This document shows, in pieces, positions 1 to 64,000 of a DNA stretch of 64,000 bases (position 1 is the stretch's first letter; each line of letters begins with the position of its first letter). The notes beneath the pieces were generated by a model. The model ran no database searches. It was given only the letters and a program-made list of their open reading frames with translations, and had not been told where the DNA came from. The position numbers and the translations under genes are program-made. This DNA is from Ramazzottius varieornatus. Taxonomy: Eukaryota > Animalia > Tardigrada. The DNA lies in NCBI GenBank assembly GCA_001949185.1, contig BDGG01000022.1, positions 62,001 through 126,000 on the forward strand, read 5' to 3'.

Positions 1-285
1 CACTTGAGAATCGGAACTTCGGAAGTCCACACTCCGGTTCGGTACCGCGCAGGCACCGCAGCCTCGCCCGTAATGTATCGCGCACATGCATCCAAGCTGA
101 CTTCGGAGAAGTGAACAGTCAGCGTACCTAGGTGCGTAACGACAGACCTGGATAGATTGAGCAACGAACACACTGGCTTACACGAAGACATGTGACTTTT
201 GTTCTGACTCGAACGTAGTGAACAACAGCCGTTTGGTTTCTTTGGCTCTTTCTTGATTTCAATAGTTTTCAACATGGTACTGGCT

Positions 286-456
286 TGATATATCGATATA
301 TCACTGCAATAAAATTCGATATATCAACAATAAAATATCAGAAACGTATCATATCGAAATATCGATACGTGGTTGATATCTAAAACGAAATATAAATATT
401 GAAAGATATTCATCAGGAAATATCATATCGTATTTTATCGTATTTATCCCAGCACT
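286..456. mobile_element. Terminal fragment of a hAT-type MITE (ATATCG/CGATAT-rich subterminal region ending ...TATCCCAGCACT)
   Basis: Dense ATATCG motifs. The reverse complement of the right end (AGTGCTGGGATAAATACGATAAAATACGAT) matches 2885-2914 (AGCGCTGGCAAAAATATGATAAAATTCGAT). No TSD found. Confidence 0.5.
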
Positions 457-1238
457 TTCCACCACTGACAGTGATTGCCAGCAGAATTCCGTCCGTCCCG
501 TCGGTTCACTGTGGGTTGTTGGTAAATCACCTGTTCACAGTTCACAGCTCCGAAAAGCTGTCTTCTTTGACTGATCGTGGATTGGTCGAAGTGAAGAAAT
601 TCCACGTGTCAGTTGTGGATCTGTGGATTTATGCAGTGAAATCAGCTGGGATCAGGATGTACCGGTTACCGGCACTGATCAGCAGCTGTACACGCACGAC
701 GAGAATTTATGGGCCAGTACAAATTATGGGCGAGGCGGAAAAGACGGCAAAATAGAAAACCAACCGTACACAAGTGTCGGAAAGTGCATTAGTATGAATC
801 AGTCGCGTACGTACATACTTCCGTACAGCCGTAGCCAAGTAGCCTGGCCCTTAACTTTTACTGACCCGTAGTTTCTCGTCGTGCGTGTACTGTAATGCTT
901 CTTGAACTTCGCGACTTACGTCATAGTACTTCCCATTGTCGGGCCGTTAGAGCGAGCGGCGTTGAAATCGTCCCATGTACCACTAGCTAGTGGTTGTAAC
1001 CACTGGGAAGGCCGAGCGACGGAGGCAAACCATTATAAAGGACACATTTTTACTGCGTTGCGTCGCCTGATGCCAGTAATCTTTTTTCCTCGCCGACTTT
1101 CTCTTCGCTTGTACCACAAGAAAACTTGCAAATTTGACAAGGCTGTCAAATTCGAAGTACTGCAGAAACTCTAGATCTCATTCCGACAAGCAGCATAGCA
1201 TTGAGCAGCGAGCCGGTGGAAACCAGCCCACCCGGAAT

Positions 1239-1271
1239 CTGAAAAGCTGGCCCGTGGGGCCAGCTTTTCAG
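1239..1271. repeat. Perfect 15-bp inverted repeat with 3-nt loop inside a GGCCC/GGGCC-rich patch (about 1210-1460), probably a MITE remnant
   Basis: CTGAAAAGCTGGCCC-gtg-GGGCCAGCTTTTCAG; a second short palindrome TGGCCCGACGGGCCA lies near 1389. Confidence 0.6.
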
Positions 1272-2883
1272 CGAAGGAAAGAATCGGGCTCACTGGGCCG
1301 ACTTCCGGCTGGCCTAAGCCCACATGTCATTCGGTCAGCCCTTCGTTCCAACTGGCCCCACCCTCCAGCTAGTCAGAAACAAACGCACTGGCCCGACGGG
1401 CCAAATCTGCTGAACGACGACCCCATGGGCTAGAACTGCAGCTTTCTTGCCCCTAGGCCATTTGGCTCCAGTGTCAACCAGACCTCAATGCGTCCCTGCT
1501 GACAAGAGGCTGGCTCGTGCGAGTGGCTGGCGCCACGGTGGATAGGTAAAAGGGCTTGTGATGTTGGCCGGGGTGCAGCAGTCTGAACCAAGATAGTGGT
1601 CCGGACTTAGGGTGGTGGACTGAACTGTTGACATCACGGGGCTGCGCCCCCTGAACACACTGCCGACTCGCACTCCGACGCTTCGCGCCTCCGTTGCTCG
1701 GTCGTCCACCATGCCGCCAGTTCGTCTGGGGTAGGCGGCGGTAGCTCCTGTACTGTTCTCAGTGATACAACTTGTTGACACTGCTTTTGTGTGGCGGGAG
1801 TCTGTGGCAGTTCGGTGAGTTCGTCCGTCCGGGCCCCGTCGTGACTGCCGTGCCGAGCTGAGTAGGAACTGACCGAATTGCGATTAAACACTTTTGGTCG
1901 CCCGGATGAAGTGGCGCTTTTTTTCTCAGTACGGAGTTTGCGACATCTAGAAGCTTGGAAATTTTGATCGTGCACTAAAATCTCGACTTATAAGGGTCTC
2001 GCTTCGCGTGGCCTGGTAACACGTCGACAACTGGGTTTCGGCAGTCCATTTTTGGTCACAACTTTTTTAGCTCTGAACCACCCTTTTTCGACATGAATTT
2101 GTAAGAAGTTTCAAGGGGTATCGAATGCTAACTTCGCCACGGATAGGAGTCTTTCAAAACTGCTCGCCCTACTCGGAAGACTCCACCGAAAATTCTGGGG
2201 GTGATTACCAGCTGAGAAACCCCCCACATGCAGGGTTAAGCCTAGCAAGCCAGTCTGCTGGGGTGGGAAACGATATAGCCTATACCTAACTTTCCGCTAC
2301 ACTTGATTGACCGATTGCTTTCTTACTTGGGGCGGATAATTTAATGACACAAAAACTGTGAATTTTTCCAGTTACTGGTTTAATTCGTTAGTCCATTCAA
2401 GATCTTGGAGTTAACTGAGCCACCAATGCCTTAATGTCGGGCACTTTTAACGAAGTGAAACAAAACGCCTCCCAAGCACCGTGAGACCAACTAAACGTAT
2501 CACCTTACAATAAACAATCTAGTTTCCCGTTATGGTGAAGTACATGGTTAATGCTTTGAAGCAATTCTACACTACAGTACGTCTTCTACCGGTTGTTTCG
2601 TGAAATAAGACATTGACGATATTATAAGGTCTTTCAGTATGAAATTGCAGTCCTTTAGGGTCAGAATTCAAAATCTCGTTTCGAAGTCAGCTGATGTCGA
2701 ACTTTAGTGAAGAGGTCTTCTCGCTTTTTGCAAACAAGATCCACTCAAAACGCTAACAGGGGGACATAGGAAGAATTTCGGAATAATAGTGATGCATGTC
2801 TACCAAGACCATTCTACGAATTTTTTGCCGCACGGTCAGCTGCGCCATCACACAGGGAAAAGGGTCATTGTTTTAGTAGGAAC

Positions 2884-3051
2884 TAGCGCTGGCAAAAATA
2901 TGATAAAATTCGATACGATATTTTTCGATACAACATCGGCGGATATTTAATTGCGGTCTTCGATATTCATTAGATATCGACATTTCGATACGATATTTTT
3001 CCGATACCGTATCTTCGATATATCATATCATATCGCAGCGATATATCGATA
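2884..3051. mobile_element. Second copy, inverted, of the ATATCG-rich hAT-type MITE terminus
   Basis: Starts TAGCGCTGG followed by repeated CGATA motifs; inverted similarity to 286-456 at both ends of the segment. Confidence 0.5.
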
Positions 3052-4444
3052 TTACTGGAATTTTTAGTTTTTCGGAATTCCACTGTTTCAAGCCCAAAAA
3101 CTCAAGAAGCCGATTCCACATAAAGTATTAGTAAGATCCAAAGCGTCGGATGTAGCAAAGACATGACTATAACCAGGACTTCAAACACATGGAAACCTGG
3201 ACAGAATTAGTACCAGAACCGAATGGGTGGAGTGTGCTCGGTACACCATGGCCAAGATCAAGTCTCTGAGATCAACCATGGTCTTCCGTAAACGAGATAT
3301 TACTGGCGAGTTTGCCATTCAGCAAAATACCGATGATTTTTCCCCATTTCGGTCGTATTGTACTAAAGTCAAACAACAACACTTTCGGTGAGTGTGCCAA
3401 AGTGTCTTCAATCACTGTGTGAGATTTCGGAAAATCTGCTCTGCCCGGGCCGGGGGAAGAAGAAAATTTCTGTCGCGAAAGCTCAGATTTTTGAGCTCTG
3501 TTTTCCTACCTGGCAATTTTCCGAAGAGGACATGCATTGTCAAAACTGAAACGGGCAATCAAGAGCCTTCTTGTTGCTGTACGTTCCTGCGTCAAGCGTA
3601 TAATTCTAGGAGCGCTGGTGACGACAAAAGAATTTTTCTAACAAGGACGTCAAAATTTTCGGAATTACACGGACACAACCAGCTCCAGCAATTTATCGTG
3701 AGGCTGGAGTGGAGCTTCGTTATGCTCAGTCGAAAGACGACACCATACGCTATGCTCAGTGAAAAAAGAGGGGATCGAAATATTGCTTTTGACCAGGGAT
3801 AGAATTGCTTGAAATAAGCGTTCGGAAAACGGCAGTTTCATACTGAAAGACCTTATAGCAGAACGATGCTTTAGCCACCCTTCAAAACCCCGTTTGGCTG
3901 TAGGCACCCTGGCCAAATTCATTAATTCGAGCAGTCCTTCAATGCGATGTAACTATGGAGACCCGTTTAAAAAATTAAAACTCACATGGTGTGCGTGATG
4001 TGCAAGAAGGCCCAGCAATCCAACCACGACCATACAAAGCACTTTATATTGCTTGTCGGCGTAAAACTTCTTGGCGGAGGTTTTGCAGAATAAGACTCCA
4101 TTTAAGCAGGCTGCTATCTGTCCGGCGCCAGAAGGATGCGACTCGGTTGCCACCGGAGTTGAAATGACACTGCGCCCTGGACGAGGCCTGAAGTGCGAAT
4201 GAACCGTACAGAAACCTCATTCGATCATAAGAGCAAACGCAGCTGTCGCTATTTCCATCATTTCAGTAGCATGCTCACCAGCAGACCAATTGTAAGCTGT
4301 TGATGATTTTGTCGTTGAAGTATCTGCCGAGTGCCAAACGGGGAGGTTTTCGAAGTGCCGTCATCTTCTTTTGTTCTTCTTGAAGGAACTTTCTGTTTTG
4401 CACCACCCATTTTGCACCACCCTCGAACATGTCACTTTGGTTAA

Positions 4445-5921
4445 CTAGATATTCTTGACAGGAACAGGTTGCAGTCCTCGTCCACCCAAGTGAGCACGAT
4501 ACCGGTGAACTGTCACCAGAGCCCAAACCTGTGATGAATAAAATGATTAAACGATCAAGTGATATTTTTCCCAAAAACCGATCAGCACAATGACCGAACA
4601 GCGTGCCAAAAGTAGCTGAAGATGCGCGATAGCACACCATCTAGTACGATTCTGATGGAACAGCTGATCGGCTGAGCTGCAATCTGTTCGATCAAACTCC
4701 CGAACAGAGAGCTGCACTAGTTTAGGTTCGTCACTTCCGGGTCCAGTAGTTTATTCCAGCATCGTCGGGGGATCTAGTTCCCTACCTCAGATCATAGAAG
4801 AGACTCTTTTCTACCGTTTTGCCGGGAGGGTTTGACTGTCGGGACGTCGGGACAGGCATAATCCCCTTGTCAGTTGTGCCGGTTGACGGTTAGGTACGGC
4901 AAGCTGACTATTCAGTACATGGCCGCCGACAACTCAGCACTTTTGGACGGTTTTTGAACTGCGACCCGATCATTGCGAAGTTTTTTATAGCACTTCGAAG
5001 TCCGTTCAGTCATTCTGACTCACCCTGTACAGTACTATGTCTATGCTTTTAAATACGTGACTTACATCGACTGTGATTAGAATGCCGAAGACAATTGTGC
5101 TGGCGAGCATAGAAGGGAAGATGCTAATGTATTTCATCTGGAACAACCAAAAATGCAAAATTAGTCATGTTCATGGGATTTGATCCGTGAAGTACAGCAA
5201 TCTAGTAACTTATGTCCATGATGGCGAAGTAGTATATCTGCCAGCAACCCATTGCGATCTGATAGATGATGAACAGGGTGAATATGCTCATCCAGAAACC
5301 CAGCATTTCAGGCGATTTTTCAGGACGAAAATCAAATTTCAGGACGAAAATCAAATTGGGGTCAATCATGCTGACAGCAATATTGTGCGGAAGGTCGGCA
5401 AACAGTCTCGAAATGTCATTAACTCAAGTGGCGCACGTTTTTCATGTTATTGGCTCGAAACGTGCGTCACTTGGAAACTCAACAAGACTGCTGTCCGAAG
5501 TGGCGCATGTTCCAGTGTTACTGGCTGACAACGTGCGCCACTTGAGACGACGATCATTCTCAAATTGTCTGCCGATCTCCCAAATAACGGAAAGCATCAT
5601 TGTCTGTAGTATGGTCGTACCGGGCAAAAAACGTAAGAAGAAGCTCACGCGGAAAAGGCCACAGAGGAGCATGAACGCAGCAAAGATGAGCAAGAAGGCG
5701 ACGACGAAACTAACGATGTGAGTCCAGATGTAGTCCGAAGCTAGAATCAGATCGTGGATATTGAAGAACAACAACAGACCGACCATCACCGGCAATAAAG
5801 GACGGTTTGTCATAAAATGTCCAGAAGCGACAGCAGGCACTGTACTTACCAATGTGTAGAAGGCCACCATGAAGCATCCAGTCTCCAACGAGCACAACAG
5901 GCATGATTTTGACGAAGTCAT
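4445..5921 (-). CDS. Small four-transmembrane protein, LAPTM/DUF4728-like (5 exons)
   Basis: Spliced model: MTSSKSCLLCSLETGCFMVAFYTL | ...IVSFVVAFLLIFAAFMLLCGLFR | KSPEMLGFWMSIFTLFIIYQIAMG... | ...ASTIVFGILITVD | VWALVTVHRYRAHLGGRGLQPVPVKNI*. Cys-rich N-terminus and four hydrophobic segments, GT-AG junctions. Confidence 0.7.
5425..5544. repeat. Intronic hairpin repeat family (CAAGTGGCGCAC-loop-GTGCGCCACTTG), two tandem units
   Basis: Units at 5425-5473 and 5497-5544, inside an intron of the 4-TM gene. Confidence 0.85.
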
Positions 5922-6238
5922 GGCGACTCTTGACTTCTTCGCGGCTTCCGAAACTCCTTGGGATATCTTCCTTGGTCCGCACAATCTACACAGAGAGCTC
6001 AGGAGCGTGCTGGAAACTGAAGGTAACCTGGAAAGGCAAAAAAATGACCTGTGCTGTGTGCTGCTGGTTCCTAGCTGTTCACAACTTCACCAGAGCAGTC
6101 GTCTACGGTTGATTTTTGATTGGTCAAAGTGAAGGAATGCCACCTGGCAATTATGGATCTGTGGGATTCATGCAGTCATCAGCTAGAATTCCATCCAACG
6201 TCCATTGTACTTTTCTTGGTGGTTTGCAGCGGTGGACG

Positions 6239-7474
6239 CAGTGTTGTTCCGATTATTGTAATACGTAATTGAAAATGGCCAAGTTTAACGATTTTCGGAT
6301 TCCGATACAACAATTCAAATTACAAATTCTATATTGTACATTTCGATATTAATCAGAATTGAATTGGAATGCCAGAGATTTGACGATATTTTAATGTACA
6401 ATTGACATCCAAGATGTTGGTAATTTAAATAGTGACCGTCAATGAGAGGCACGCGATATGCATGTAGGTATAAAATTTTCTCAACTTATGAAGTACCGCA
6501 AGTGGTTGATTGACTGAGCAGGGGTGCGCTGTTGCAAGTTGCACCGCCGCTCAGGATTATAATGCGTACGTAGTGCTTCGCAAAGGAGCTGCAGTGCGTC
6601 CTCTTAGGCGCAACCAACACCTGGTGGGCCTGTCTTAGAGCACGGAATCTGGCCGCATGCGCTGCACTGCACTGCAGCTGTGCTGTGCTGCAGCACAGCT
6701 GCAGCGCGCGAACTGACGAAATTTGTGCGGCACAGCACAGCATACAGCAGAAAGCCATAGACTACCGCGCAGATGCACCTACCGAAACCTAACAAGAATT
6801 ACAGTTTTTGGGCATTCGAACGTCAGCCGTCTCAGCTTTCCCGTACTTTGAGGCAGCGTTCTCCAGGTTGACTACCGATTTTGCTGACTGAATTACAAAC
6901 CACGTCAATACATCGGCGTTCCGCGCAGTTGCACCAGGTCAACGTGCATCTGCAGCACAGCTGCTTCGCCACTGGGCATGAAAGTTTTGCAGCACAGCGC
7001 AGCGTACAGCGCCCTGGTAATGTGCGCAGCACAGTTACAGCGTACTTTTGGACCTGCGGCTCAGTGCTCTAGCCTGTCTAGGGTTCTGTCTCTGAACTGG
7101 GGATCAAGTTTACGCTTACGCGATGTACCGCGGCTCCTTCGTAGTGCATAACAGTCCGTTCTGACGGCAGCACTCTGTACTGGATACCGGGAACGACGTA
7201 GTCTACACGAAAGACCAGAGAGTCATTCTAGACGCTTACCCATCGCGCGCGGGGTACTGAACAGAAATGCCAGTTTTATGGAAACTGAAATTACAAAACA
7301 CTATCGCAATAATTCAAAATGATTCCACTTGTAGTCGAAAGTCATATTTGAGTTAATCGTAATTGATAATCCAGTCAGGATGAGGTAGCCGCAATTCAAA
7401 CTGCTGCTGCGCGGGGAATTTCGATTAATCGTAATTGCAATTGAAATTGAAAAAGTCATATCGGAACAACACTG
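6239..7474. mobile_element. Non-autonomous hAT element, middle level, inserted into the left TIR of the outer element
   Basis: 15-bp perfect TIR CAGTGTTGTTCCGAT; 8-bp TSD GGTGGACG at 6231-6238 and 7475-7482; AATT-rich subterminal regions. Confidence 0.93.
6636..7071. mobile_element. Non-autonomous hAT element, inner level (436 bp, GCTGCAC/GCAGC-rich)
   Basis: TIR TAGAGCAC...GTGCTCTA; 8-bp TSD GCCTGTCT at 6628-6635 and 7072-7079. Confidence 0.9.
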
Positions 7475-8055
7475 GGTGGACGGATGATTTAGACAGTGAA
7501 TTACGGATAACACAGAACGGCTTTCCAAGATCAAGTACAGCCACACTCGAAGACGGCAATCAATCAAGCAATATTCTTCTAAACTTGAAAAACCGCTTCG
7601 AATGTCGTTCGAGCACTGGGTCTCCTGACCAATGAAGAAAGGATTTCCGCACCCATGACCAAGTTGTCAGTTCCAGCGGTTCGTGGCCAGTCGCACGAAA
7701 CAACTGCGTTATTCTTGATATTAGGCTGTCTAAATCATCCGTCCACCGCTGGTGGTTTGTTTACATTCCAATCTTCAAATTCCAGTCCAGCTTTCTCCAT
7801 TCATTCATTTTCTTCCCGAAGAGAGTCCTTATCCCTTTAATCAATAACGGTCGATAATCTGAGGGATTTCATTGCTGCCTCAACCAGGGGAACTGACGGG
7901 AGAGGAAGCGGAGCCAGAGCCATAGTGTGTGACAGCGAGGAGGCGCTCTCGAGTCACAGACAGCGAGACGCAGTGGATGCTGATGCATAGTAGGAAGGGG
8001 ATTCAAAGCTCGTCCGAAAATCTTGATCGCTTCCCTATCTCTTTAGTTTGCAAAG

Positions 8056-8869
8056 ATGGACGTGGGAGCGGGAGAAGCAGGTGGACCATGGTACTTACGG
8101 ACAGTGACCAGAATCGCTGGCATCGTCGGAGGTTTAGGTAAGGGAGATACGCCTTGTGAGTTGTCAGATGAGGAGATCGTTAGTCAATCAACTGCTTACT
8201 CGCAGCAAAACGTTTTGATTGATCATTCTTATCGTTGTTTTGCAGGTGCCATGTTTATGGGAATTTGGGTGGCCGTATCCATCTTTCCCACATGCATCAT
8301 CGCGGGAGTGTTACAAATGTAAGTGGACGCCTCTTCTGTTGTCGGCCATCCGGTCAAGCAGTGATTCTGTGATATGGTAGAGCGGCTGGACTGGTGGTCT
8401 TCCTCTTCGAAGCGCCCTTTATGTTGAGCTTTCTGTCGTCCCTCTCGCGCTTTGCTGACTTCTGGGAAGGACGACCTGCATGGTACAAGCCCGTTTTCTA
8501 CGTGACCATGGGCATCGTTCCTTTGCTGCTCTGCCTGGGCCTCAGCTCGCTGCTGGCTTCGGCCGGAATCATCGTTACAGGAGTTCTCTATGGCTTCATG
8601 GCCTTCGGAAGACGGTAAATAGATGCAATCTACTGTAAAGATATCAGCAAAAGTGCTGGGCCACATTTTAGGTAAGATTGTTGTTTCTTTGCAGGGGCAA
8701 AGCTGGTGGAATGGGTAACATGGGAGCCCCGCCGCCCGCATTCACTGGGGACACCAGCGGTTACGCAGCGGGAGGATATCCTTCCAGCGGCTATCCGGCC
8801 GGTGGCGGATATGGTCAGCTCAACTCGGCCAACGTCGAAAGTCAACTGTACCCCAGCGTTCCTCGTTAG
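8056..8869 (+). CDS. CACFD1: Calcium channel Flower homolog (4 exons)
   Basis: PWYLRTVTRIAGIVGG, CIIAGVLQ, LFEAPF, WYKPVFY and TGVLYGFMAFGRR match Flower/CACFD1 motifs; Gly/Tyr-rich tail. Confidence 0.88.
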
Positions 8870-9223
8870 GGACGGACATCATACTTCCATATGATAGCAA
8901 GATCTCCTCGCTTTACTTTCCTATGTCACAATCATTGCGTTTCATGTTACTATTTTCAAAATTTTAACCTGTGTGTGGTTTGCGTCTTGCATGTAAGAAG
9001 CACGTTTTTATCGCTCGTTTTTTTAACGCTGTCTCTTTTTTCCGTTGCTTGGAATTCTTCTATGGTTTGGTTTTACCACACCCCGAAGAGGATCGAAAGC
9101 ATGGCAGTAAGTTTTGTTCAATTCAGTGATTAATATTGTCTCATTTCCGGGCAGCTCTGTCACAGACTAAGTAACAGAATCAATAATAAAGTGAACGAGG
9201 ATTAATTTCGTCGACTGCGCTTC

Positions 9224-11860
9224 TTAGGTGTGTTTCCTGTAGGGACCCGCGGGAAGTTCCACGGGTACGTCAAGGAGAGGGTGTACTGCACTTCGTCCTT
9301 GCTTTTCCTCTCGACCAGTTTCGCGCCGATAACTTTGGCCATATTGTGAACCCTGTTTTCCAGCAAAGAGAAAGTAATCACGGGATAATACCCACGAGAA
9401 TCCCGAGAAAGGTTTCTGTAGTACTAACCACCTGAAACTCTGCTTGGCACCGTTGATCAACATCATGAACTTGGTTAGATCCACCGGCAGGAATTTCTCC
9501 AAATATATCAACAGCAGCAGCATATGAGCCACCAGCTTGTTTTTAAGGTCGTCGGGAATCATCCTACAAAACAGGGACACTACAGTAATAAGACATACCA
9601 GCCGAATCTTTTGCTCTTTTAGGCATTTTTTCACTTACCTTTTCTTAGGCATAAACTGTGGTGCTTGCGTGAAGTTCTCCAAGCAGTACTCGACAGCGAC
9701 CGGCGGGGTTCCTTCGCGAAACATTTCTAGACAACGAGACAAAAGTTGATTGCTTTGCTGGGGATAGAGAGTAGTGTTCTTACCGTTGGGGAACATGGCA
9801 TGCTTGACGTCGATGAGCATAGTCAAAATTTGCTCGACAAAGAGCAGCGTGGCCACGCGTCGAATGAGCTGAGCTTCTTCCTCGTCCTTCTCCGGCACGC
9901 GTCTCATTTCCCGCTTCAGCTCGTGGGTGAAGAAGACCGTCCACCTCGGTGTCCCTTTGGCCACCTTCAGTAACGTTTTGCCGTTATCTAGCAGTTGTTT
10001 TGCCATCGGACGATATCTGGCAAAAAAGGCACATTTCTACTCTATTTGAGACCTTGACACATGTGTTCTTCCAAGTGGCGCACGGTCCCAGCAAATAACA
10101 GGAAGAACGTGCGCCACTTGGGAACTCGACCGGATCGTTTCCTCCAAGTGGCGCACATCTTCAGTGTTAATGGTCGAACACTTGCGCCACTTGCAAAAGG
10201 ATCCTGTTAAGTTTGCAACCTTTCGCGCATTCAAAGTTGGTCTATTACCCTTCCAAAACTTCGTCGAAAGATCTATCGAAGGAAGGCCAGTCATACAGTT
10301 CGCTAGCGTCTGTAGCGTCGACATTGAGGCCAGGCGGTCTCATTTCCTCGCCAATGCTCAAGTTCAAGTCGGCATTCTCTGGTTTGGTTAACATCTGCTC
10401 GACGTCTTCGGCGCTGGCTTCTTCACCAAAGTCTAGCAAACCTGCTGGTACCGCCATCGCCGCAGTTTCAGTGCCTTTATCCGCCTCTTCCTTCTTTATG
10501 GTCCTACGCTTTTTCTTTTGAGCAGATTGGAAGTCCGACACCGTCATGGCAGCTCCCTTCTTTCCACGAGCTGAAAATATAACACCTAAATCAGCAATCT
10601 GAAATGGAATGATATCCAGACGGAAAAGTTACCGGCAGGTTCAGGAGTAGCCTCAAGTGGATCGTCCGAATCTGGCGTTGATGTGCGAGATGGTGAGCCT
10701 GGCTTGGCCGGTTGAAAGATGGACGACTTCCAGCTGAGTCGTGGAAAGACATCGGCGAAGGACGTCAGGCGTATTTCCTTCTTATTTTTATGCCAGACGG
10801 CCAGCATGTAGCGAGTTCCGTCGCCCAGAGAGTTTTCTCCTGCGTACTGGTGTCCTCCCACATCGACCACCTATGAAACCACTAATCAGTACAGTGATTG
10901 GTGAGCCCCACTAGCTTATGACTTCAACCGGAAACGCTCATCCAATCTGACCGGAAGTCTTTTACCTACGTAGTACTTACGATGTTGCTGGGACGGTGAG
11001 GTTCAACAGGAGCAAAAAGGCACTTTTTGGCCTGGGCATCGTCGACAGATGGATACTTGAGGCATCCGCTGGCCAGCAGGTTGAGCGTCTTCTGCTCTCG
11101 TCTGCCGAGTGCGCTCTCCTCGCCGTAGACACATTCTTCGTCTCGCTCTTCTTCCAGCTCGTCCTGCTTCAACAGATGCTGCTTGCGCTTCTTGGAAACG
11201 TGATACTTGGACACCAGCAAGTCTTTGGAGGTGGCTTGAGGCAAAACTCTGCTCTTATTGGCGAAATGGACTGCAGGGCAAATACTGAGGTAAATACGTA
11301 TAACTTGGATCATGAGCATCATTCATACCGATCAAAGGCTTCATGAGCATGGATTTCCTAGAGTTTTTCTGGATAGTCGCTTTATTTCGATGGCTTGTAA
11401 CTGTCAAGCAACACTTCTGCTCAACGAAAAGGATACACGTATAAGAAATCTTACTCCAGTAATAACCAACTTACGTTCAAAATAATTCGTGTCGCCATCG
11501 TGTGGCTCGTCTTCGCCTTCTTCTTCTTCTTGAGATCTGGACTCTAGATCGACTTCAGCGTGCCCTTCTACCCCTTCCGGTAAATCCTGGCTGCGAAAAT
11601 ATCAGTGTCCCTCAGCTCAGATGAGGTTGTCGAACAATGTCAATATAGATGCAGATTTACCTGCGTCTTTTCTTCTTCTTGTGTCGATGTGCAGATTCAT
11701 CTTGCGGGGTGGCTTCCTCTTTAGCATGCTCTGTCTCCATTTCGACGTCGATCTCGTCGCTTCCGTCCTCCTTCGTCTTGGCCGCATGCTCCAGAGAATC
11801 CGACAGGGAGATGAAGTCCGGCGTTTCGAAGGCACTACGCTGTTTTTTTCGCGACGACAT
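9224..11860 (-). CDS. POLR1E: RNA polymerase I subunit RPA49/PAF53 with a long charged N-terminal extension (multi-exon)
   Basis: QYAGENSLG...RYMLAVWHKNKKEIRL, RPPGLNVDATDASELY, GTPPVAVEYCLENFT and IPDDLKNKLVAHMLLLLIYLEKF...VDLT occur in the same order as A49/PAF53 blocks. The start at 11860 is inferred. Confidence 0.75.
10072..10193. repeat. Intronic hairpin repeat family, two tandem units
   Basis: Units at 10072-10120 and 10145-10193 in a POLR1E intron. Confidence 0.85.
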
Positions 11861-13117
11861 CCTTTCGACGATATGGCTTCGCCGTATCGTACAGCTTCAC
11901 AATACCCGCTGTGGAGCAGCCTGGAAACGTTCGCAACAAAAATCTCTGTATCGACCAAAGCAACATCAGATCTCCAGCCTCAGAAGTACTATAGCTTCCA
12001 TTTCCCGTCGCAGAAGAGTTGCCGAAGCGTCACTGCGTCAGCCGTCAGCTGACCGATGACATGACATGACATCACAAGCTGGAAATATAATGACATCTTG
12101 ACGGCAATCAGAGAATCAGGCAATCAAACGCAAAACTCGCAATGATGTCACTGCAGAAATCAGGAAATTATCTCCGGATGTCGGCCAGTCGCGGAGCAGT
12201 TGGAGCAGACAATCCGAGGTGCGAGTGCGAGAATCAGAACACTCTGCTGGGCTGCTTCCTGGGCACTTCCGTGTCGGTCGGGAGCCATCACTGTCAAACC
12301 ACAGTGATTACCAAGCTGAGCGACTTTCATTCTCCGCTTCTTCAGGTGCCGGCCAGGCAGTTTCACAGCTGCGCCGGAGGAACTTTAGTCCCTCCATCGG
12401 ACATCAACCGGAAGTTACCGGCAATATTCATTCAGAAACCACCACTTCCTCCAACCAACACGGGCTCTGGCGGTTGGAGCACGGGCGCAAGCACAGGCAC
12501 AGGCACAGGTTCTGGATCGGTTTAGAGTTCGGGTTCGGGGAACGACGGTGGCGGAACCCTAGTCGAGGACGCTGGAGCCGATGCTTCTTCGGATGTGCAA
12601 CAAAGAGCAGCTAGCGCCTCAATGGGCAACGCACGATCCGCCGCAGCATCCAGTGGGGCCCCCAAAATATCTGTATCATTCGCACTTTGTTGTCACATGC
12701 TGATACTTGTTTCTTCTGCTTGCATTTCCAAGTTTTGGGGACATCCCTGACCGTGCAATGAGTTCGTAGCCTATTGGATGATCTAACAGAGCGTGCAACA
12801 AATTGTTAATGCGCCCTTCTTTCACCCTTTAGTTACATCGATGCTGCCGCGACCCTTGCATTTGTGTTCTCTTAATTTTGTGTGGGATAGCCGGAAAATG
12901 GACATCAGAGGCATCCTGAGCACAACAAACTTATTGACCAGCTTATAACAAGCTCTTCCAGGTCTTCGAGCTCCAAGCAGCACATATATCGCTGCCTTAT
13001 TGATACGGCTAATTCACTGGCAATGAAATCATAAAACGATTAAACAAGATGATGTATAATTTAAGAAAACAAAAAGAAGGTTCTCTGTCAGTTGGTTCCC
13101 TGGTGGTATGGGGGATA

Positions 13118-14412
13118 TCAAATTGTGCCAAGTCTAGACTGAGCAGCGTACAGTGGAGGATGGCTTGTGCCAGTGGGAGGTCGCTGCTGATTGGCCTCGT
13201 CGTAGTCGGCTTGACCGACCATTTCCAAGTGATTATAGGCTGGGGGAGGCACACCGGGGACAAAGTCCTCAGCGGAAGCCCCCAAGACGCTCGTACCCTG
13301 AAAAGCCAGGCGCACTGCGATAAATAGTTCACTTGTCGTGGTGCATGATGAGCAAAAACCTTGAGCAAATTGTCGGTCCACAAGTCCTGGCGTTGCTGGC
13401 GAATGGCGCGGCTATTGCTATATCGCATGAACTGGATGCATTGCCAGATGATGCGCACAATGTACATCTGCAAAGTTATATTATGCCATAAGTAAACGTA
13501 TATAATGCAATGAGAACTTTGGCGCTAGTTTTCTGTCTAATGTCAGAAGGTTCAGAGAATGCATTGACATTGCTGGCGAAGGATATACAGTAGGTGGCAT
13601 GTACCTTGATGGACAGTGTCAGAACGTGGCCGATAACGGTGGCGGCCTGCATCTGCCAGGACAGCTGGGCAAAGGTAATGGGCTGGTCCTTGGGGACACT
13701 GGAGTTGGCCATCATGTCTTCCTTGGGAGCAAGGCCGTACAAGTCGACACCGGCAATGACCAAAACGGAAAAGAGCAATTCACACAACTGGCTGATCATG
13801 AAGGGCACCAAGCAGCCCGCAGTACTCTAAACAAAATCCATTCAGCTTTATAATATCATAATGACCAACAGGAAGATGTTTGGTAGAAAATAGCGGACCT
13901 TGGAGAGGGAGCAGATGGCCAGGACGGCAATGACCAGTGAGAGAGCGGAGTAGAGCATGGCCACGTTGAGCTCGGTGCGGGTGGGCAGGGAGCTGTCGCG
14001 GCTCTTGATGACAAAGACGGTCAGCCAGTAGGACATGTTGGTCACCTGGATGTTGATGACGGGCTGCTCGCCTTGGCCGTCGTCCAGGCGAGTGGGCACC
14101 CCAATATCCACTTCCAGCACTTGCTGGACGTAGGCCACATCGGGCTTGGCCATGCCTTCAGCCGGGCTCTTGTTGGCCTGGCTGAGCTGCTCCAGGTTGA
14201 CGGCCACGTAGATGAGCAGCGACATGTTCAGCAGGTGCATGACCTGTATAATAAAGCAACATCTGTAATAGTTGCACTATATTGGCCGGGTTGGCGGTGT
14301 GATGTACCATGTATCCAATGGCCAAAGCCAAGGTGGCGTGTCGAACGTGGATGCATCCGAAGCAGTTCCAGCTCGTCGAACGCTCTTCCGTCAGCCAACG
14401 ATTAGACACCAT
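13118..14412 (-). CDS. LAPTM4: Lysosomal-associated transmembrane protein 4-like (5 exons)
   Basis: CFGCIHVRHATLALAI, LVPFMISQLCE, YIVRIIWQCIQFM and C-terminal PPxY motifs (PPAY, PPLY). Confidence 0.8.
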
Positions 14413-16607
14413 TATTTAGTGATTTCTTGAGGTTGGGAGGGAGGGAGGATAAAGTACCACAGAATTTATCCTCGGCAAGACCACTCAAGAAGTAATGGAG
14501 CTCGCTCGAGAAAGTGTCGACTTTTTCCGATCTGGTCACTTGTAGGAGAAAGAACTGTGCAACCTCATGTTGGAAGAGAAAAGGTAACAGGTGACCTTGA
14601 CGGCAATTTTATTACATGGCTAGTATTCCCTGGTTACTGTCATGCCCATCCAGACCGCGGCTGTCAATCAAGCGAGCAATGCTACATGGCAGATGGCAAC
14701 ATGGCGCCATATCCTTACCGCTATTTACTGTTGTCCCATTCTAAAGATGCCAGTTTCGCCCTACGGACGACAACCAGCCAGCCAGCCAGCCATAACTAAG
14801 AGTGAGATACGAACAAGTAGCACTTCTTTATTTTGCAGAAGCAATCGGATAAAGTACCTCCTTCCCGTACACATCCCACTGGTTCGGTGAAGATATTGTC
14901 TAAGGAGAAGGAGAGGTAGGAGAGCTCTAGAGTTTGTTCTCCGCTCTAGCTCTTGCGCATGTCGGTAATTGTATCACGGTAGAAGCTGACCGTGTTCGGG
15001 GGGTAAAGTGAGGCGCTGATGGTATCTTCTCTTGTTGTCACAAGTCAGTAATTCCCTTCTTGATGTGATGTATGAGCCGTATAATTTATCCAGGAGCTGC
15101 GGGACATGCCATTACAATGGGAGGGCGCCAAGGCCTGACGAGCCGACAGCATCAAGTGCGGCCTTTTTCATCTGCCTTGGTTGTTTAGGCAAGGGCGGGA
15201 CAACCAGATCAAGTGCTTGCTGCTCGCGCGTCGGCCCTAGTCAGGCCGCTCGCCGATAAAGCTAATCCCCCCATGTTTTCACAAGAATGATGATGTCGCC
15301 CTAGTAAATTACCATTACAGCGGACAGGCCTCTCCTCTTCTTACAAGAGCATTACGATGGTTGGGATGGCGCACTTGTCCCCATGCAGTCCTTGCGTGTA
15401 TGTTAAGAGGAAATCTTATGCATGCCTGAACAGAACAGTCATACCGTCAATATCTTTTTGTGCACACGGCAAGGAAATCCCGGCAACGTTGCACTGCCAG
15501 GCTTTCATCGTCTCTCATGAATTAAGGCTTCTATGACGTACTAACCGGCCCGTCATGGGCTTTTGGGCAAAGTTGCCTACAGTGCTTGTCGTTGTCCTAT
15601 GCTTTTCCAAGCATCCAAATCTTCATGTAAATTCCGATGACACGAAACTAAATGATGAAGTAATACATAGTGTTGATTTCAAATATATTTTAGATGGCCA
15701 ACTTGGTTTTGGAGTTATGTTGCACCGATGTCGACCTGTCGTCGATGCATGCTTTAGTGTGCTGTAGGGGAAAGAGATATGGAACCCCGTCCAAAATAGG
15801 CCACGTCATTTGACATATCGGAACAGCAAAGTGCGCTTGAATCCATTTTTCTGACAGAATAAGTCGAGCTGAAATGACTTTGTCCTATGCGTATAGAGGC
15901 GATAGAGCCTTTTGATATAGGCTTGGGAAATTAAGTGCTTGTTCTTGATTGTCAGCTGGAGCTATTGCAGTACTGCTTGGCTCTCTGTACTGCCAGGAGC
16001 TAGCTCAAGGTTTCGGCGACGTATTTGCTGAGTAATATGGCTGGCGAGCATGGCATGCTGCCATGCTGGCCGTTGATTACACCACGGGCAATCCGACTGT
16101 ATACAGTGGCGGCATGCATGCGCTATTGCACTTTTACGGCATCAGTCTTACGTTCTGCACCGGAGCTAGAGTGCATGTTTTGCTAACTTGACATCAAGAG
16201 AAAGCCTAGGCTATTAATCTGACTTGGTCCTTTCCTGCCAACGTTGGCAAAAGGACCTTCTCGTATAAAGTTTAGTGCAACTGTATATGAGATAGCGGAA
16301 ACACTTGCACTGAATAGACCGCGTCCCTGTCCACTACGACGTAATTAGCTCGTCGAGGAAAAGCCTATCCATCTGTGGAACTACATGAACGATTTTGCTT
16401 TGATTATCACGACTGCTGACCGATGGGGAGCCTAATGTTCTCTTGCACAAGATATCTGCGCCGAACTATCTGAAGCTGGACATGGAATAAAATATATTAT
16501 TTGTCGAGGAGCAATTGGCCGGAGATAGGCCAAGCAAGTGGAGAAAGTGTGCTGGAGGGGATCGACGTCACTGTTGTCAAAAAGAGACTGGGTACAAGCG
16601 GCGAAAA

Positions 16608-18500
16608 ATGGGCAACAGTAGCTCGAAGAAGTCGCATGTCTCCAAGGGCGACAAGCTGTCCAAGAGCGACTTGGACTTTCTGCGTGCCAACACTAACTTT
16701 GACGAGACAACCATCCGTGAATGGCACACCGGCTTCCACCGAGGTACACGAGACATGGCAACTCTTTTCTCCCCGCTGTAACCTCAGACGCCTATAACCA
16801 ACTGCAAAATAAATAATCTCAGCTGCTTCGTCCCAAGAGGACCTTCGGACAAGGTTTCTTCTGCCAACGTCCTTTCGGCAGAAGCGCCAGCTCCACAGAA
16901 AGCCCTGGGCAAATACTTGATTTCAAGGTGAAACTTTCCTGTTGCTGGGACTGTTTGAAAATCAGTACAGCTACAGGAGAGGTACCGTGGGAATAAGCTT
17001 GTATGGATAAGGCAAGAACAGGCAGGGGATATCCTTTAGCCCCAGAAATACAAATGCGGCTATCCCGCAGAGCTATAGCTGTGCTCATGTCCCTTGAATT
17101 GCCGGCCAGGCTAATGAGCTGAAGGCCACTTCCGCCTTGGCCGGAAGTGGAAACTTTCGCTGTAGCCGTCACTGCAGACCTCCCGCAGCATCCTTCAAAT
17201 GCCTCCTTTATCCATTTCCATTGAAGGTTAATATTAACGTTTTGCAAAGACAAAACGGGTTTCATAACATCATGCATACTGTTAGAGTTGTCAATGTGCT
17301 GCCTATTGGGGCCCTTTGTCAGCTCCTCAGTGGTGTCAATGCGATCAGTGCGCCTGAGGCCGTGGAAAACTTCATATCCCAAATGTTCCCACGTAGTATT
17401 TCCCGCCACATTGGGCTGTGCAAGTGCTTGTGGAAACTCTATCTTTCTCTGTCTTTACAGACTGTCCCAACGGCAAGTTATCCCCTGAGAAGTTTGTGGA
17501 AGTCTACAAGGTCTTCTTCCCCAGCGGCAATGCCTCCCTCTTTTGTGAGCACGTCTTTCGCACCTTCGACCAAGATAAATCCGGTGAGGCCCGCCCACTC
17601 TTAATTCCTCTGCCACCTTCACTGTCGTCACTTTTGAGGACTAGCAAATATCAACTCCTTCGCAATTCTTGTGTCTTTTGCAGGCTATATTGACTTTAAG
17701 GTATGTATAGTGTTACACATCGGCCTAAAGCCCCAAAGCGATTGCCGATTCAGCGAAGGACGCAGGGCACAGTGACGTCACAGATAACATACAATAAGAG
17801 CTGTAAATGCTCAGCTAATGGACAAAGTAGGATTATTGATATTGATAACGTTCCTGCCTAATAATCATATGACGGATTCATGATCTCTTTTTCACTTGCG
17901 CAGGAATTTCTCTTAGCCATTAATGTGACGTCGTCAGGAAGTGCTGAGCAAAAGCTCAAATGGGCCTTCCGCATGTATGGTAAGTTGGATATAGTACCGA
18001 TAATTATTGGCTTTACGGTCCCACGGAAATGAGCCCAATCTTCTAAATATAGAGCGTCCAATGGAGAGACGTCCTTCAGACGATGATGACGACATTGTGT
18101 CTTTGCAGATATTGATGGTAACGGCCACATTGACTTGCCGGAGATGATCAAAATAATCAAGGTGATATTAAAGCATTCATGCAAAGCTTGACCAAGAGAA
18201 ATTATGGAAAGCCAAGCCAAGATCTGCAGTGCTATCAACATTTATAGCAGCGTTTAAGGGCGGATGTTGGCTCTATTTTAGGCCATACAAGAGATGTTGG
18301 GGAGCCAACAAGTCAAAGCTATATCGGCGACGGAGCCAGGAGGCTTCTCCGACGACCCCGAAGACCGTGCTCAACAGATATTCCACAAGATGGACACCAA
18401 CCGCGACGGCATACTGGACGAGAAGGAATTTATCGAAGGTTGCTTAAATGACAAATCTCTGATGACCATGCTGACCTCCACCGGCAAGTCGCCCACCTAA
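16608..18500 (+). CDS. Neuronal calcium sensor (recoverin/NCS family, NCS-2-like), N-myristoylation motif, 6 exons
   Basis: MGNSSSK; DCPNGKLS; EF-hand loops [24 protein letters not shown] and [12 protein letters not shown]; [10 protein letters not shown]. Confidence 0.93.
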
Positions 18501-19408
18501 GCCCTAACCTGCAATATGCTCCAGCACTTTTCCACATAGACAGCCGCCATACACACCGTCTTACATCTACAGCTCCTTAAGTGCCATCTATCCTACATTC
18601 CGCTCTTACCGATATTTACTATTAAACTTGCTTATAAATAAATAACTGTCAGGAAGGAGAAGCCCATCCAGGTCATCTACAGTCCATGGCAAAGTGCCCA
18701 TTTGTCAATTCGAAGGCTTGTTGGCATCGAAGCTGCTGGCCTTCTTACCTGTCGGCCTTGTTGCAGATATGTCTTGGTCGTCGACGGTCCATGGTCTACG
18801 TGTGGCCAGCGCCTTGAAGGTCGCCGGCGCTGACAGTCCAGCATACGTCCTTCTTGGCCAGAGGTGCGGCCTTCATCCGTCTTGTTAAAGCTGCCCAGCA
18901 GATGCAGAATGTTGGCAATGGTCGACGGTAGCAAGTAGTAGCGATTTCGCTTGAAAAAGCCTTGCGGTCCGCGGACCCACATATTCAGCAGCAGCGCAGT
19001 AGTACAGTACTCCACTGCAGGCCGTACATCCACGTCGCAGCATCCAAGGTACACAACCAGCGCTCTCCTCTCTGAATGGCTGATCCTCTAAATCAGTACT
19101 TTACAGCCCTCTTAGGAACAAAGACAATATGAAGAAGTGCAAGTACTGTAGTCACAGGCTGGTTAAAACGGAAAGTCAGTCAGCTGTGGGTTGAAAGCCT
19201 AAAACTGCTAAAGGCTGACGGATATCATATCAATTAAGACATATCAAATATAAGATGGGAGGATAACAGACTTTGTTCATGAGCAAACGATGAGAAGAAT
19301 GAAGGGTGGCAAGCCCGTTGGTGTGGCGCTGCAGTCAGCAGATGAGGAGCAGGGCGGTACCAACAAGGATGATTGAACGGGCAGGAATGGGTGATGCTCT
19401 GTCCTGCC

Positions 19409-21317
19409 TCAAGCTGTGCCGTTGGGCGCCAGACGTTTGTAGGCCTCGATCAGTTCTTCAACGTCGGCGCGGGAGCCGACAAAGAAGGGAGTGCGCTCAT
19501 GGATGGAGGTCGGCTGCACGTCCAAGACGGGCATGTGGCCGGTCGTCGCTAGTCCCCCAGCTGCAATCGTACATGTATGTATCAACAATCAGAAGAACCA
19601 CTGACACACTCCCACCTTCCCATACTACACTACTGCATAAGGTACTGCCACACACTTACCGTTCTCTAAGAGGTAGGCGATGGGGTTGCATTCGTACAGC
19701 AGTCGAAGCTACAAGACCATAAGTCAAATATGTAAGACAATCCATCACCGTCTGACATGACTGTCAAGAAGATACCTTTCCCTTGGGAGAATCTTTCGTA
19801 GCTGGATACATAAAGATGCCTCCATAGCCTAAAGACCATAAATGTCATGGAAGGTCTCCTTGCTGCCAGCCTGCTGCTTCTTACACAGTGTACGATGGAC
19901 GTCGGCCACCATCGAGCCCACGTATCGCGCTCCATAGGCTTTTCCCTTCTGCCAGCACAGAAAAAACCACATCAGCATATCTTCCGTTAGTCGTCATTCA
20001 TTGCCAACAGCACAGGTCAATCACAACCCATCAAAAAGGTGGCATCTTGTCCATTGTTCTACCTGCGGGTATTTCTTTTCGTGGACGTATTGGGTGACGG
20101 CCGGATCCCATAGTGCCGTGTAGCCCTCATTGATGCTGTAGATATTGCCCCGCTCCTTGACGCGCATCGTCGGATGCGACAGGATAAATTCCCCCACGGC
20201 CGGGTCCAGCGTGAAGCCGTGAGTACCGCTGCCCAACGACAGGACCAACTACAAAGAAACATGCGCATTATCGCTATATAACTGTATAATATTACTATGC
20301 TGGCTATCATTCAAGTTTGCATACCATTGTGGCCGACCCATATACGGCATAACCAGCAGCCACAATCTGCCGCCCAGGTTGCAGAGCGTCCGTCTCCGAT
20401 ACCTTACCAGTTGTGTCCTGTACAAGAAACCAGCATCAAAGACGGGCACAGCGTGACAAGTTAAAGATGACCTGCAAACTTATCTTGCAAGTGGCGCACG
20501 ATCGCGGCCCGTAACACTAAAAACGTGCGCCACTTGGGAAAACAATCTTGCAAACTTTGTCTACCCAGCTGTCAACTACGGCACAAGGAGAAAGTGAACG
20601 GGACTCAATACTGGACGTACCTTCCGGTAGATGGAGAAGATGGTACCAATGGAAACACAGCAGTCAATGTTGGAAGAACCTGCAAAAAGCAGCATGTGCT
20701 GACTAACATGGGACTTGTGCTAAGATGGCCGTAAGCAGCTTACCGTCCAGTGGGTCGAAGCAAACAATGTATTTGCCTGAACGTTCACTCTTTATTTCAA
20801 TAGCTTTCTCGTCCTCTTCTGAGACCAGCAAGCAAGTGGTATAAGAGGATTCCAGCATGTTGATCATTAATTCGTTGGAGATATCGTCTAGCTTCTTCAC
20901 TTCTTCCCCTTGTACGTTGACATCGCCTGCCAGCCCATACCTGCAAAATAATACATCAGACTAAAAGGAAAGGGCATGCGTATCTGTTAAAGAGCGTTCC
21001 TTGTATCCCAACTGTAAGTATATAAGACTTACAGTTGGGCGATTCCAGCCTTTCGGACACTGGACGATATGGTCTTGACTGCCACAATGATGGCGTTCAG
21101 TAGCTGCGTCAAGTCTCCCGTCGCTGCAAAGAGGATCGAAAGAGTCAAAGGATAATTGCAGCATGTTATCAATTGCTCATCTGCAGAAAGGAGAGACCGT
21201 CACCTCACCTGATGGATATTTCCGCTGCTCGTCCAAGACGAAGCGCGTCAACGTCATGCAGTCCGTGGTGATACCATGGATGTTGGCGCTGGATTCTCGT
21301 CGGAAAAGTCCACTCAT
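19409..21317 (-). CDS. FBP1: Fructose-1,6-bisphosphatase (about 10 exons)
   Basis: [60 protein letters not shown]. Confidence 0.97.
20488..20536. repeat. Intronic hairpin repeat family, single unit
   Basis: CAAGTGGCGCACG-loop-CGTGCGCCACTTG followed by GGAAAACAATCTTG, in an FBPase intron. Confidence 0.85.
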
Positions 21318-22101
21318 CTTCGAGGCGGTTGCAGCCTATGCAAGTAGGGAGACCAAGTACAAAGTCAGATGACCTAGGATAGGAAGAGCATTGGTAATCA
21401 GGATTGCCTGTAAAACCGCAAGAGCTTCTGCCATGCTTACAGATGTTTTCTTACCTTGCGTTAGCACAACACAGCAAGGCCACAGTCAGCACTTCCCAGC
21501 AATCTCTCAGGGTGATCGTTGGTGTGAAGGCGAGGAAAGGAGAACGTGGAAATGGCAGCAGAAGAATTTCTGGTTGACGAAGTGCAACGTTCAACGCAAT
21601 CAAAAATTATACGATCGTGTACAGCAGGCGGAGTCCTCCTCCTGCCTTATTGGCTGCCCGCGAAGGTGCGGTTGGAAGCCAGTCTGTCCGTATGGTTTGC
21701 TTACGACGTCATGATGTTCTGCTATAAGCGCGATGACGACATGCGTCGAAGTTTGTGCTTTACTTGCTGATGAGTCTGGGCCGTGGCTTGGTATGCTTTG
21801 CCTTCACGCGACTTTGCCTTTATGCAAGACTGTACATTGCCTTCAAGGTGACTCATGCGTAGTGAATCACATGACAGCACGAAATCGCGTAGCTGAGTAG
21901 CATAACACCACGAGACAACACAACTTTAACCTCTCGCCCTTACGCGCCGTAACTTCGTAACCAAGAATTAGCGGACTCGAAGGACGCCACTTGCGTGCGA
22001 CTTTGCCCATTACGAATTTTCTTGCCTTAAATTCTCACTTCCTGCGATCTACTCTCGCTTTCTGCGTTTTTTGCCCTGATCCCTCCAACTTTCGTCTCGT
22101 C

Positions 22102-25100
22102 ATGGAAAGGCCGCCGATGATTGTGTCCGACGATGAAAACGACGTTTTTTTTGATGGCTCGGTTGTGAACGGAACGTCCAGTGTGGATGGTACGCCAAAA
22201 GACAACAAGCGGATCAAGCTGGAAAATGCTGACCAGGGAAGCCCATCTGCTGCTCTCGATGAACGCCTTGCAGCTGCAGCTGAGTCAGAATGGGATGATG
22301 TGGCTTACCCGAATGACCAGACTACAATAACGAGCAACTACAACGGTGATTCGCTTATTCCGAGCACATCTTCTGAATATAGAGGGCAAGTACCGATTTA
22401 TTTTCCATTTAGTCTGCTGAATGTGCCGGCGAGGTCCGTGTTTTATGCGCATGTTCCTTGCCTTGTATAAGCCGGCGACCAACGTTTCGCACATGCCGGC
22501 GAGGTCGATTTAATATTGGCCAGTAACTATCCATCTTTGCAGTCTGCCGGCAACAACTGGTTACCACTCATGACAACTAGCTTACTCATCTTTGTCGTTT
22601 TAGAAATTCGGCTCCGGCGAGCGGGGATAACTCTCTCATATATCTCTCGGACGACGAACACTATGACCTGTCGGCTAACTCCACGAGTGCTGTAGCGGCT
22701 GCCGGAAATTTGTCTTTGTCCCCCACCCCGTAAGTGAAACCGGCTTTCGTGCACGCCGGCGCGCTCTGTTTGACACAACCCAGCAGCAACACTTAATGTA
22801 TACACACTAGATGATCCATGATACTCTGGAGGTTAATTTTGACATACAACAACAGGTGTGTCGGCGATGTCTGTTTTATATACTCCAAAGATCGGTATCT
22901 TACACAAGCCGGCGAAAAAAAATTTTACCTAATATTACACGCATTATAACACAGCGGTCTGCTTTTGAATGGAACCATGCGAAACTAGTGACAAGTCGTC
23001 CTCGTACGTACCGGAAGACGAAGGCCATGAGATAACTGCGGTACAGACAAGCCCAAGGGATAGCACAGAAAACTCGTCAGTCTTGGCGGAATAAGTACGA
23101 TTTCGGTCAGATACAATACTGTTTAAACTAGACTAGCATAAGCTAATTTGCTGCTTTTTGTAGTGAGACGTCATTTTCAGCGCCAAAAAAAGTTTTCAAG
23201 AACACCCGTCCTGCCGCTCGTGCTGTTTGCTAACCGAGGCGAACTTCCCTTCGATCCGTCCGGCGAAGAAAGCGTTTTCGGACCATATTACAGATTGTGA
23301 GTGATGCACCTGTACATCTAAGGGGTAACGGCAATATCTGCCGGCGAGGTCGTGGCGTCATCTGCCTGCAAGTCCCGGACACTATGCGCTGGCGAGGTTC
23401 CGGCACTTAGTGCCGGCGTGGTTTCTGCACTGAGAGTTTTCTTGTTTTGCAGTGACTTGAGGTACCGCTGTTTCTAAACATCGGAAAGTGACTCCTCCGT
23501 CTTGGCGTGGCTCAGTAGTCCCGAAGTTCTTCATGTGTATGGCTGCAGCAAGATGCCTCAGTGCTTCCAAGGACGTGCCTGGTTCGCGGTAATCTTTGAG
23601 TCCGAACAACGGATCTACGGGCTGGTAGCGGACGATGGTAACGGCTGCTGGAAGGACAAGAACCGAAGATTCGAGCGTGGCAAGAAGCTCGACGACGAAA
23701 GAACGCCATTTGTATACATGAAGAAAGACTGGTGCAGCTGGCCCAACGGACAATCAAACGGCTTCAAAAGAAGAATTCTGGCCTTGGTAGAATCGGAAGA
23801 CAAATGCAAGGTTCCACTCGGTAATTTTCTGGTTGTGGAGTATTCGTGGCAGGAGGGTAGCACAACGCAGCAGTTCAAACCGGGAAAAACCTACACGAAC
23901 CGCTCCGTTACCAGTGAAATGCGGAAACTGACATCACCAGTTGCCCGTGGGAAGTCTCTTACTTCCAGGGACATTTACTTCGAAGTGGCTTCAGCAGTTC
24001 CTGAAATGGACCGAGCACTAAATCCGTGGTCCCACCGGAATTCGTCAAGCATTCACTATCAAAACCGCAGCGAACAAGGAAGTCTACGGTTCCGATGCGG
24101 AGAGCTACTTACGTGCGAGAGACGGTGTCATTTTGCGGCAGTACCTGAACGAAGATGGCACCAAATCGGAGAACTACATTCTTGTCGATCCTCATCATGT
24201 TGGACTGCTTGCAGTGAATGGGAGTCGTCAGCAAAAGCGTAAGTGTCATCCAGTGCGATCTGCGAAGTCAGTAGTCTGTAACTTAGCGCGTTCGTTAACG
24301 GTATGCCAGCGAGCTCGCTGATATACTAACCAACGAGCATCCTTTTGCATATGCCGGCGAGCTCGATGGTGTCCAAGCCGACGAGCTTGATTTGCTTACG
24401 CCAGCGAGCTCTTTAATGTTACCTCTTTGAGCCACGATGCTACTGACGATGCTAAGCCTTGTCCTATTGAATTTACGTTGGTTTCAGGCACACCACACGT
24501 GCAGGTCGACGTGACGTTCAACCTCGGCAATATGTTTGTCGTCACGATGGTCATCCAACACCCGTTCTGCAAGAATGCGGAAACCGGGAAACCTACCCTT
24601 GTCATCGGTCCAACGATGCTAACTCAGAAGAAATCACAGGCTTCATATGCGGTGTTTGAAAACTACCTTCGTAAGTGTCTGATCGGTGTTGGCGTGGATG
24701 TCCTGTCTGAAGACTGGTCATCAACTTTGTCACAGATGGAGAGCGAGCTTTGTACGAAGCGTTCCGTCAAGCCTTCCCTCGGCATAACCACACGCTGTGT
24801 GTGCTGCACATTCGAAAGGGAATAGAACGATACTTTGATGGGAAGAAAAAGACTGCGTCCGAAATAGCGTTCGTTATGAATACGATTTTCGGCTACACTC
24901 GCACAGACGGGTTGGAGAGAAGACATGTTATGGGACTGATTGACTCGGTATCGGAACAAGCATTCGTTCGGCGATGGACGGAAATTAAGATTTTCCTTGG
25001 TGCGTTAACTTTCAGCGCTGGCTCGAGAGGAACCATCATAAGAACTTCCTTGAGAAGCTTATTCTACCGCAGGCGAAGCCATGGGGTTTTCTCGCGATCT

Positions 25101-26385
25101 GCCCAACACAAATCTTGCCGAAGCCGAGCACAAGGCGCTGAAAGCGTTCTTCGGAAAAAATAAAGATCCAAGAGAGGTGGCTGAAAGACTGCTGAAGTTG
25201 TACGCGGACCAGGTTACCCACTTGTTCCAGTGCATGAAGAACCAGGGAAAATACAGAGTTCGGGAAGAGTTTGCTAAGGACCTGCTTCTCTCGAGGGAGG
25301 AAGCTCGTGATGAACGCCATATCGTAGCCAAGTTAAAGAACAGTTCCCAAAATGCGACGTGCAGGCGATAGTGCTCACTGCAACCTGGCGCCAGGTGAGA
25401 ATTGGTTTAACTGTAAGCATGTGTGAAGCCGGTGAGGTCTGCCATATATGGCTCGACGAGGTCGACCATGTACATCTCGACGAGGTCGATTGCGTAGAGC
25501 CTGGCGCAGAAGCATCACCGATGCAGCAAGCGCTGGTAGAGTTCGCGAGACAGTTCGGCAGTTTGTTAGTAACCGTTTGGCCGATATAGGTAGCTCCCGG
25601 TAAATCCTCCAACGTATCACTACCGGAATTGCCTGAGTTTCTGACCACCGGTCGCGCACCAATGTTTGCTAACAGCTGGAACCGCGCCATGGAACTTCGG
25701 AGCGACTGGATCGTCCAGTTGTCCGATTTGGAATGGCTGAACTTCAAGAACAGGTAAAGTCCGCAAAGTCCTGTCATCTGACAATATATATCTCTAACCA
25801 CCGGTGAAGGAAAGTGCAGCTGTTACCAGTCTCAGACGAATAGAGATCCAGCATGCAAGCACATCATAACCGTGGCTGCGACTACAGGCCAAGTCGACCG
25901 GCTAGTGGAGTGGCTGAAGGTGTAAAAGAGCACGAAGGTGGTTGGCAGCTGGACATTGACGAGCACTGGCGGAAAAATGCCTGGCCAGAAGCAGAGGACT
26001 GTGAAGGGAAAAGATTTCACCAAGCGGACAAGCACTGAGGCTCTTGACATGGATTTGCAGGAAGAAGGCTTTTGTTTTAGAGGAGAGGGATGCGCGAATG
26101 GTGAGTGTTGACCTGTGTCAAGCTGTATTCTTTTACTTTATTTTGTGTGAATGTTCTTGTCGGAGAGCCCAGTGCTGTGTAAGCCGCGAGCTCAGTACCG
26201 TGTATCCCGGCGACTTCGATGAAGTGTGTGCCGGCGAGCTCGGCGAAGCGTTGCCAGTAACAGCTAATATGTCGCGCTTTCCGCAGGGAAACCATGGCAG
26301 GATAGTACTTACGAGTTCAAAATCACAAAGGTCTCGGTTCCTGGCTCGCGATACCAGTGCCCCGGATGCCGAACATCGTTCATGA
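22102..26385 (+). pseudogene. Degenerate intron-containing MULE transposase with SWIM zinc finger
   Basis: VDVTFNLG, IGPTMLTQKKSQASY, FVTDGERALYEAFRQAFP..HTLCVLH, TNLAEAEHKALK; SWIM finger CSC-x9-CKH at 25815-25862. Frameshifts near 24715, 25010 and 25072. Confidence 0.88.
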
Positions 26386-28165
26386 AGAAGCCAGCCGAAC
26401 AAGATCTGCTCGTCACCCGTGTAGAACAGGACTTCGAAAACGGAATTGGCGGTCATTGCGTTGCCGCGATGTTGTCGGCACCATATGAACAACCGCTGTA
26501 TTAAGATTCGACACAGCAAATTTCACTCCGATAACGATGTTATCGAAGACAAAATTCTTCAGAAGTTGTCCGATGGAGAGCGTGCTGCTATCCGCAATTT
26601 TCGTTCCGGATACATTGTCTAATTTGATTAAAACTTGAAATCTCTTCACGGTCGTGGAAGCATTGAGCAACTTATGAAATGTTAGTAGTCTGTTTTTATT
26701 AATATTTTTCTTTATTAATAAAACATAACAGCATGTCCCACACTTTGTATTGTGAGCCGTAGAACCCACCCGGCGGAAGAGGAAACCGAATTAGATGGGT
26801 AGGGGCAAGTATCAGAATGTATCTACTGCAGAAGAAAGCCAACAGTATATTGTGATAAGATATCCGATAAGAGAACTAAAGGCTTTTGTGGGCTCCAAAC
26901 CAACCTGAACAACAAAGACTACTTCTTACAAGCTCATCAAGTCACGGGCAGCGCGATCGACAGAGGATTCTCGTGTTTGTTTGGCTGATGCAGGCTGCGC
27001 CGGTTTCACCGACTTGGACTTCTCATCCTGAGACTTGTTCTTGGTAACACCAGCTTTCTTGGCTCCTTCAGCCTTCTGCGTATCGGCAGTCTTTTCTGGT
27101 CGCTTGGTTGTCGTCTTGGAAGTGCCTGCGAAACATTGCTCTATACTTAACAGTGAAATGCTCGACTGAAACAGACGCAGTGGAGCCTTGGAAGCAGACT
27201 TACTTGTGCAAGGCTCTTCGTCGCTGCTGACTTCTTCGAGGGTATGTAATCGCCGAGGCGCTAGAATCTGGTCGAGCTCTGTCCGCTCAAACAAATCTAA
27301 AAAGTTCTCAAGACCTGTGGGTTATAGGGTCAGGTTTCTCTTTAGCGGCCTGTCATCGCCGTGGCCTTTCCCTTAGCCCTTGGTCACCTCGAATTTCATT
27401 CTCCACATGGCGGCTAAGGAGGCACTCCAGACAGCAAATTCGCCGTGATGATGCTTCTTAGACGCGGTCCATCTGGAACAAAGAAAGTAGGTCAATGAAT
27501 TCGCATGATACTCGCACTACCTGACTACTCTGCGTACTAACGTTTTCAAAATCCACAGTACCAAAGCACTCTTTCTAAGCTTACCTTCTGAAGAACTCCC
27601 ACACGCCTTTGCTGTATAGATCGCAAGTGTTACTTTTTTCAAAGTTCTCGACAATCCTGTAACGATGACAAAACCCACAGCACGAAACGAGTGTGCTGAT
27701 TCTGCAAAACCTACTAATCAACTGCACCGCAGGACTTTGAGTTCTTTTCCGGAAGGTTTTCAGACACGTTGGTCACGCAGTCGCTTTCTTCGTTGTCTTC
27801 ATCATCTTCGTCGCCTTCCTCGTCCTCATCACTTTTATCCTCGTCTTCCTTTCGCTTCGTCTCTGTTAACAAAGCCAGCTCATTTGGTACCACTATAAAT
27901 CGTAAGTAGTTCACAATGTAAGTGCAAGCTTTGCCGAGATAACTGGTTTACGCTACCTTCGGCATCAGCAGCATTTTTCTTTTTCTTCTGCTCATCCGCA
28001 GCACTGAGGTCCATGGATTCAGTAAAAACCGTAATGGCGTCCACAGTCTCGTTCACTACAAAGACATGGCAGAATGTACTTTGGCGGATATACTTGGCTG
28101 TACAGGCCGACGACCTCAATACACTGTACGCCGGCGACCTCACTACACTGTATGCCGACGACCTC
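22425..28165 (+). repeat. Seven intronic arrays of a GCCGGCGAG(G/C)TC motif at about 24-bp period, specific to the MULE
   Basis: Motif starts: 22425/22471/22495; 22755/22860/22908; 23340/23364/23388/23412; 24305/24329/24353/24377/24400; 25428/25452/25476; 26159/26183/26206/26230; 28106/28130/28154. Confidence 0.88.
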
Positions 28166-29086
28166 TCAAAGCGAACCTTCATAGTTTTTATGTCGCGAAT
28201 GGGGAAAAATTTCGGAAAACTGCCCACATTCTACCTGCTTCGAGTTCCTCGTCAGAAGACTTCTCGAGTTCTTCACTCGATATGGTCGGTAGTCCATCTG
28301 CTGGAGCGAGCAAAGGCTCGATTATCTTGGGCGGTGCATCGACTGCATACGATTCTACACTGTTACGATCCTGCTTGCTGCTCGTCGGACTTGCAAATAT
28401 GAAACAAAAGAGGCTTCAGCCGAGCAATGACCGAGCAATGAATTCCCATGAATCGCAAACAAGAACTAGAATTTAGTGAAATATTGCTGTTCGATCCAGC
28501 CTGTAGTGTTCACCGTTTTGTCGAGCCTGTAAAGACGAGCCTGTAAATCACATAAACGCAACCCATTCTTTCAGCTGTGGCGCCTCTTCTGCTACCTCCC
28601 TCTCCTCGGCCTCGCACGGAAGAAACTCCGTCGAACAGTACAGGAGTCAGACTTGGAGGCATCCTTGTCTTCTTCTCCGTCGTTTGCAGACTAGTGGCCC
28701 TGTCTTTCTAAGCCGTCTTCTTATTTTTGATTCTACTAAAATCACACAAATTAACCATTATCACTCACAAATCTACCAGGAGAAATTTGCACGGTAATGC
28801 CATTTTCTACGCAGTACTGACCTGGCCTCCATGAAGACATCATTTACGCCAGAGGCCTTCGCGTCATTCTCGCCATTCTGGAGCATCAGCGAGTCGCTGA
28901 ATATCCACTCGTCATACCTAAAGAGGACAAGCACTCAAACATCTTCATTCCGCGAACCTAATGGACACCGGAGCGTGCTTACCGTTTCCCCCAGCCTGGG
29001 TAGTGAATCCTGTAGATGGGCACGGACGTGGCCTGTTCTCCGGGATACTTGTCCGCTTCGATTAGGATAATCTTGGCCTTGTGCCA
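26926..29086 (-). pseudogene. MULE accessory gene: chromo-barrel (Tudor-knot) domain, acidic and Lys-rich middle, C-terminal RESSVDRAARDLMSL; 5'-truncated with internal stops
   Basis: Exons 29086-28983 and 28917-28822 splice to WHKAKIILIEADKYPGEQATSVPIYRIHYPGWGKRYDEWIFSDSL, the MRG15/MSL3/MOF-type YxIHYxGWxxxYDEW signature. Further exons run down to the stop at 26926. Confidence 0.75.
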
Positions 29087-29135
29087 AAAATTGGTGTCCG
29101 AGTCACACCGAATTTGGGGTTCGGGGTCTAGGAAC

Positions 29136-30131
29136 TAGGGTTGTTAATGGATGGATAAACGGTTGAATGGATGGATATGCGGATGGATAAAAACTTATCC
29201 GGATACCATTTGGATGGATAAAAGGTTTATCCGTATCCAGCTTCTTGGATAAAACTTTTATCCGGATTATCCGGATATTATCCGGTTACACCAATTAGAT
29301 ACAAACCATATGTTCAATCACTCGAGCCAAACCGAAACTACCAAACTTTGTAGCGTATCTATTCATGGTCTGTCATCATTGCTACCATGGCTTCAAAAAC
29401 CACCGTTCAAGAGTTCAGACATAAGGCTTGAAGGGCCTCAGGTTCTAGGCGGTTACGAAGGACTGTATCGACCACAACCAGAGAATGCACTCTCAGGAGG
29501 CACAAAAGAAGCCTGTGCAGCTAAAACATCCTTCGCAATGCGGTACAATGTCGGATAGCGGCTTTCCGACATGCTCCAAAATTCCAGGCATCTCTTTTGA
29601 CTGATTCCTTTGGATCCAGGAAGAATTGGTCATCTTCGTTAAGCTGGGAGTCTGCTGCGGAAGTGACTTGCGCCATCGTCCGTTCGCGGATATACAGCTG
29701 CGTATTCGGAGGTAGAGCAGTAGACTTCTCGGCAATGTCGGATCTTCCTCTTTGGCTGTAATGAAAACAACTTACAAACAGCACGAGCTATAGTTCGTAA
29801 GAACGGAAGAGTGTAACGAGAAACAACGTTCAATAAGCCGACTTCCGGTAGGCTTGTAACAGCAGAGAGATTGCGCATCGTTACGATTCTTTCAGAGGTA
29901 CGAAACGTTAGCAAGACGAGTTGGGCTGTTCTGCTTTGATTGTCTGTTTTATTGATTCAGGTAGGTTAATCCGAATAAACCTCGGATGGATAGAGATGTT
30001 ATCCGGATCATATCCGGATGGATAAGAGTTTTATCCGATTAGGAGCTGGATGGATAAGATTCTTATCTAATCCATGTTTTATCCGGATATATCCGGATAA
30101 ATCCGTTGTGGATGGATAATTAACATTCCTG
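29136..30131 (-). mobile_element. Internally deleted hAT of a second family (996 bp) nested in the first hAT
   Basis: TIR YAGGRWTGTTAAT; 8-bp TSD CTAGGAAC at 29128-29135 and 30132-30139; GGATGGATAA/ATCCGGAT subterminal repeats. The minus-strand relic RYPTLYRIAKDVLAAQASFVPPESAFSG...RNRLEPEALQAL is a hAT dimerisation domain. Confidence 0.92.
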
Positions 30132-30387
30132 CTAGGAACACCACATCACACCAAACCGAAAAACTTTTGGTGCACCAGATTTAATGAGCTAGTCAGCTAG
30201 CTTGGGCTAGATGAGTATCGCAAACTCGCTGTTTCGCTCCGTGGTTGATTCGACTAACCGTTGATTGTTTAAGCTGCGAAAATTCAGCTGTGTGGAATGT
30301 TTTCTTCCGAATTCGTCCGTATTACATCACTCTGATTACATCTTGCCATCTTTCGACGGTTCTGTTTGTTCTTTCTGAATAGCTGTC

Positions 30388-32850
30388 ATGTTTGGAAACA
30401 GGCTGACGTTCAACCAGGAGCTGGAACAGATTCGTGCGGAGAGCGAAGAAAGGAATGCCGTACGTCGCGAAATGGACGAAGGTGAACTGGACGATATGCC
30501 GATGGAGATTGCCGCTGCGACTTCGCCGCCACCTTCTCTAGGTTCATGGACTTCGACAGTCAAGGGTAAGAGAGCCGCGAAAGAAGTGAAACGCCGAGCG
30601 CCTATCTACACGTATTGGAATCTGGACGAGAAAGCGAAGAAGTTCAGATGTGGGTTTGGCAAGTGCAAGCAGACTTACGCCGAAACCAACTCCAGCTCGA
30701 TGCTGACTGCCCATACCAAGTCTTCTCACCGAACTGAATGGAAGAAAGCCGAAGGCAGAACCACGAATTCTGCCAGCTCAAAATCAGCAGCAGTACCCGA
30801 AGCGTTCCAACCCGTAGATCCAAAGCTGAGCCGTAAAGAGCAACAAGCGATTGACGATCGCCTCAAACGACTCATCACAGGTGGAAATCTACCCTTCGCC
30901 CTTGTGGACTATCCTGAAGTCAGAGAATTTGCCCAAGCTCTGAATCCTCTTTATGAAGTACCGAGCAGGTTCACTCTCAAAGCTTGGCTGTGCGCCGACT
31001 TCGAAAAGTATAGGCAGAAGGTAAGGCTAATCTTGCAAGATTACTATCATATTTCTCGAATTCAGAATTCTGATTGTAGGTGAAAGCTGAGCTAGCTAAC
31101 GTACCTGGACGAATCTCATTGACGTTAGATCCGTGGATTTCTGTGGCTCACGAAGGATATCTGGGGCTTATGGCACACTGGGTGACTTCAGAGTTCGAGT
31201 TACAGAAGTTACTGCTCGGGTTTGTCAGCCTACCAGCCGAGCACACTGGGGAAGCCCTGAAAGAAAAAGTCATGTCAATCCTGAGAGACTACGGTATCGC
31301 GCACAAGACGTTCGCCTGGACTATGGATGGGGCCGCGAACATGAAAGCTTTCTTCAACGACATGAAACCGGAACTTCAACTTGAGAGACAGAGCCAGAAC
31401 GTGACTACTGAAGGTTTGTATTCACAAATCCATTCTTGGAAGTCCATTTCTGAATTCGGAGATTAAAACAGCTTAATTTTTGTGAACGATTATCGCTTAT
31501 GCATCTGCTTTGCAGTGTCGGAATTCCGGAGACGGTGCGTCTGTCAAGTGATGAACAACGTGGCGGAAGTTGGCATTGAGGATGACTTAAAGCTGGTTAG
31601 TTGGGTACGTGAGATGGTCAAGTTCATACGAAAGCCGAAAGCAAAGAAACAGTACATCGCGTTGCGAGAGTCGGAAAAAGACAGAGACAAGGATAGACAT
31701 CCCAGGTTACCCTTGGATGTCTCCACAAGATGGAGTAGCACTTTGCCAATGCTACGGGGTGCTTTTGAGGCGAGGCACCACCTGGAAAAGTTTCGCGGCT
31801 ACGTACGGTACCACCACGTTCAAGAAGAACCTACTGAAAGATTCTGAATGGGATGACGTGAGCCGCTTGATACGTTTTCTGAGTCCATTGGAAGAAGCCA
31901 TAAACGACTGTTCGGCCTCGAAGTCTCCCACTTTCCATCTCGGCAAGCAGTGCCTGGCTATCCTTCAAGACCACTTCAAGGTAAAATTAGTTAACTGATA
32001 GAAGAGCTACTTCCGGTTCGCAATGAAAGTTTCTTGGTATTTGTATACCGTGGTTTGAATATCTCACTATTCGCGTTTAGGTTTCATTCTGCTCTAACAG
32101 AATTCCGAAATCGAAATGTGAATCACACTATTATTAGTCACCAAAATACTGACGTACGAACCGATCCTCCATCAGATGCTCTTCTACCAGATTAAGTAAT
32201 TTTCTCTTAAGGCCGTGCAAGACGATCCGAGCAAGGTAAGAATAATTTCTGCATTCGGTTTGGTGGCGTTTTCTATCACGGAATTTCGTTATAGAAACCC
32301 TACATCAAGAAGACAGCAGAGAACATGAAAGCCAAGCTGACTTCGGTCGAACTGGATTGCTGGCAGCAGGAAGTCACAATCGTTGCCCTTCTTCTGGATC
32401 CTTGTGTCAAAACAAATATCTTCGCAAGCCCCCTGGAAAGAAATTACAAGCCACGGAGGTGCTGAAGAAATACGTCGGTCTTTACTCGGATAAAAATGTC
32501 GGAATTCGGAAAATGTCACCGTTAGTCAATCACAGCCTACATCTCTTCGCGACTCTTTCCTGAGAAAGATCACTAAAGGGTCGACTGCTCAACAGAATGA
32601 AGTCGATAGTTATCTTGGAAGCTCAGCGGAACCAAAGTGCGACGTCCTGGAATGGTGGAAATCCCGACCTAATGTTTTCCCTGTCTTGTCAAAAATGGTG
32701 ATTGACTTTATGGCTGTTTGCGCTTCGTCGGTCCCCTCTGAGCGATGGTTTTTCGACCGTGCAGGTTTCGATGTGTCTGAAATCTTGGTATTTTTTTGAG
32801 TTTCCTACAGCGCAGTTCGATTTGTCGATGACGGATGAATAAATTGTGAA
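30388..32850 (+). pseudogene. hAT transposase (BED zinc finger, DDE, C-terminal dimerisation domain), frameshifted
   Basis: IYTYW...CGFGKC...LTAHTKSSH; NLPFALVD; ISLTLDPW; TMDGAANM; LDVSTRWSST; LLLDP; EVDSYL...DVLEWWK...FPVLSKM...ASSVPSER. The CxxH motif reads CVCQ and there are frameshifts (e.g. near 31815). Confidence 0.93.
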
Positions 32851-33885
32851 TTCGCTCTTTGAAACTTTTTTCGGTTTTTCGATTTGGTTTGGTGTGGTGC
32901 ACCGAAAGAGTGGTGTCCGATCCACACCACACCGGAAAAAGTGGTGTGGCTTTCGCACCGAAAAACCAGTTTCGGTGTGGAGAAGCGCCGAACCGAAAAA
33001 CACACCACACTTAATCACACTTTTCTCAGGTCTACGCGCCAGATACCAGCTTTGCCGTGGAGCTCCGCCTATAATCATGGAACAGGATGAGAGTATAAAC
33101 ATCAAAAGTGAGTCACTTGATGAATTCAACATTTTTTCGAAGCGGTAGCCGGGCAGCCAGCCCCGAATGCAGGTTTGCGGGCCTTTGGAACAGCATTCGG
33201 GGCAATTTCGTGAATTGGACAGATAACGACATAAGCGCAGCGCCTCCTGTTGGGCATGTTACAGCGAAAGAACTCGCTCATTCTTCCTCTTCTGCAGTTC
33301 TGCCCACCGAAAGTAATCTTTCGGAGATTCCCTCCCCTTCAGACGAATAGTAATAATCAAACGTCGTACGTCGTTCCGCTAACACTATCATATCACGAAG
33401 TTATACTGCCCATCCGTTACTAGCTTCTCTATAACAGATAAACTGGCCATCGTCCAGGCTTATCGTGCTGCCGACTTATTTACGCCGTCCTGTGTCTATG
33501 AAGTTTTCTTACCGCTTTACGTTAAACGGCATAACACCTCCCGTCCACTCTTTGCTAACCACTCTTGATACGAAGTCATCTTTCCAGTTTCAAGCGGCGT
33601 TCTTTCCAATATAAATATAGGCGTCCTTAATATAAAACCGATCACAGTTTACATTTCGCCGTTGCTCGAGTTCGGCATATCGGTACCTTATCTCTCATTG
33701 GACAATTGGAGTGGACGATCGTTTACTTGTTGCTGGAGTCAATTCCGTATATTGTTTATAGAAATAACGGCGACTATCGTGATTGCTTGTCTAGACAGGC
33801 TTTCCTCCCGTGGTGCTAATTAGCAGCCGGATTTGTCCAGTGGAAAATTGAAGCCGTACAGCCTACCTTTCACCACAAGGAAGCG

Positions 33886-35390
33886 ATGAAGATGTCAAGT
33901 CCTGATGATGTGTTGCTGATGGCCGTGTGGATGATCATTGCTGGGTGGACACATTGTACACAAGGCGGACATTCCTCGCCTCACCTGCAGGAAATACTCG
34001 ATAGCGACGATCTACCGGAAGTAGGAAACTGCCTGACGGCCAAAAATGCTTGTTTGGCCCGCCGAAGCTGCCGGGATGCCCTAGTCCTAACTATGACACA
34101 ATGTCAGGGCGTCGTCACTAACCCGCCAGAAGATACCGGTAAGATGCCCTACGAACCACCTATGATATTTCTGGAAAACTTCTGTCGCTTATATTGTGGC
34201 TAAATTTGGGTTTGGCATATATTACTCGATGGTGACAAAGTGACAATGAAAGAGTTCCTTGTGATGGGAAATACATCACAAAATATAATCTTGGAGCGTG
34301 GTAATCGTGTTGGGGGAAATCATTGAAGCAGAGAGCTGATGAGCAAATTGCATAATTACAAAGATGCCGTGTTTGTAGGTCCGGTTGGAGACGTTGTTCA
34401 GTCCTTCGATCTTTCATCCTTGCCAAGCGAATCTGACTCATCTTCCTGTCCCAGCGGCTGTCAACAAGCCTTAGCTTCCCTTCTTAGCAGCGAAGCCGGT
34501 CAAGAGCTGGCCCAGTGCCGCTGTGGACCGACGCAGACACTGTGCCACGACATCCGTCGACGGCTCAACGCCAGCTGCCACCAACCTCTCCACTTCCTCC
34601 TCAAGCCTTCTTCACCTGACCACCCGCCCTCCTCTCCACCGTTGTCTTGCCGCATGGCCGAAGCCGTGTGTAACGGAGATACGGCCTGCTCCTTGGCTCT
34701 CGAATACCACCACGTCTTCTGCCGCAAAATGTTCCAAGGACAATTTTGCTCCAGTAGATGCCGCAACAGTTTGGAAGTAAGAAGGCAGAGTTCCATCCAA
34801 ATTCCAGACTGAATGTGCTGTATTTCATAACATGATTAATTTTCCTACTTTATCAGGTCTTACTGAACCAGACATACGGGCAAGCTCTTCGCCACTGCCA
34901 CTGCCTCATTACTCCAGCCGACGCTGCCTATCATTGTCGACAACGTTACCAGAGTCATCGCGAGTTATGCACGGCTGGCTACACCCTTCAACATCCAGCC
35001 AAAGGTTACCAGTATGACTCTGAGGACTCGCTGACCAAGAACCACCATTACCCAAAAGGAGAAACCAAAGGTGACCATCAAGCTCAAGAGGAGATTATGC
35101 GGCTAGTCCGTCTAGAGGATACAGCTGGTCTGCAGCATAGAGAGCCGCTGGAGGAGGATCATGCCTTGATGAGCAGTGGGATGGATGAAGACGACGCGGA
35201 GAATATCCGCCCACTGGACAATGCACCCCAACGTTCCCATCTTCCCCACAATAGCTGGCCTTGGCTAACCTTACCTCGGCCGTCAGCAGGGCATTCTGCG
35301 GCCTCTCGCTTCCAACCTGTCATTACCCACGCTTGGCCGCTCTTCTTAACGCTCGGCTATTTGCACCTGTGCCTCCGAAGGCAGTTCTGA
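33886..35390 (+). CDS. GAS1: Growth arrest-specific 1-like protein (two GDNF-receptor/GAS1 Cys domains, signal peptide, GPI-type tail; 3 exons)
   Basis: CLTAKNAC...C; CPSGCQQALASL...LAQCRC; CRMAEAVCNGDTACSLALEYHHVFCRKMFQGQFCSSRC; hydrophobic C-terminus. Confidence 0.85.
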
Positions 35391-38300
35391 AAATGAGATG
35401 GATGCATTTCCCCCTTTCATTTTCTTTTCACCTCATAAATGCGGTGGTGGTGTTGGCATGGATGAAAATAAGCTAGAGAGATGTGACACGCACTGGCACC
35501 TGTGCTCGTGTGCGATGTGCCTCCATAACCGATCTACATCCTTGTATCTGGTTGTGAAAGATTTCTATATGTCGGAGTGCCTGTATAAACTGTTGCTGAG
35601 ATATTTCTCTTGTTAACTTTACTATTTTGGTTTCCAGCACGGTTGAGTGCAGTATCGAAAATAAAGTTTGTGAGAACATAACTGGGTAAATACAGTTCTT
35701 TTATTTCCGCTGACGGGCTCCGTTACAGTGGAGAACCCGATCAGTAAAGGCCTTTCCCCTCGGTTCGCTGTCAAGGGTTTAGCAAGTAGATTTCAAACTT
35801 CAGTACCACGCTGAGGTTTCCTTGTCGCCATTAATTTTGTCGTCTGACTATTTTTCTGTGTTAACAGCTGGATTCTCTTGATCGGGTCGCGAACGGTAGC
35901 AGACACTTTGTCTGGTTGTTCCTCGACGTTAAACCCAATAAACCCAATTCAACTACCTCTATGTCACAACATATACTTCCTGGTGTCAAGTCCGCACTTG
36001 TCCGCACTTTTCGACTGCTTGTCAACTCTTGACTTGCCAAATCAAACTGAAAATTTCGGAATTCGAATGCTCCTATGCATTCTTCACCTCGGCAAGCTAG
36101 GATGAAAAGGCTTCGCGGAAACATTAAGCCGGATGGCGCCACTGCGGTTCAACTTCCGAACAACACTGTACTAATGCAATAATTGCGGGAAGAAGAGCCG
36201 TGTATGGTGAGGAGACATTTGTCGATAAGACTTTGCAGAGGCGACTGGGATGAGCGAACCAAGGGCGGCAATTAGGCTTCTGTGGTTATAGTGTGTATGA
36301 TGAGACAGGTAATTGTCATTGCCGTCTGCAGATTAGCTTGTCATAGCTTCCGTATGGAAGAGATGGCTCAAAGGCAAGACAAGAGAAATGAGACGATGGC
36401 AATCGTCGATCGACGATGGGTCGGCGTGGTCAACGAGGGTGGTCCCGCTCGTAACGTTATGATATCGTCCAGTTCAGTCTTGAATGTCCTTCGCCAAGTT
36501 AACCCATTGGCAGCACAACATGCCCCTACCCAGCAGCTTGTTTGTACCCACGTTGACATACTGCACATGACGTCCTTCACGCCCGACTTGGGTGGTCGCT
36601 TTTACGCTTATCGCAATTCGATCGCGAAGAAGCCCTATTACAAGTATTTTTCTTCTTATTCGCTATTTGCAAAAATCAACTAGAAATATCAACATTTCAA
36701 TATTACCGAAATCGGCGCACACGAGATTCTTTGAGGTTCTCCATCAGGATCACATCAAACCGCTGTAACTTTCCCATCCACCGCGCGCACTGACATTCGG
36801 TTTCTGCGCTGGCATAGACTATCCGATAACTATCCGGGAAGGTCACCCAGCTACAAGCAGGATTCAAGACAGGAAGGATATTGGATGACAGTCTGGTAAT
36901 AGCAGTAATAGCTGTCTTGTATTTCTACCCTGATTGTTATTTGGCGAACCCAGAAGCATTGGTCTTGCTGACTTTCAACACTCCTCTTGATCTTGCCATC
37001 TTTGTCCGCGAGTAGGCGCAGCCGAATTAGGAAAGGGCCTCTACGTACTGCATACAGATGTTCAGCCTAGTACCTAAACGATATTATAGCCTTGTGTATC
37101 CGGCGGCCATAATTTTTCTCTTCTTGGTTATCGTCGTGAACCTCGTTTACGAGTATGGAGTTGAGGAGCAGTAGCTGATAAAGGGCATTATTGATGTTGA
37201 CAGGTTGGAAGCTGGTTGGCGCTGTGGGGATGGACTGATCTGACTGGTCACCTGATGATGTATGCATCCTCTCATGAATATAAATCCATCTCCGGACGAC
37301 ATCATCTTGTCCCGGCCATCAGGACATTGTTCCGCCATAGCTGGGAGTCAGTATGGCAGGCTGTCTGCGCCTGCATGCTTCATTGACTGCACTGTCCAGT
37401 CTGTCCTGACACTACCATTGTCACAGACAGCCAATTATCCCTTTATGTCCTCATCTCTGCAAATATCCTCAACAAGCAACTTCCTAACGCCGCTCCCATT
37501 AATTAGCTCCAAACTATAAGCAGGCAAATACAGTAGCTTAATGAGCAAACACGAGCGCCATGCTCTATATACTTCTATGTAGAGTATACTATATACCGCT
37601 GTATTTATGCCGCTATCAGGATGATTTGTCAGAATGATCGCTATCAAACTACTGTAACCTCCGATGTGAAAATTCATGTTTTCCCGAATCAAACTGCTGT
37701 AATGTGCTAGGTTGAAGCACTTCTAGCCTTGGGAAATTTCGAAGAAATAAGCAATTTAGTTAACATTCCCTGAGGAAGAAGCTGTCATTCGAAATTGCCT
37801 CATGCATGGGAGAACGACAGACAATTTCATAAATCTCCTAGAAAATTCCCGAATATTGAAATAGAGATAATTATGATATCTCAATATGGAGCCCGAAGGG
37901 AAGAAGATTTCATGTACCGGTAGATTGTACTAAGCTTGAAGGTCAAGCTGAACGTTTAACCGCCAGAGAAGCTTGAATTGCACTTTCAATATGATCGCCG
38001 TAGGCATTCAAATCGCCCAAACGGAATGGATTGTGTTGTGCAGGCTCTAAGAGGTAGCATTTAACTTTGGAAGAAATAGAAGCGGCGGGTGGTCTTCTAA
38101 AGGCTGATGTGTGCGAGTGTGATATGGCTGGTGAGGAAGGCGGGAAGCAGCTGGACAATGCGAGCAGGCACAACTCTCGTCGATGACACCGCCCAAAACT
38201 ATTCCATCGCGGAGGTTCGGAATATTTTGAATTATGAACAATGTGGTATGTGGACGCGATGTGGTTAACACATGTGAGCTGGACATTTCTTGGCTGCTCC

Positions 38301-38749
38301 ACCTCGAGCTTGTGCTGCACAAGAAGTCGCCCGTCAACGGCTACACATCGTTATGAACCATTGTACCCAAAACCTGCCCTCCTGCTGTGCGGTCTTTCTT
38401 CCTCCGACTATCAATAAACAAAGCTCTCCAAAACATAGCACAGAAACTCTGGGACCAATCTTTATGAGTAAATTTACTTATGCCTGAACTGTACGTTTTC
38501 ATCTGCCGCTACAAAGTACAAAAAATTAGGACAATTACACGGCGGACTAGAGCAAAGAAATATGTGCTCGAAGACGCAAATCAGGAAAAGTATTTCTGAA
38601 TCAGCCAATTACAGGATACACCGGACGTCAAAAAAGGAAGGGAAGTTTTACCCGTGTGAAACACTATAATTACCACGCTGCACTACAAACTAAAACTGGC
38701 GATATCCAAGAGCATGTAGGAACAGTTCGAGCTTTGGCGGGGACCGGCT

Positions 38750-39777
<1,028 letters not shown>

Positions 39778-40732
39778 CTTCCTGGATGCTCCAGGGCCCT
39801 GTCCCGCTGAGCTTGGTGAAGAAAAGTTGAAAACAAAACTCAGCTAAAAATGGAGAAAGGTATCAGAATTCAGAAAAAATAGATCTATAAAAGCTGCTGA
39901 CGGCAAAGACGAAAACAATGCCTTCTGCAAAACAAGGTGGTGCTCCACACCCTCCTCAACAAGGGGGGACTAACACCAGTGAGGGTACCGGGCACGAGAT
40001 GACATGAGCAGACCCCTCGTTTTACTTTCTGTATTGTGGTTCAATCGGCAAATCAACCGTAAGACAGAATTCATAATAATAGCTGTCTTTGTCTGCGAGA
40101 CTGCGATGAAGCACTCATTCATTTTTTCTATTCTTTCCATCATTTTCTCCATTTCCGGCCATTTTTAATCGTTCAAACGAGCTTATCTTTGCTGTTTGGA
40201 GTGCCAGAACCTTCCGTGAACCTTACTGAACTTTCACTTCTCGAGTGTGTTATACGCATGATGCGCGATAATGACTATTATGTTGTCCGCTCGTGATCAC
40301 AATGGTCGTTGTTGGAACCACCGATTAGGACGTTTTCGTCGATATTCCTTGCCAGAACCTGACGTGGACGACACTTCAGCAATCTTGCGGAAACGGAAGG
40401 TATGTGGGAAATCTTTGTAACTGTGGCCGTCCTAGACTTTGACTACCGAAGATTGCTAGACGCTCATGGAAGCGAATTCGTTGGTGCGGTATGCCATCTG
40501 CCTGTGGCGCATGTGCGGTTCGTGTCAGTAAAAATCATCGGTTCTCTGTTTGCGTGGCTCAGTCGTTGACGCTTGGTTTCTATTCAGAGCCGACTCCGTA
40601 GAGATTGGCATAATCGGAAACATCTGTCATTGCATATGCGGTTGTTTTTCCTGGCTTTAGGTGAGTGATCGAAGTGATTCTGCCCAACGTGACGCCAAAT
40701 CCCAAGCGTTCTCATCGTCAGTTTGGAGTCAT

Positions 40733-42267
40733 ATGATGCTCAGCGATGAAGCCAAGGAGTTCCTGTACACACCGGCGGACTTCGTGTGGTTCATGACATA
40801 CAGCGACTATGTCTTCAACGCCGAGGCACGCTGGACGAAGTTCGACAAGTTACTACAGTCCACATGGCGTTCGGCCCACGACTGTGAGGGTGTCTTTCGC
40901 TACGAGTTGAACAAGCTGGAGACCAAGGTGCTGTCCGGAGACTACGGCTTCGTGGCGCAACTGAACGCCAAACGAGCACAGGAGCGCAGACCACCGGAAG
41001 TGATGGCCAGCATGAGCGTCCCCTTCAACCACGACAAGTTTAACTTTACTAAGATTAAACCCCAAGAAGTCCTCTTCACTCTCAAGGAATCTCAGCAAGT
41101 CAAAGAAGGTACTTGCACACACTTACCCACTGCTCGAGGTTGAGACATTGATTGAACTATCTTTCATCATAGACAAGTCAAACGGGGATTTTGTCATTGC
41201 CAACATCAGTCCGCTGGAGTTCTGCCACGTTCTCCTGGTGCCCAAGCTGTACCTGTGTCGCCCGCAAATTCTCACCCTCGACGCGCTGCGTATCGCCTTA
41301 CATTCCATCCTGTTGAGCGGGTCGTGGAAGCTACGTGTTGGCTTCAATTCCATGGGTGCGCTGGCTTCCGTCAACCATCTGCACGCTCATGCCTATTACA
41401 TCGCCCACAACCTTCCGACCGAAACTCTTCCCGCCCTTCCACTAGCCGGTCCCTGTCACACAGTCAGCAAATACCCGGCTAGCGGCTTTGTTCTACAATT
41501 CCCGCCGCTGGACAGGCGGAAACCGGAGAGCCTGTCGGACGAGCTGGAGCTCTTTGTTCAGGATGTGCACGGCTTCATCCACCAGCTCCAGGTTAGTCCA
41601 ACGTTTTCAAGCACCTCCCTACCTCATTTGTGCATGAGCCATAGGAGCTGTGTTCATGCGGGTACAATTTATCTCTGTGAATGGAAGGCAACATTTGGGA
41701 CATCGGCAGACGAAGTCGCTAAGATCGGTTTACACAAGTGGCGCACGCTTCTAGACAAGAACACTGGGAACGTGCGCAACTTGGGAGCTCGACCAACAAG
41801 CAGAACAAGATCGTTTTTTCAAGTGGCGCATCCTCCAGCCAACAACACCGAAGACCTGCGCCACTTGGGAAGCAGTCTTGTCGAAGTTGTTTGCCCATCT
41901 CTCACCCAGTGGATCCATGTTCTTCCTTGACTAGTTCCCATCTTTCATATTGTACTGATAGGTAAACGAGATACCGCACAACCTGTTCATAACGCGCGGC
42001 ACGCCTCTTTATGCCGACATGTCTCGGAAAAACCTAGTCATTCGTGTCTACATCTGGACGCGGGAGTTCTCCTACACGCAAAAGGACCAAACAGCCTTCA
42101 ACGCGGCCTTGTGCGAGCTCTCTGGTCACTTGCCCATCAAGAATGAACCGGCCTTCGGCACGGTGACGGAGCGCGATGTCTGCCGGGTGCTGCACGACGT
42201 CACCCAAGAAATGTTCCTCAAAGCCAAACCGCTAGCCTCGAAGCACTTCACTTCTCCAAACCCTTAA
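40733..42267 (+). CDS. GDPGP1: GDP-D-glucose phosphorylase 1 (3 exons)
   Basis: GFVAQLN...RRPP, FNFTKI, NISPLEFCHVLLVP, RVGFNSMGALASVNHLHAH (HIT-like), FNAALCELSGHLP. Confidence 0.93.
41735..41867. repeat. Intronic hairpin repeat family, two tandem units
   Basis: Units at 41735-41783 and 41820-41867 in GDPGP1 intron 2. Confidence 0.85.
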
Positions 42268-42589
42268 TCTGTTCTCGTACGCTTGCGAATCTTCACATTT
42301 CCAGTAAATGTATCTTCTTGTTTCTGTACGTTTTTCAACTGTTGCTGTTGTATAATGTTGTTTTTTTATTGGAATACCTGCTGTTGATTACTTCCGCATC
42401 GGTGAATGAATAGTATCTAAGTATTTTTGAAACATTTGACAGTAAATTTTTATATTTTTATATGAAAAATGCTCTAGGATAAAGCATCGTGGCTGCCCAT
42501 GTGTTCGAATAAGCAAAAGAAGGGAGCGTATCACAGTGACCATCTTAAGTAGTGCGAGAACGTCCTCGCGCCTCAACGGGAAGACGAAA

Positions 42590-43633
42590 TCAATGCTGCA
42601 TTATTTTTCGATTATTTAAAATGTCCATTTCTTGCAAGAGCACGGCCAGGTTGTAGCGCATTTTGTGGAACTGCGTCATAGGAACCTAGAAGAAACCGAA
42701 GAACTTATGAGCGCTGAAACTAAAAATAATTCGACCAACCACTTGTCCGAACAAACCTCGAAATAAACTGTGCGCGAAGTCAGTTCCAGGCTGATCAGAA
42801 AAACAGGTTCCATGATTTTCTTGCCCAGCCTGGAAAAAAACACTATGAGAACACATAAGTAAAATTCTTACTACCATATTGTGAAGCAGCGCAAAATAAG
42901 CAGCTGAACTTACTGAGACGTAACGATGACATCCAGTCTCCAGCGGATTCGATGCAATCGTCGTTGTTCGCAGCGAGCCAGCGGCGACCTCGCCAAATGC
43001 GTCCTACAAAACACGAAGCAGTGGACAAAATTGGATATCCATCGCAGGTGCGCAACCGCGAAACCCGGAAGCTTTAGATGTTACCTGTTTCGAAACAGGA
43101 GATCAGCCAACATGTGTCCGAACTTTAGAGGTAATCTAATAAAACGACAACTGGAAAATTGCTCTTGTTCCAGAAGCAAAGGCAGTTATTCGTTTACTTG
43201 AGTCGGTTCATCTCCTTCGCGAACCCATCGGCGTTCGTCTCGTTACTCCTACTTACGGCGATGACCAAACAGTACATTGAAGACACCAAAACTTCTACTT
43301 CCGCGTCGGAAAGCCCCGATATCTTTATTGCCGCTGGCTCCACGGAGGGAAAGGGGCTCAAGGGAGGTTGTTGACTGTGTAAAGCTGGCAAAGACAGATG
43401 AGTTAGCGTATGACGTAATGAGCCACATTGGTGCTGCCGTGCAGACAGCGGATTCAACGCGTTACTGCGACGACGTCGTCACGTTGCCAAATACCTGCTA
43501 ATATCGGCTGCAAGTCGCGCAGATCGGTGCACTGATCCAAAAGCTGCCGTAAACGAACCAGGGATTTTTGCGCTCGACCAGATAGGTCCAGAGGTTGTTC
43601 AGGCACTGCCCGTTTCGACAGGTGGGGTTCCAT
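42590..43633 (-). CDS. COMMD5: COMM domain-containing protein 5 (6 exons)
   Basis: Spliced: ...LVSSMYCLVIAVSR...FAKEMNRLK|LPLKFGHMLADLLFRNR|...IRWRLDVIVTS|...MEPVFLISLEL...FE|VPMTQFHKMRYNLAVLLQEM. Head-to-head with beta-PIX. Confidence 0.85.
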
Positions 43634-44115
43634 GGCGCAAGTCTTGAATGTCCTGTGCGAATTTCTGAATCTCCGAGCCAGGCAGGACACTCAGAGTCGA
43701 TGTTCCTCCGGAAATAAACTGTGGAAGCTGGACTGCTCGCTATTCCCGACTCGACAACGAACTAGTTCAGTGCCACTGGACACAACAACACTACAAGAGC
43801 AGAGCAAACGCCACAACAATCCGCGTTCGTTCTCTGGATTCTCTGAATGTGAACCTTTTCTTTTCATTTTCAAGAATCAAGATTCAAGATTTCAAATTTT
43901 CAATTTTCAGTTGCTTTCCTGATCGACTTGATTGAAAAGCCTTTCCGCTCTTGATTTAAGAGACCGTTTTTACAGCTTGTTTGCGTTCCATCAATTTTCT
44001 TGGATACGTTTTTCACTGCATCGTGAACTTCGGCCGGGCCATCACTCGGGCCGGGCTGGATAATCAGTAAATAGTGGACAGCACGAGGACTACGGAGGTT
44101 AGCGGCGGAGCCGTC

Positions 44116-47100
44116 ATGGGGACCGAAGCACGGTTGGTCAAAGCCATCTACGATTTCGTCCAGCAGAATGTCGATGAGGTGAGTAACCGTTTGACTCTTC
44201 TGTTCACGTCGTATGATGTACATGCTATCATTATATCTGGTCCTGGCTATCTCCTAGCTTTCTTTTCGTCGTGGGGATGTTATCACTCTAACGCAAAGTC
44301 CCGATGGAGGATGGTGGGAAGGTACCTTGAGGAATGAGACAGGCTGGTTTCCAGCTGAGTTTGTTGTTGACCACTCACCAGGTACGAGTACTGCAGCTGC
44401 TAATACATCCTACACCGCTCTCCAGCTTTCCGCAAGTTGTTCCACCTTTCTTCCATTCATAGAAACTAACGCACAAAATGGGCATGTGCAAGATCCCCGA
44501 AGAGAATTCCGCCGTCAGGTAGGTCATGTGGGTCATGTGGAAGATTCATTCGGTACAGTCTATATATGCCTCACGTACCTGCGTACTTGGGAACCTTGGT
44601 GAGACGCGGAAGCGCTGTATCGAGGTTATCTGCTGATGGCTGAAATAACTGAAATTGACTCTGGCCATCAAACTAATATTGGACATCCTTCTATGTCCTG
44701 ACCCCGTCCTCCGCCATGGTTGGGGCTTTCAGGACAGCTCAAGTGTAGTCTATGCATGATTTGCACATAAGCGTACCTCCCTTTCCTAGATTATGGGTGC
44801 GCTGCTGGACAGCGAGAGAGCTCACGTGAAGGATCTGCTGAGCTTCCAAAACAACTTCCTCCGTCCACTGAAAGCAGGCAACCTGTACGTACATTGCTTG
44901 CTTTCCGACACAATTGCATCTTGAGCAGTTTCATGTCATTGTTTGCAGACTTGCTCCTGGTGATTTCAACTCGCTATGCGGAAACCTAGAAGAGGTGACC
45001 CAGCTACAGAGCCTGCTACTGGAACGCTTGAGCGACATAAGCAGGTGCGACATAGGAAAGCAGGGCTTGTTTCGAGTTTTGCCCCATGCCGCATAGTTCT
45101 TATCTTTATCCATAGGTCTCCTTCGGAACAGCAGGCCGTTGGTGGTCTCTTCATGAGTATGGCTGCCCAAATGCAGACGGCCTACCTCAAGTACTGCGCC
45201 AACCATCCTCACGCAGCACAGATCCTCAATCAGTACAAGTAAGCTGAAGCTCTGTGGAGCAGTGTTATGCTGGCAAAGACGTCAGTAAGCAGCAGCAGTC
45301 TTATGTCGGCAGGGATACACTGATGGCCTTTGCTGAGTCCTTGGAAGACAATCCTTTGCCCAAAGGCATTATGTCCTTAGCCGCCGAAGTCAGTCGACCC
45401 TTCCGGCGGCTGGACAAGTACCCGGCTATCCTCCAAGAGCTAGAACGGCACTTGGAGGAGTTCCATTCGGACAGAGGCAACACGCAACGCAGCGTTGCGG
45501 TCTACACCGACTTGGCTGTAAGTAAACCACACGGTATTCGAGGCTTTCCTTCATTGACACTGTGGACTCTTTTGGCAGAATCAATGTACCAAAGTGCGAC
45601 AACAGAAAGAGATTGAGCTGGAGATTTCTAAAGGCAATATTCGCGACTATCAGGGACCGGTATGATGTGCCCACTCAAGAAGGACAGATATATGTATCTC
45701 GTACGAAGGTGGCGTCTTGTTTTGTAGGATATGGCCTCGTTAGGGGAAGTGCTTCTGATGGAGCAGGTGTCGGTGGGGGATGAGGCCAACGGGACGAAGC
45801 AGGATCGCCACTTGGTCCTCTTTGAAGAAGTGCTGCTCTTGTTGGCTGTGTCGCGGCGCATGAGCTCTTTCATGTACATGGTACGTTTCGACCATCAACT
45901 TTGACTGTAATGTCTGTTGGTTGCCTGTTGCTCCTCTCCATGGCATGGTCGGTTCTGCTGCCGTGTTATTGGGCATGATGACTTAGTCATTGCCATTGTC
46001 ATGTCTTGTAGTCGCACACCCCGCTGTTAGGCCTGAAAATTAAGCCATTGAGCAACGGTGCCGTGGCCAACACCTTTGAAATCTGGAGCAAGACACTGGA
46101 CTGGAAGGTGGTGCAGTGTAAGAGCAAAGAGTCTTACGACAAGTGGCTGGCTCAGCTCAACTTTCTGGTCCAAAAAGCCAGCATACAGAAGGCCGTCCTG
46201 ACGCCTGCGGCACTGGGCAAATGCAGCACCCTTCCCAAGCCGGTGAGATACGTGCTAAACAGTACATAAACAAAGTCGGTAATAATAATAATAATAAGCA
46301 TAAGATGGGTGTTTGCGTGCAGTCAAAGGTGTCGAGCATATCAGCCTTGACCATCAGTCCACCCAAGACAGACACGGTGAAAGAGAACACCCTTCGGCCA
46401 GTAGCGACTTGCGGCAGCGCCCACAAGTTCCCTCCACCCATCATCACCAACTCCGTGTGGTCCGGCTCATGCCTCCGCCCCTATCCTCCCATGCGAGCCG
46501 ATGTGGCGCTGAAGGAAGAAAAAGCCAGTGCGCTACACAGTCCCAAACTGCCACGAAAGTTTTCCACTAAAAAGAAAGGTAGGTCCCCTTTAAGGCAGCG
46601 AGACATCACTGTGACATTAGAACTGATTGGCTGTCTCTTGTGCTACAGAGCAACCCAAGTTGACTCCTCGAAGTGACGAGCTCCTTGGCCGAGAGCAGGA
46701 GCTTCGTCAATATGAAGACGACGCCAAGCTGTTGGCAGTCATCGAGTCGTACTGCATCAGTTCCAAACTGCGACAGAAAGTCACTTCCGGTAAGACCTTT
46801 CGTGTACACTGTGTACGGTGCTGGCTGTGGCTCTTCCTTCTGCCATCTTCTTTCCTCGGCACTAATAAATCGTCTGTGGCTGATGGGTCTGTAGTGGCTA
46901 ACCAAGAATTGCTGTCGCGAACGCTCTCTGACTTGTCCATGCTGGAGGGCGGTGAACCCAGCAACGTCGGATGTCTGCCTGCTTTCAAATGGAACAAACC
47001 CTGACACAGTAACTCTCTGCCTCGTGGCCTTCGTATTCATGTTTTTTGTAGCTCTGGTGATGGTCTGACCTTCTTGTCCCTTTCATTTATTTCATTGCCT

Positions 47101-47540
47101 CAATCATGATGATGGCTATGGTCGACTTGTCCTTTCCTTTGACTTATTATTTTTATTTGAGTTGTGTCAATGTTGTGTGTTGGTTTGCATAATGCAGAAG
47201 TGCTGGACTCACCGCATGTACTAATACCCGAGGAGGAGAAGATTCTGATTGAGCACGACGGACCCAACGGCAGTTTCTTCCTTGAAGAAAAAACCCTGGT
47301 CGACGCCGTCTACACTCTCAAGGACCAAGTCCGCGATCTTTCATTGGTACGTGGACTGATTACTGACACCGAGCAGTTGCTTTCACCCTTGAATCGTTGT
47401 AGGAAGTGGCCAAACTGCGTGGTCAATTGGAGGAAGAAGGGCGAGCGCGCAAGCGCCTGGAAGCATCCCTTCAAACGCAACAGCCCATGACTTCTCCCAT
47501 CCGCCATACACTCAACGACCCTTCCGCCATCTTCAATTGA
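44116..47540 (+). CDS. ARHGEF7: Rho GEF beta-PIX/Cool (SH3-DH-PH, GIT-binding region, C-terminal coiled coil)
   Basis: SH3 (VKAIYDF...GGWWEG...GWFP); DH (YCANHP, RPFRRLDKYP...LERH); EDDAKLLAVIESYC; EEKTLVDAVYTLKDQV. Confidence 0.93.
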
Positions 47541-47695
47541 ACCTATCTTTTGTACTTTTCCATCTTTTACATGTTCTAACTTCTGTCACCTTTTACATCC
47601 CCGTGAATGCCTGGCGCTTGAACAGTACTGTATAATTTTTAATCTTGTCCATGTTTCTTACTGTCGCAGTTAGTTGACAAAATCAGTATGAGTGG

Positions 47696-47847
47696 ACGCG
47701 CCTGACCCAGCTACCGACCTGGAGAAAACTTGCGGCTCCCGGCCAGAAGCGGCAGCGCTTTGATTGATTGGACAACTTAGGTGGCAGCTGCCGTTTTCGG
47801 CTGGTGGCCGCAAGTTTTGTCCAGGCCGGAAGTTGGGTCAGGCGCGT
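47696..47847. mobile_element. Fold-back MITE-like element (about 60-bp imperfect arms) between convergent 3' ends
   Basis: ACGCGCCTGACCCAGCTACCGACCTGGAGAAAACTTGCGGC... pairs with ...GCCGCAAGTTTTGTCCAGGCCGGAAGTTGGGTCAGGCGCGT. No clear TSD. Confidence 0.75.
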
Positions 47848-48015
47848 GTAGTGATGGGTTGGGCCAGTGTTCTACCAGTACAATCCACATCAGCAGAATG
47901 CAGACTTGCTGACGATAGTATGTCATGAGCAAGTTAAGACTATGCTAGAAAATGTTGAGCATTAACAAATGAGAGCAAGGGAAAGCAAGTGCCGTCCTTG
48001 ATTCTGGACTCTATC

Positions 48016-49578
48016 TTATCCTCGGTGCATCTTGCGCTTCTTTTGCAATTCGCACTCTCCGCGCTCCGGATGGCATTGATAGTCCTGGGGGCAGCAGTGC
48101 TCTCCATCGGCGCAGCAGACAGCCTACAACGAAAGTTCTCGTCATGGCCGCCGGTGTCATTAGTGAACTGCCAAGAAAGGCTCTCTACAGCTAGACAGTT
48201 TCAAGAGAATATGCCTTACATTCTTGAAAGCGCAGCAGCTGTAATCGCCTGCATTGGTTTGGCAGCAACTGAAGTCTCCGGCACAGGTTCGATTTCTTCC
48301 TGGACAGATTGTATCGCTCAGAAGCACTAGACGCGTTTCAGACTCGGCACCAACCGTGGGAAGGGATTTGACCAATGCCTTCCGCCTCTTCTGCGCTTCA
48401 CACTCTCCTCGTTCCGGATGGCATTCGAAACCCTCAGGGCAGCAGTGTTCTCCATCACCGCAGCAGACGGCCTGCAAAAAAGAAAGCTCGAGAGTAGAAG
48501 CCAATAGCAGTATACAGATACGAGTTAGCCAGAAATACGCAAGAACGAGTGAATGAAAGATATTTCCTGCTACAAGCCGCACATTTTTGAAAGCGCAGCA
48601 GCTGTATCGGCCGTTCTTCAACTGGCAACAGGTGTTATCGGCTGCGCACGTGCGGTTCCCGTCGGGGCAGATGTTGTCACCAAAGCCCTTGAAAGTCTTC
48701 TTGGCCGAACCGGAAGCTCCGTAGATGGGCTGAAGGGGCTTGGTCAAGGCATGCGTGTCTTCCGCTGCGCAGCGCTTCTGTTCCAAGTCGCACTTTGTCC
48801 CGTGAGGACAGCAGTGTTCCTTATCTCTACAATCGCAAATAAACATTCCTAAATTGTAATCAATAGTATTTTAGCAGCTTACGAGCAGCAAAGCGCGTTG
48901 GGAAATGGGCAGCATCCCCAGTTTCCAGAGGCTAGCTGACAGCAGGTGGAACTGTCAGGACACTCGCTCTGCTTGTCGCCACAAGTGATGGTCTTCAAGC
49001 CGACACTTTGCAGGGTCTTCGTCCACAAGAACTTTTTTGCCAGCGGAATGTGGTTGGCAGTGGAAGCACAGCGCTTCTGTTCCATGTCGCACTTTGATCC
49101 ATGCGGGCAACAGTGTAAACCATCGCTGCAACAGTCAGCTTCAGGGAATGGACAGCATCCATAAGCAGCATTCTTCATCTGAAAACATATCCATTCACTG
49201 TATCATTCAAATGTGATGGTCAGCAACAGGAGGTAAGGTAGAGAAGCACGTACTACGCAACAGGTGGAAGACTCAGGGCATTCCTTATGATCTGGACAGA
49301 AGACAGCCGTGCTAACATTGTAGGCTACCTACAACACAGAGCGATTAAAAGTCCATATGAATATGTGCCCTCCCTGATAAGGGGATATCACAGGACCTCC
49401 GGCGGAGAGCGCTGGATATGTATGGATGTACAGTGCAAAATTCTCTCTACCGACTTACCCGCTCATTCAGGCTGGACCACGGGAGGAAGCTTCCGGTTGA
49501 CCGTCCACCGGGCAGAAGGACCGCACTGACCCATCCAGCGGCCCCTAGGAGGGTGGCAATGAATACAGAGTGCAGCAT
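48016..49578 (-). CDS. GRN: Progranulin with four granulin modules
   Basis: Signal peptide MLHSVFIATLLGAAG; four C-C-CC-CC-CC-CC-C-C modules (e.g. CCPFPEADCCSDGLHCCPHG). Confidence 0.93.
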
Positions 49579-50045
49579 CCTGGAGGTTCTGCAAAGGGAA
49601 CGGAAATCAGCAATTACTAGAGGGAAATATTTACATGTCTTCTTGAAACAGCTAAACTCATATTTATGGATGCGTTTAGGGCCCGCTTGGGCCACCTGGA
49701 CCACTTTTGCATCCAGGGGAAGATTTCCCGCATAAGCGAGCGCACTGTGATAGGTCGATCAGCACAAGAAGTGACTCCGCCCTCAGAAACTCCGCGTCTT
49801 GATTGGTGGAGCTTGTTCCACAGGCTCGGTTCAGGGTTCAGCTAACTGAAAGTGGGCGTGCAGGTCTTTCGAGAACCCTTCCATGTGGGCGACCATTTTC
49901 TGATTCTTCGCCGATTAGGCTCTAAAAGTTCAGCCCAAAAAGAAGCTCTATACTCAACGTCAGCGCGGTAAGTAGCACCTTGTGGTACCTTGGTAATTAA
50001 GCTCCAGTGTCCGTGTGGTTCTGGGTTGGCGCAAGAGTCGGAAGG

Positions 50046-53000
50046 ATGGATCGGAACGAGTCGTCGGACGGCATGAACATGGACGACAATCTGCCATTTT
50101 CCCATCTTGATGGCGCGGCGGAAAAGACCAACATATCTGCATCCCTGACTGGACGGGAATCTCCTAGTGGATCCTTTTCACCCGAATATAGTTTCTCCAG
50201 CACGCAGTTCTTCAGCCAGCAATCGACGGACGGGAGCGGGACTGTCGTCAGCCAAAGCAGCAGCATGGTTGTCACCTGCAACTCTACAGCCGACATGAGC
50301 GTTGGAGGGGATTCCTTCCTCAGCGAACTGCGTCGCATATCTGGCCAAGATGCTGAGCAGTCTTCAGGTATGTTTTATTTAATGGCCTCTATGATAAACG
50401 CGGAGTTTGTTTGGGATGCAGGTTCAGACTTTAGGAATCCTCTGTAAATGCCAACATAAAACAAAATCAACATGCCACCATGTTGTCAAATCAAGCTCAA
50501 GTCAATCAAACTGTGACATAAAGATGAAAGAAGTTCGAATTGGAATTCTATTGTACCTTTTTTGTTTTGAAATTGGGCGCCGATCTATGCGAAGGACAAT
50601 GGTCGCTTGGTTTACCACTGTCTTGTCGAGTAGGTTTGGATGATAGCCTGGGGAATCTGCCGGCGGTGGGATCGAGGCAGAAGGGAGGAACAATGGAGGA
50701 AACGGTGAAAGAGCTATCGTCATTGCACAACGACTCATTTCAGCCAACACCTTCCAAGCAAGCCTCGTCCCACTATAACACCGCAGAGATCTCCGAGGAC
50801 GAGGCTGAGGGCGAGGAAGCCTTGGGAGGGGATGTCAGCACACAAGTGGCGGCTGTGCTGGAGGAGAGTTCGCCGTCGAGCGACGGTGGGCAGTTGGTGG
50901 TGTCGATGGCCATGAACGGGCTGAAGGATGAGGAGGCCATCAAGCAAGAGCCGGGCATTCCGCTGTACGACCGAAGTCGCGAAGGGTCGGTGGCTTCACG
51001 AACCAGCTTCATCTCGACAGAAGATGTCGAGGAAGGGGATGCCAGACGCCCCGCCAGCCAGACAGCCAAGAGGAAGGGCCAAGATGGCCACGCCCAGCAG
51101 GTAACGAGCAGTATCGGGCTGCAGTGGCCTCTTTCATAGATACTCACTTGGACGAGCATCTCCCAAGTTCAAAAGAACCAGTTCCCTATCGAAAGCTCAA
51201 AGCTTTTCTTGACAACATTCTAACATGCGAACACAAAAGATCGACTGGAACGTTTTGATCAAGCTGAAGACGTGCTTGTTCCCACATCAATTCGCGCATG
51301 ACGTCATGGCGTTTGGCGGGTCGAGTTGCAGCGGGAAGTTGGTTCTTACTATAGCATGCATTGTTCCACTTGTAGATTGAGTACGGTAAACTTGACTGAG
51401 GTTACTGTATGTCGTGTTGGGATTTTAGGGTGGAGAAGAGGAGGAAGGGACAGAGGAAGGTGGACGGCGTGCGCCATCGACGCGAGCAGCGGCGGAAGCC
51501 AGTCGCAAGAAGGCCAGCTGTGTGGTACCCGACTGCGACAACTATCAACAGTCGAGGGCCAACGTCTTTGTCTTTCCCGACGGCGACTTGAGACCGCTGG
51601 TCCGTCGCAAGTGGCTGTACGCCCTCAACACGTCGCGTGTGGGACGGAACAGGCCTCTGGACTTGGCCGCTCTCAAGAAGAACCCCAACTACGGCCTGTG
51701 TGTCAAGCACTTTGACCGTCAAGAGGACTTTGTCGACCCGACCAAGCCCGACAGCGAGCTGACCCTCAAGAAGGATGCCGTTCCCACCATATTTCTCACT
51801 CCAGGTCAGTTCATGTGCGCTGCGCGGTTAGGCCGCTGTCTGTAGACTAGGGAGCGGGGAAGTGGGCCTGATGTGGGCCTGATCGGTGAGGGTGTAGGAC
51901 CAGAGTTCACCGCGGTTTGCCGCCTGTAGCAGGCTCGCAATCTTGTTATGCTTCTCTTTTCAAGTTGCATTTTGTCCGTTGGTTGTTTGTAATTTGTGTG
52001 TGTGTGTGTGTGTGTGTTTTCAGAGGCTGCTGTGACCGATGCTTCGGACAGCACTTCCGGCAAGGCCAAAGTGTCATCCAGTAATAGCAATGGAGCGCTA
52101 GCGGGCATCTCGCAGTACGCACGAAAGACAATTCCAAAGCCAGCAGCCAAACAAAAGAAGAAGGCAAATGGGACTGAGGTCGATGAAGAAGTGGAGGAGG
52201 AGATGGAGGGGCAGTCCTCCTCGGACGAAGGTGACCTTGACGATAGCGATGCCGACGAAGACTGGGACAAGTCGGCCAAGAAGCAGGCCAAGAAGCTGGA
52301 TGCAGCCGGCCTCGTAGCCAAACGCGGCAGACCCAGCAGACAACAGATGGAGGAAAAGAAGGCGCTGGCACAAACATTTGCCCCTACCACCAAACCATAC
52401 AGCCGCCACGGTAATATCAGTCTCTCTCTATTTCTGCTCTTGTTGCCCAGTGTCGTCAAGGCTGTGCTTTCAGATGAGGCAGCCAGTTACAATCGGAATG
52501 GAAGTCCGCAGAAGGGCGGCAAGAGTGGCAGCGTCATCACCACCGTCTTCCTGCCCAAGTCCATCCTCAACGGGCCACTTCCGCCACTACAGCTGAACAA
52601 CGCCACGACGACGATAACGACACCGGCCAAGACTACAACGCCCATCAAGGTTGTGCAGAGCAAGCCGTCGTCGCAGCCCGTCAAGAGCGCCACCAAGGCG
52701 TCAGCCAGCAGCACCTCGCAGAGCATTCCTGCCCATCGCAGCAGCGCACCTTGGCCTTTCAAGCCGGCAGCGACACCCTCGCCCTCTCAGAAGGTTGGTG
52801 GCAGGGTACCCCTTGACTTTCATTCTTGTACAAGGGTACAAGGGTCTTTGTGTGTGCTTGCAGGTGGTGGTGGTGGGCAGCGCAGCCTGTCCCATCGTCA
52901 TGCCCAACCGTTCGCCCGTCACGCGTCAACCCATCAAGCTGGTGCTGCAGAAGCTGCCACAGCATCAAGAGCAAGTGTCGCCCCTTCGACCTCCCACCAA

Positions 53001-54439
53001 AGCCACTCATAACATGTTCAAGAGCGCCAGACATGGTCCTGTTATGGGTGTGGGCATTCAGGTAGGACGACAACTACTGCACAGCTGGCCAAAGAAACCC
53101 TTGTTTTGTCAGATGGCGCACACTCGCAGTGTTGGTCGTCGGCAGTGTGCGCCACTTGGGAAAACGATCTGATCAAGTTGCCCAGGGTGCGCTTGACCTC
53201 GTTGGCTACTGCTGAAGCTTGTCGGAAAGGGTTTTCGCCTCTGCAGGTGGAAGAGGAGGATTTAGAGCCGGACTCGTCGGACGAGGAAGTGCAGGACATA
53301 TTGCGCGAGGCCCAGGAAGAGATTCTAGAGTTAAAGTTCAGCCTGGAAGACGCCCTGATGGATTTGTCGGCCGAGAAGCAGAAGAATGCCCACCTGGAGA
53401 CGCGCGTCAACGCCTGGATTCGCGCCCACTTTAGCGCCTCCTCCATGGAAGCCGAACGACTGGAGACACTGAACAACGTGGCCACCTACTACTACGACTT
53501 CGCCAAGAAGGCTGAAGAAGGCAAGCGCACCATCAAGGCTGAACTGGAACTCTTCAGAGCCAACTTTGTCCGCGCCCAGAAAGAAACCGAATCGTATCGG
53601 TAGGGCACGATCAAGACTGTCGACATGTTCAGAAGAATGTCACATCAAAAGCTTTCCTTTTGCAGATCGCAGATTATCGAGTTGCAAGGTGCCTCGACGC
53701 GCGAGCTGGAACGGATTCAGCAAGCCAAGACGAGGAACGAGAAAGAAGCCCAAGAGACGATCCAGACTTTGCGTCGTCAGCTGGCCGACTCGGCGGTGGC
53801 TGCTGAACACGCTAAGCGAGCGCAATTGGCGGCCGAAGAGAATGTCCGCAGGCTGAATGCGGGTGGTGGCGCGGCACTACGCCCTGCGGCCCACCACGCA
53901 GCACCACAGCCGGCCTATGCTGCCTCCGACGAGTCCGAACCCACACCGCCACCCAAGAAGCGAGCTCCGCGTGGCTCTAACAAGAAGGCCACCGCCGCCG
54001 CCACCGCACAAGCCCAGGCCATCGTGGCACAGCGCCAGCGCGAAGAACAGGTAACAGAAGTGCGGGGCACAACAAGATTGTTATCCCAAGTGGCGTACGT
54101 TTATACTGTTAATGGCTTGAGTGGCGCACGTCTTCAGTGTTACAGGCCGGTGCAGTGCACCGCTTGAAGAAAATTTGGGAGCTTTTTCAGAAGGGTTAAG
54201 TGGAAATTCGCTGTGCCAAACATTTGTCGTTTCCGTGTCTACAGGCAGCAGCGGAAGCTGCGGAAGCCCAAGCGGCAGCTGCGCAGGCCAACACGGGACG
54301 AGGGAGGAAGCGCGGTCGAGCAGCCAAGGAGCCGTCGCAGTCGCAGACGCCGTCGCCCGCCAAGGATTCTTCGGCAAGTAGCAAAAAGCAGCGCGAGTCT
54401 TCTGTCGACCGTGCTGTCCGTTACTTGATGAGCTTGTAG
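50046..54439 (+). CDS. THAP zinc-finger protein with AT-hook-like motifs, coiled coil and C-terminal RESSVDRAVRYLMSL
   Basis: CVVPDC...FVFP...W...LCVKHF...LKKDAVPTIF (about 51519-51795); KRGRP; heptad-rich region at 53250-53850; consistent splice sites. Confidence 0.8.
51995..52016. repeat. (TG)11 microsatellite immediately upstream of a splice acceptor
   Basis: Directly visible; followed by TTTTCAG. Confidence 0.9.
53110..53158. repeat. Intronic hairpin repeat family, single unit
   Basis: TGGCGCACAC-loop-GTGTGCGCCACTTG followed by GGAAAACGATCT, in a THAP-gene intron. Confidence 0.8.
54087..54166. repeat. Intronic hairpin repeat family, one partial plus one degenerate unit
   Basis: CAAGATTGTTATCC-CAAGTGGCGTACG...GAGTGGCGCACGTCTTCAGTGTTAC, in a THAP-gene intron. 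Confidence 0.75.
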
Positions 54440-55080
54440 ACAAGGTGCAGGGATTCTGCGTTGATGAAAGGCAATTTGACTTTAAATTTTGCACTTCTTT
54501 TCTTGTTGGTTATTTTTCCCACTAATCGCATTCTTTGAATATTCCGGAATTTTGAATGATGAATCGTGGCGGACTGTTGAATTTACGGCTGTAGTACTTG
54601 CAAGTGAGGAGTTGTGTTTCTCGATGGGCATTGTATTGCTGCACTGAATGGACATCAGCATTGTTATCAATGGTTAAAGGCATTGCGCAATAGGTGGGGG
54701 TTACCGTCAGATGGAGATGGAGACGGGCGAGGCGGGGAGACCACACAAGAGAGCCTGTCCGCCATTTTCAATACGGAATCTGGGCTTTCATATGAGAAGC
54801 CGAGCTTCGTTTTAATGATAGTTGTGGTCTCCCCGCTCGTCAGTCTGTCTTCTCTCCTGCATTGAATGGGAGCGTTGTGGTGATCGAAAGGCAAGTTAGT
54901 GAAAAAGTGGTGAGACTTGCGCTGTCACGGGACTGTCGATACAGTGTAGGCTGCTGTGCATATCTCGAGAAAAGCTGGGGCTGAGAGCGAGGCGGTACAC
55001 ATTGGGTTGGTTGGAGGAGGAAGGGACGACGTGTCGAAAGAGAAAAGTCAGTGATGAATATTGGGTCTTTTGTTATGCAG

Positions 55081-55873
55081 GCTTCGGCGGTGTCGCAAGC
55101 TGCAAACTGGACTTCGGGTGCGTCGCAGAGGTACGAAGCCGTCAGTCCCTCCAGCTCTGAAGCACCTGCCGACTATACCATGTTCCCCACCGGCATCGAC
55201 TACTTCCTGCAGCCCGGCGCTGCGCAACAGCAAATGACCAACCCTCCATCCACCTCCCAGACAGTATGTCTCTTAGACGCATTTCCTACCCATTTTGTCG
55301 GATACGTCTTTAGTCAACAAATTTTTGGGCGGTGTTGCTTTTCTTAATCACAGTCCATGCCCATTTTTTGTTGCTGTTTTGTAGCATCGAGGTGTTGGAG
55401 ACTACAACCAAGGAGCTCTCCAGCAACAAGGACAGCGATCTCAGCAGCAACAGTCCCAGAGTCAGCCCGGTTCGTCGGCATTCCTCAACACGGGTCTACA
55501 GGCGCAGTTAAACGCCGCTAACGCTTTCCCCACTGTCCAACAATATTTCCAGAATGCCGTTGCCAACCCTCTTCCCCTCTTCACCGCCGCCGCCACGCCT
55601 AGTGAGCCTTTCATGTTCCCTTAGCCGCCCATGCTTTTCTCCATCTAATGTATACTTCCTTCTTTGTTCGCAGATCTGGCCTTTGGTGCGTATGGCAGCG
55701 TTGCCCAACAAGGCGTGGCACAAACAGGATACCAGGCTACACAGCAGTTTGTCAACGCCATGGCCAGCGAGGTCTCCGTCATCCGTACACGTTCAAGCTC
55801 GTCCAGGAACCAGTCGCAGGCTGATGTGGCGCATTTACATCAGCCATCGTCGCAGCACAATTACCGACGATGA
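55081..55873 (+). CDS. Three Gln/Ser/Ala-rich exons, probably an alternative 3' end of the THAP gene
   Basis: Begins at a phase-0 acceptor (TGCAG|GCT). The exons join in frame (...STSQT|HRGVGDYNQGALQQQ...AATP|..LAFGAYG...HNYRR*). No separate first exon found. Confidence 0.55.
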
Positions 55874-56783
55874 CCACAACAAGTCTCCGGAACCAGGGAT
55901 TGACGCTCGTTCTCTCTTCATTCACTTACTACCTTCGGTCTACCGCATCGCCAGACATTTTCATGACGAGCAGATATTCCGTACATTTTTTTTGTTCTAA
56001 ACCTATTTACTAACAAGGCACGCCATGTGGGTGTCGTCCGATTTTCAGGCCGCTGACATTTTCTTTGTTCTGCCTTTCTTCTGTTACCTCGTCACGCTTG
56101 AGGCTAGCTTGTATAACGATGTGGATGTTGTTGGTATTCTTGTCTCAAACCACTTTAAAATAACACTGAAATGAGATGGGCGGAGGACTGGTCGGTTCGG
56201 TGAAGGTGAAGCTGTGGAAGCAGGAAGTTTCCCTTATTCAATGCCGCAATTCTACGTTGGCAAATTCGTGACAGTGCTCTGTCGCGTCAGTGTGCACGTC
56301 CGCAGGCTTTTCCCTGATTCTAACAACAATATCATCCTTCGTCTTCCACGAAGTTTTTCTAATCCAGATTCTTCTCTATTCCGGAAAGCGGGACCCCGAA
56401 CTTGAAAGCATTGAATACAGTCCTACCTGTGTTTCATGCTGGTGTTTCAGTGCTCTTACAGTAAGTCAGGTCATGCGTAACGTTATCTGCTACGTTACGT
56501 CATGTCATACAGATTAACACAACCGTCGCACCACTGGCGTACAGTATATGCGTATAAGCTCTCATAATTAATCTTATTGGAATCCCGATGAAAGTCAGGG
56601 AACTTGGGTTACTTGCTCCTCTTGTCGCATCGTAGTGTCCGAGCGCAGAAGTGGCAGGACAGCCATCGAAAGGTCTGCCAGAAGCAGACGGAGAGAGCGG
56701 ATGCCTTGTTGGGATAAGTGGTGGGTCTGAATGGCACTTTGCCTTGAGACTGATCTAACACCGTTCTCCCTGCCGTTTCCAGG

Positions 56784-58951
56784 ATGATGAACGGGATGCT
56801 AGCCATTAGTGAGGAAGAGGCCCTCAGTTCCCTGTACTCGTCACCGGCTTACCAGCTCCTCCATTCGTCGCATTCGTCGTCGCAGGTTCAGCGCGACTCG
56901 GACATCCTGTCGTCCATCGATGCCGAGGCGGAGGCCACTTCGCGACGGAAGATGCGTCGTAGCGATGCTCCACTATACATGTTGATGCTCTTCATCCTTG
57001 TCTTGGTCGTCTTGACACTCAGCGAGATTGCTATGGTCAAGCATAGCGGCGGATCAGTGATGGTCGGACGGGGAGGCTTCCATATGAGCATGGCCAAGGT
57101 GAGCTATATGTTATAGCTACTGTAATTACAGTATATTACTGTATAGGCTAATAATACTCATCCATGTTACAATTCTTTCAGCAATCGGCCAGCGTTATCC
57201 ACGATCACCACAACAGCGAGCACCTGAAGGTGGAGTCTCTGCTGCCAGGGAATGTGCCCTCGATGGAGCTGAACAAGCGCTTGTGGTATCAGGACTTTCA
57301 TCAGCACCGCATCCAAGAAATCCTCCATCAAGTCATGGCCGAGTCGCAGCTGCTCTTTGGCACTGTCGACGCTGGCAACGGCACCAACACTTCGGCACTG
57401 ATAGCCAACGATGACTGGCCCTTCCACCCTGTCATGATCTACGACAATGACACCAGCTTCGTCTCGACGGAGAACTTTACCAGTATGGAAATGTGCCCGG
57501 AAGTGCCACCAAGCTTACGTAAGGATCGATACCTTCCATCTATCTAACGCTTAACGGTTCTGATAAGGTCGTTTGGCATGCTATAGAAGGACAGATGCAG
57601 CTGAATCTGGAGACGATGCCGACATTCGAGCACATTGCCGAAGAGAATCCTCAATTGGAAGCTGGCGGGACCTTCAAGCCCGCCGACTGCATTGCCCGCT
57701 ACCGCATCGCCATCATCATTCCCTACCGCGACCGCGAGAACCATCTCAAGAGTCTGCTACACTACCTTCATCCGGTCCTGCAACGACAGCAACTTGAATA
57801 TCGAGTCATTGTCGTCGAACAAGTCAGTCTACTCATTCCGCATTTACTGTACTTTACTTGACTTCCTGTGGAACAAACTGTTTTAATTTCTTGACAACGC
57901 ACGATCGTGATGACAGAGGGAGCTTGTTGCTCAATTTGTCTGTTTGCAGTATGGAGACAAGACCTTCAACAAGGCCAGAATTATGAACGCGGCCTTCAAA
58001 GAAGCGCTCAAGCGCAGCCATTATGACTGCTTCATTTTCCACGATGTCGATCTCATCCCGGAGAACGATCGCAACTTTTACGGCTGCCCCGATCAACCGC
58101 GTCACATGTCTGTGGCTGGTTAGTATGCTTTCCCTTTCTGTCATGCTCCTCTTCTTTATCTGGTTAGGATTCGGTCATGATATCGTTGGGTGTCTTGTCT
58201 TATAGTGAACGAACTGGGATATCGGTAAGACTCATTTGTGGTGCCCTGTGGAAGTGTGTGTGTGTGTGCGTGTTTTGGTACTCTGCGTCCCATTTCCTCT
58301 CCTTCACAAATGCTCATTGTGTTATCGACGACGTACTGTGTTGACAGACTGACGTATCAGGACCTGGTTGGCGGTGTCTTGGCTTTCCGTACCGAGCACT
58401 TTTTCAAAGTCAATGGCTACAGCAATCTCTACTGGGGGTAAGTCCACGGGGTTTGTACCTTTATTTAAAACCTAGTTTACTTCGATAAACACCAAGAGGG
58501 TGCACAACCTGTCAGTTTGACCATTGCTGAACTTATGTCGCAGGTGGGGCGCCGAGGATGACGATATGGGTAAGGTTTGCTAGTAACCGACCACACTGTT
58601 CGCACTTGACATTTCCCGCCTAATTATGACTCTTTGCAGCGTACCGCATTCGGCATGTGGGTTTGAAGGTGATCCGTCCTCCGCCAGAAATCTCGCGATA
58701 TTCCATGATTAAGCACGTCAAACGGACACCGGTCGAAAAACGGTAGAGTTACTGTAACAGCTACTCCTTTCGCTCATGATTACGGCTTGTATTTGTGGCT
58801 TCTTGACAGGCAAAAGCTGTTGTACACGGCTCTGCGTCGCTACAAGGTGGACGGACTAAACAGTCTGTCCTACAAGTTGTCCTCCTTCACCGAGTACCCC
58901 GTATATACCAAGATTATAGTCGACATCGGTGATCCTCCGCCCGGCTTTTGA
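56784..58951 (+). CDS. Glycosyltransferase family 7 (beta-1,4-GalT / bre-4-like beta-1,4-GalNAc transferase)
   Basis: Type II TM; IAIIIPYRDR, FNKARIMN, FIFHDVDLIPE, NGYSNLYWGWGAEDDD, YSMIKH, DGLNSL. Confidence 0.93.
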
Positions 58952-60258
58952 CATTTCCCCCTTTTCAGCTCTCTCGGTTTCCAGCTGTCCAGCTCAACCC
59001 TGATCTGTTGTGTTACACACTTCTGTCAGTCTCAACCAAAGATTTGAATTTTATCTGCCATTTTAATTGTAGTTGTTGTATTTTGCTTTCACTTCCGTTG
59101 TGGTCTTAAAGACTTTTTTAATCAAGTTTCTTCGCAAAGTTTCTTCGCAGTTTCATCGTCGCACGTCCTGCTGTCGCAAGCTTCAGACAGAGCTTCTGCA
59201 CGTTGATCTGTGGATCGGCACGTAGCAGTGCTGAGTTTTGGTTTTTGTTTGATTTGATTTTGCGAATCGCCGCTTGTGCAAAACAGCTTATTTTGTTTCA
59301 TCTGGAGAATATTCTCTTTGTGGTTCCCTGCTGGGTTCTCGATGAAGTCACGTACCATAGTATCTCCCTTGATCAGTTTTCAAGCTTTTGCGCACCAATA
59401 ACCGTCTGTTTTCACGTCTGTAGTTCAGTCCAAGCCCCTACGTTCCCGAAAGTTCTCCGAGAACCTGGGGTTCATGGCGCCATCTGTGGAGGTCCCGTGG
59501 GTAGCGGCCAATGAAATGGCAGAAGGCGGGCGCTGCGCCATATGCCCAACAGGGATGGGGGAGGGGCCAATTGTGAACAATGGTGGGCAGCTATTCGAAT
59601 GGTGGCCATGCGCATGCCGTCCCTTCCTTTAATACAGGAAAGAGAGCGCTGGCTGCTTGTTTTGCATTAATTTCGTGCTCATCAGTTTGAAAGCGGAGTT
59701 GGCCGAGTTGAGAAGGAGACAAAATTACAAAAGTGCACTTGACAAAGTTGATGCTGCACCATCATTTCCATCATCGAAAAGCGGCTGTTCGCCTTGTTTG
59801 CATAAGCTTCTTTTCATTGGTTATCTAGGCAGCGCTGCTTGTTGTCCCACCACTACCGGCCAAACATCCATCTCGCATCCTGTTGTTTAATGGTGAGCCA
59901 AGTTGTGTTCCATTCCGGATTTGCCAAATTAATTATAATCAAAATATTCACTTTGCGAAGAACGAATTTCATTTGTCAACGTTAGAAGTCATTCGTGTGG
60001 GAGATTCGATCTTTCCGTTCTCAGATTTGCATTACTCTTCGTTCTTGTTGATCGTTGCTCTCTTCCTCGAGACTTTTAGCCGTGGTTGCTGACGGTAACT
60101 CTCGAGAGGATTGCATCCGCCAAGATTGCTGTACGTAACCGATTTGTTTGACTTGTCCGCGGTTAACCGCAGTCATGTCTTTCTTCATTGCGGTGTTCAC
60201 TTCATTCGTTGCAGGTTCACTTCATTGCATAGGACTGGACTGGGGATCGAGAAGAGGG

Positions 60259-63200
60259 ATGGCTAGCTCGTTATGGAAGTACATCAAAAGCAAGGTGGCC
60301 GGTCAGGCGGATCATGGCAGTCAACTCACCGATCTGCTGGCCTTTTCCAAGGCAAGTCAACCTTCCTCTCTTTATTGAATATTGCAGTGTTATTGGGGTG
60401 ATTATTAGTGACTGGCTTGGTCAAGCGAAAACAATCGATAGTGTGATGTGACCGGCTGGAAGAGGGACAGGAGACGATTCGTGGCGGATGAGTGGCGCTT
60501 GTCATAGGATGAAAGATGGAGATGACTGCGCCATGACGAATGGCCACTCATCCCCACAAGGCAGAACTCTTGTGTACACACGTGATCACTTAGTGGGAGC
60601 TTGCCATATTGTAGTCACGTGACCACTGCCTTGTTTCTGGGACGGGGTAATTTAAACTGATTCTGATTACTTTGCCAACCGACGCGCAATTTAATCCCTT
60701 CGTATAATCTTTTGGCTGCTTACCACTGTTACACAGTGGGTTCGAGTGGGTCCTTACGGAGGTTGCATAGTGTGCTTACGTTTGGCTGAATTAATTTTGA
60801 ATCAGGAGCGCACAGCGAGAAGCGTGAATGTTGCCCGGAAATGCAAATATTGCCAACGTTGCTGCGTGTGGGCGATATTTACGGTTCGCTGCAACGCGCG
60901 TTTTCTTCCGCCTCGATATCGAAGGGGATTTTTCCTTTCGGTGACCTGAAGAATGCACAGCTTTCTCTGTTTGAACTAAGTCTGTTTTCACCTTCAGTCT
61001 AATTTAGTTAAAACTTGGAAGGAAAGGAAGACAGATTTGCTATCCCAATAAACAAGACCTGACTTAGATTTTTTCATCTGTGAGAGTTTTAGTTTTGGTG
61101 AAGTTTGAGATGGCGTAAGAGTTGTACAATGGGTGAGAATGAGCACAGCAGGTTGGAAGAAGCCATTGTGATGGTGTGTCAGGGTGGGAAGGAGTGTGAA
61201 ATGTGTTGCGCTTGACCAGTCGCCAAGAATGCAGGCTTTTCTATTTTAAAATGAAAGAGTTGATTTCCTGCGGCCATAATGTCTTATGTTCTCTTCACTC
61301 TGTCTGATTTGCAGGGCGCCCAGCATGGCTTCCCCGAATGTCCCGTCGCGCTGGCCTTTGACAAGCAATTGAGTCTTCTGGCCATGGCCACTGGCCTCGG
61401 ATCTGTACACATGTAAGTAACCACTTCTTGGACACATGCTCACAGTCCATAGGGTGGTCATAGGCCATCGGGACCATGCCGGACACATAGAAGTGTCTGC
61501 CATCAGTGAAGGACTTGGCCTATCTATCTCCGTGGGTGCTAGTTCCAGCGCGACCCATAGAGAATGACTAGTTGCTTCCCCGAAGAACTGACGTGTCGAA
61601 AGTTTGACTTGTTTACGATGCTTTGTTATGCTTAGATGATCAGTTTGGAAAGTAATGTGGCGAGATTGCTGACTGACTGGGCCATGTCGCATTTTCTCTT
61701 CCTGCTTGGCACAGCAGACATCAACATGGCCGGGCTTATGGCAAATGATAGCGCCACTGCGATGCTACGGAATGTTGTGTGCAGCTGGCGCAGTCAGGAA
61801 GAGAAGCTAGGGGGAATGAAGGATAGGAATGAAGGGACATTGGACCGGAAATGAAGAGCCGCAGTTGTGATAAAAGGCTCATTACGCTCCCTTCTTTTTC
61901 TCTGCGGTCCACAGGGACCTACCCTTGATTGAAATTAATGGTGTCCCCTCAGCCAGCATGATTTATTGGGATGGCGTGTCTCGAGGAAGGTTGTGCCGTT
62001 GTAGGCTCCAGCACGCCAAATGAAACTTGAGAAAGGAATATTACCTTAACTGCGCTCGTTGATGTTCCTTTACAACGAGCAACAAGTTAACAATGAAACA
62101 TTCTATCCTCCCTTTTTCCCAGATTTCAAGAACCTCCGATGGTTGGAGCTGAAACCAAGGGATGTAGCGAAGAGAGGAAGCGAGCGGCCCAGTCCTTGTT
62201 GACTTTTGCTTGCTTGCTTGCGCTGGAAGGAAAATGAGGGGAAAGAAGTTGGCGTTTCCGCTGTTCTTTTCATTCATCCTTCCTCTCTGCTTGGGCAGTC
62301 ATCAGCACTGTAGGTCCTTCGGTCGAGTTTTTGGTATTTGCATAGTAATCAGATAAGAAAAGCCGGCTGACTAAAGCGGTGATTTCGGCGACCTGTCGAG
62401 GGTTCTTCAGCGCGCTTTTTCATCAAAGAGTGTAAATTGTCGGCTCGTATCGATCGGTTCGATCGCCGGTGGTGTAGTAGCTTGTTTTAGAAGGTGAAGG
62501 CTTGTTGGCACTACTGTCTTGTAACGTTTAACTCAGCGGTGATCACAAAAGGCTTTGCTGCTGTGCAAAGCTCGTTCACACATTTCAGTATGAGCTAAGC
62601 TGCCATTGTTTACCTAGCCAAGCACTCGTGGGAGCAGTTTTGTCAGATCAGACAATTAGGTTTGTAGCAAGTTGACCAACAACTATCTGCACGTGCAAAA
62701 ACGCGCTGACTCTTCACGTCGTAAAATGAATGGTCGAGTGCAATTACTCGTGCGTAGAATCGGCCCTAAGAGTCGTACATAGCATAGAAATGACTGTGTT
62801 AGGTACATTGGATAGTGGAGGGTCTTGTTGATTGTAGTTTCGGCTCGAGCGGAGTGGCGCTGGTCTATCAGGATGAGAAGCAGCGGGCGGCGCGCCACCT
62901 GGCCTTCGTTCCCAACCAGGGAAGGCTGGTGGTCATTCAGCAAGACGGACACATTTCCCTGCTGGAACTGAACACTTCCAAAGATGGCAGTCACACCGTG
63001 CTGGAAAATGTCAAGACTATCCAGTCTTCCAGGTAAGCTTGAACCTGCCTATCGGACCAGTTTGAGTATCAGCGTCGCAAGGTTCTCTTTCGTCTTTGGC
63101 AGAGTGGAGAAGGTGTCGTGCGCCGCGGTGGTCAGCCGAGAGGCTTCGTCCTTCCTGTGGTGTGGCTGCCAAGACAGCTCCATCGCCGTCTTCTCCCTGC

Positions 63201-64000
63201 CTTCCTTGGAAGACAGCGCCGACACTTCCTTCAAACACTGGCTGACCAGCGAAGCGGAAAGGATCACCGCCACCACCGCAATGTAAGCTTCCTCCGACAA
63301 GTTCAGGCTCCCCCCAGAGTTTCCATCGGTGTTTTTGTGGGTTTCTTTGACAGTGATGGCTCGCAGGGAGGTGAGAAGGCCTCAGAAGTGACGATGAGCG
63401 AAGGCAAGACTTCACCGACACCAGCCGCACATGGCAAAGTGGTGGCCATCGAGCAGCATCCCCAAAAGCAGAACTTGCTGTTGGTGGGCTTTGCCGACGG
63501 CCACATTGTTCTTTACGACTTGGAGGCCAAAGTCAGCCACAGGAAGTTTCTCCATTCTGGCCAGGTATCTCTTGGTCGATGCCAGTGCATCTGACATTTG
63601 CTGTCGCTTTTCTACTTATCTCACTTCTTGACCTGTCAGTCTTCTCTGTTGCTGCAGGTGATGACGCACGTTGGTTGGCAGTCCAGTGCTGATGTCTTCA
63701 ACAGTACCTACGACGATGGAAGCTACCTGACCTGGAATACCGCCCAGGAGAGTCCCTTGGATAAGCCAATAACTCCCTATGGTATGGCAGATTCAGTGAA
63801 GAATGCTAAGCTTTTGAAGAGATGGTCGGTAGTAAGTGGAGCCTCGTCGAAGAAAGTCGACGATTGACTTTTGCAAGTGGCGCACGCTGCCAGCCGATTA
63901 CACTGGTGACGTGCGTCGGTTGGGAAAGCAAGCTTGTCGAGCTGCCAGGTTTGGCCATTGAAGTCATTGAAGAATGAGGGCTTGATGTGTAGGTCCCTAT
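60259..64000 (+). CDS. LLGL: Lethal(2) giant larvae homolog (WD40), 5' part; runs off the window
   Basis: LLAFSK|GAQHGFPECPVALAFD, FGSSGV, LAFVPNQGRL, VVAIEQHP...LLVGF; last visible exon 63658-63781. Confidence 0.85.
63874..63922. repeat. Intronic hairpin repeat family, single unit
   Basis: CAAGTGGCGCACG-loop-CGTGCGTCGGTTG followed by GGAAAGCAAGCTTG, in an Lgl intron. Confidence 0.8.

What the first reader, a model, noticed from the sequence alone, without database searches (positions are those of the whole stretch)
21930..29086. Candidate new system: an animal Mutator element with a chromatin-reader accessory gene and its own intronic motif arrays (VANDAL/VANC-like layout)
Seen: a MULE transposase (+) and a convergent second gene (-) that encodes a chromo-barrel/Tudor-knot domain and ends in a conserved amphipathic peptide. 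Introns of both genes carry the same GCCGGCGAGSTC motif at 24-bp spacing, and I see no such arrays elsewhere in the window. Established: maize MuDR has convergent mudrA/mudrB genes, and Arabidopsis VANDAL MULEs encode VANC proteins that bind element-specific motifs in tandem arrays in their non-coding regions to escape silencing. Inference: this family may encode a sequence-addressed chromatin-control module, with the arrays as the address and the accessory protein as the effector. A chromo-barrel is not a known sequence-specific DNA binder, so the transposase or a host factor could be what binds the motif. This copy is degenerate.
Basis: partly seen in the sequence, partly recalled or inferred. 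Interest (0 to 1): 0.9.

Follow-up and report, generated by a model that had tools for sequence, protein, structure and literature searches.

The report
Tardigrade Mutator transposon with chromatin-reader gene
A decayed copy of a tardigrade "jumping gene" of the Mutator type carries a second, conserved gene for a histone-mark-reading protein, and its introns hold short repeats found almost nowhere else in the genome, a layout so far worked out only in a plant transposon that uses it to escape silencing.

Summary
The genome is Ramazzottius varieornatus. Window 21785-29085 is a right-truncated, frameshifted copy of a ~7.5-kb Mutator-superfamily transposon. Full copies have ~77-bp terminal inverted repeats and 9-bp target duplications, seen at three independent insertions. 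A convergent second gene encodes an MRG/Eaf3/MSL3-type chromo-barrel. After it come an RGG-like tract, acidic and lysine-rich tracts, and a C-terminal helix.

- The second gene is linked to the transposase in every subfamily. This includes a lineage whose transposase is only 33-38% identical.
- The motif GCCGGCGAGSTC has 28 exact genome-wide matches (reversed control 1). Of these, 21 lie inside family copies.

The arrays sit in GT...AG introns and share one orientation within the transposase gene. They grow and shrink in roughly 24-bp steps. They persist with a shifted motif in a sister subfamily whose synonymous sites are saturated. Between subfamilies both genes evolved under purifying selection.

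Who binds the arrays, and whether silencing is countered, stays untested. No copy I examined is intact, and RNA evidence was unavailable. The VANDAL/VANC comparison holds for layout, not for membership.

First-stage notes flagged the same two-gene layout on other contigs of this genome. New here: the C-terminal 15-mer is identical to that of a THAP-domain gene in this window.

The parts
21785..29085 (+). Subfamily-A copy of the two-gene MULE. It is truncated at the right end: about 820 bp are missing, including accessory exon 1 and the right TIR.
   Evidence: Homology to the other copies starts sharply at 21785 and stops at 29085/29086. Full copy C5a is 7,544 bp.
21785..21861 (.). Left terminal inverted repeat. 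It starts GGCTTGGTATGC and contains two CTTTGCCTTCA repeats.
   Evidence: The same ~77 bp recur inverted at the far end of copies C5a, C5b, C1b and C50 (82-90% identity).
22103..26622 (+). Transposase gene (MULE DDE domain plus a SWIM-like finger). It is degenerate here, with frameshifts and stops.
23463..24240 (+). Large N-terminal exon of the transposase. It has no known domain and may be the DNA-binding part. It is frameshifted near 24020.
   Evidence: Conserved between subfamilies A and B. No Pfam hit. The Atlas gives only a weak CG-1 lead at score 0.84.
24488..25396 (+). DDE catalytic exon. It is one open exon of about 300 aa in fuller copies and is split by frameshifts here.
25592..26100 (+). 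Exon with the SWIM-like CxC...CxH finger. It carries 3 stops in this copy.
   Evidence: UniRef names P0002 a SWIM-type domain protein.
22425..22557 (+). Motif array in transposase intron 1: 4 cores at spacings 46, 24 and 51.
   Evidence: The intron is 215 bp with 4 motifs here and 332 bp with 7-8 motifs in copies C5b and C20.
22755..22919 (+). Motifs in transposase intron 2: 3 cores at spacings 105 and 48.
23340..23423 (+). Array in transposase intron 3: 3 cores at spacings 48 and 24.
24305..24411 (+). Array in transposase intron 4: 4 cores at spacings 48, 24 and 23.
25428..25489 (+). Array in transposase intron 5: period 24, degenerate units.
   Evidence: The same variant GCCGGTGAAGTC sits in this intron in both A (C5a) and B.
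26183..26255 (+). Array in transposase intron 6: period 24.
   Evidence: The intron is 187 bp here and 259 bp in C5a, a difference of 72 = 3 x 24.
26926..29085 (-). Accessory gene, convergent with the transposase. It is 5' truncated in this copy.
28983..29085 (-). Accessory exon 2 (partial): first strands of the chromo-barrel (...WHKAKIILIE...YRIHYPGWGKR).
   Evidence: The splice to exon 3 matches gene models P0153, P0154 and P0156.
28822..28917 (-). Accessory exon 3: the rest of the chromo-barrel (YDEWIFSDSLMLQN...).
28106..28165 (+). Array in an accessory-gene intron: 2.5 units of 24 bp, GCCG[G/A]CGACCTC.
   Evidence: It is intronic in gene model P0172. Subfamily B has an array at the equivalent place with the core on the other strand.
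26926..27125 (-). Last accessory exon: lysine-rich tail plus the C-terminal peptide. The peptide is 26929-26973 and the stop is 26926-26928.
   Evidence: Helix prediction has pLDDT 66-80.
54392..54436 (+). Outside the element: the last 15 codons of a THAP-domain gene. They encode the same peptide, RESSVDRAVRYLMSL.

Best explanation
SHOWN.
- This is a copy of a Mutator-superfamily (MULE) cut-and-paste transposon family of the tardigrade Ramazzottius varieornatus.
- A full element has ~77-81-bp TIRs and makes 9-bp target duplications.
- It carries two convergent, intron-bearing genes. One is a MULE/SWIM transposase.
- The other is an accessory protein of roughly 440 aa (my estimate from exon lengths). 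It has a conserved N-terminal segment, then an MRG/Eaf3/MSL3-type chromo-barrel without an MRG domain. An RGG-like tract, an acidic tract and a lysine-rich tail follow. The tail ends in a helix.
- Both genes evolved under purifying selection while the subfamilies diverged, so the accessory protein served the element.
- The introns of both genes hold arrays of a GCCGGCG-core motif at 24-bp period. The arrays are private to this family. All arrays in the transposase gene share one orientation. They expand and contract in roughly unit-sized steps. They are kept in two subfamilies whose synonymous sites are already saturated.

INFERRED.
- The arrays are cis-acting, high-density landing pads on the DNA. 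A sequence-specific factor made or recruited by the element would bind them. The transposase N-terminal region is the likeliest binder, and the accessory protein's RGG or N-terminal part is the second candidate.
- The arrays would mark every copy of the family as 'self'.
- The chromo-barrel protein is the chromatin-side partner. It would read methyl-lysine marks of transcribed chromatin (H3K36me3 or H4K20me type). Through its tail it would hold element copies in, or direct them to, permissive chromatin.
- In logic this is the self-addressed control circuit known from Arabidopsis VANDAL/VANC, built from unrelated parts.
- This copy and all others I examined are inactive.
For: Element structure.
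- Sharp homology edges and inverted ~77-bp ends.
- 9-bp TSDs: GCCCACTGC at C5a, CTTAAACTG/A at C1b, TGGCCAACC at the B copy on C2.

Transposase.
- Pfam MULE at E 8e-5, below threshold.
- 253 phmmer relatives, some of which pass the curated MULE and Transposase_mut cut-offs.

Accessory protein.
- Tudor-knot and MSL3_chromo-like above their cut-offs on spliced gene models.
- Best solved relatives are Eaf3, MRG701, MRG2, MSL3 and MRG15.

Linkage.
- The chromo-barrel exon lies within 2-7 kb of the transposase, on the opposite strand, in lineages A, B, D and E.

Selection.
- Between A and B the transposase has pN 0.22-0.33 with pS 0.74-0.86. The accessory exons have dN/dS 0.11-0.21.

Arrays.
- 28 exact genome matches against 1 for the control, and 21 of the 28 are in family copies.
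- The commonest 8-mer of each copy is the motif itself.
- 17 of 26 core hits fall in 1.3 kb of GT...AG introns, and 3 more in the accessory intron.
- Subfamily B has its own variant at the same 24-bp period.
- Intron lengths differ between copies by 72 bp (3 x 24) and by 117 bp.

Precedent.
- VANDAL21 shows the same set of array features (PMC5735166).
- A Mutator transposase can itself act as a sequence-specific activator of cognate copies (bioRxiv 10.64898/2026.08.24.746577).
Against: - No binding, expression or chromatin data exist.
- No recognisable sequence-specific DNA-binding domain was found in either protein.
- In the ~3 kb I hold around the chromo-barrel exon of lineages D, E and the C18 locus there are no GCCGGC arrays. 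The accessory gene therefore predates the arrays and can exist without them.
- The single orientation of the motif across six transposase introns would also fit an RNA-level role.
- 24 bp is 8 codons. One array-bearing intron stays open in frame in this copy, and database models read through it.
- All copies are damaged, so the system may be extinct in this strain.
Confidence: 0.4

Rival explanations
1. The two features are independent. The chromo-barrel protein is an integration helper. It tethers the transposition complex to nucleosomes carrying a particular methyl mark and so chooses target sites, as chromodomain integrases of chromoviruses or LEDGF do for retroelements. This echoes mudrB, which is reported as needed for integration. 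The arrays are ordinary internal transposase-binding or enhancer sites and have nothing to do with the accessory protein.
For: - The two-gene layout is older than the arrays. Lineage E has linked genes but no arrays in the stretch I hold.
- mudrB is described as apparently required for integration (PMC6446971).
- A Mutator transposase alone can activate cognate copies in a sequence-specific way.
- The accessory protein has no sequence-specific DNA-binding domain.
Against: - An array also sits in the accessory gene's own intron in both subfamilies.
- The TIRs carry a different repeated motif (CTTTGCCTTCA), which is the usual place for transposase binding.
- Insertion-site chromatin preference was not examined.
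Confidence: 0.22
2. The arrays act in the RNA, not the DNA. They would be sense-strand intronic elements of the pre-mRNA that bind an RNA-binding protein. That protein could be the accessory protein itself, through its RGG tract and its Tudor-knot-type barrel. The arrays would control splicing, retention or export of transposase transcripts, comparable to the regulated third intron of the P element.
For: - All arrays in the six transposase introns have the motif on the sense strand.
- The arrays are strictly intronic and absent from the promoter and UTR regions.
- The accessory protein has a conserved RGG-like tract.
- Pfam describes the Tudor-knot family as an RNA-binding knot of a chromodomain.
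Against: - In subfamily A the array in the accessory intron is antisense to that gene, while in B it is sense. Orientation relative to the host transcript is therefore not kept.
- The core is largely palindromic (GCCGGC, CGCCGGCG), which is more typical of duplex-DNA sites.
Confidence: 0.12
3. The arrays are functionless minisatellites. They arose once in an ancestor of subfamilies A and B and spread among introns by slippage and intra-element gene conversion. They are element-specific simply because they are part of the element.
For: - Array copy number is unstable.
- Units are degenerate (58-98% matches by TRF).
- Arrays are absent from what I hold of the older lineages.
- MULEs with minisatellites of unknown function are known in insects (table in PMC6446971).
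Against: - A and B are saturated at synonymous sites (pS 0.74-0.86) and their introns do not otherwise align.
- Yet both keep the same 7-8-nt core, the same 24-bp period and arrays at corresponding introns.
- Spread to seven separate introns of two genes with the core preserved needs either selection or an unusually directed conversion process.
Confidence: 0.15
4. The second gene is a captured host fragment (Pack-MULE style) without a role for the element.
For: MULEs often capture host gene pieces (PMC6446971). The C-terminal 15-mer is shared with a THAP-domain gene.
Against: - The gene is linked to the transposase across lineages down to 33-38% transposase identity.
- dN/dS between subfamilies is 0.11-0.21.
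- The closest non-element chromo-barrels in the genome are only 32-43% identical.
- Similarity to the THAP gene is limited to ~40 nt, with synonymous differences.
Confidence: 0.03

Closest known systems
Arabidopsis VANDAL21 (Hiun) with VANA/VANB/VANC (PMC5735166)
   Same: - Mutator-superfamily element with extra genes.
- A short motif that is enriched in the family and rare elsewhere.
- The motif lies in non-coding parts including introns, arrayed in one orientation at high density inside tandem repeats.
- Repeats are gained and lost between copies, and related families carry shifted motifs.
   Different: - The accessory protein here is an MRG/MSL3-type chromo-barrel with disordered tails, not a VANC-family protein.
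- There are two genes, not three.
- The host is an animal.
- Binding and anti-silencing are untested.
- The arrays lie only in introns, plus one intergenic spot in subfamily B, and not upstream of the transposase.
Maize MuDR (mudrA/mudrB)
   Same: A Mutator element with long TIRs, a 9-bp TSD and two convergently transcribed genes. One is the transposase and the other a helper of unclear biochemistry.
   Different: I made no direct sequence comparison with MURB. Pfam sees only a chromo-barrel in the accessory protein. MuDR has no comparable intronic motif arrays (from my own knowledge).
En/Spm (CACTA) TnpA with subterminal 12-bp repeat arrays
   Same: An element-encoded regulator is thought to read many short repeated motifs inside its own element, giving family-specific control.
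   Different: - It belongs to a different superfamily.
- Its motifs are subterminal, not intronic.
- TnpA derives from a transposase, not from a histone reader.
Animal MULE clades with minisatellites (Rehavkus, aphid MULEs; table in PMC6446971)
   Same: Animal Mutator elements that carry internal minisatellites. Some relatives of this transposase carry chromatin-type domains (PHD, OTU) fused to the transposase.
   Different: There the minisatellite sits after or at the end of the transposase ORF. No separate chromo-barrel gene is described. That survey mentions neither tardigrades nor chromo or Tudor domains.
MRG15 / Eaf3 / MSL3 chromo-barrel proteins
   Same: The reader domain belongs to this family by Pfam and by best PDB matches. 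Three of the four aromatic cage positions are aromatic in the alignment. The cage positions themselves are from my memory of MRG15.
   Different: - There is no MRG domain, so the usual docking into NuA4, Rpd3S or MSL complexes is not expected.
- The first cage position is His.
- The protein is encoded by a transposon.
Chromodomain integrases of chromoviruses and LEDGF-type tethering
   Same: A mobile element uses a methyl-lysine reader to connect to chromatin.
   Different: Those readers are fused to, or bound by, a retroelement integrase.

Membership tests
Mutator (MULE) superfamily of DNA transposons | DDE transposase with the MULE / Transposase_mut catalytic domain | tested here: met
   - The element's own DDE exon scores 23.5 and 21.9 bits against a cut-off of 27.6, so it is below threshold alone.
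- phmmer joins it to proteins that pass: P0132 (MULE 31.1 bits), P0110 (MULE 30.9, Transposase_mut 23.8), P0081 (Transposase_mut 22.5).
- UniRef names several R. varieornatus paralogues MULE-domain proteins.
Mutator (MULE) superfamily of DNA transposons | Target-site duplication of about 9-11 bp | tested here: met
   Three insertions have 9-bp TSDs: GCCCACTGC, CTTAAACTG/A and TGGCCAACC.
Mutator (MULE) superfamily of DNA transposons | Terminal inverted repeats, often long | tested here: met
   TIRs of ~77 bp in subfamily A and ~81 bp in subfamily B, both starting GGCTTG[G/C]TATGC.
Mutator (MULE) superfamily of DNA transposons | SWIM-type zinc finger after the catalytic domain (common, not universal) | tested here: inconclusive
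   The element's own exon gives E 0.032, 14.2 bits against a cut-off of 19.6. The Paramacrobiotus relative P0009 passes at 22 bits. A CxC...CxH pattern is visible.
VANDAL/VANC-type sequence-addressed anti-silencing system | Family-specific short motif arrayed in one orientation in tandem repeats in the element's non-coding regions | tested here: met
   compared with PMC5735166.
VANDAL/VANC-type sequence-addressed anti-silencing system | Related families carry diverged motifs | tested here: met
   Subfamily A has TGCCGGCGAG[G/C]TC and subfamily B has CACGCCGGCGAAGT / GCCGGCGAAGTGG. Only two subfamilies could be compared.
VANDAL/VANC-type sequence-addressed anti-silencing system | A VANC-family protein encoded by the element | tested here: not met
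   Pfam finds only Tudor-knot and MSL3_chromo-like in the accessory protein. All homologues found come from R. varieornatus elements. So this is not a member. At most it works alike.
VANDAL/VANC-type sequence-addressed anti-silencing system | The accessory protein binds the motif and removes silencing marks from cognate copies | not testable with these tools
   This needs EMSA or DAP-seq and chromatin profiling.
MRG/Eaf3/MSL3 chromo-barrel (Tudor-knot) readers | Chromo-barrel domain above the curated threshold | tested here: met
   - Tudor-knot scores: P0153 30.4, P0154 31.2, P0156 28.1, P0159 27.6 bits (cut-off 20.8).
- MSL3_chromo-like scores 29.3 and 28.5 bits (cut-off 28).
- The window's own partial exon scores only E 0.024.
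- The AF2 model of the barrel has moderate confidence. Foldseek rows to MRG2, MRG15, Eaf3 and MSL3 are not significant.
MRG/Eaf3/MSL3 chromo-barrel (Tudor-knot) readers | C-terminal MRG domain that docks the protein into acetyltransferase or deacetylase complexes | tested here: not met
   No MRG-domain hit appears in P0156 or P0159, or in the window's own exons. P0172 was not scanned on its own. The region is predicted disordered apart from the terminal helix.
MRG/Eaf3/MSL3 chromo-barrel (Tudor-knot) readers | Aromatic cage for methyl-lysine | tested here: inconclusive
   In the alignment to Eaf3, positions HY, GW and [KR]Y-DEW are aromatic and the first position is His (WHEAK). The cage positions are from my memory of MRG15. 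No confident structure is available.

The most novel reading that the evidence does not exclude
This would be an animal counterpart of the plant VANDAL/VANC circuit, assembled from different parts. The transposon would write its own address, fast-evolving GCCGGCG arrays, into its introns. It would also encode a histone-mark reader that, once brought to that address, keeps family members in permissive chromatin. The element could thereby plug into, or compete for, a host docking site by molecular mimicry.
Probability: 0.18. Interest if true: 0.85.

Novelty: new variant of a known kind. Interest (0 to 1): 0.66.

Why it matters
Transposon-encoded countermeasures to host silencing are well documented in plants (VANC, and in a sense TnpA) but are almost unknown in animals.

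Here an animal DNA transposon family keeps two things under selection. One is a dedicated methyl-lysine reader gene. The other is family-private motif arrays that behave like the VANC target arrays. This gives a concrete, small system of about 7.5 kb, two proteins and a 12-nt motif. It can be used to test whether self-addressed chromatin control evolved convergently in animals.

It also offers a natural case of a reader domain separated from its usual complex-docking domain. And it points to a short C-terminal helix shared between a transposon protein and a THAP-domain gene, which could mark a so far unknown docking interface.

If the arrays prove neutral, the finding still adds a well-defined two-gene MULE clade to the animal repertoire. 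A broad survey of Mutator elements lists mostly single-ORF elements in animals (PMC6446971).

Tried and rejected
- Pfam on the window's own exon pieces gave nothing for the transposase and only E 0.024 for the chromo-barrel. The fuller copies and database gene models were needed.
- PDB sequence search with the DDE exon and with exon 2 alone gave no meaningful hit.
- A strict two-unit pattern (exact motif, 12 nt, exact motif) has no genome match, because the units are degenerate.
Gene neighbourhoods of the Paramacrobiotus and Lineus relatives could therefore not be examined.
There is no RNA evidence for expression or splicing.
The transposase sides of lineages D and E and the locus C1:6317688 could not be read.
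I searched exons by reference and used database gene models by id.
- Continuing selection on the accessory gene in dead copies is not supported. Private changes give omega 0.46-0.58 against 0.7-0.9 for the transposase, which is not significant (Fisher p 0.5-0.8).
- AF2 of the accessory models gave mean pLDDT 46, and Foldseek found no significant match.
- The Atlas search of the transposase N-terminal exon gave a CG-1 lead at 0.84, below the tool's 0.9 bar.
- The protein-database search for other proteins ending in the shared peptide found only two element copies. The length window excludes long proteins.
- A THAP1-type site (TNNGGGCA, from memory) does not match the motif.
- Complex prediction was not used, because no specific pair was well enough founded.
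- I overwrote a scratch file. That made one TIR check wrong, and I repeated it correctly.

Full report
WHAT IS THERE.

The window is G000:C22:62001-126000 of a 55.8-Mb, 200-contig genome. Exact protein look-ups identify it as Ramazzottius varieornatus: RvY_05205 and RvY_05206 are a sister copy of this element.

Comparing window 17000-34000 with the other copies shows homology that starts sharply at 21785 and ends at 29085/29086. The first ~77 bp (GGCTTGGTATGC...) recur inverted at the far end of copies on C5, C1 and C50.

The full copy C5a (C5:1394853-1402396, minus) is 7,544 bp and is flanked by a perfect 9-bp duplication, GCCCACTGC. Copy C1b has CTTAAACTG/CTTAAACTA. The subfamily-B copy on C2 (L029 4586-13350, 8,765 bp, ~81-bp TIRs) has a perfect TGGCCAACC.

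The window copy has lost its last ~820 bp. That stretch held accessory exon 1, the start of exon 2 and the right TIR. No right end lies elsewhere in the window.

THE TRANSPOSASE.

Comparing subfamilies A and B at protein level defines the conserved coding blocks. They are a large N-terminal exon, a ~300-aa DDE exon, a SWIM-like exon and short 3' exons. The DDE exon is one open frame in the fuller copies. What look like small introns there in the window copy are frameshifts.

Pfam sees MULE below threshold (E 8e-5 and 2.5e-4; 23.5 and 21.9 bits against 27.6) and SWIM at E 0.03. A full HMMER pass over 1.84 billion proteins finds 253 relatives. The nearest are R. varieornatus proteins and unnamed ENA or Logan contigs. 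Next come Paramacrobiotus metropolitanus (35%) and Lineus longissimus (29%).

Distant relatives pass the curated MULE and Transposase_mut thresholds. Some carry PHD and OTU domains. Together with the TIRs and 9-bp TSDs, membership in the Mutator superfamily is secure.

Every copy I could examine has stops, frameshifts or deletions in the transposase.

THE SECOND GENE.

On the minus strand, exon 2 (28983-29085, truncated) and exon 3 (28822-28917) encode ...WHKAKIILIE...YRIHYPGWGKR | YDEWIFSDSLMLQN....

Exon by exon the Pfam signal is marginal. The window exon gives E 0.024. Complete exon 2 of subfamily B gives 20.3 bits against a cut-off of 20.8.

Instead I recovered database gene models of other copies by searching with an open frame containing exon 2. 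These are P0153, P0154, P0156, P0159 and later P0172.

On these spliced models Tudor-knot scores 27.6-31.2 bits (cut-off 20.8). MSL3_chromo-like scores 28.5 and 29.3 bits (cut-off 28) on P0159 and P0156.

The best solved relatives are Eaf3, MRG701, MRG2, MSL3 and MRG15. There is no MRG domain.

The models and the A/B comparison give this architecture:
- a conserved N-terminal segment (exon 1, absent from the window);
- the chromo-barrel;
- an RGG-like tract (RDRGEGGSRRGAT in A, ARGRGKGGSRGGAT in B);
- an acidic tract;
- a lysine-rich tail;
- the ending RESSVDRAVRYLMSL.

AF2 models are poor overall (mean pLDDT 46). They give a moderate-confidence barrel and a confident C-terminal helix. Foldseek shows no significant hit, with MRG2, MRG15, Eaf3, Esa1 and MSL3 among the weak top rows.

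IS IT PART OF THE ELEMENT?

Yes. DNA and protein searches of the genome place the chromo-barrel exon next to the transposase, on the opposite strand, in four lineages:
- subfamily A: C22, C1:3.80M, C5:1.40M, C5:0.85M, C50 and others;
- subfamily B: C2:2.51M, C2:5.30M, C14, C4:1.67M, C7;
- lineage D: C9:1.87M, C4:2.22M;
- a far lineage E: C19:286-289k and C5:1.647-1.654M, with 33-38% transposase identity and 52% barrel identity.

The closest non-element chromo-barrels are only 32-43% identical.

Between A and B the accessory exons have dN/dS 0.11-0.21. The transposase has pN 0.22-0.33 with saturated synonymous sites.

Changes private to single copies look neutral in the transposase (omega about 0.9). 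They are not significantly lower in the accessory exons. The gene was therefore selected as part of the active element, and the present copies are decaying.

THE ARRAYS.

In the window, the 12-mer with up to 2 mismatches gives 28 hits against 6.9 expected. Seventeen are inside the element, and 16 of those lie on the plus strand. TRF finds period-24 or period-48 arrays only inside the element.

Each array lies in a gap between conserved coding blocks that is bounded by canonical GT...AG signals. Seventeen of 26 core hits fall in 1.3 kb of transposase introns, and three more in an accessory-gene intron. That intron is also an intron in gene model P0172.

Genome-wide there are 28 exact matches to GCCGGCGAGSTC, against 1 for the reversed control. 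Twenty-one lie in family-A copies, always on the transposase strand.

De novo k-mer counts make the motif the commonest 8-mer of every A copy. In subfamily B the commonest is the extended palindrome CGCCGGCG.

Subfamily B has arrays of the same 24-bp period but a different tail: CACGCCGGCGAAGT in the 5' intron and GCCGGCGAAGTGG in the accessory intron. In the accessory intron the asymmetric core lies on the other strand compared with A.

The same odd variant GCCGGTGAAGTC sits in intron 5 of both A and B.

Among A copies the array-bearing introns differ in length. Intron 1 is 215 bp with 4 motifs, or 332 bp with 7-8 motifs. Intron 6 is 187 or 259 bp, a difference of 72 = 3 x 24.

The introns of A and B otherwise do not align, and synonymous sites are saturated. 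Retention of core, period and position therefore argues for constraint.

In the ~3 kb I hold around the barrel exon of lineages D, E and the C18 locus there are no such arrays.

A SHARED C-TERMINAL PEPTIDE.

Following a first-stage lead (s1-808268), I found that the last 15 residues, RESSVDRAVRYLMSL, are identical in three places:
- subfamily A (C1a, C5a);
- subfamily B (C2a);
- the last exon of a gene at window ~51.4-54.4 kb.

That gene begins with a THAP-type finger. It also has a coiled-coil-like middle, judged by reading the ORF translations, and an AT-hook-like GRGRKRGR. I did not run Pfam on it.

Nucleotide similarity is limited to about 40 nt, with synonymous differences and unrelated flanks.

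A degenerate back-translated pattern finds 9 places in the genome against 0 for the control. They are the element copies, the THAP gene and one further locus, C1:6317688.

This looks like a short docking or pairing helix kept by selection in both a transposon protein and non-element genes. Its partner is unknown.

COMPARISON WITH WHAT IS KNOWN.

The published description of VANDAL21/VANC21 (PMC5735166) lists these array features: a motif enriched in the family and rare elsewhere; a location mainly in non-coding regions including introns; many motifs in one orientation at high density; a position within tandem repeats that are gained and lost between copies; and related families with different motifs. 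Each of these was measured here.

The protein is unrelated to VANC, however, and nothing is known about binding or silencing.

MuDR shares the convergent two-gene layout. A broad survey of Mutator elements lists mostly single-ORF elements in animals. It lists some minisatellites, and no chromo or Tudor accessory gene and no tardigrade element (PMC6446971). A 2026 arthropod survey likewise does not describe one.

A recent preprint shows that a Mutator transposase alone can be a sequence-specific activator of cognate copies. This keeps the transposase in play as the array reader.

VERDICT.

The element is a new two-gene variant of animal MULEs.

My best mechanistic reading is a family-private cis address read by an element-derived factor, with the chromo-barrel protein as the chromatin partner. 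This is inferred, and I give it about 0.4. The rivals are an integration tether with independent arrays, RNA-level intronic elements, and neutral minisatellites.

First-stage notes on other contigs of this genome had flagged the same layout. They are not independent evidence.

Noticed in passing
window 51400-54439 (+); peptide at 54392-54436: A gene with a THAP-type zinc-finger N-terminus, a coiled-coil-like middle and an AT-hook-like GRGRKRGR ends in the same 15 residues as the transposon accessory protein. Similarity is peptide-level only, with synonymous differences. The domain calls come from reading the ORF translations, not from a Pfam run.
   Followed up: partly
G000:C1:6317688-6317720 (-): A third, non-element place encodes DRAVRYLMSL followed by a stop, with many synonymous changes.
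   Followed up: no
L033/L042 (G000:C18:~307150-308420, minus strand): An accessory-gene-like locus has exons 1-3 open (76-83% aa identity to subfamily A) and an RGG tract. The 11.5 kb I hold show no TIR, no transposase and no GCCGGC motif. It could be a stranded fragment or a domesticated copy.
   Followed up: partly
G000:C19:285793-288857; G000:C5:1647345-1653527; G000:C10:1308009: A much more divergent two-gene MULE lineage has transposase identity of 33-38% and chromo-barrel identity of 52%, with the genes convergent. There are no 24-bp arrays in the accessory-side 3 kb. A 7-bp repeat (AAATGGC x4) recurs in two of its copies.
   Followed up: partly
window 29087-30110: Directly after the truncation point lies a stretch rich in GGATGGATAAA and TTATCCGGATA words, with TRF hits at 29258-29276 and 30080-30105. 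It is probably another repeat or element that replaced the MULE's right end.
   Followed up: no
accessory versus transposase halves of subfamilies A and B: The accessory exons are less diverged at synonymous sites (pS 0.51-0.64) than the transposase exons (pS 0.74-0.86). This could mean exchange of the accessory half between subfamilies, or extra constraint on its codons.
   Followed up: no
window 25359-25589 (+): The reading frame of the DDE exon stays open through the whole of array-bearing intron 5 in this copy. The 24-bp unit equals 8 codons, and the database model P0002 reads through the equivalent stretch in subfamily B. A retained-intron protein isoform cannot be excluded.
   Followed up: partly
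window 21785-21861 and the other copies' ends: The TIR contains two copies of CTTTGCCTTCA 17 bp apart. This is a different motif from the intronic arrays and is the more conventional candidate for a transposase-binding site.
   Followed up: no

Follow-up and report, generated by a model that had tools for sequence, protein, structure and literature searches.

That viruses and transposons mimic short linear motifs by convergence is well established; the Ty5 integrase targeting domain, for example, imitates a host Sir4 ligand. In Arabidopsis, the Mutator-like elements (MULEs) of the VANDAL type carry an extra gene beside the transposase, and its products, the VANC-type accessory proteins, are thought to act on element chromatin. 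Capture of host fragments by MULEs (transduplication) is known from plants, where the elements concerned are Pack-MULEs (PMC5861414, PMC13317346). MULEs are also listed in curated tardigrade repeat libraries, in a paper that does not mention an accessory gene (PMC11071193). Here, we compare with these systems a MULE of the tardigrade Ramazzottius varieornatus whose accessory gene ends in the same C-terminal 15-mer as a host THAP protein. What is new is the combination: a homologous 15-residue host motif, probably captured and held under selection, ends a putative transposon chromatin reader in an animal. MULE gene capture in plants and motif mimicry in viruses, each known alone, meet in this one animal case.

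The element copy and the host gene both lie in the window, that is, the whole stretch of 64,000 nucleotides that was analyzed (contig BDGG01000022.1, positions 62,001 to 126,000). Their features are collected in Table 1.

Table 1. Features of the element copy and of the host THAP gene, with positions counted from the first nucleotide of the window.
Feature	Position	Strand	Basis or remark
MULE, family A copy	21785..29086		left TIR from 21785 (GGCTTGGTATGC...); right end missing beyond 29086
Transposase reading-frame pieces	23478..25922	+	MULE domain piece 24711-25160; SWIM-like CxC..CxH 25782-25922
C-terminal 15-mer and stop, transposon accessory gene, window copy	26926..26973	-	RESSVDRAARDLMSL and stop; degenerate form
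Accessory gene, last exon (exon 8), coding part	26926..27125	-	spliced RNA contigs
Accessory gene, last intron, 78 nt	27126..27203	-	GTAAGT..CAG; spliced RNA contigs
Upstream accessory exons	27204..29086	-	28983-29086(+), 28822-28917, 28596-28732, 28235-28526, 27957-28055, 27585-27862, 27204-27472; spliced RNA contigs
Extra intron within exon 6	27612..27718	-	annotated isoform of another copy; donor GT changed to AT in window copy
Acidic stretch	27720-27862	-	accessory exon
Chromo-barrel (Tudor-knot type)	28822-29086	-	weak Pfam half-domain matches
THAP zinc-finger domain, host gene	51519..51794	+	Pfam THAP
Conserved coiled-coil exon, host gene	53244..53600	+	64% identical to paralog
Last exon, host THAP gene, 64 codons	54245..54439	+	predicted; AT-hook GRGRKRGR at 54293-54316
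C-terminal 15-mer and stop, host THAP protein	54392..54439	+	RESSVDRAVRYLMSL and stop

The element in the window is one copy of a 7.5-kb repeat, family A, and comparison with RNA contigs shows loose ends at 29086. Long copies of the family, 89-95% identical, are found at C1:3801697-3808933, C5:1394853-1402396 and C5:849302-855150, with fragments elsewhere, and in every long copy the accessory gene and the motif lie inside the TIRs. The copy at C5:1394853-1402396 has TIRs of ~75 nt and the 9-bp TSD GCAGTGGGC. We assign the element to the Mutator-like group because it combines TIRs and a 9-bp TSD with a partial MULE match and a SWIM-like finger. The transposase pieces were searched singly; the match to PF10551, found with a single exon piece, has an E-value of 1.5e-4 and 22.6 bits (cut-off 27.6) and spans profile positions 68-98, the last third of the domain. 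The SWIM-like finger, also on a single piece, scored E 0.051 in Pfam, and the remaining transposase pieces had no Pfam match at E <= 0.01. A second, more distant MULE family (B) with the same accessory gene is present at C2:2513500-2523499 and C2:5295800-5305799, and conservation between the two families is good only in the chromo-barrel (about 80% identity) and in the tail. At six further barrel-exon loci (on C18, C7, C14 and C9, and two on C4) the tail is absent within the 4-5 kb downstream; these are probably truncated derivatives.

The accessory gene is spliced. Seven GT..AG introns are defined by RNA contigs of three studies that match the window copy at 99-100%, and the 3' UTR, with its aataaa signal at 26716-26711, reaches about 26698. 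The reading frame assumed for the tail in an earlier, sequence-only reading of this DNA was borne out by these contigs, in which the last exon (27125-26926) is joined in the frame of the motif. The joint 27124/27203 (cut +1) occurs in three RNA runs from three studies and is crossed by record 17 of contig X3, and in other copies the last intron carries in-frame stops. Reading frames over the junctions were checked exon by exon, and protein searches were likewise made per exon. The first half-barrel exon alone matched the Pfam Tudor-knot family with an E-value of 0.0087 (16.4 bits compared to a cut-off of 20.8) and the MSL3 chromo-like family with an E-value of 0.026; because the domain is interrupted by an intron, the barrel matches do not reach the Pfam cut-offs. 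The second half of the barrel (YDEW...) had no separate Pfam match, and an MRG domain was found by Pfam in none of the accessory exons.

The same reading had spoken of a transposon accessory protein; the window copy does not encode an intact one, having premature stops, a 1-nt deletion and a lost splice donor. Exon 3 has a stop where other copies have Gln, exon 6 has the deletion relative to copies C5a and C5b and to one RNA contig, and exon 7 has two stops. The donor belongs to the extra intron of exon 6, by which P0009 (RvY_10114-2), from another copy, joins VLRCS to CKGVW; the annotated isoforms RvY_10114-2 and -4, again from another copy, connect the acidic exon with exons 7-8. The gene copy in the window is a pseudogene that is transcribed, and none of the five family-A copies examined is free of defects. 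When the RNA-supported junctions are applied, no family-A copy examined has a single open reading frame from the barrel to the tail, and the junction of exons 3 and 4 that such a frame needs in family A is predicted only, with a donor near 28562. For copy C2a of family B, a single open reading frame from barrel to tail is predicted by a model that uses canonical splice sites. We infer from these exon models that barrel and tail would be joined on one polypeptide in family A.

Both 15-mers were found, by translation, where the sequence-only reading had placed them, and its count of eight nucleotide differences per 48 nt between the window copy and the host THAP gene was reproduced by codon-by-codon comparison. 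Five of the differences are synonymous (window copy/host: CGA/CGC, GAA/GAG, TCC/TCT, GAT/GAC and CGC/CGT), one is in the stop codon (TAA/TAG), and two are non-synonymous (GCC/GTC, A/V, and GAC/TAC, D/Y). The Ser codon classes, TCN, TCN and AGC, agree between element and host, as had been claimed. The changes of V to A and of Y to D are private to the window copy: family-A copies at C1:3806801, C5:1397775 and C5:851364 have the host peptide at 15 of 15 residues, and the family-B copy C2b also ends in RESSVDRAVRYLMSL and a stop, again 15/15 compared to the host THAP protein. Copy C2a of family B has two changes from the common peptide. The 15-mer would probably form a C-terminal amphipathic helix with V5, A8, V9, Y11, L12 and L15 as its hydrophobic residues.

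The recurrence of the motif in the genome, which the sequence-only reading had proposed to search for, was confirmed with a degenerate DNA pattern of 33 positions. In the 55.8-Mb genome the pattern has eight exact places and one with a single mismatch, and the reversed control pattern has 0 matches. A motif-like match at C4:2801135 is single copy and lies in a frame that differs from that of the adjoining acidic open reading frame; neither a THAP domain nor a barrel was found in its surroundings.

The similarity between element and host is confined to the motif. Its upstream limit, pointed out in the sequence-only reading, is real: in local alignment the 48 preceding residues score no better than shuffles (p 0.5-0.7), and a host-host comparison of the 48 pre-motif residues beats shuffles (p 0-0.02). 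HMMER alignments and an 'SP.AK' box were first taken as upstream similarity and were ruled out by the shuffle test. At the DNA level, host and element are alike over only 47 nt, at 89%. The element lacks the AT-hook that the host members have in common, and the phases of the last intron differ, being 0 in the host gene (predicted intron 54051-54244, with a GTAAC donor after ..REEQ and a CAG acceptor, phase 0 on both sides) and 1 in the element. Similarity over the exon-intron structure of the parent gene, as in Pack-MULE capture, was not found between the two. With similarity confined to the motif, capture at the DNA level is untraceable through flanks or UTRs.

Among the host gene, its paralog, and families A and B, nearly all changes in the motif are synonymous, which supports the earlier proposal of common ancestry with selection on the peptide. 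Over the 15 codons, the host THAP gene and family A differ by five synonymous and zero non-synonymous changes (pS 0.46); pS is 0.64 between the THAP gene and family B, 0.81 between families A and B, and 0.83-1.0 between the paralog and all others, distances that, like the argument on direction given below, rest on small numbers because there are only about 11 synonymous sites. Between lineages the peptides are identical except for one S/T change in the paralog and the two changes in C2a, and the small non-zero pN between identical peptides is due to averaging over paths at Leu codons. In family A, on the other hand, seven of seven changes are non-synonymous (two in the window copy and five in copy C50), as expected from the neutral decay of single insertions. 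The 15-mer is a short linear motif under strong selection. Because two element families kept the peptide as it was while their synonymous sites diverged, we suggest that it is a functional docking site.

One alternative is that the tail is passive cargo of the Pack-MULE kind, without function for the element, and that its identity reflects youth rather than selection. MULEs often capture host fragments (PMC5861414, PMC13317346), and every copy examined is damaged, as this explanation would have it. It is very unlikely, however, given that the peptide stayed unchanged across the synonymous divergence from the host and, even greater, between the element families, that the remainder of the exon is no longer recognizably similar to the host, and that in either family the tail directly precedes the stop codon, with neutral decay seen within a family only.

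Alternatively, element and host could have reached the same peptide independently, as mimicry without shared ancestry. Viral and transposon motif mimicry provides precedent, and the failure to find flanking similarity would be in keeping with such an origin. Convergent motifs typically share three to five key residues, however, compared to 15 of 15 residues here, in the same place at the stop. The codon classes of Ser (TCN, TCN, AGY) and Arg (CGN) agree across all lineages, and 10 of 15 codons are identical between the THAP gene of the window (C22) and family A, compared to 4.6-5.8 expected by chance given the same peptide (P about 0.002-0.016). Of the explanations considered here, convergence is the least probable.

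The motif is found in a tardigrade family of THAP/coiled-coil/AT-hook proteins. The host gene in the window spans 51519-54439 on the plus strand, from the THAP domain through the coiled-coil exon and the AT-hook to the tail, and is single copy in the genome except that one of its introns carries a short interspersed repeat. Its THAP finger passes PF05485 at 51429-51842 (E 1.9e-11, 45 bits compared to a cut-off of 23.9). A colinear, single-copy paralog at C1:6317695-6320566 (THAP domain 56% and coiled coil 64% identical) also has the AT-hook and ends in RETSVDRAVRYLMSL and a stop, 14/15 compared to the host THAP protein with one S/T change. In a whole-genome scan, 2 of the 19 THAP domains of the genome belonged to tail-bearing genes. 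Among 1.84 billion representatives, a profile of the coiled-coil exon matched no more than six proteins. One is P0004 (XP_055339028.1) of Paramacrobiotus metropolitanus, with a THAP domain of 24.0 bits in Pfam, which ends in an AT-hook, SPKK and then PRESSVDRAVRYLMSL, the tail being 15/15 at the C-terminus; a second Paramacrobiotus paralog, P0006, is without the tail. In a tree of the coiled-coil exon, P0004 falls outside the clade of both R. varieornatus paralogs with support of 98/97, and therefore the tail predates their duplication. Judged from these protein sequences, the tail is older than the split of two tardigrade superfamilies. The last THAP exon (64 aa) had no match among 5.8 billion proteins when proteins of 35-112 aa were searched, and the C-terminal 60 residues of P0004 matched P0004 alone among proteins of 564-1794 aa; within these two length ranges no motif-bearing protein was seen outside tardigrades.

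The sequence-only reading had left it open whether the element captured the motif or the reverse. The occurrence of the tail in P0004, an outgroup to both R. varieornatus paralogs, narrows this to transfer from host to element, a direction that is probable on the sequences compared. As in Pack-MULE-type capture, the host-derived piece lies inside the TIRs, and the parent gene lineage is present elsewhere in the genome. In the opposite scenario, the host THAP ancestor would have gained its terminal coding piece from the accessory gene of the transposon by exonization or domestication. THAP domains and many host-transposon fusions are indeed transposon-derived, and the element lineage could be old, given that at synonymous sites the distance between families A and B equals that between the host paralogs. 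Yet tail and AT-hook already stand together in the terminal region of the Paramacrobiotus outgroup, and the codons of the element are nearer one paralog (10/15) than its sister (3/15), as would be expected of a donor on the C22 branch, later than the duplication. The C22 gene itself shares 7-8 of 15 identical codons with family B and only 3/15 with its own paralog, and reverse transfer would otherwise call for a later conversion event limited to the final 45 nt of C22. We regard reverse transfer as unlikely.

We favor, with a probability of about 0.7, an old capture of the motif from host to transposon, held by selection, with the docking partner shared with the THAP factor. On this reading, an ancestor of the two R. 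varieornatus MULE families would have taken the motif-coding end of a host lineage of the C22 type and added it to the C-terminal end of the accessory gene, in which a putative MRG/MSL3-type chromo-barrel is the second conserved module. The flanks would have diverged after the capture while the tail was kept. Active element lineages would have preserved the peptide unchanged and single insertions would decay, the window copy being one such decayed, still transcribed insertion. In the protein, the barrel would read a histone mark, and the borrowed tail would dock on the host partner of the THAP factor, to tether that partner or to compete with the factor for it. As this partner, the PAH domains of Sin3 would be the leading candidate.

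Sin3 had already been named as a possible partner in the sequence-only reading, from the spacing of hydrophobic residues in the tail. The spacing A8-V9-x-Y11-L12-x-x-L15 meets the helix patterns A-A/V-x-x-L and L-x-x-L, which are low in information, and it fits published Sin3-interaction helices. For example, the Tet1 helix that binds Sin3 PAH1 has the form A-I-x-A-L-x-x-L, with L-x-x-L critical (PMC6168491), and the Mad- and KLF-type cores that bind PAH2 follow X-A-A-X-X-phi and A[AV]X[VA][LV] (PMC1557813). The tail resembles the Mad-type X-A-A-X-X-phi core; its Tyr at position 4, as in Mad, breaks the looser A[AV]X[VA][LV]. Y11D, one of the changes in the window copy, introduces a charge into the hydrophobic face. 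PAH domains accept many amphipathic helices.

The Sin3 gene of the genome lies at C4:~2929500-2932500, with PAH1 in one exon and PAH2 split over three. We predicted the complex of the genome's own PAH1 exon (L048:1390-1758, minus strand) with the C-terminal 35 residues of the THAP protein, which scored 0.38, compared to 0.02 for the best of three controls; the runs share at least 90% of contacts, and the pLDDT of the partner is at least 56. Of 78 solved complexes 51 reach the mark set for this test, as do 2 of 108 mismatched pairs. Passes with scores of 0.60 or less comprise only 5 of the 78 solved complexes and all four mismatches (of 180) that pass; a pass of the kind seen with PAH1 is wrong more often than not unless the guess was likely beforehand. 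The helix pattern agrees with the Sin3 proposal, and the PAH1 prediction supports it weakly; Sin3 as the partner of the tail is possible but doubtful.

Capture and selection may equally hold with a different use of the tail, as the ligand of another helix-binding domain, in pairing with the THAP protein, or as a signal for localization or stability. Patterns such as A[AV]xxL and LxxL abound, support from the PAH1 test is weak, and no link between THAP proteins and Sin3 was found in the literature compared; against such a role stand the good fit of the hydrophobic spacing to published Sin3-interaction helices (PMC6168491, PMC1557813) and a PAH1 score 0.36 above every control. We consider the chance of a role other than Sin3 binding to be about even.

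If barrel and tail act together, the accessory protein could be an adaptor made by the element, in which a reader of histone marks and a THAP-derived corepressor helix recruit or titrate Sin3/HDAC or the partner of the THAP factor at selected chromatin sites. We offer this only as a tentative idea of low probability. If true, it would make the protein a transposon-made functional analog of Eaf3/MRG15 in Rpd3S, and the element would use it for its own targeting or for escape from host control. The wild-type tail and the naturally 'dead' window variant V9A/Y11D provide a ready probe for the partner of the tardigrade THAP family, and the same pair could show how a transposon exploits host chromatin machinery.

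The tardigrade case shares features with each of several known systems and departs from each. Like Pack-MULEs, the element has TIRs and a 9-bp TSD and carries sequence derived from a host gene. Unlike in Pack-MULEs, the piece in R. varieornatus is only about 16 codons long and is joined to the 3' end of a putative chromatin-reader gene that the element itself encodes, the element is of the autonomous type, the tail is under purifying selection in two families, and the host is an animal in which flanking or intronic host DNA is not recognizable. The accessory gene adjoins the MULE transposase as in VANDAL elements, a likeness of gene arrangement alone; VANC is a DNA-binding anti-silencing protein, whereas the tardigrade module combines a chromo-barrel with a host-derived tail.

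The putative barrel resembles MRG15, Eaf3 and MSL3 in the signature ..IHYxGWxxRYDEW.. and in weak Pfam Tudor-knot and MSL3 chromo-like matches; in contrast to these proteins, the MRG domain was not found in any accessory exon and the protein is encoded by an element. With the Sin3-interaction domains of Mad/Mxd1, KLF/TIEG, Tet1 and SAP25 the tail shares an amphipathic helix with small-small-large-large spacing (PMC1557813, PMC6168491): A-V-x-Y-L-x-x-L in the tail, A-I-x-A-L-x-x-L in Tet1, and A-A-x-x-L in Mad and KLF. Unlike interaction domains of the form A[AV]X[VA][LV], the tail has Tyr rather than V/A at position 4, and its putative helix ends at a free C-terminus. Finally, as in Ty5 and in viral mimicry, a protein of the element presents a host-like short motif with which it would reach a chromatin partner of the host. 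The motifs of Ty5 and of viruses are convergent and short, whereas the tail of the tardigrade element is homologous to the host motif, probably captured, and identical to it over 15 residues.

Copies of part of the accessory gene were found elsewhere in the genome: its two chromo-barrel exons recur at six more loci (L053-L058), with in-frame stops in two of them. A last exon or tail was recognisable at none of the six in the 4-5 kb searched downstream. The tail motif is likewise absent from P0006 (XP_055339117.1), a second THAP/coiled-coil paralogue in Paramacrobiotus metropolitanus that is encoded on the same contig as P0004, the tail-bearing homologue of the host THAP protein; its AT-hook-like stretch is present in degenerate form.

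RNA contigs bear on the splicing of the accessory gene within the window. One intron of 69 nt, which breaks the reading frame, is spliced in two runs and retained in the contigs of other runs. An alternative donor near 28562 (..ERMG|GT) is conserved, and together with an acceptor near 28392 this predicted donor would hold the frame in other copies of the Mutator-like element (MULE) and in the more distant family B. A separate joint, observed in a single run (X1), has its GT..AG on the plus strand, the one opposite the accessory gene; it may come from antisense transcription or be an artefact of assembly.

A short repeat in the THAP gene region is probably a small interspersed element within an intron. 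A second repeat directly adjoins the MULE copy where its right end is truncated, and loose ends of RNA contigs occur at 29086, 29116 and 29136. ORFs resembling a hAT-type transposase that bears a BED-like finger also adjoin the MULE; a Pfam search with two pieces of these ORFs gave no match at E <= 0.01.

Positions of the features discussed
Feature	Position	Strand or setting	Copies and identity
Accessory-gene intron	window 28527-28595
Single-run joint	window 27241-27326	plus
Multi-copy repeat	window 29137-29500		>20 copies, 72-97%
hAT-like ORFs	window 30388-32000	plus
Interspersed repeat, ~65 bp	window 53114-53179	inside THAP gene region	>30 genome copies, 77-97%
Chromo-barrel loci L053-L058	C18:303000, C4:1667300, C7:1620000, C14:1101700, C9:1871500, C4:2214700		61-91%
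Motif instance on contig C4	C4:2801135-2801166 (L035:8427-8471)	plus	1 genome copy

The instance on C4 reads SLSSVDRAVTYLMSL, with K next in place of a stop, and is a third kind of motif instance. Neither a THAP domain nor a chromo-barrel was found near it. MITE-like repeats flank it on both sides, an acidic ORF adjoins it in a different frame, and it may be the relic of another tail carrier.
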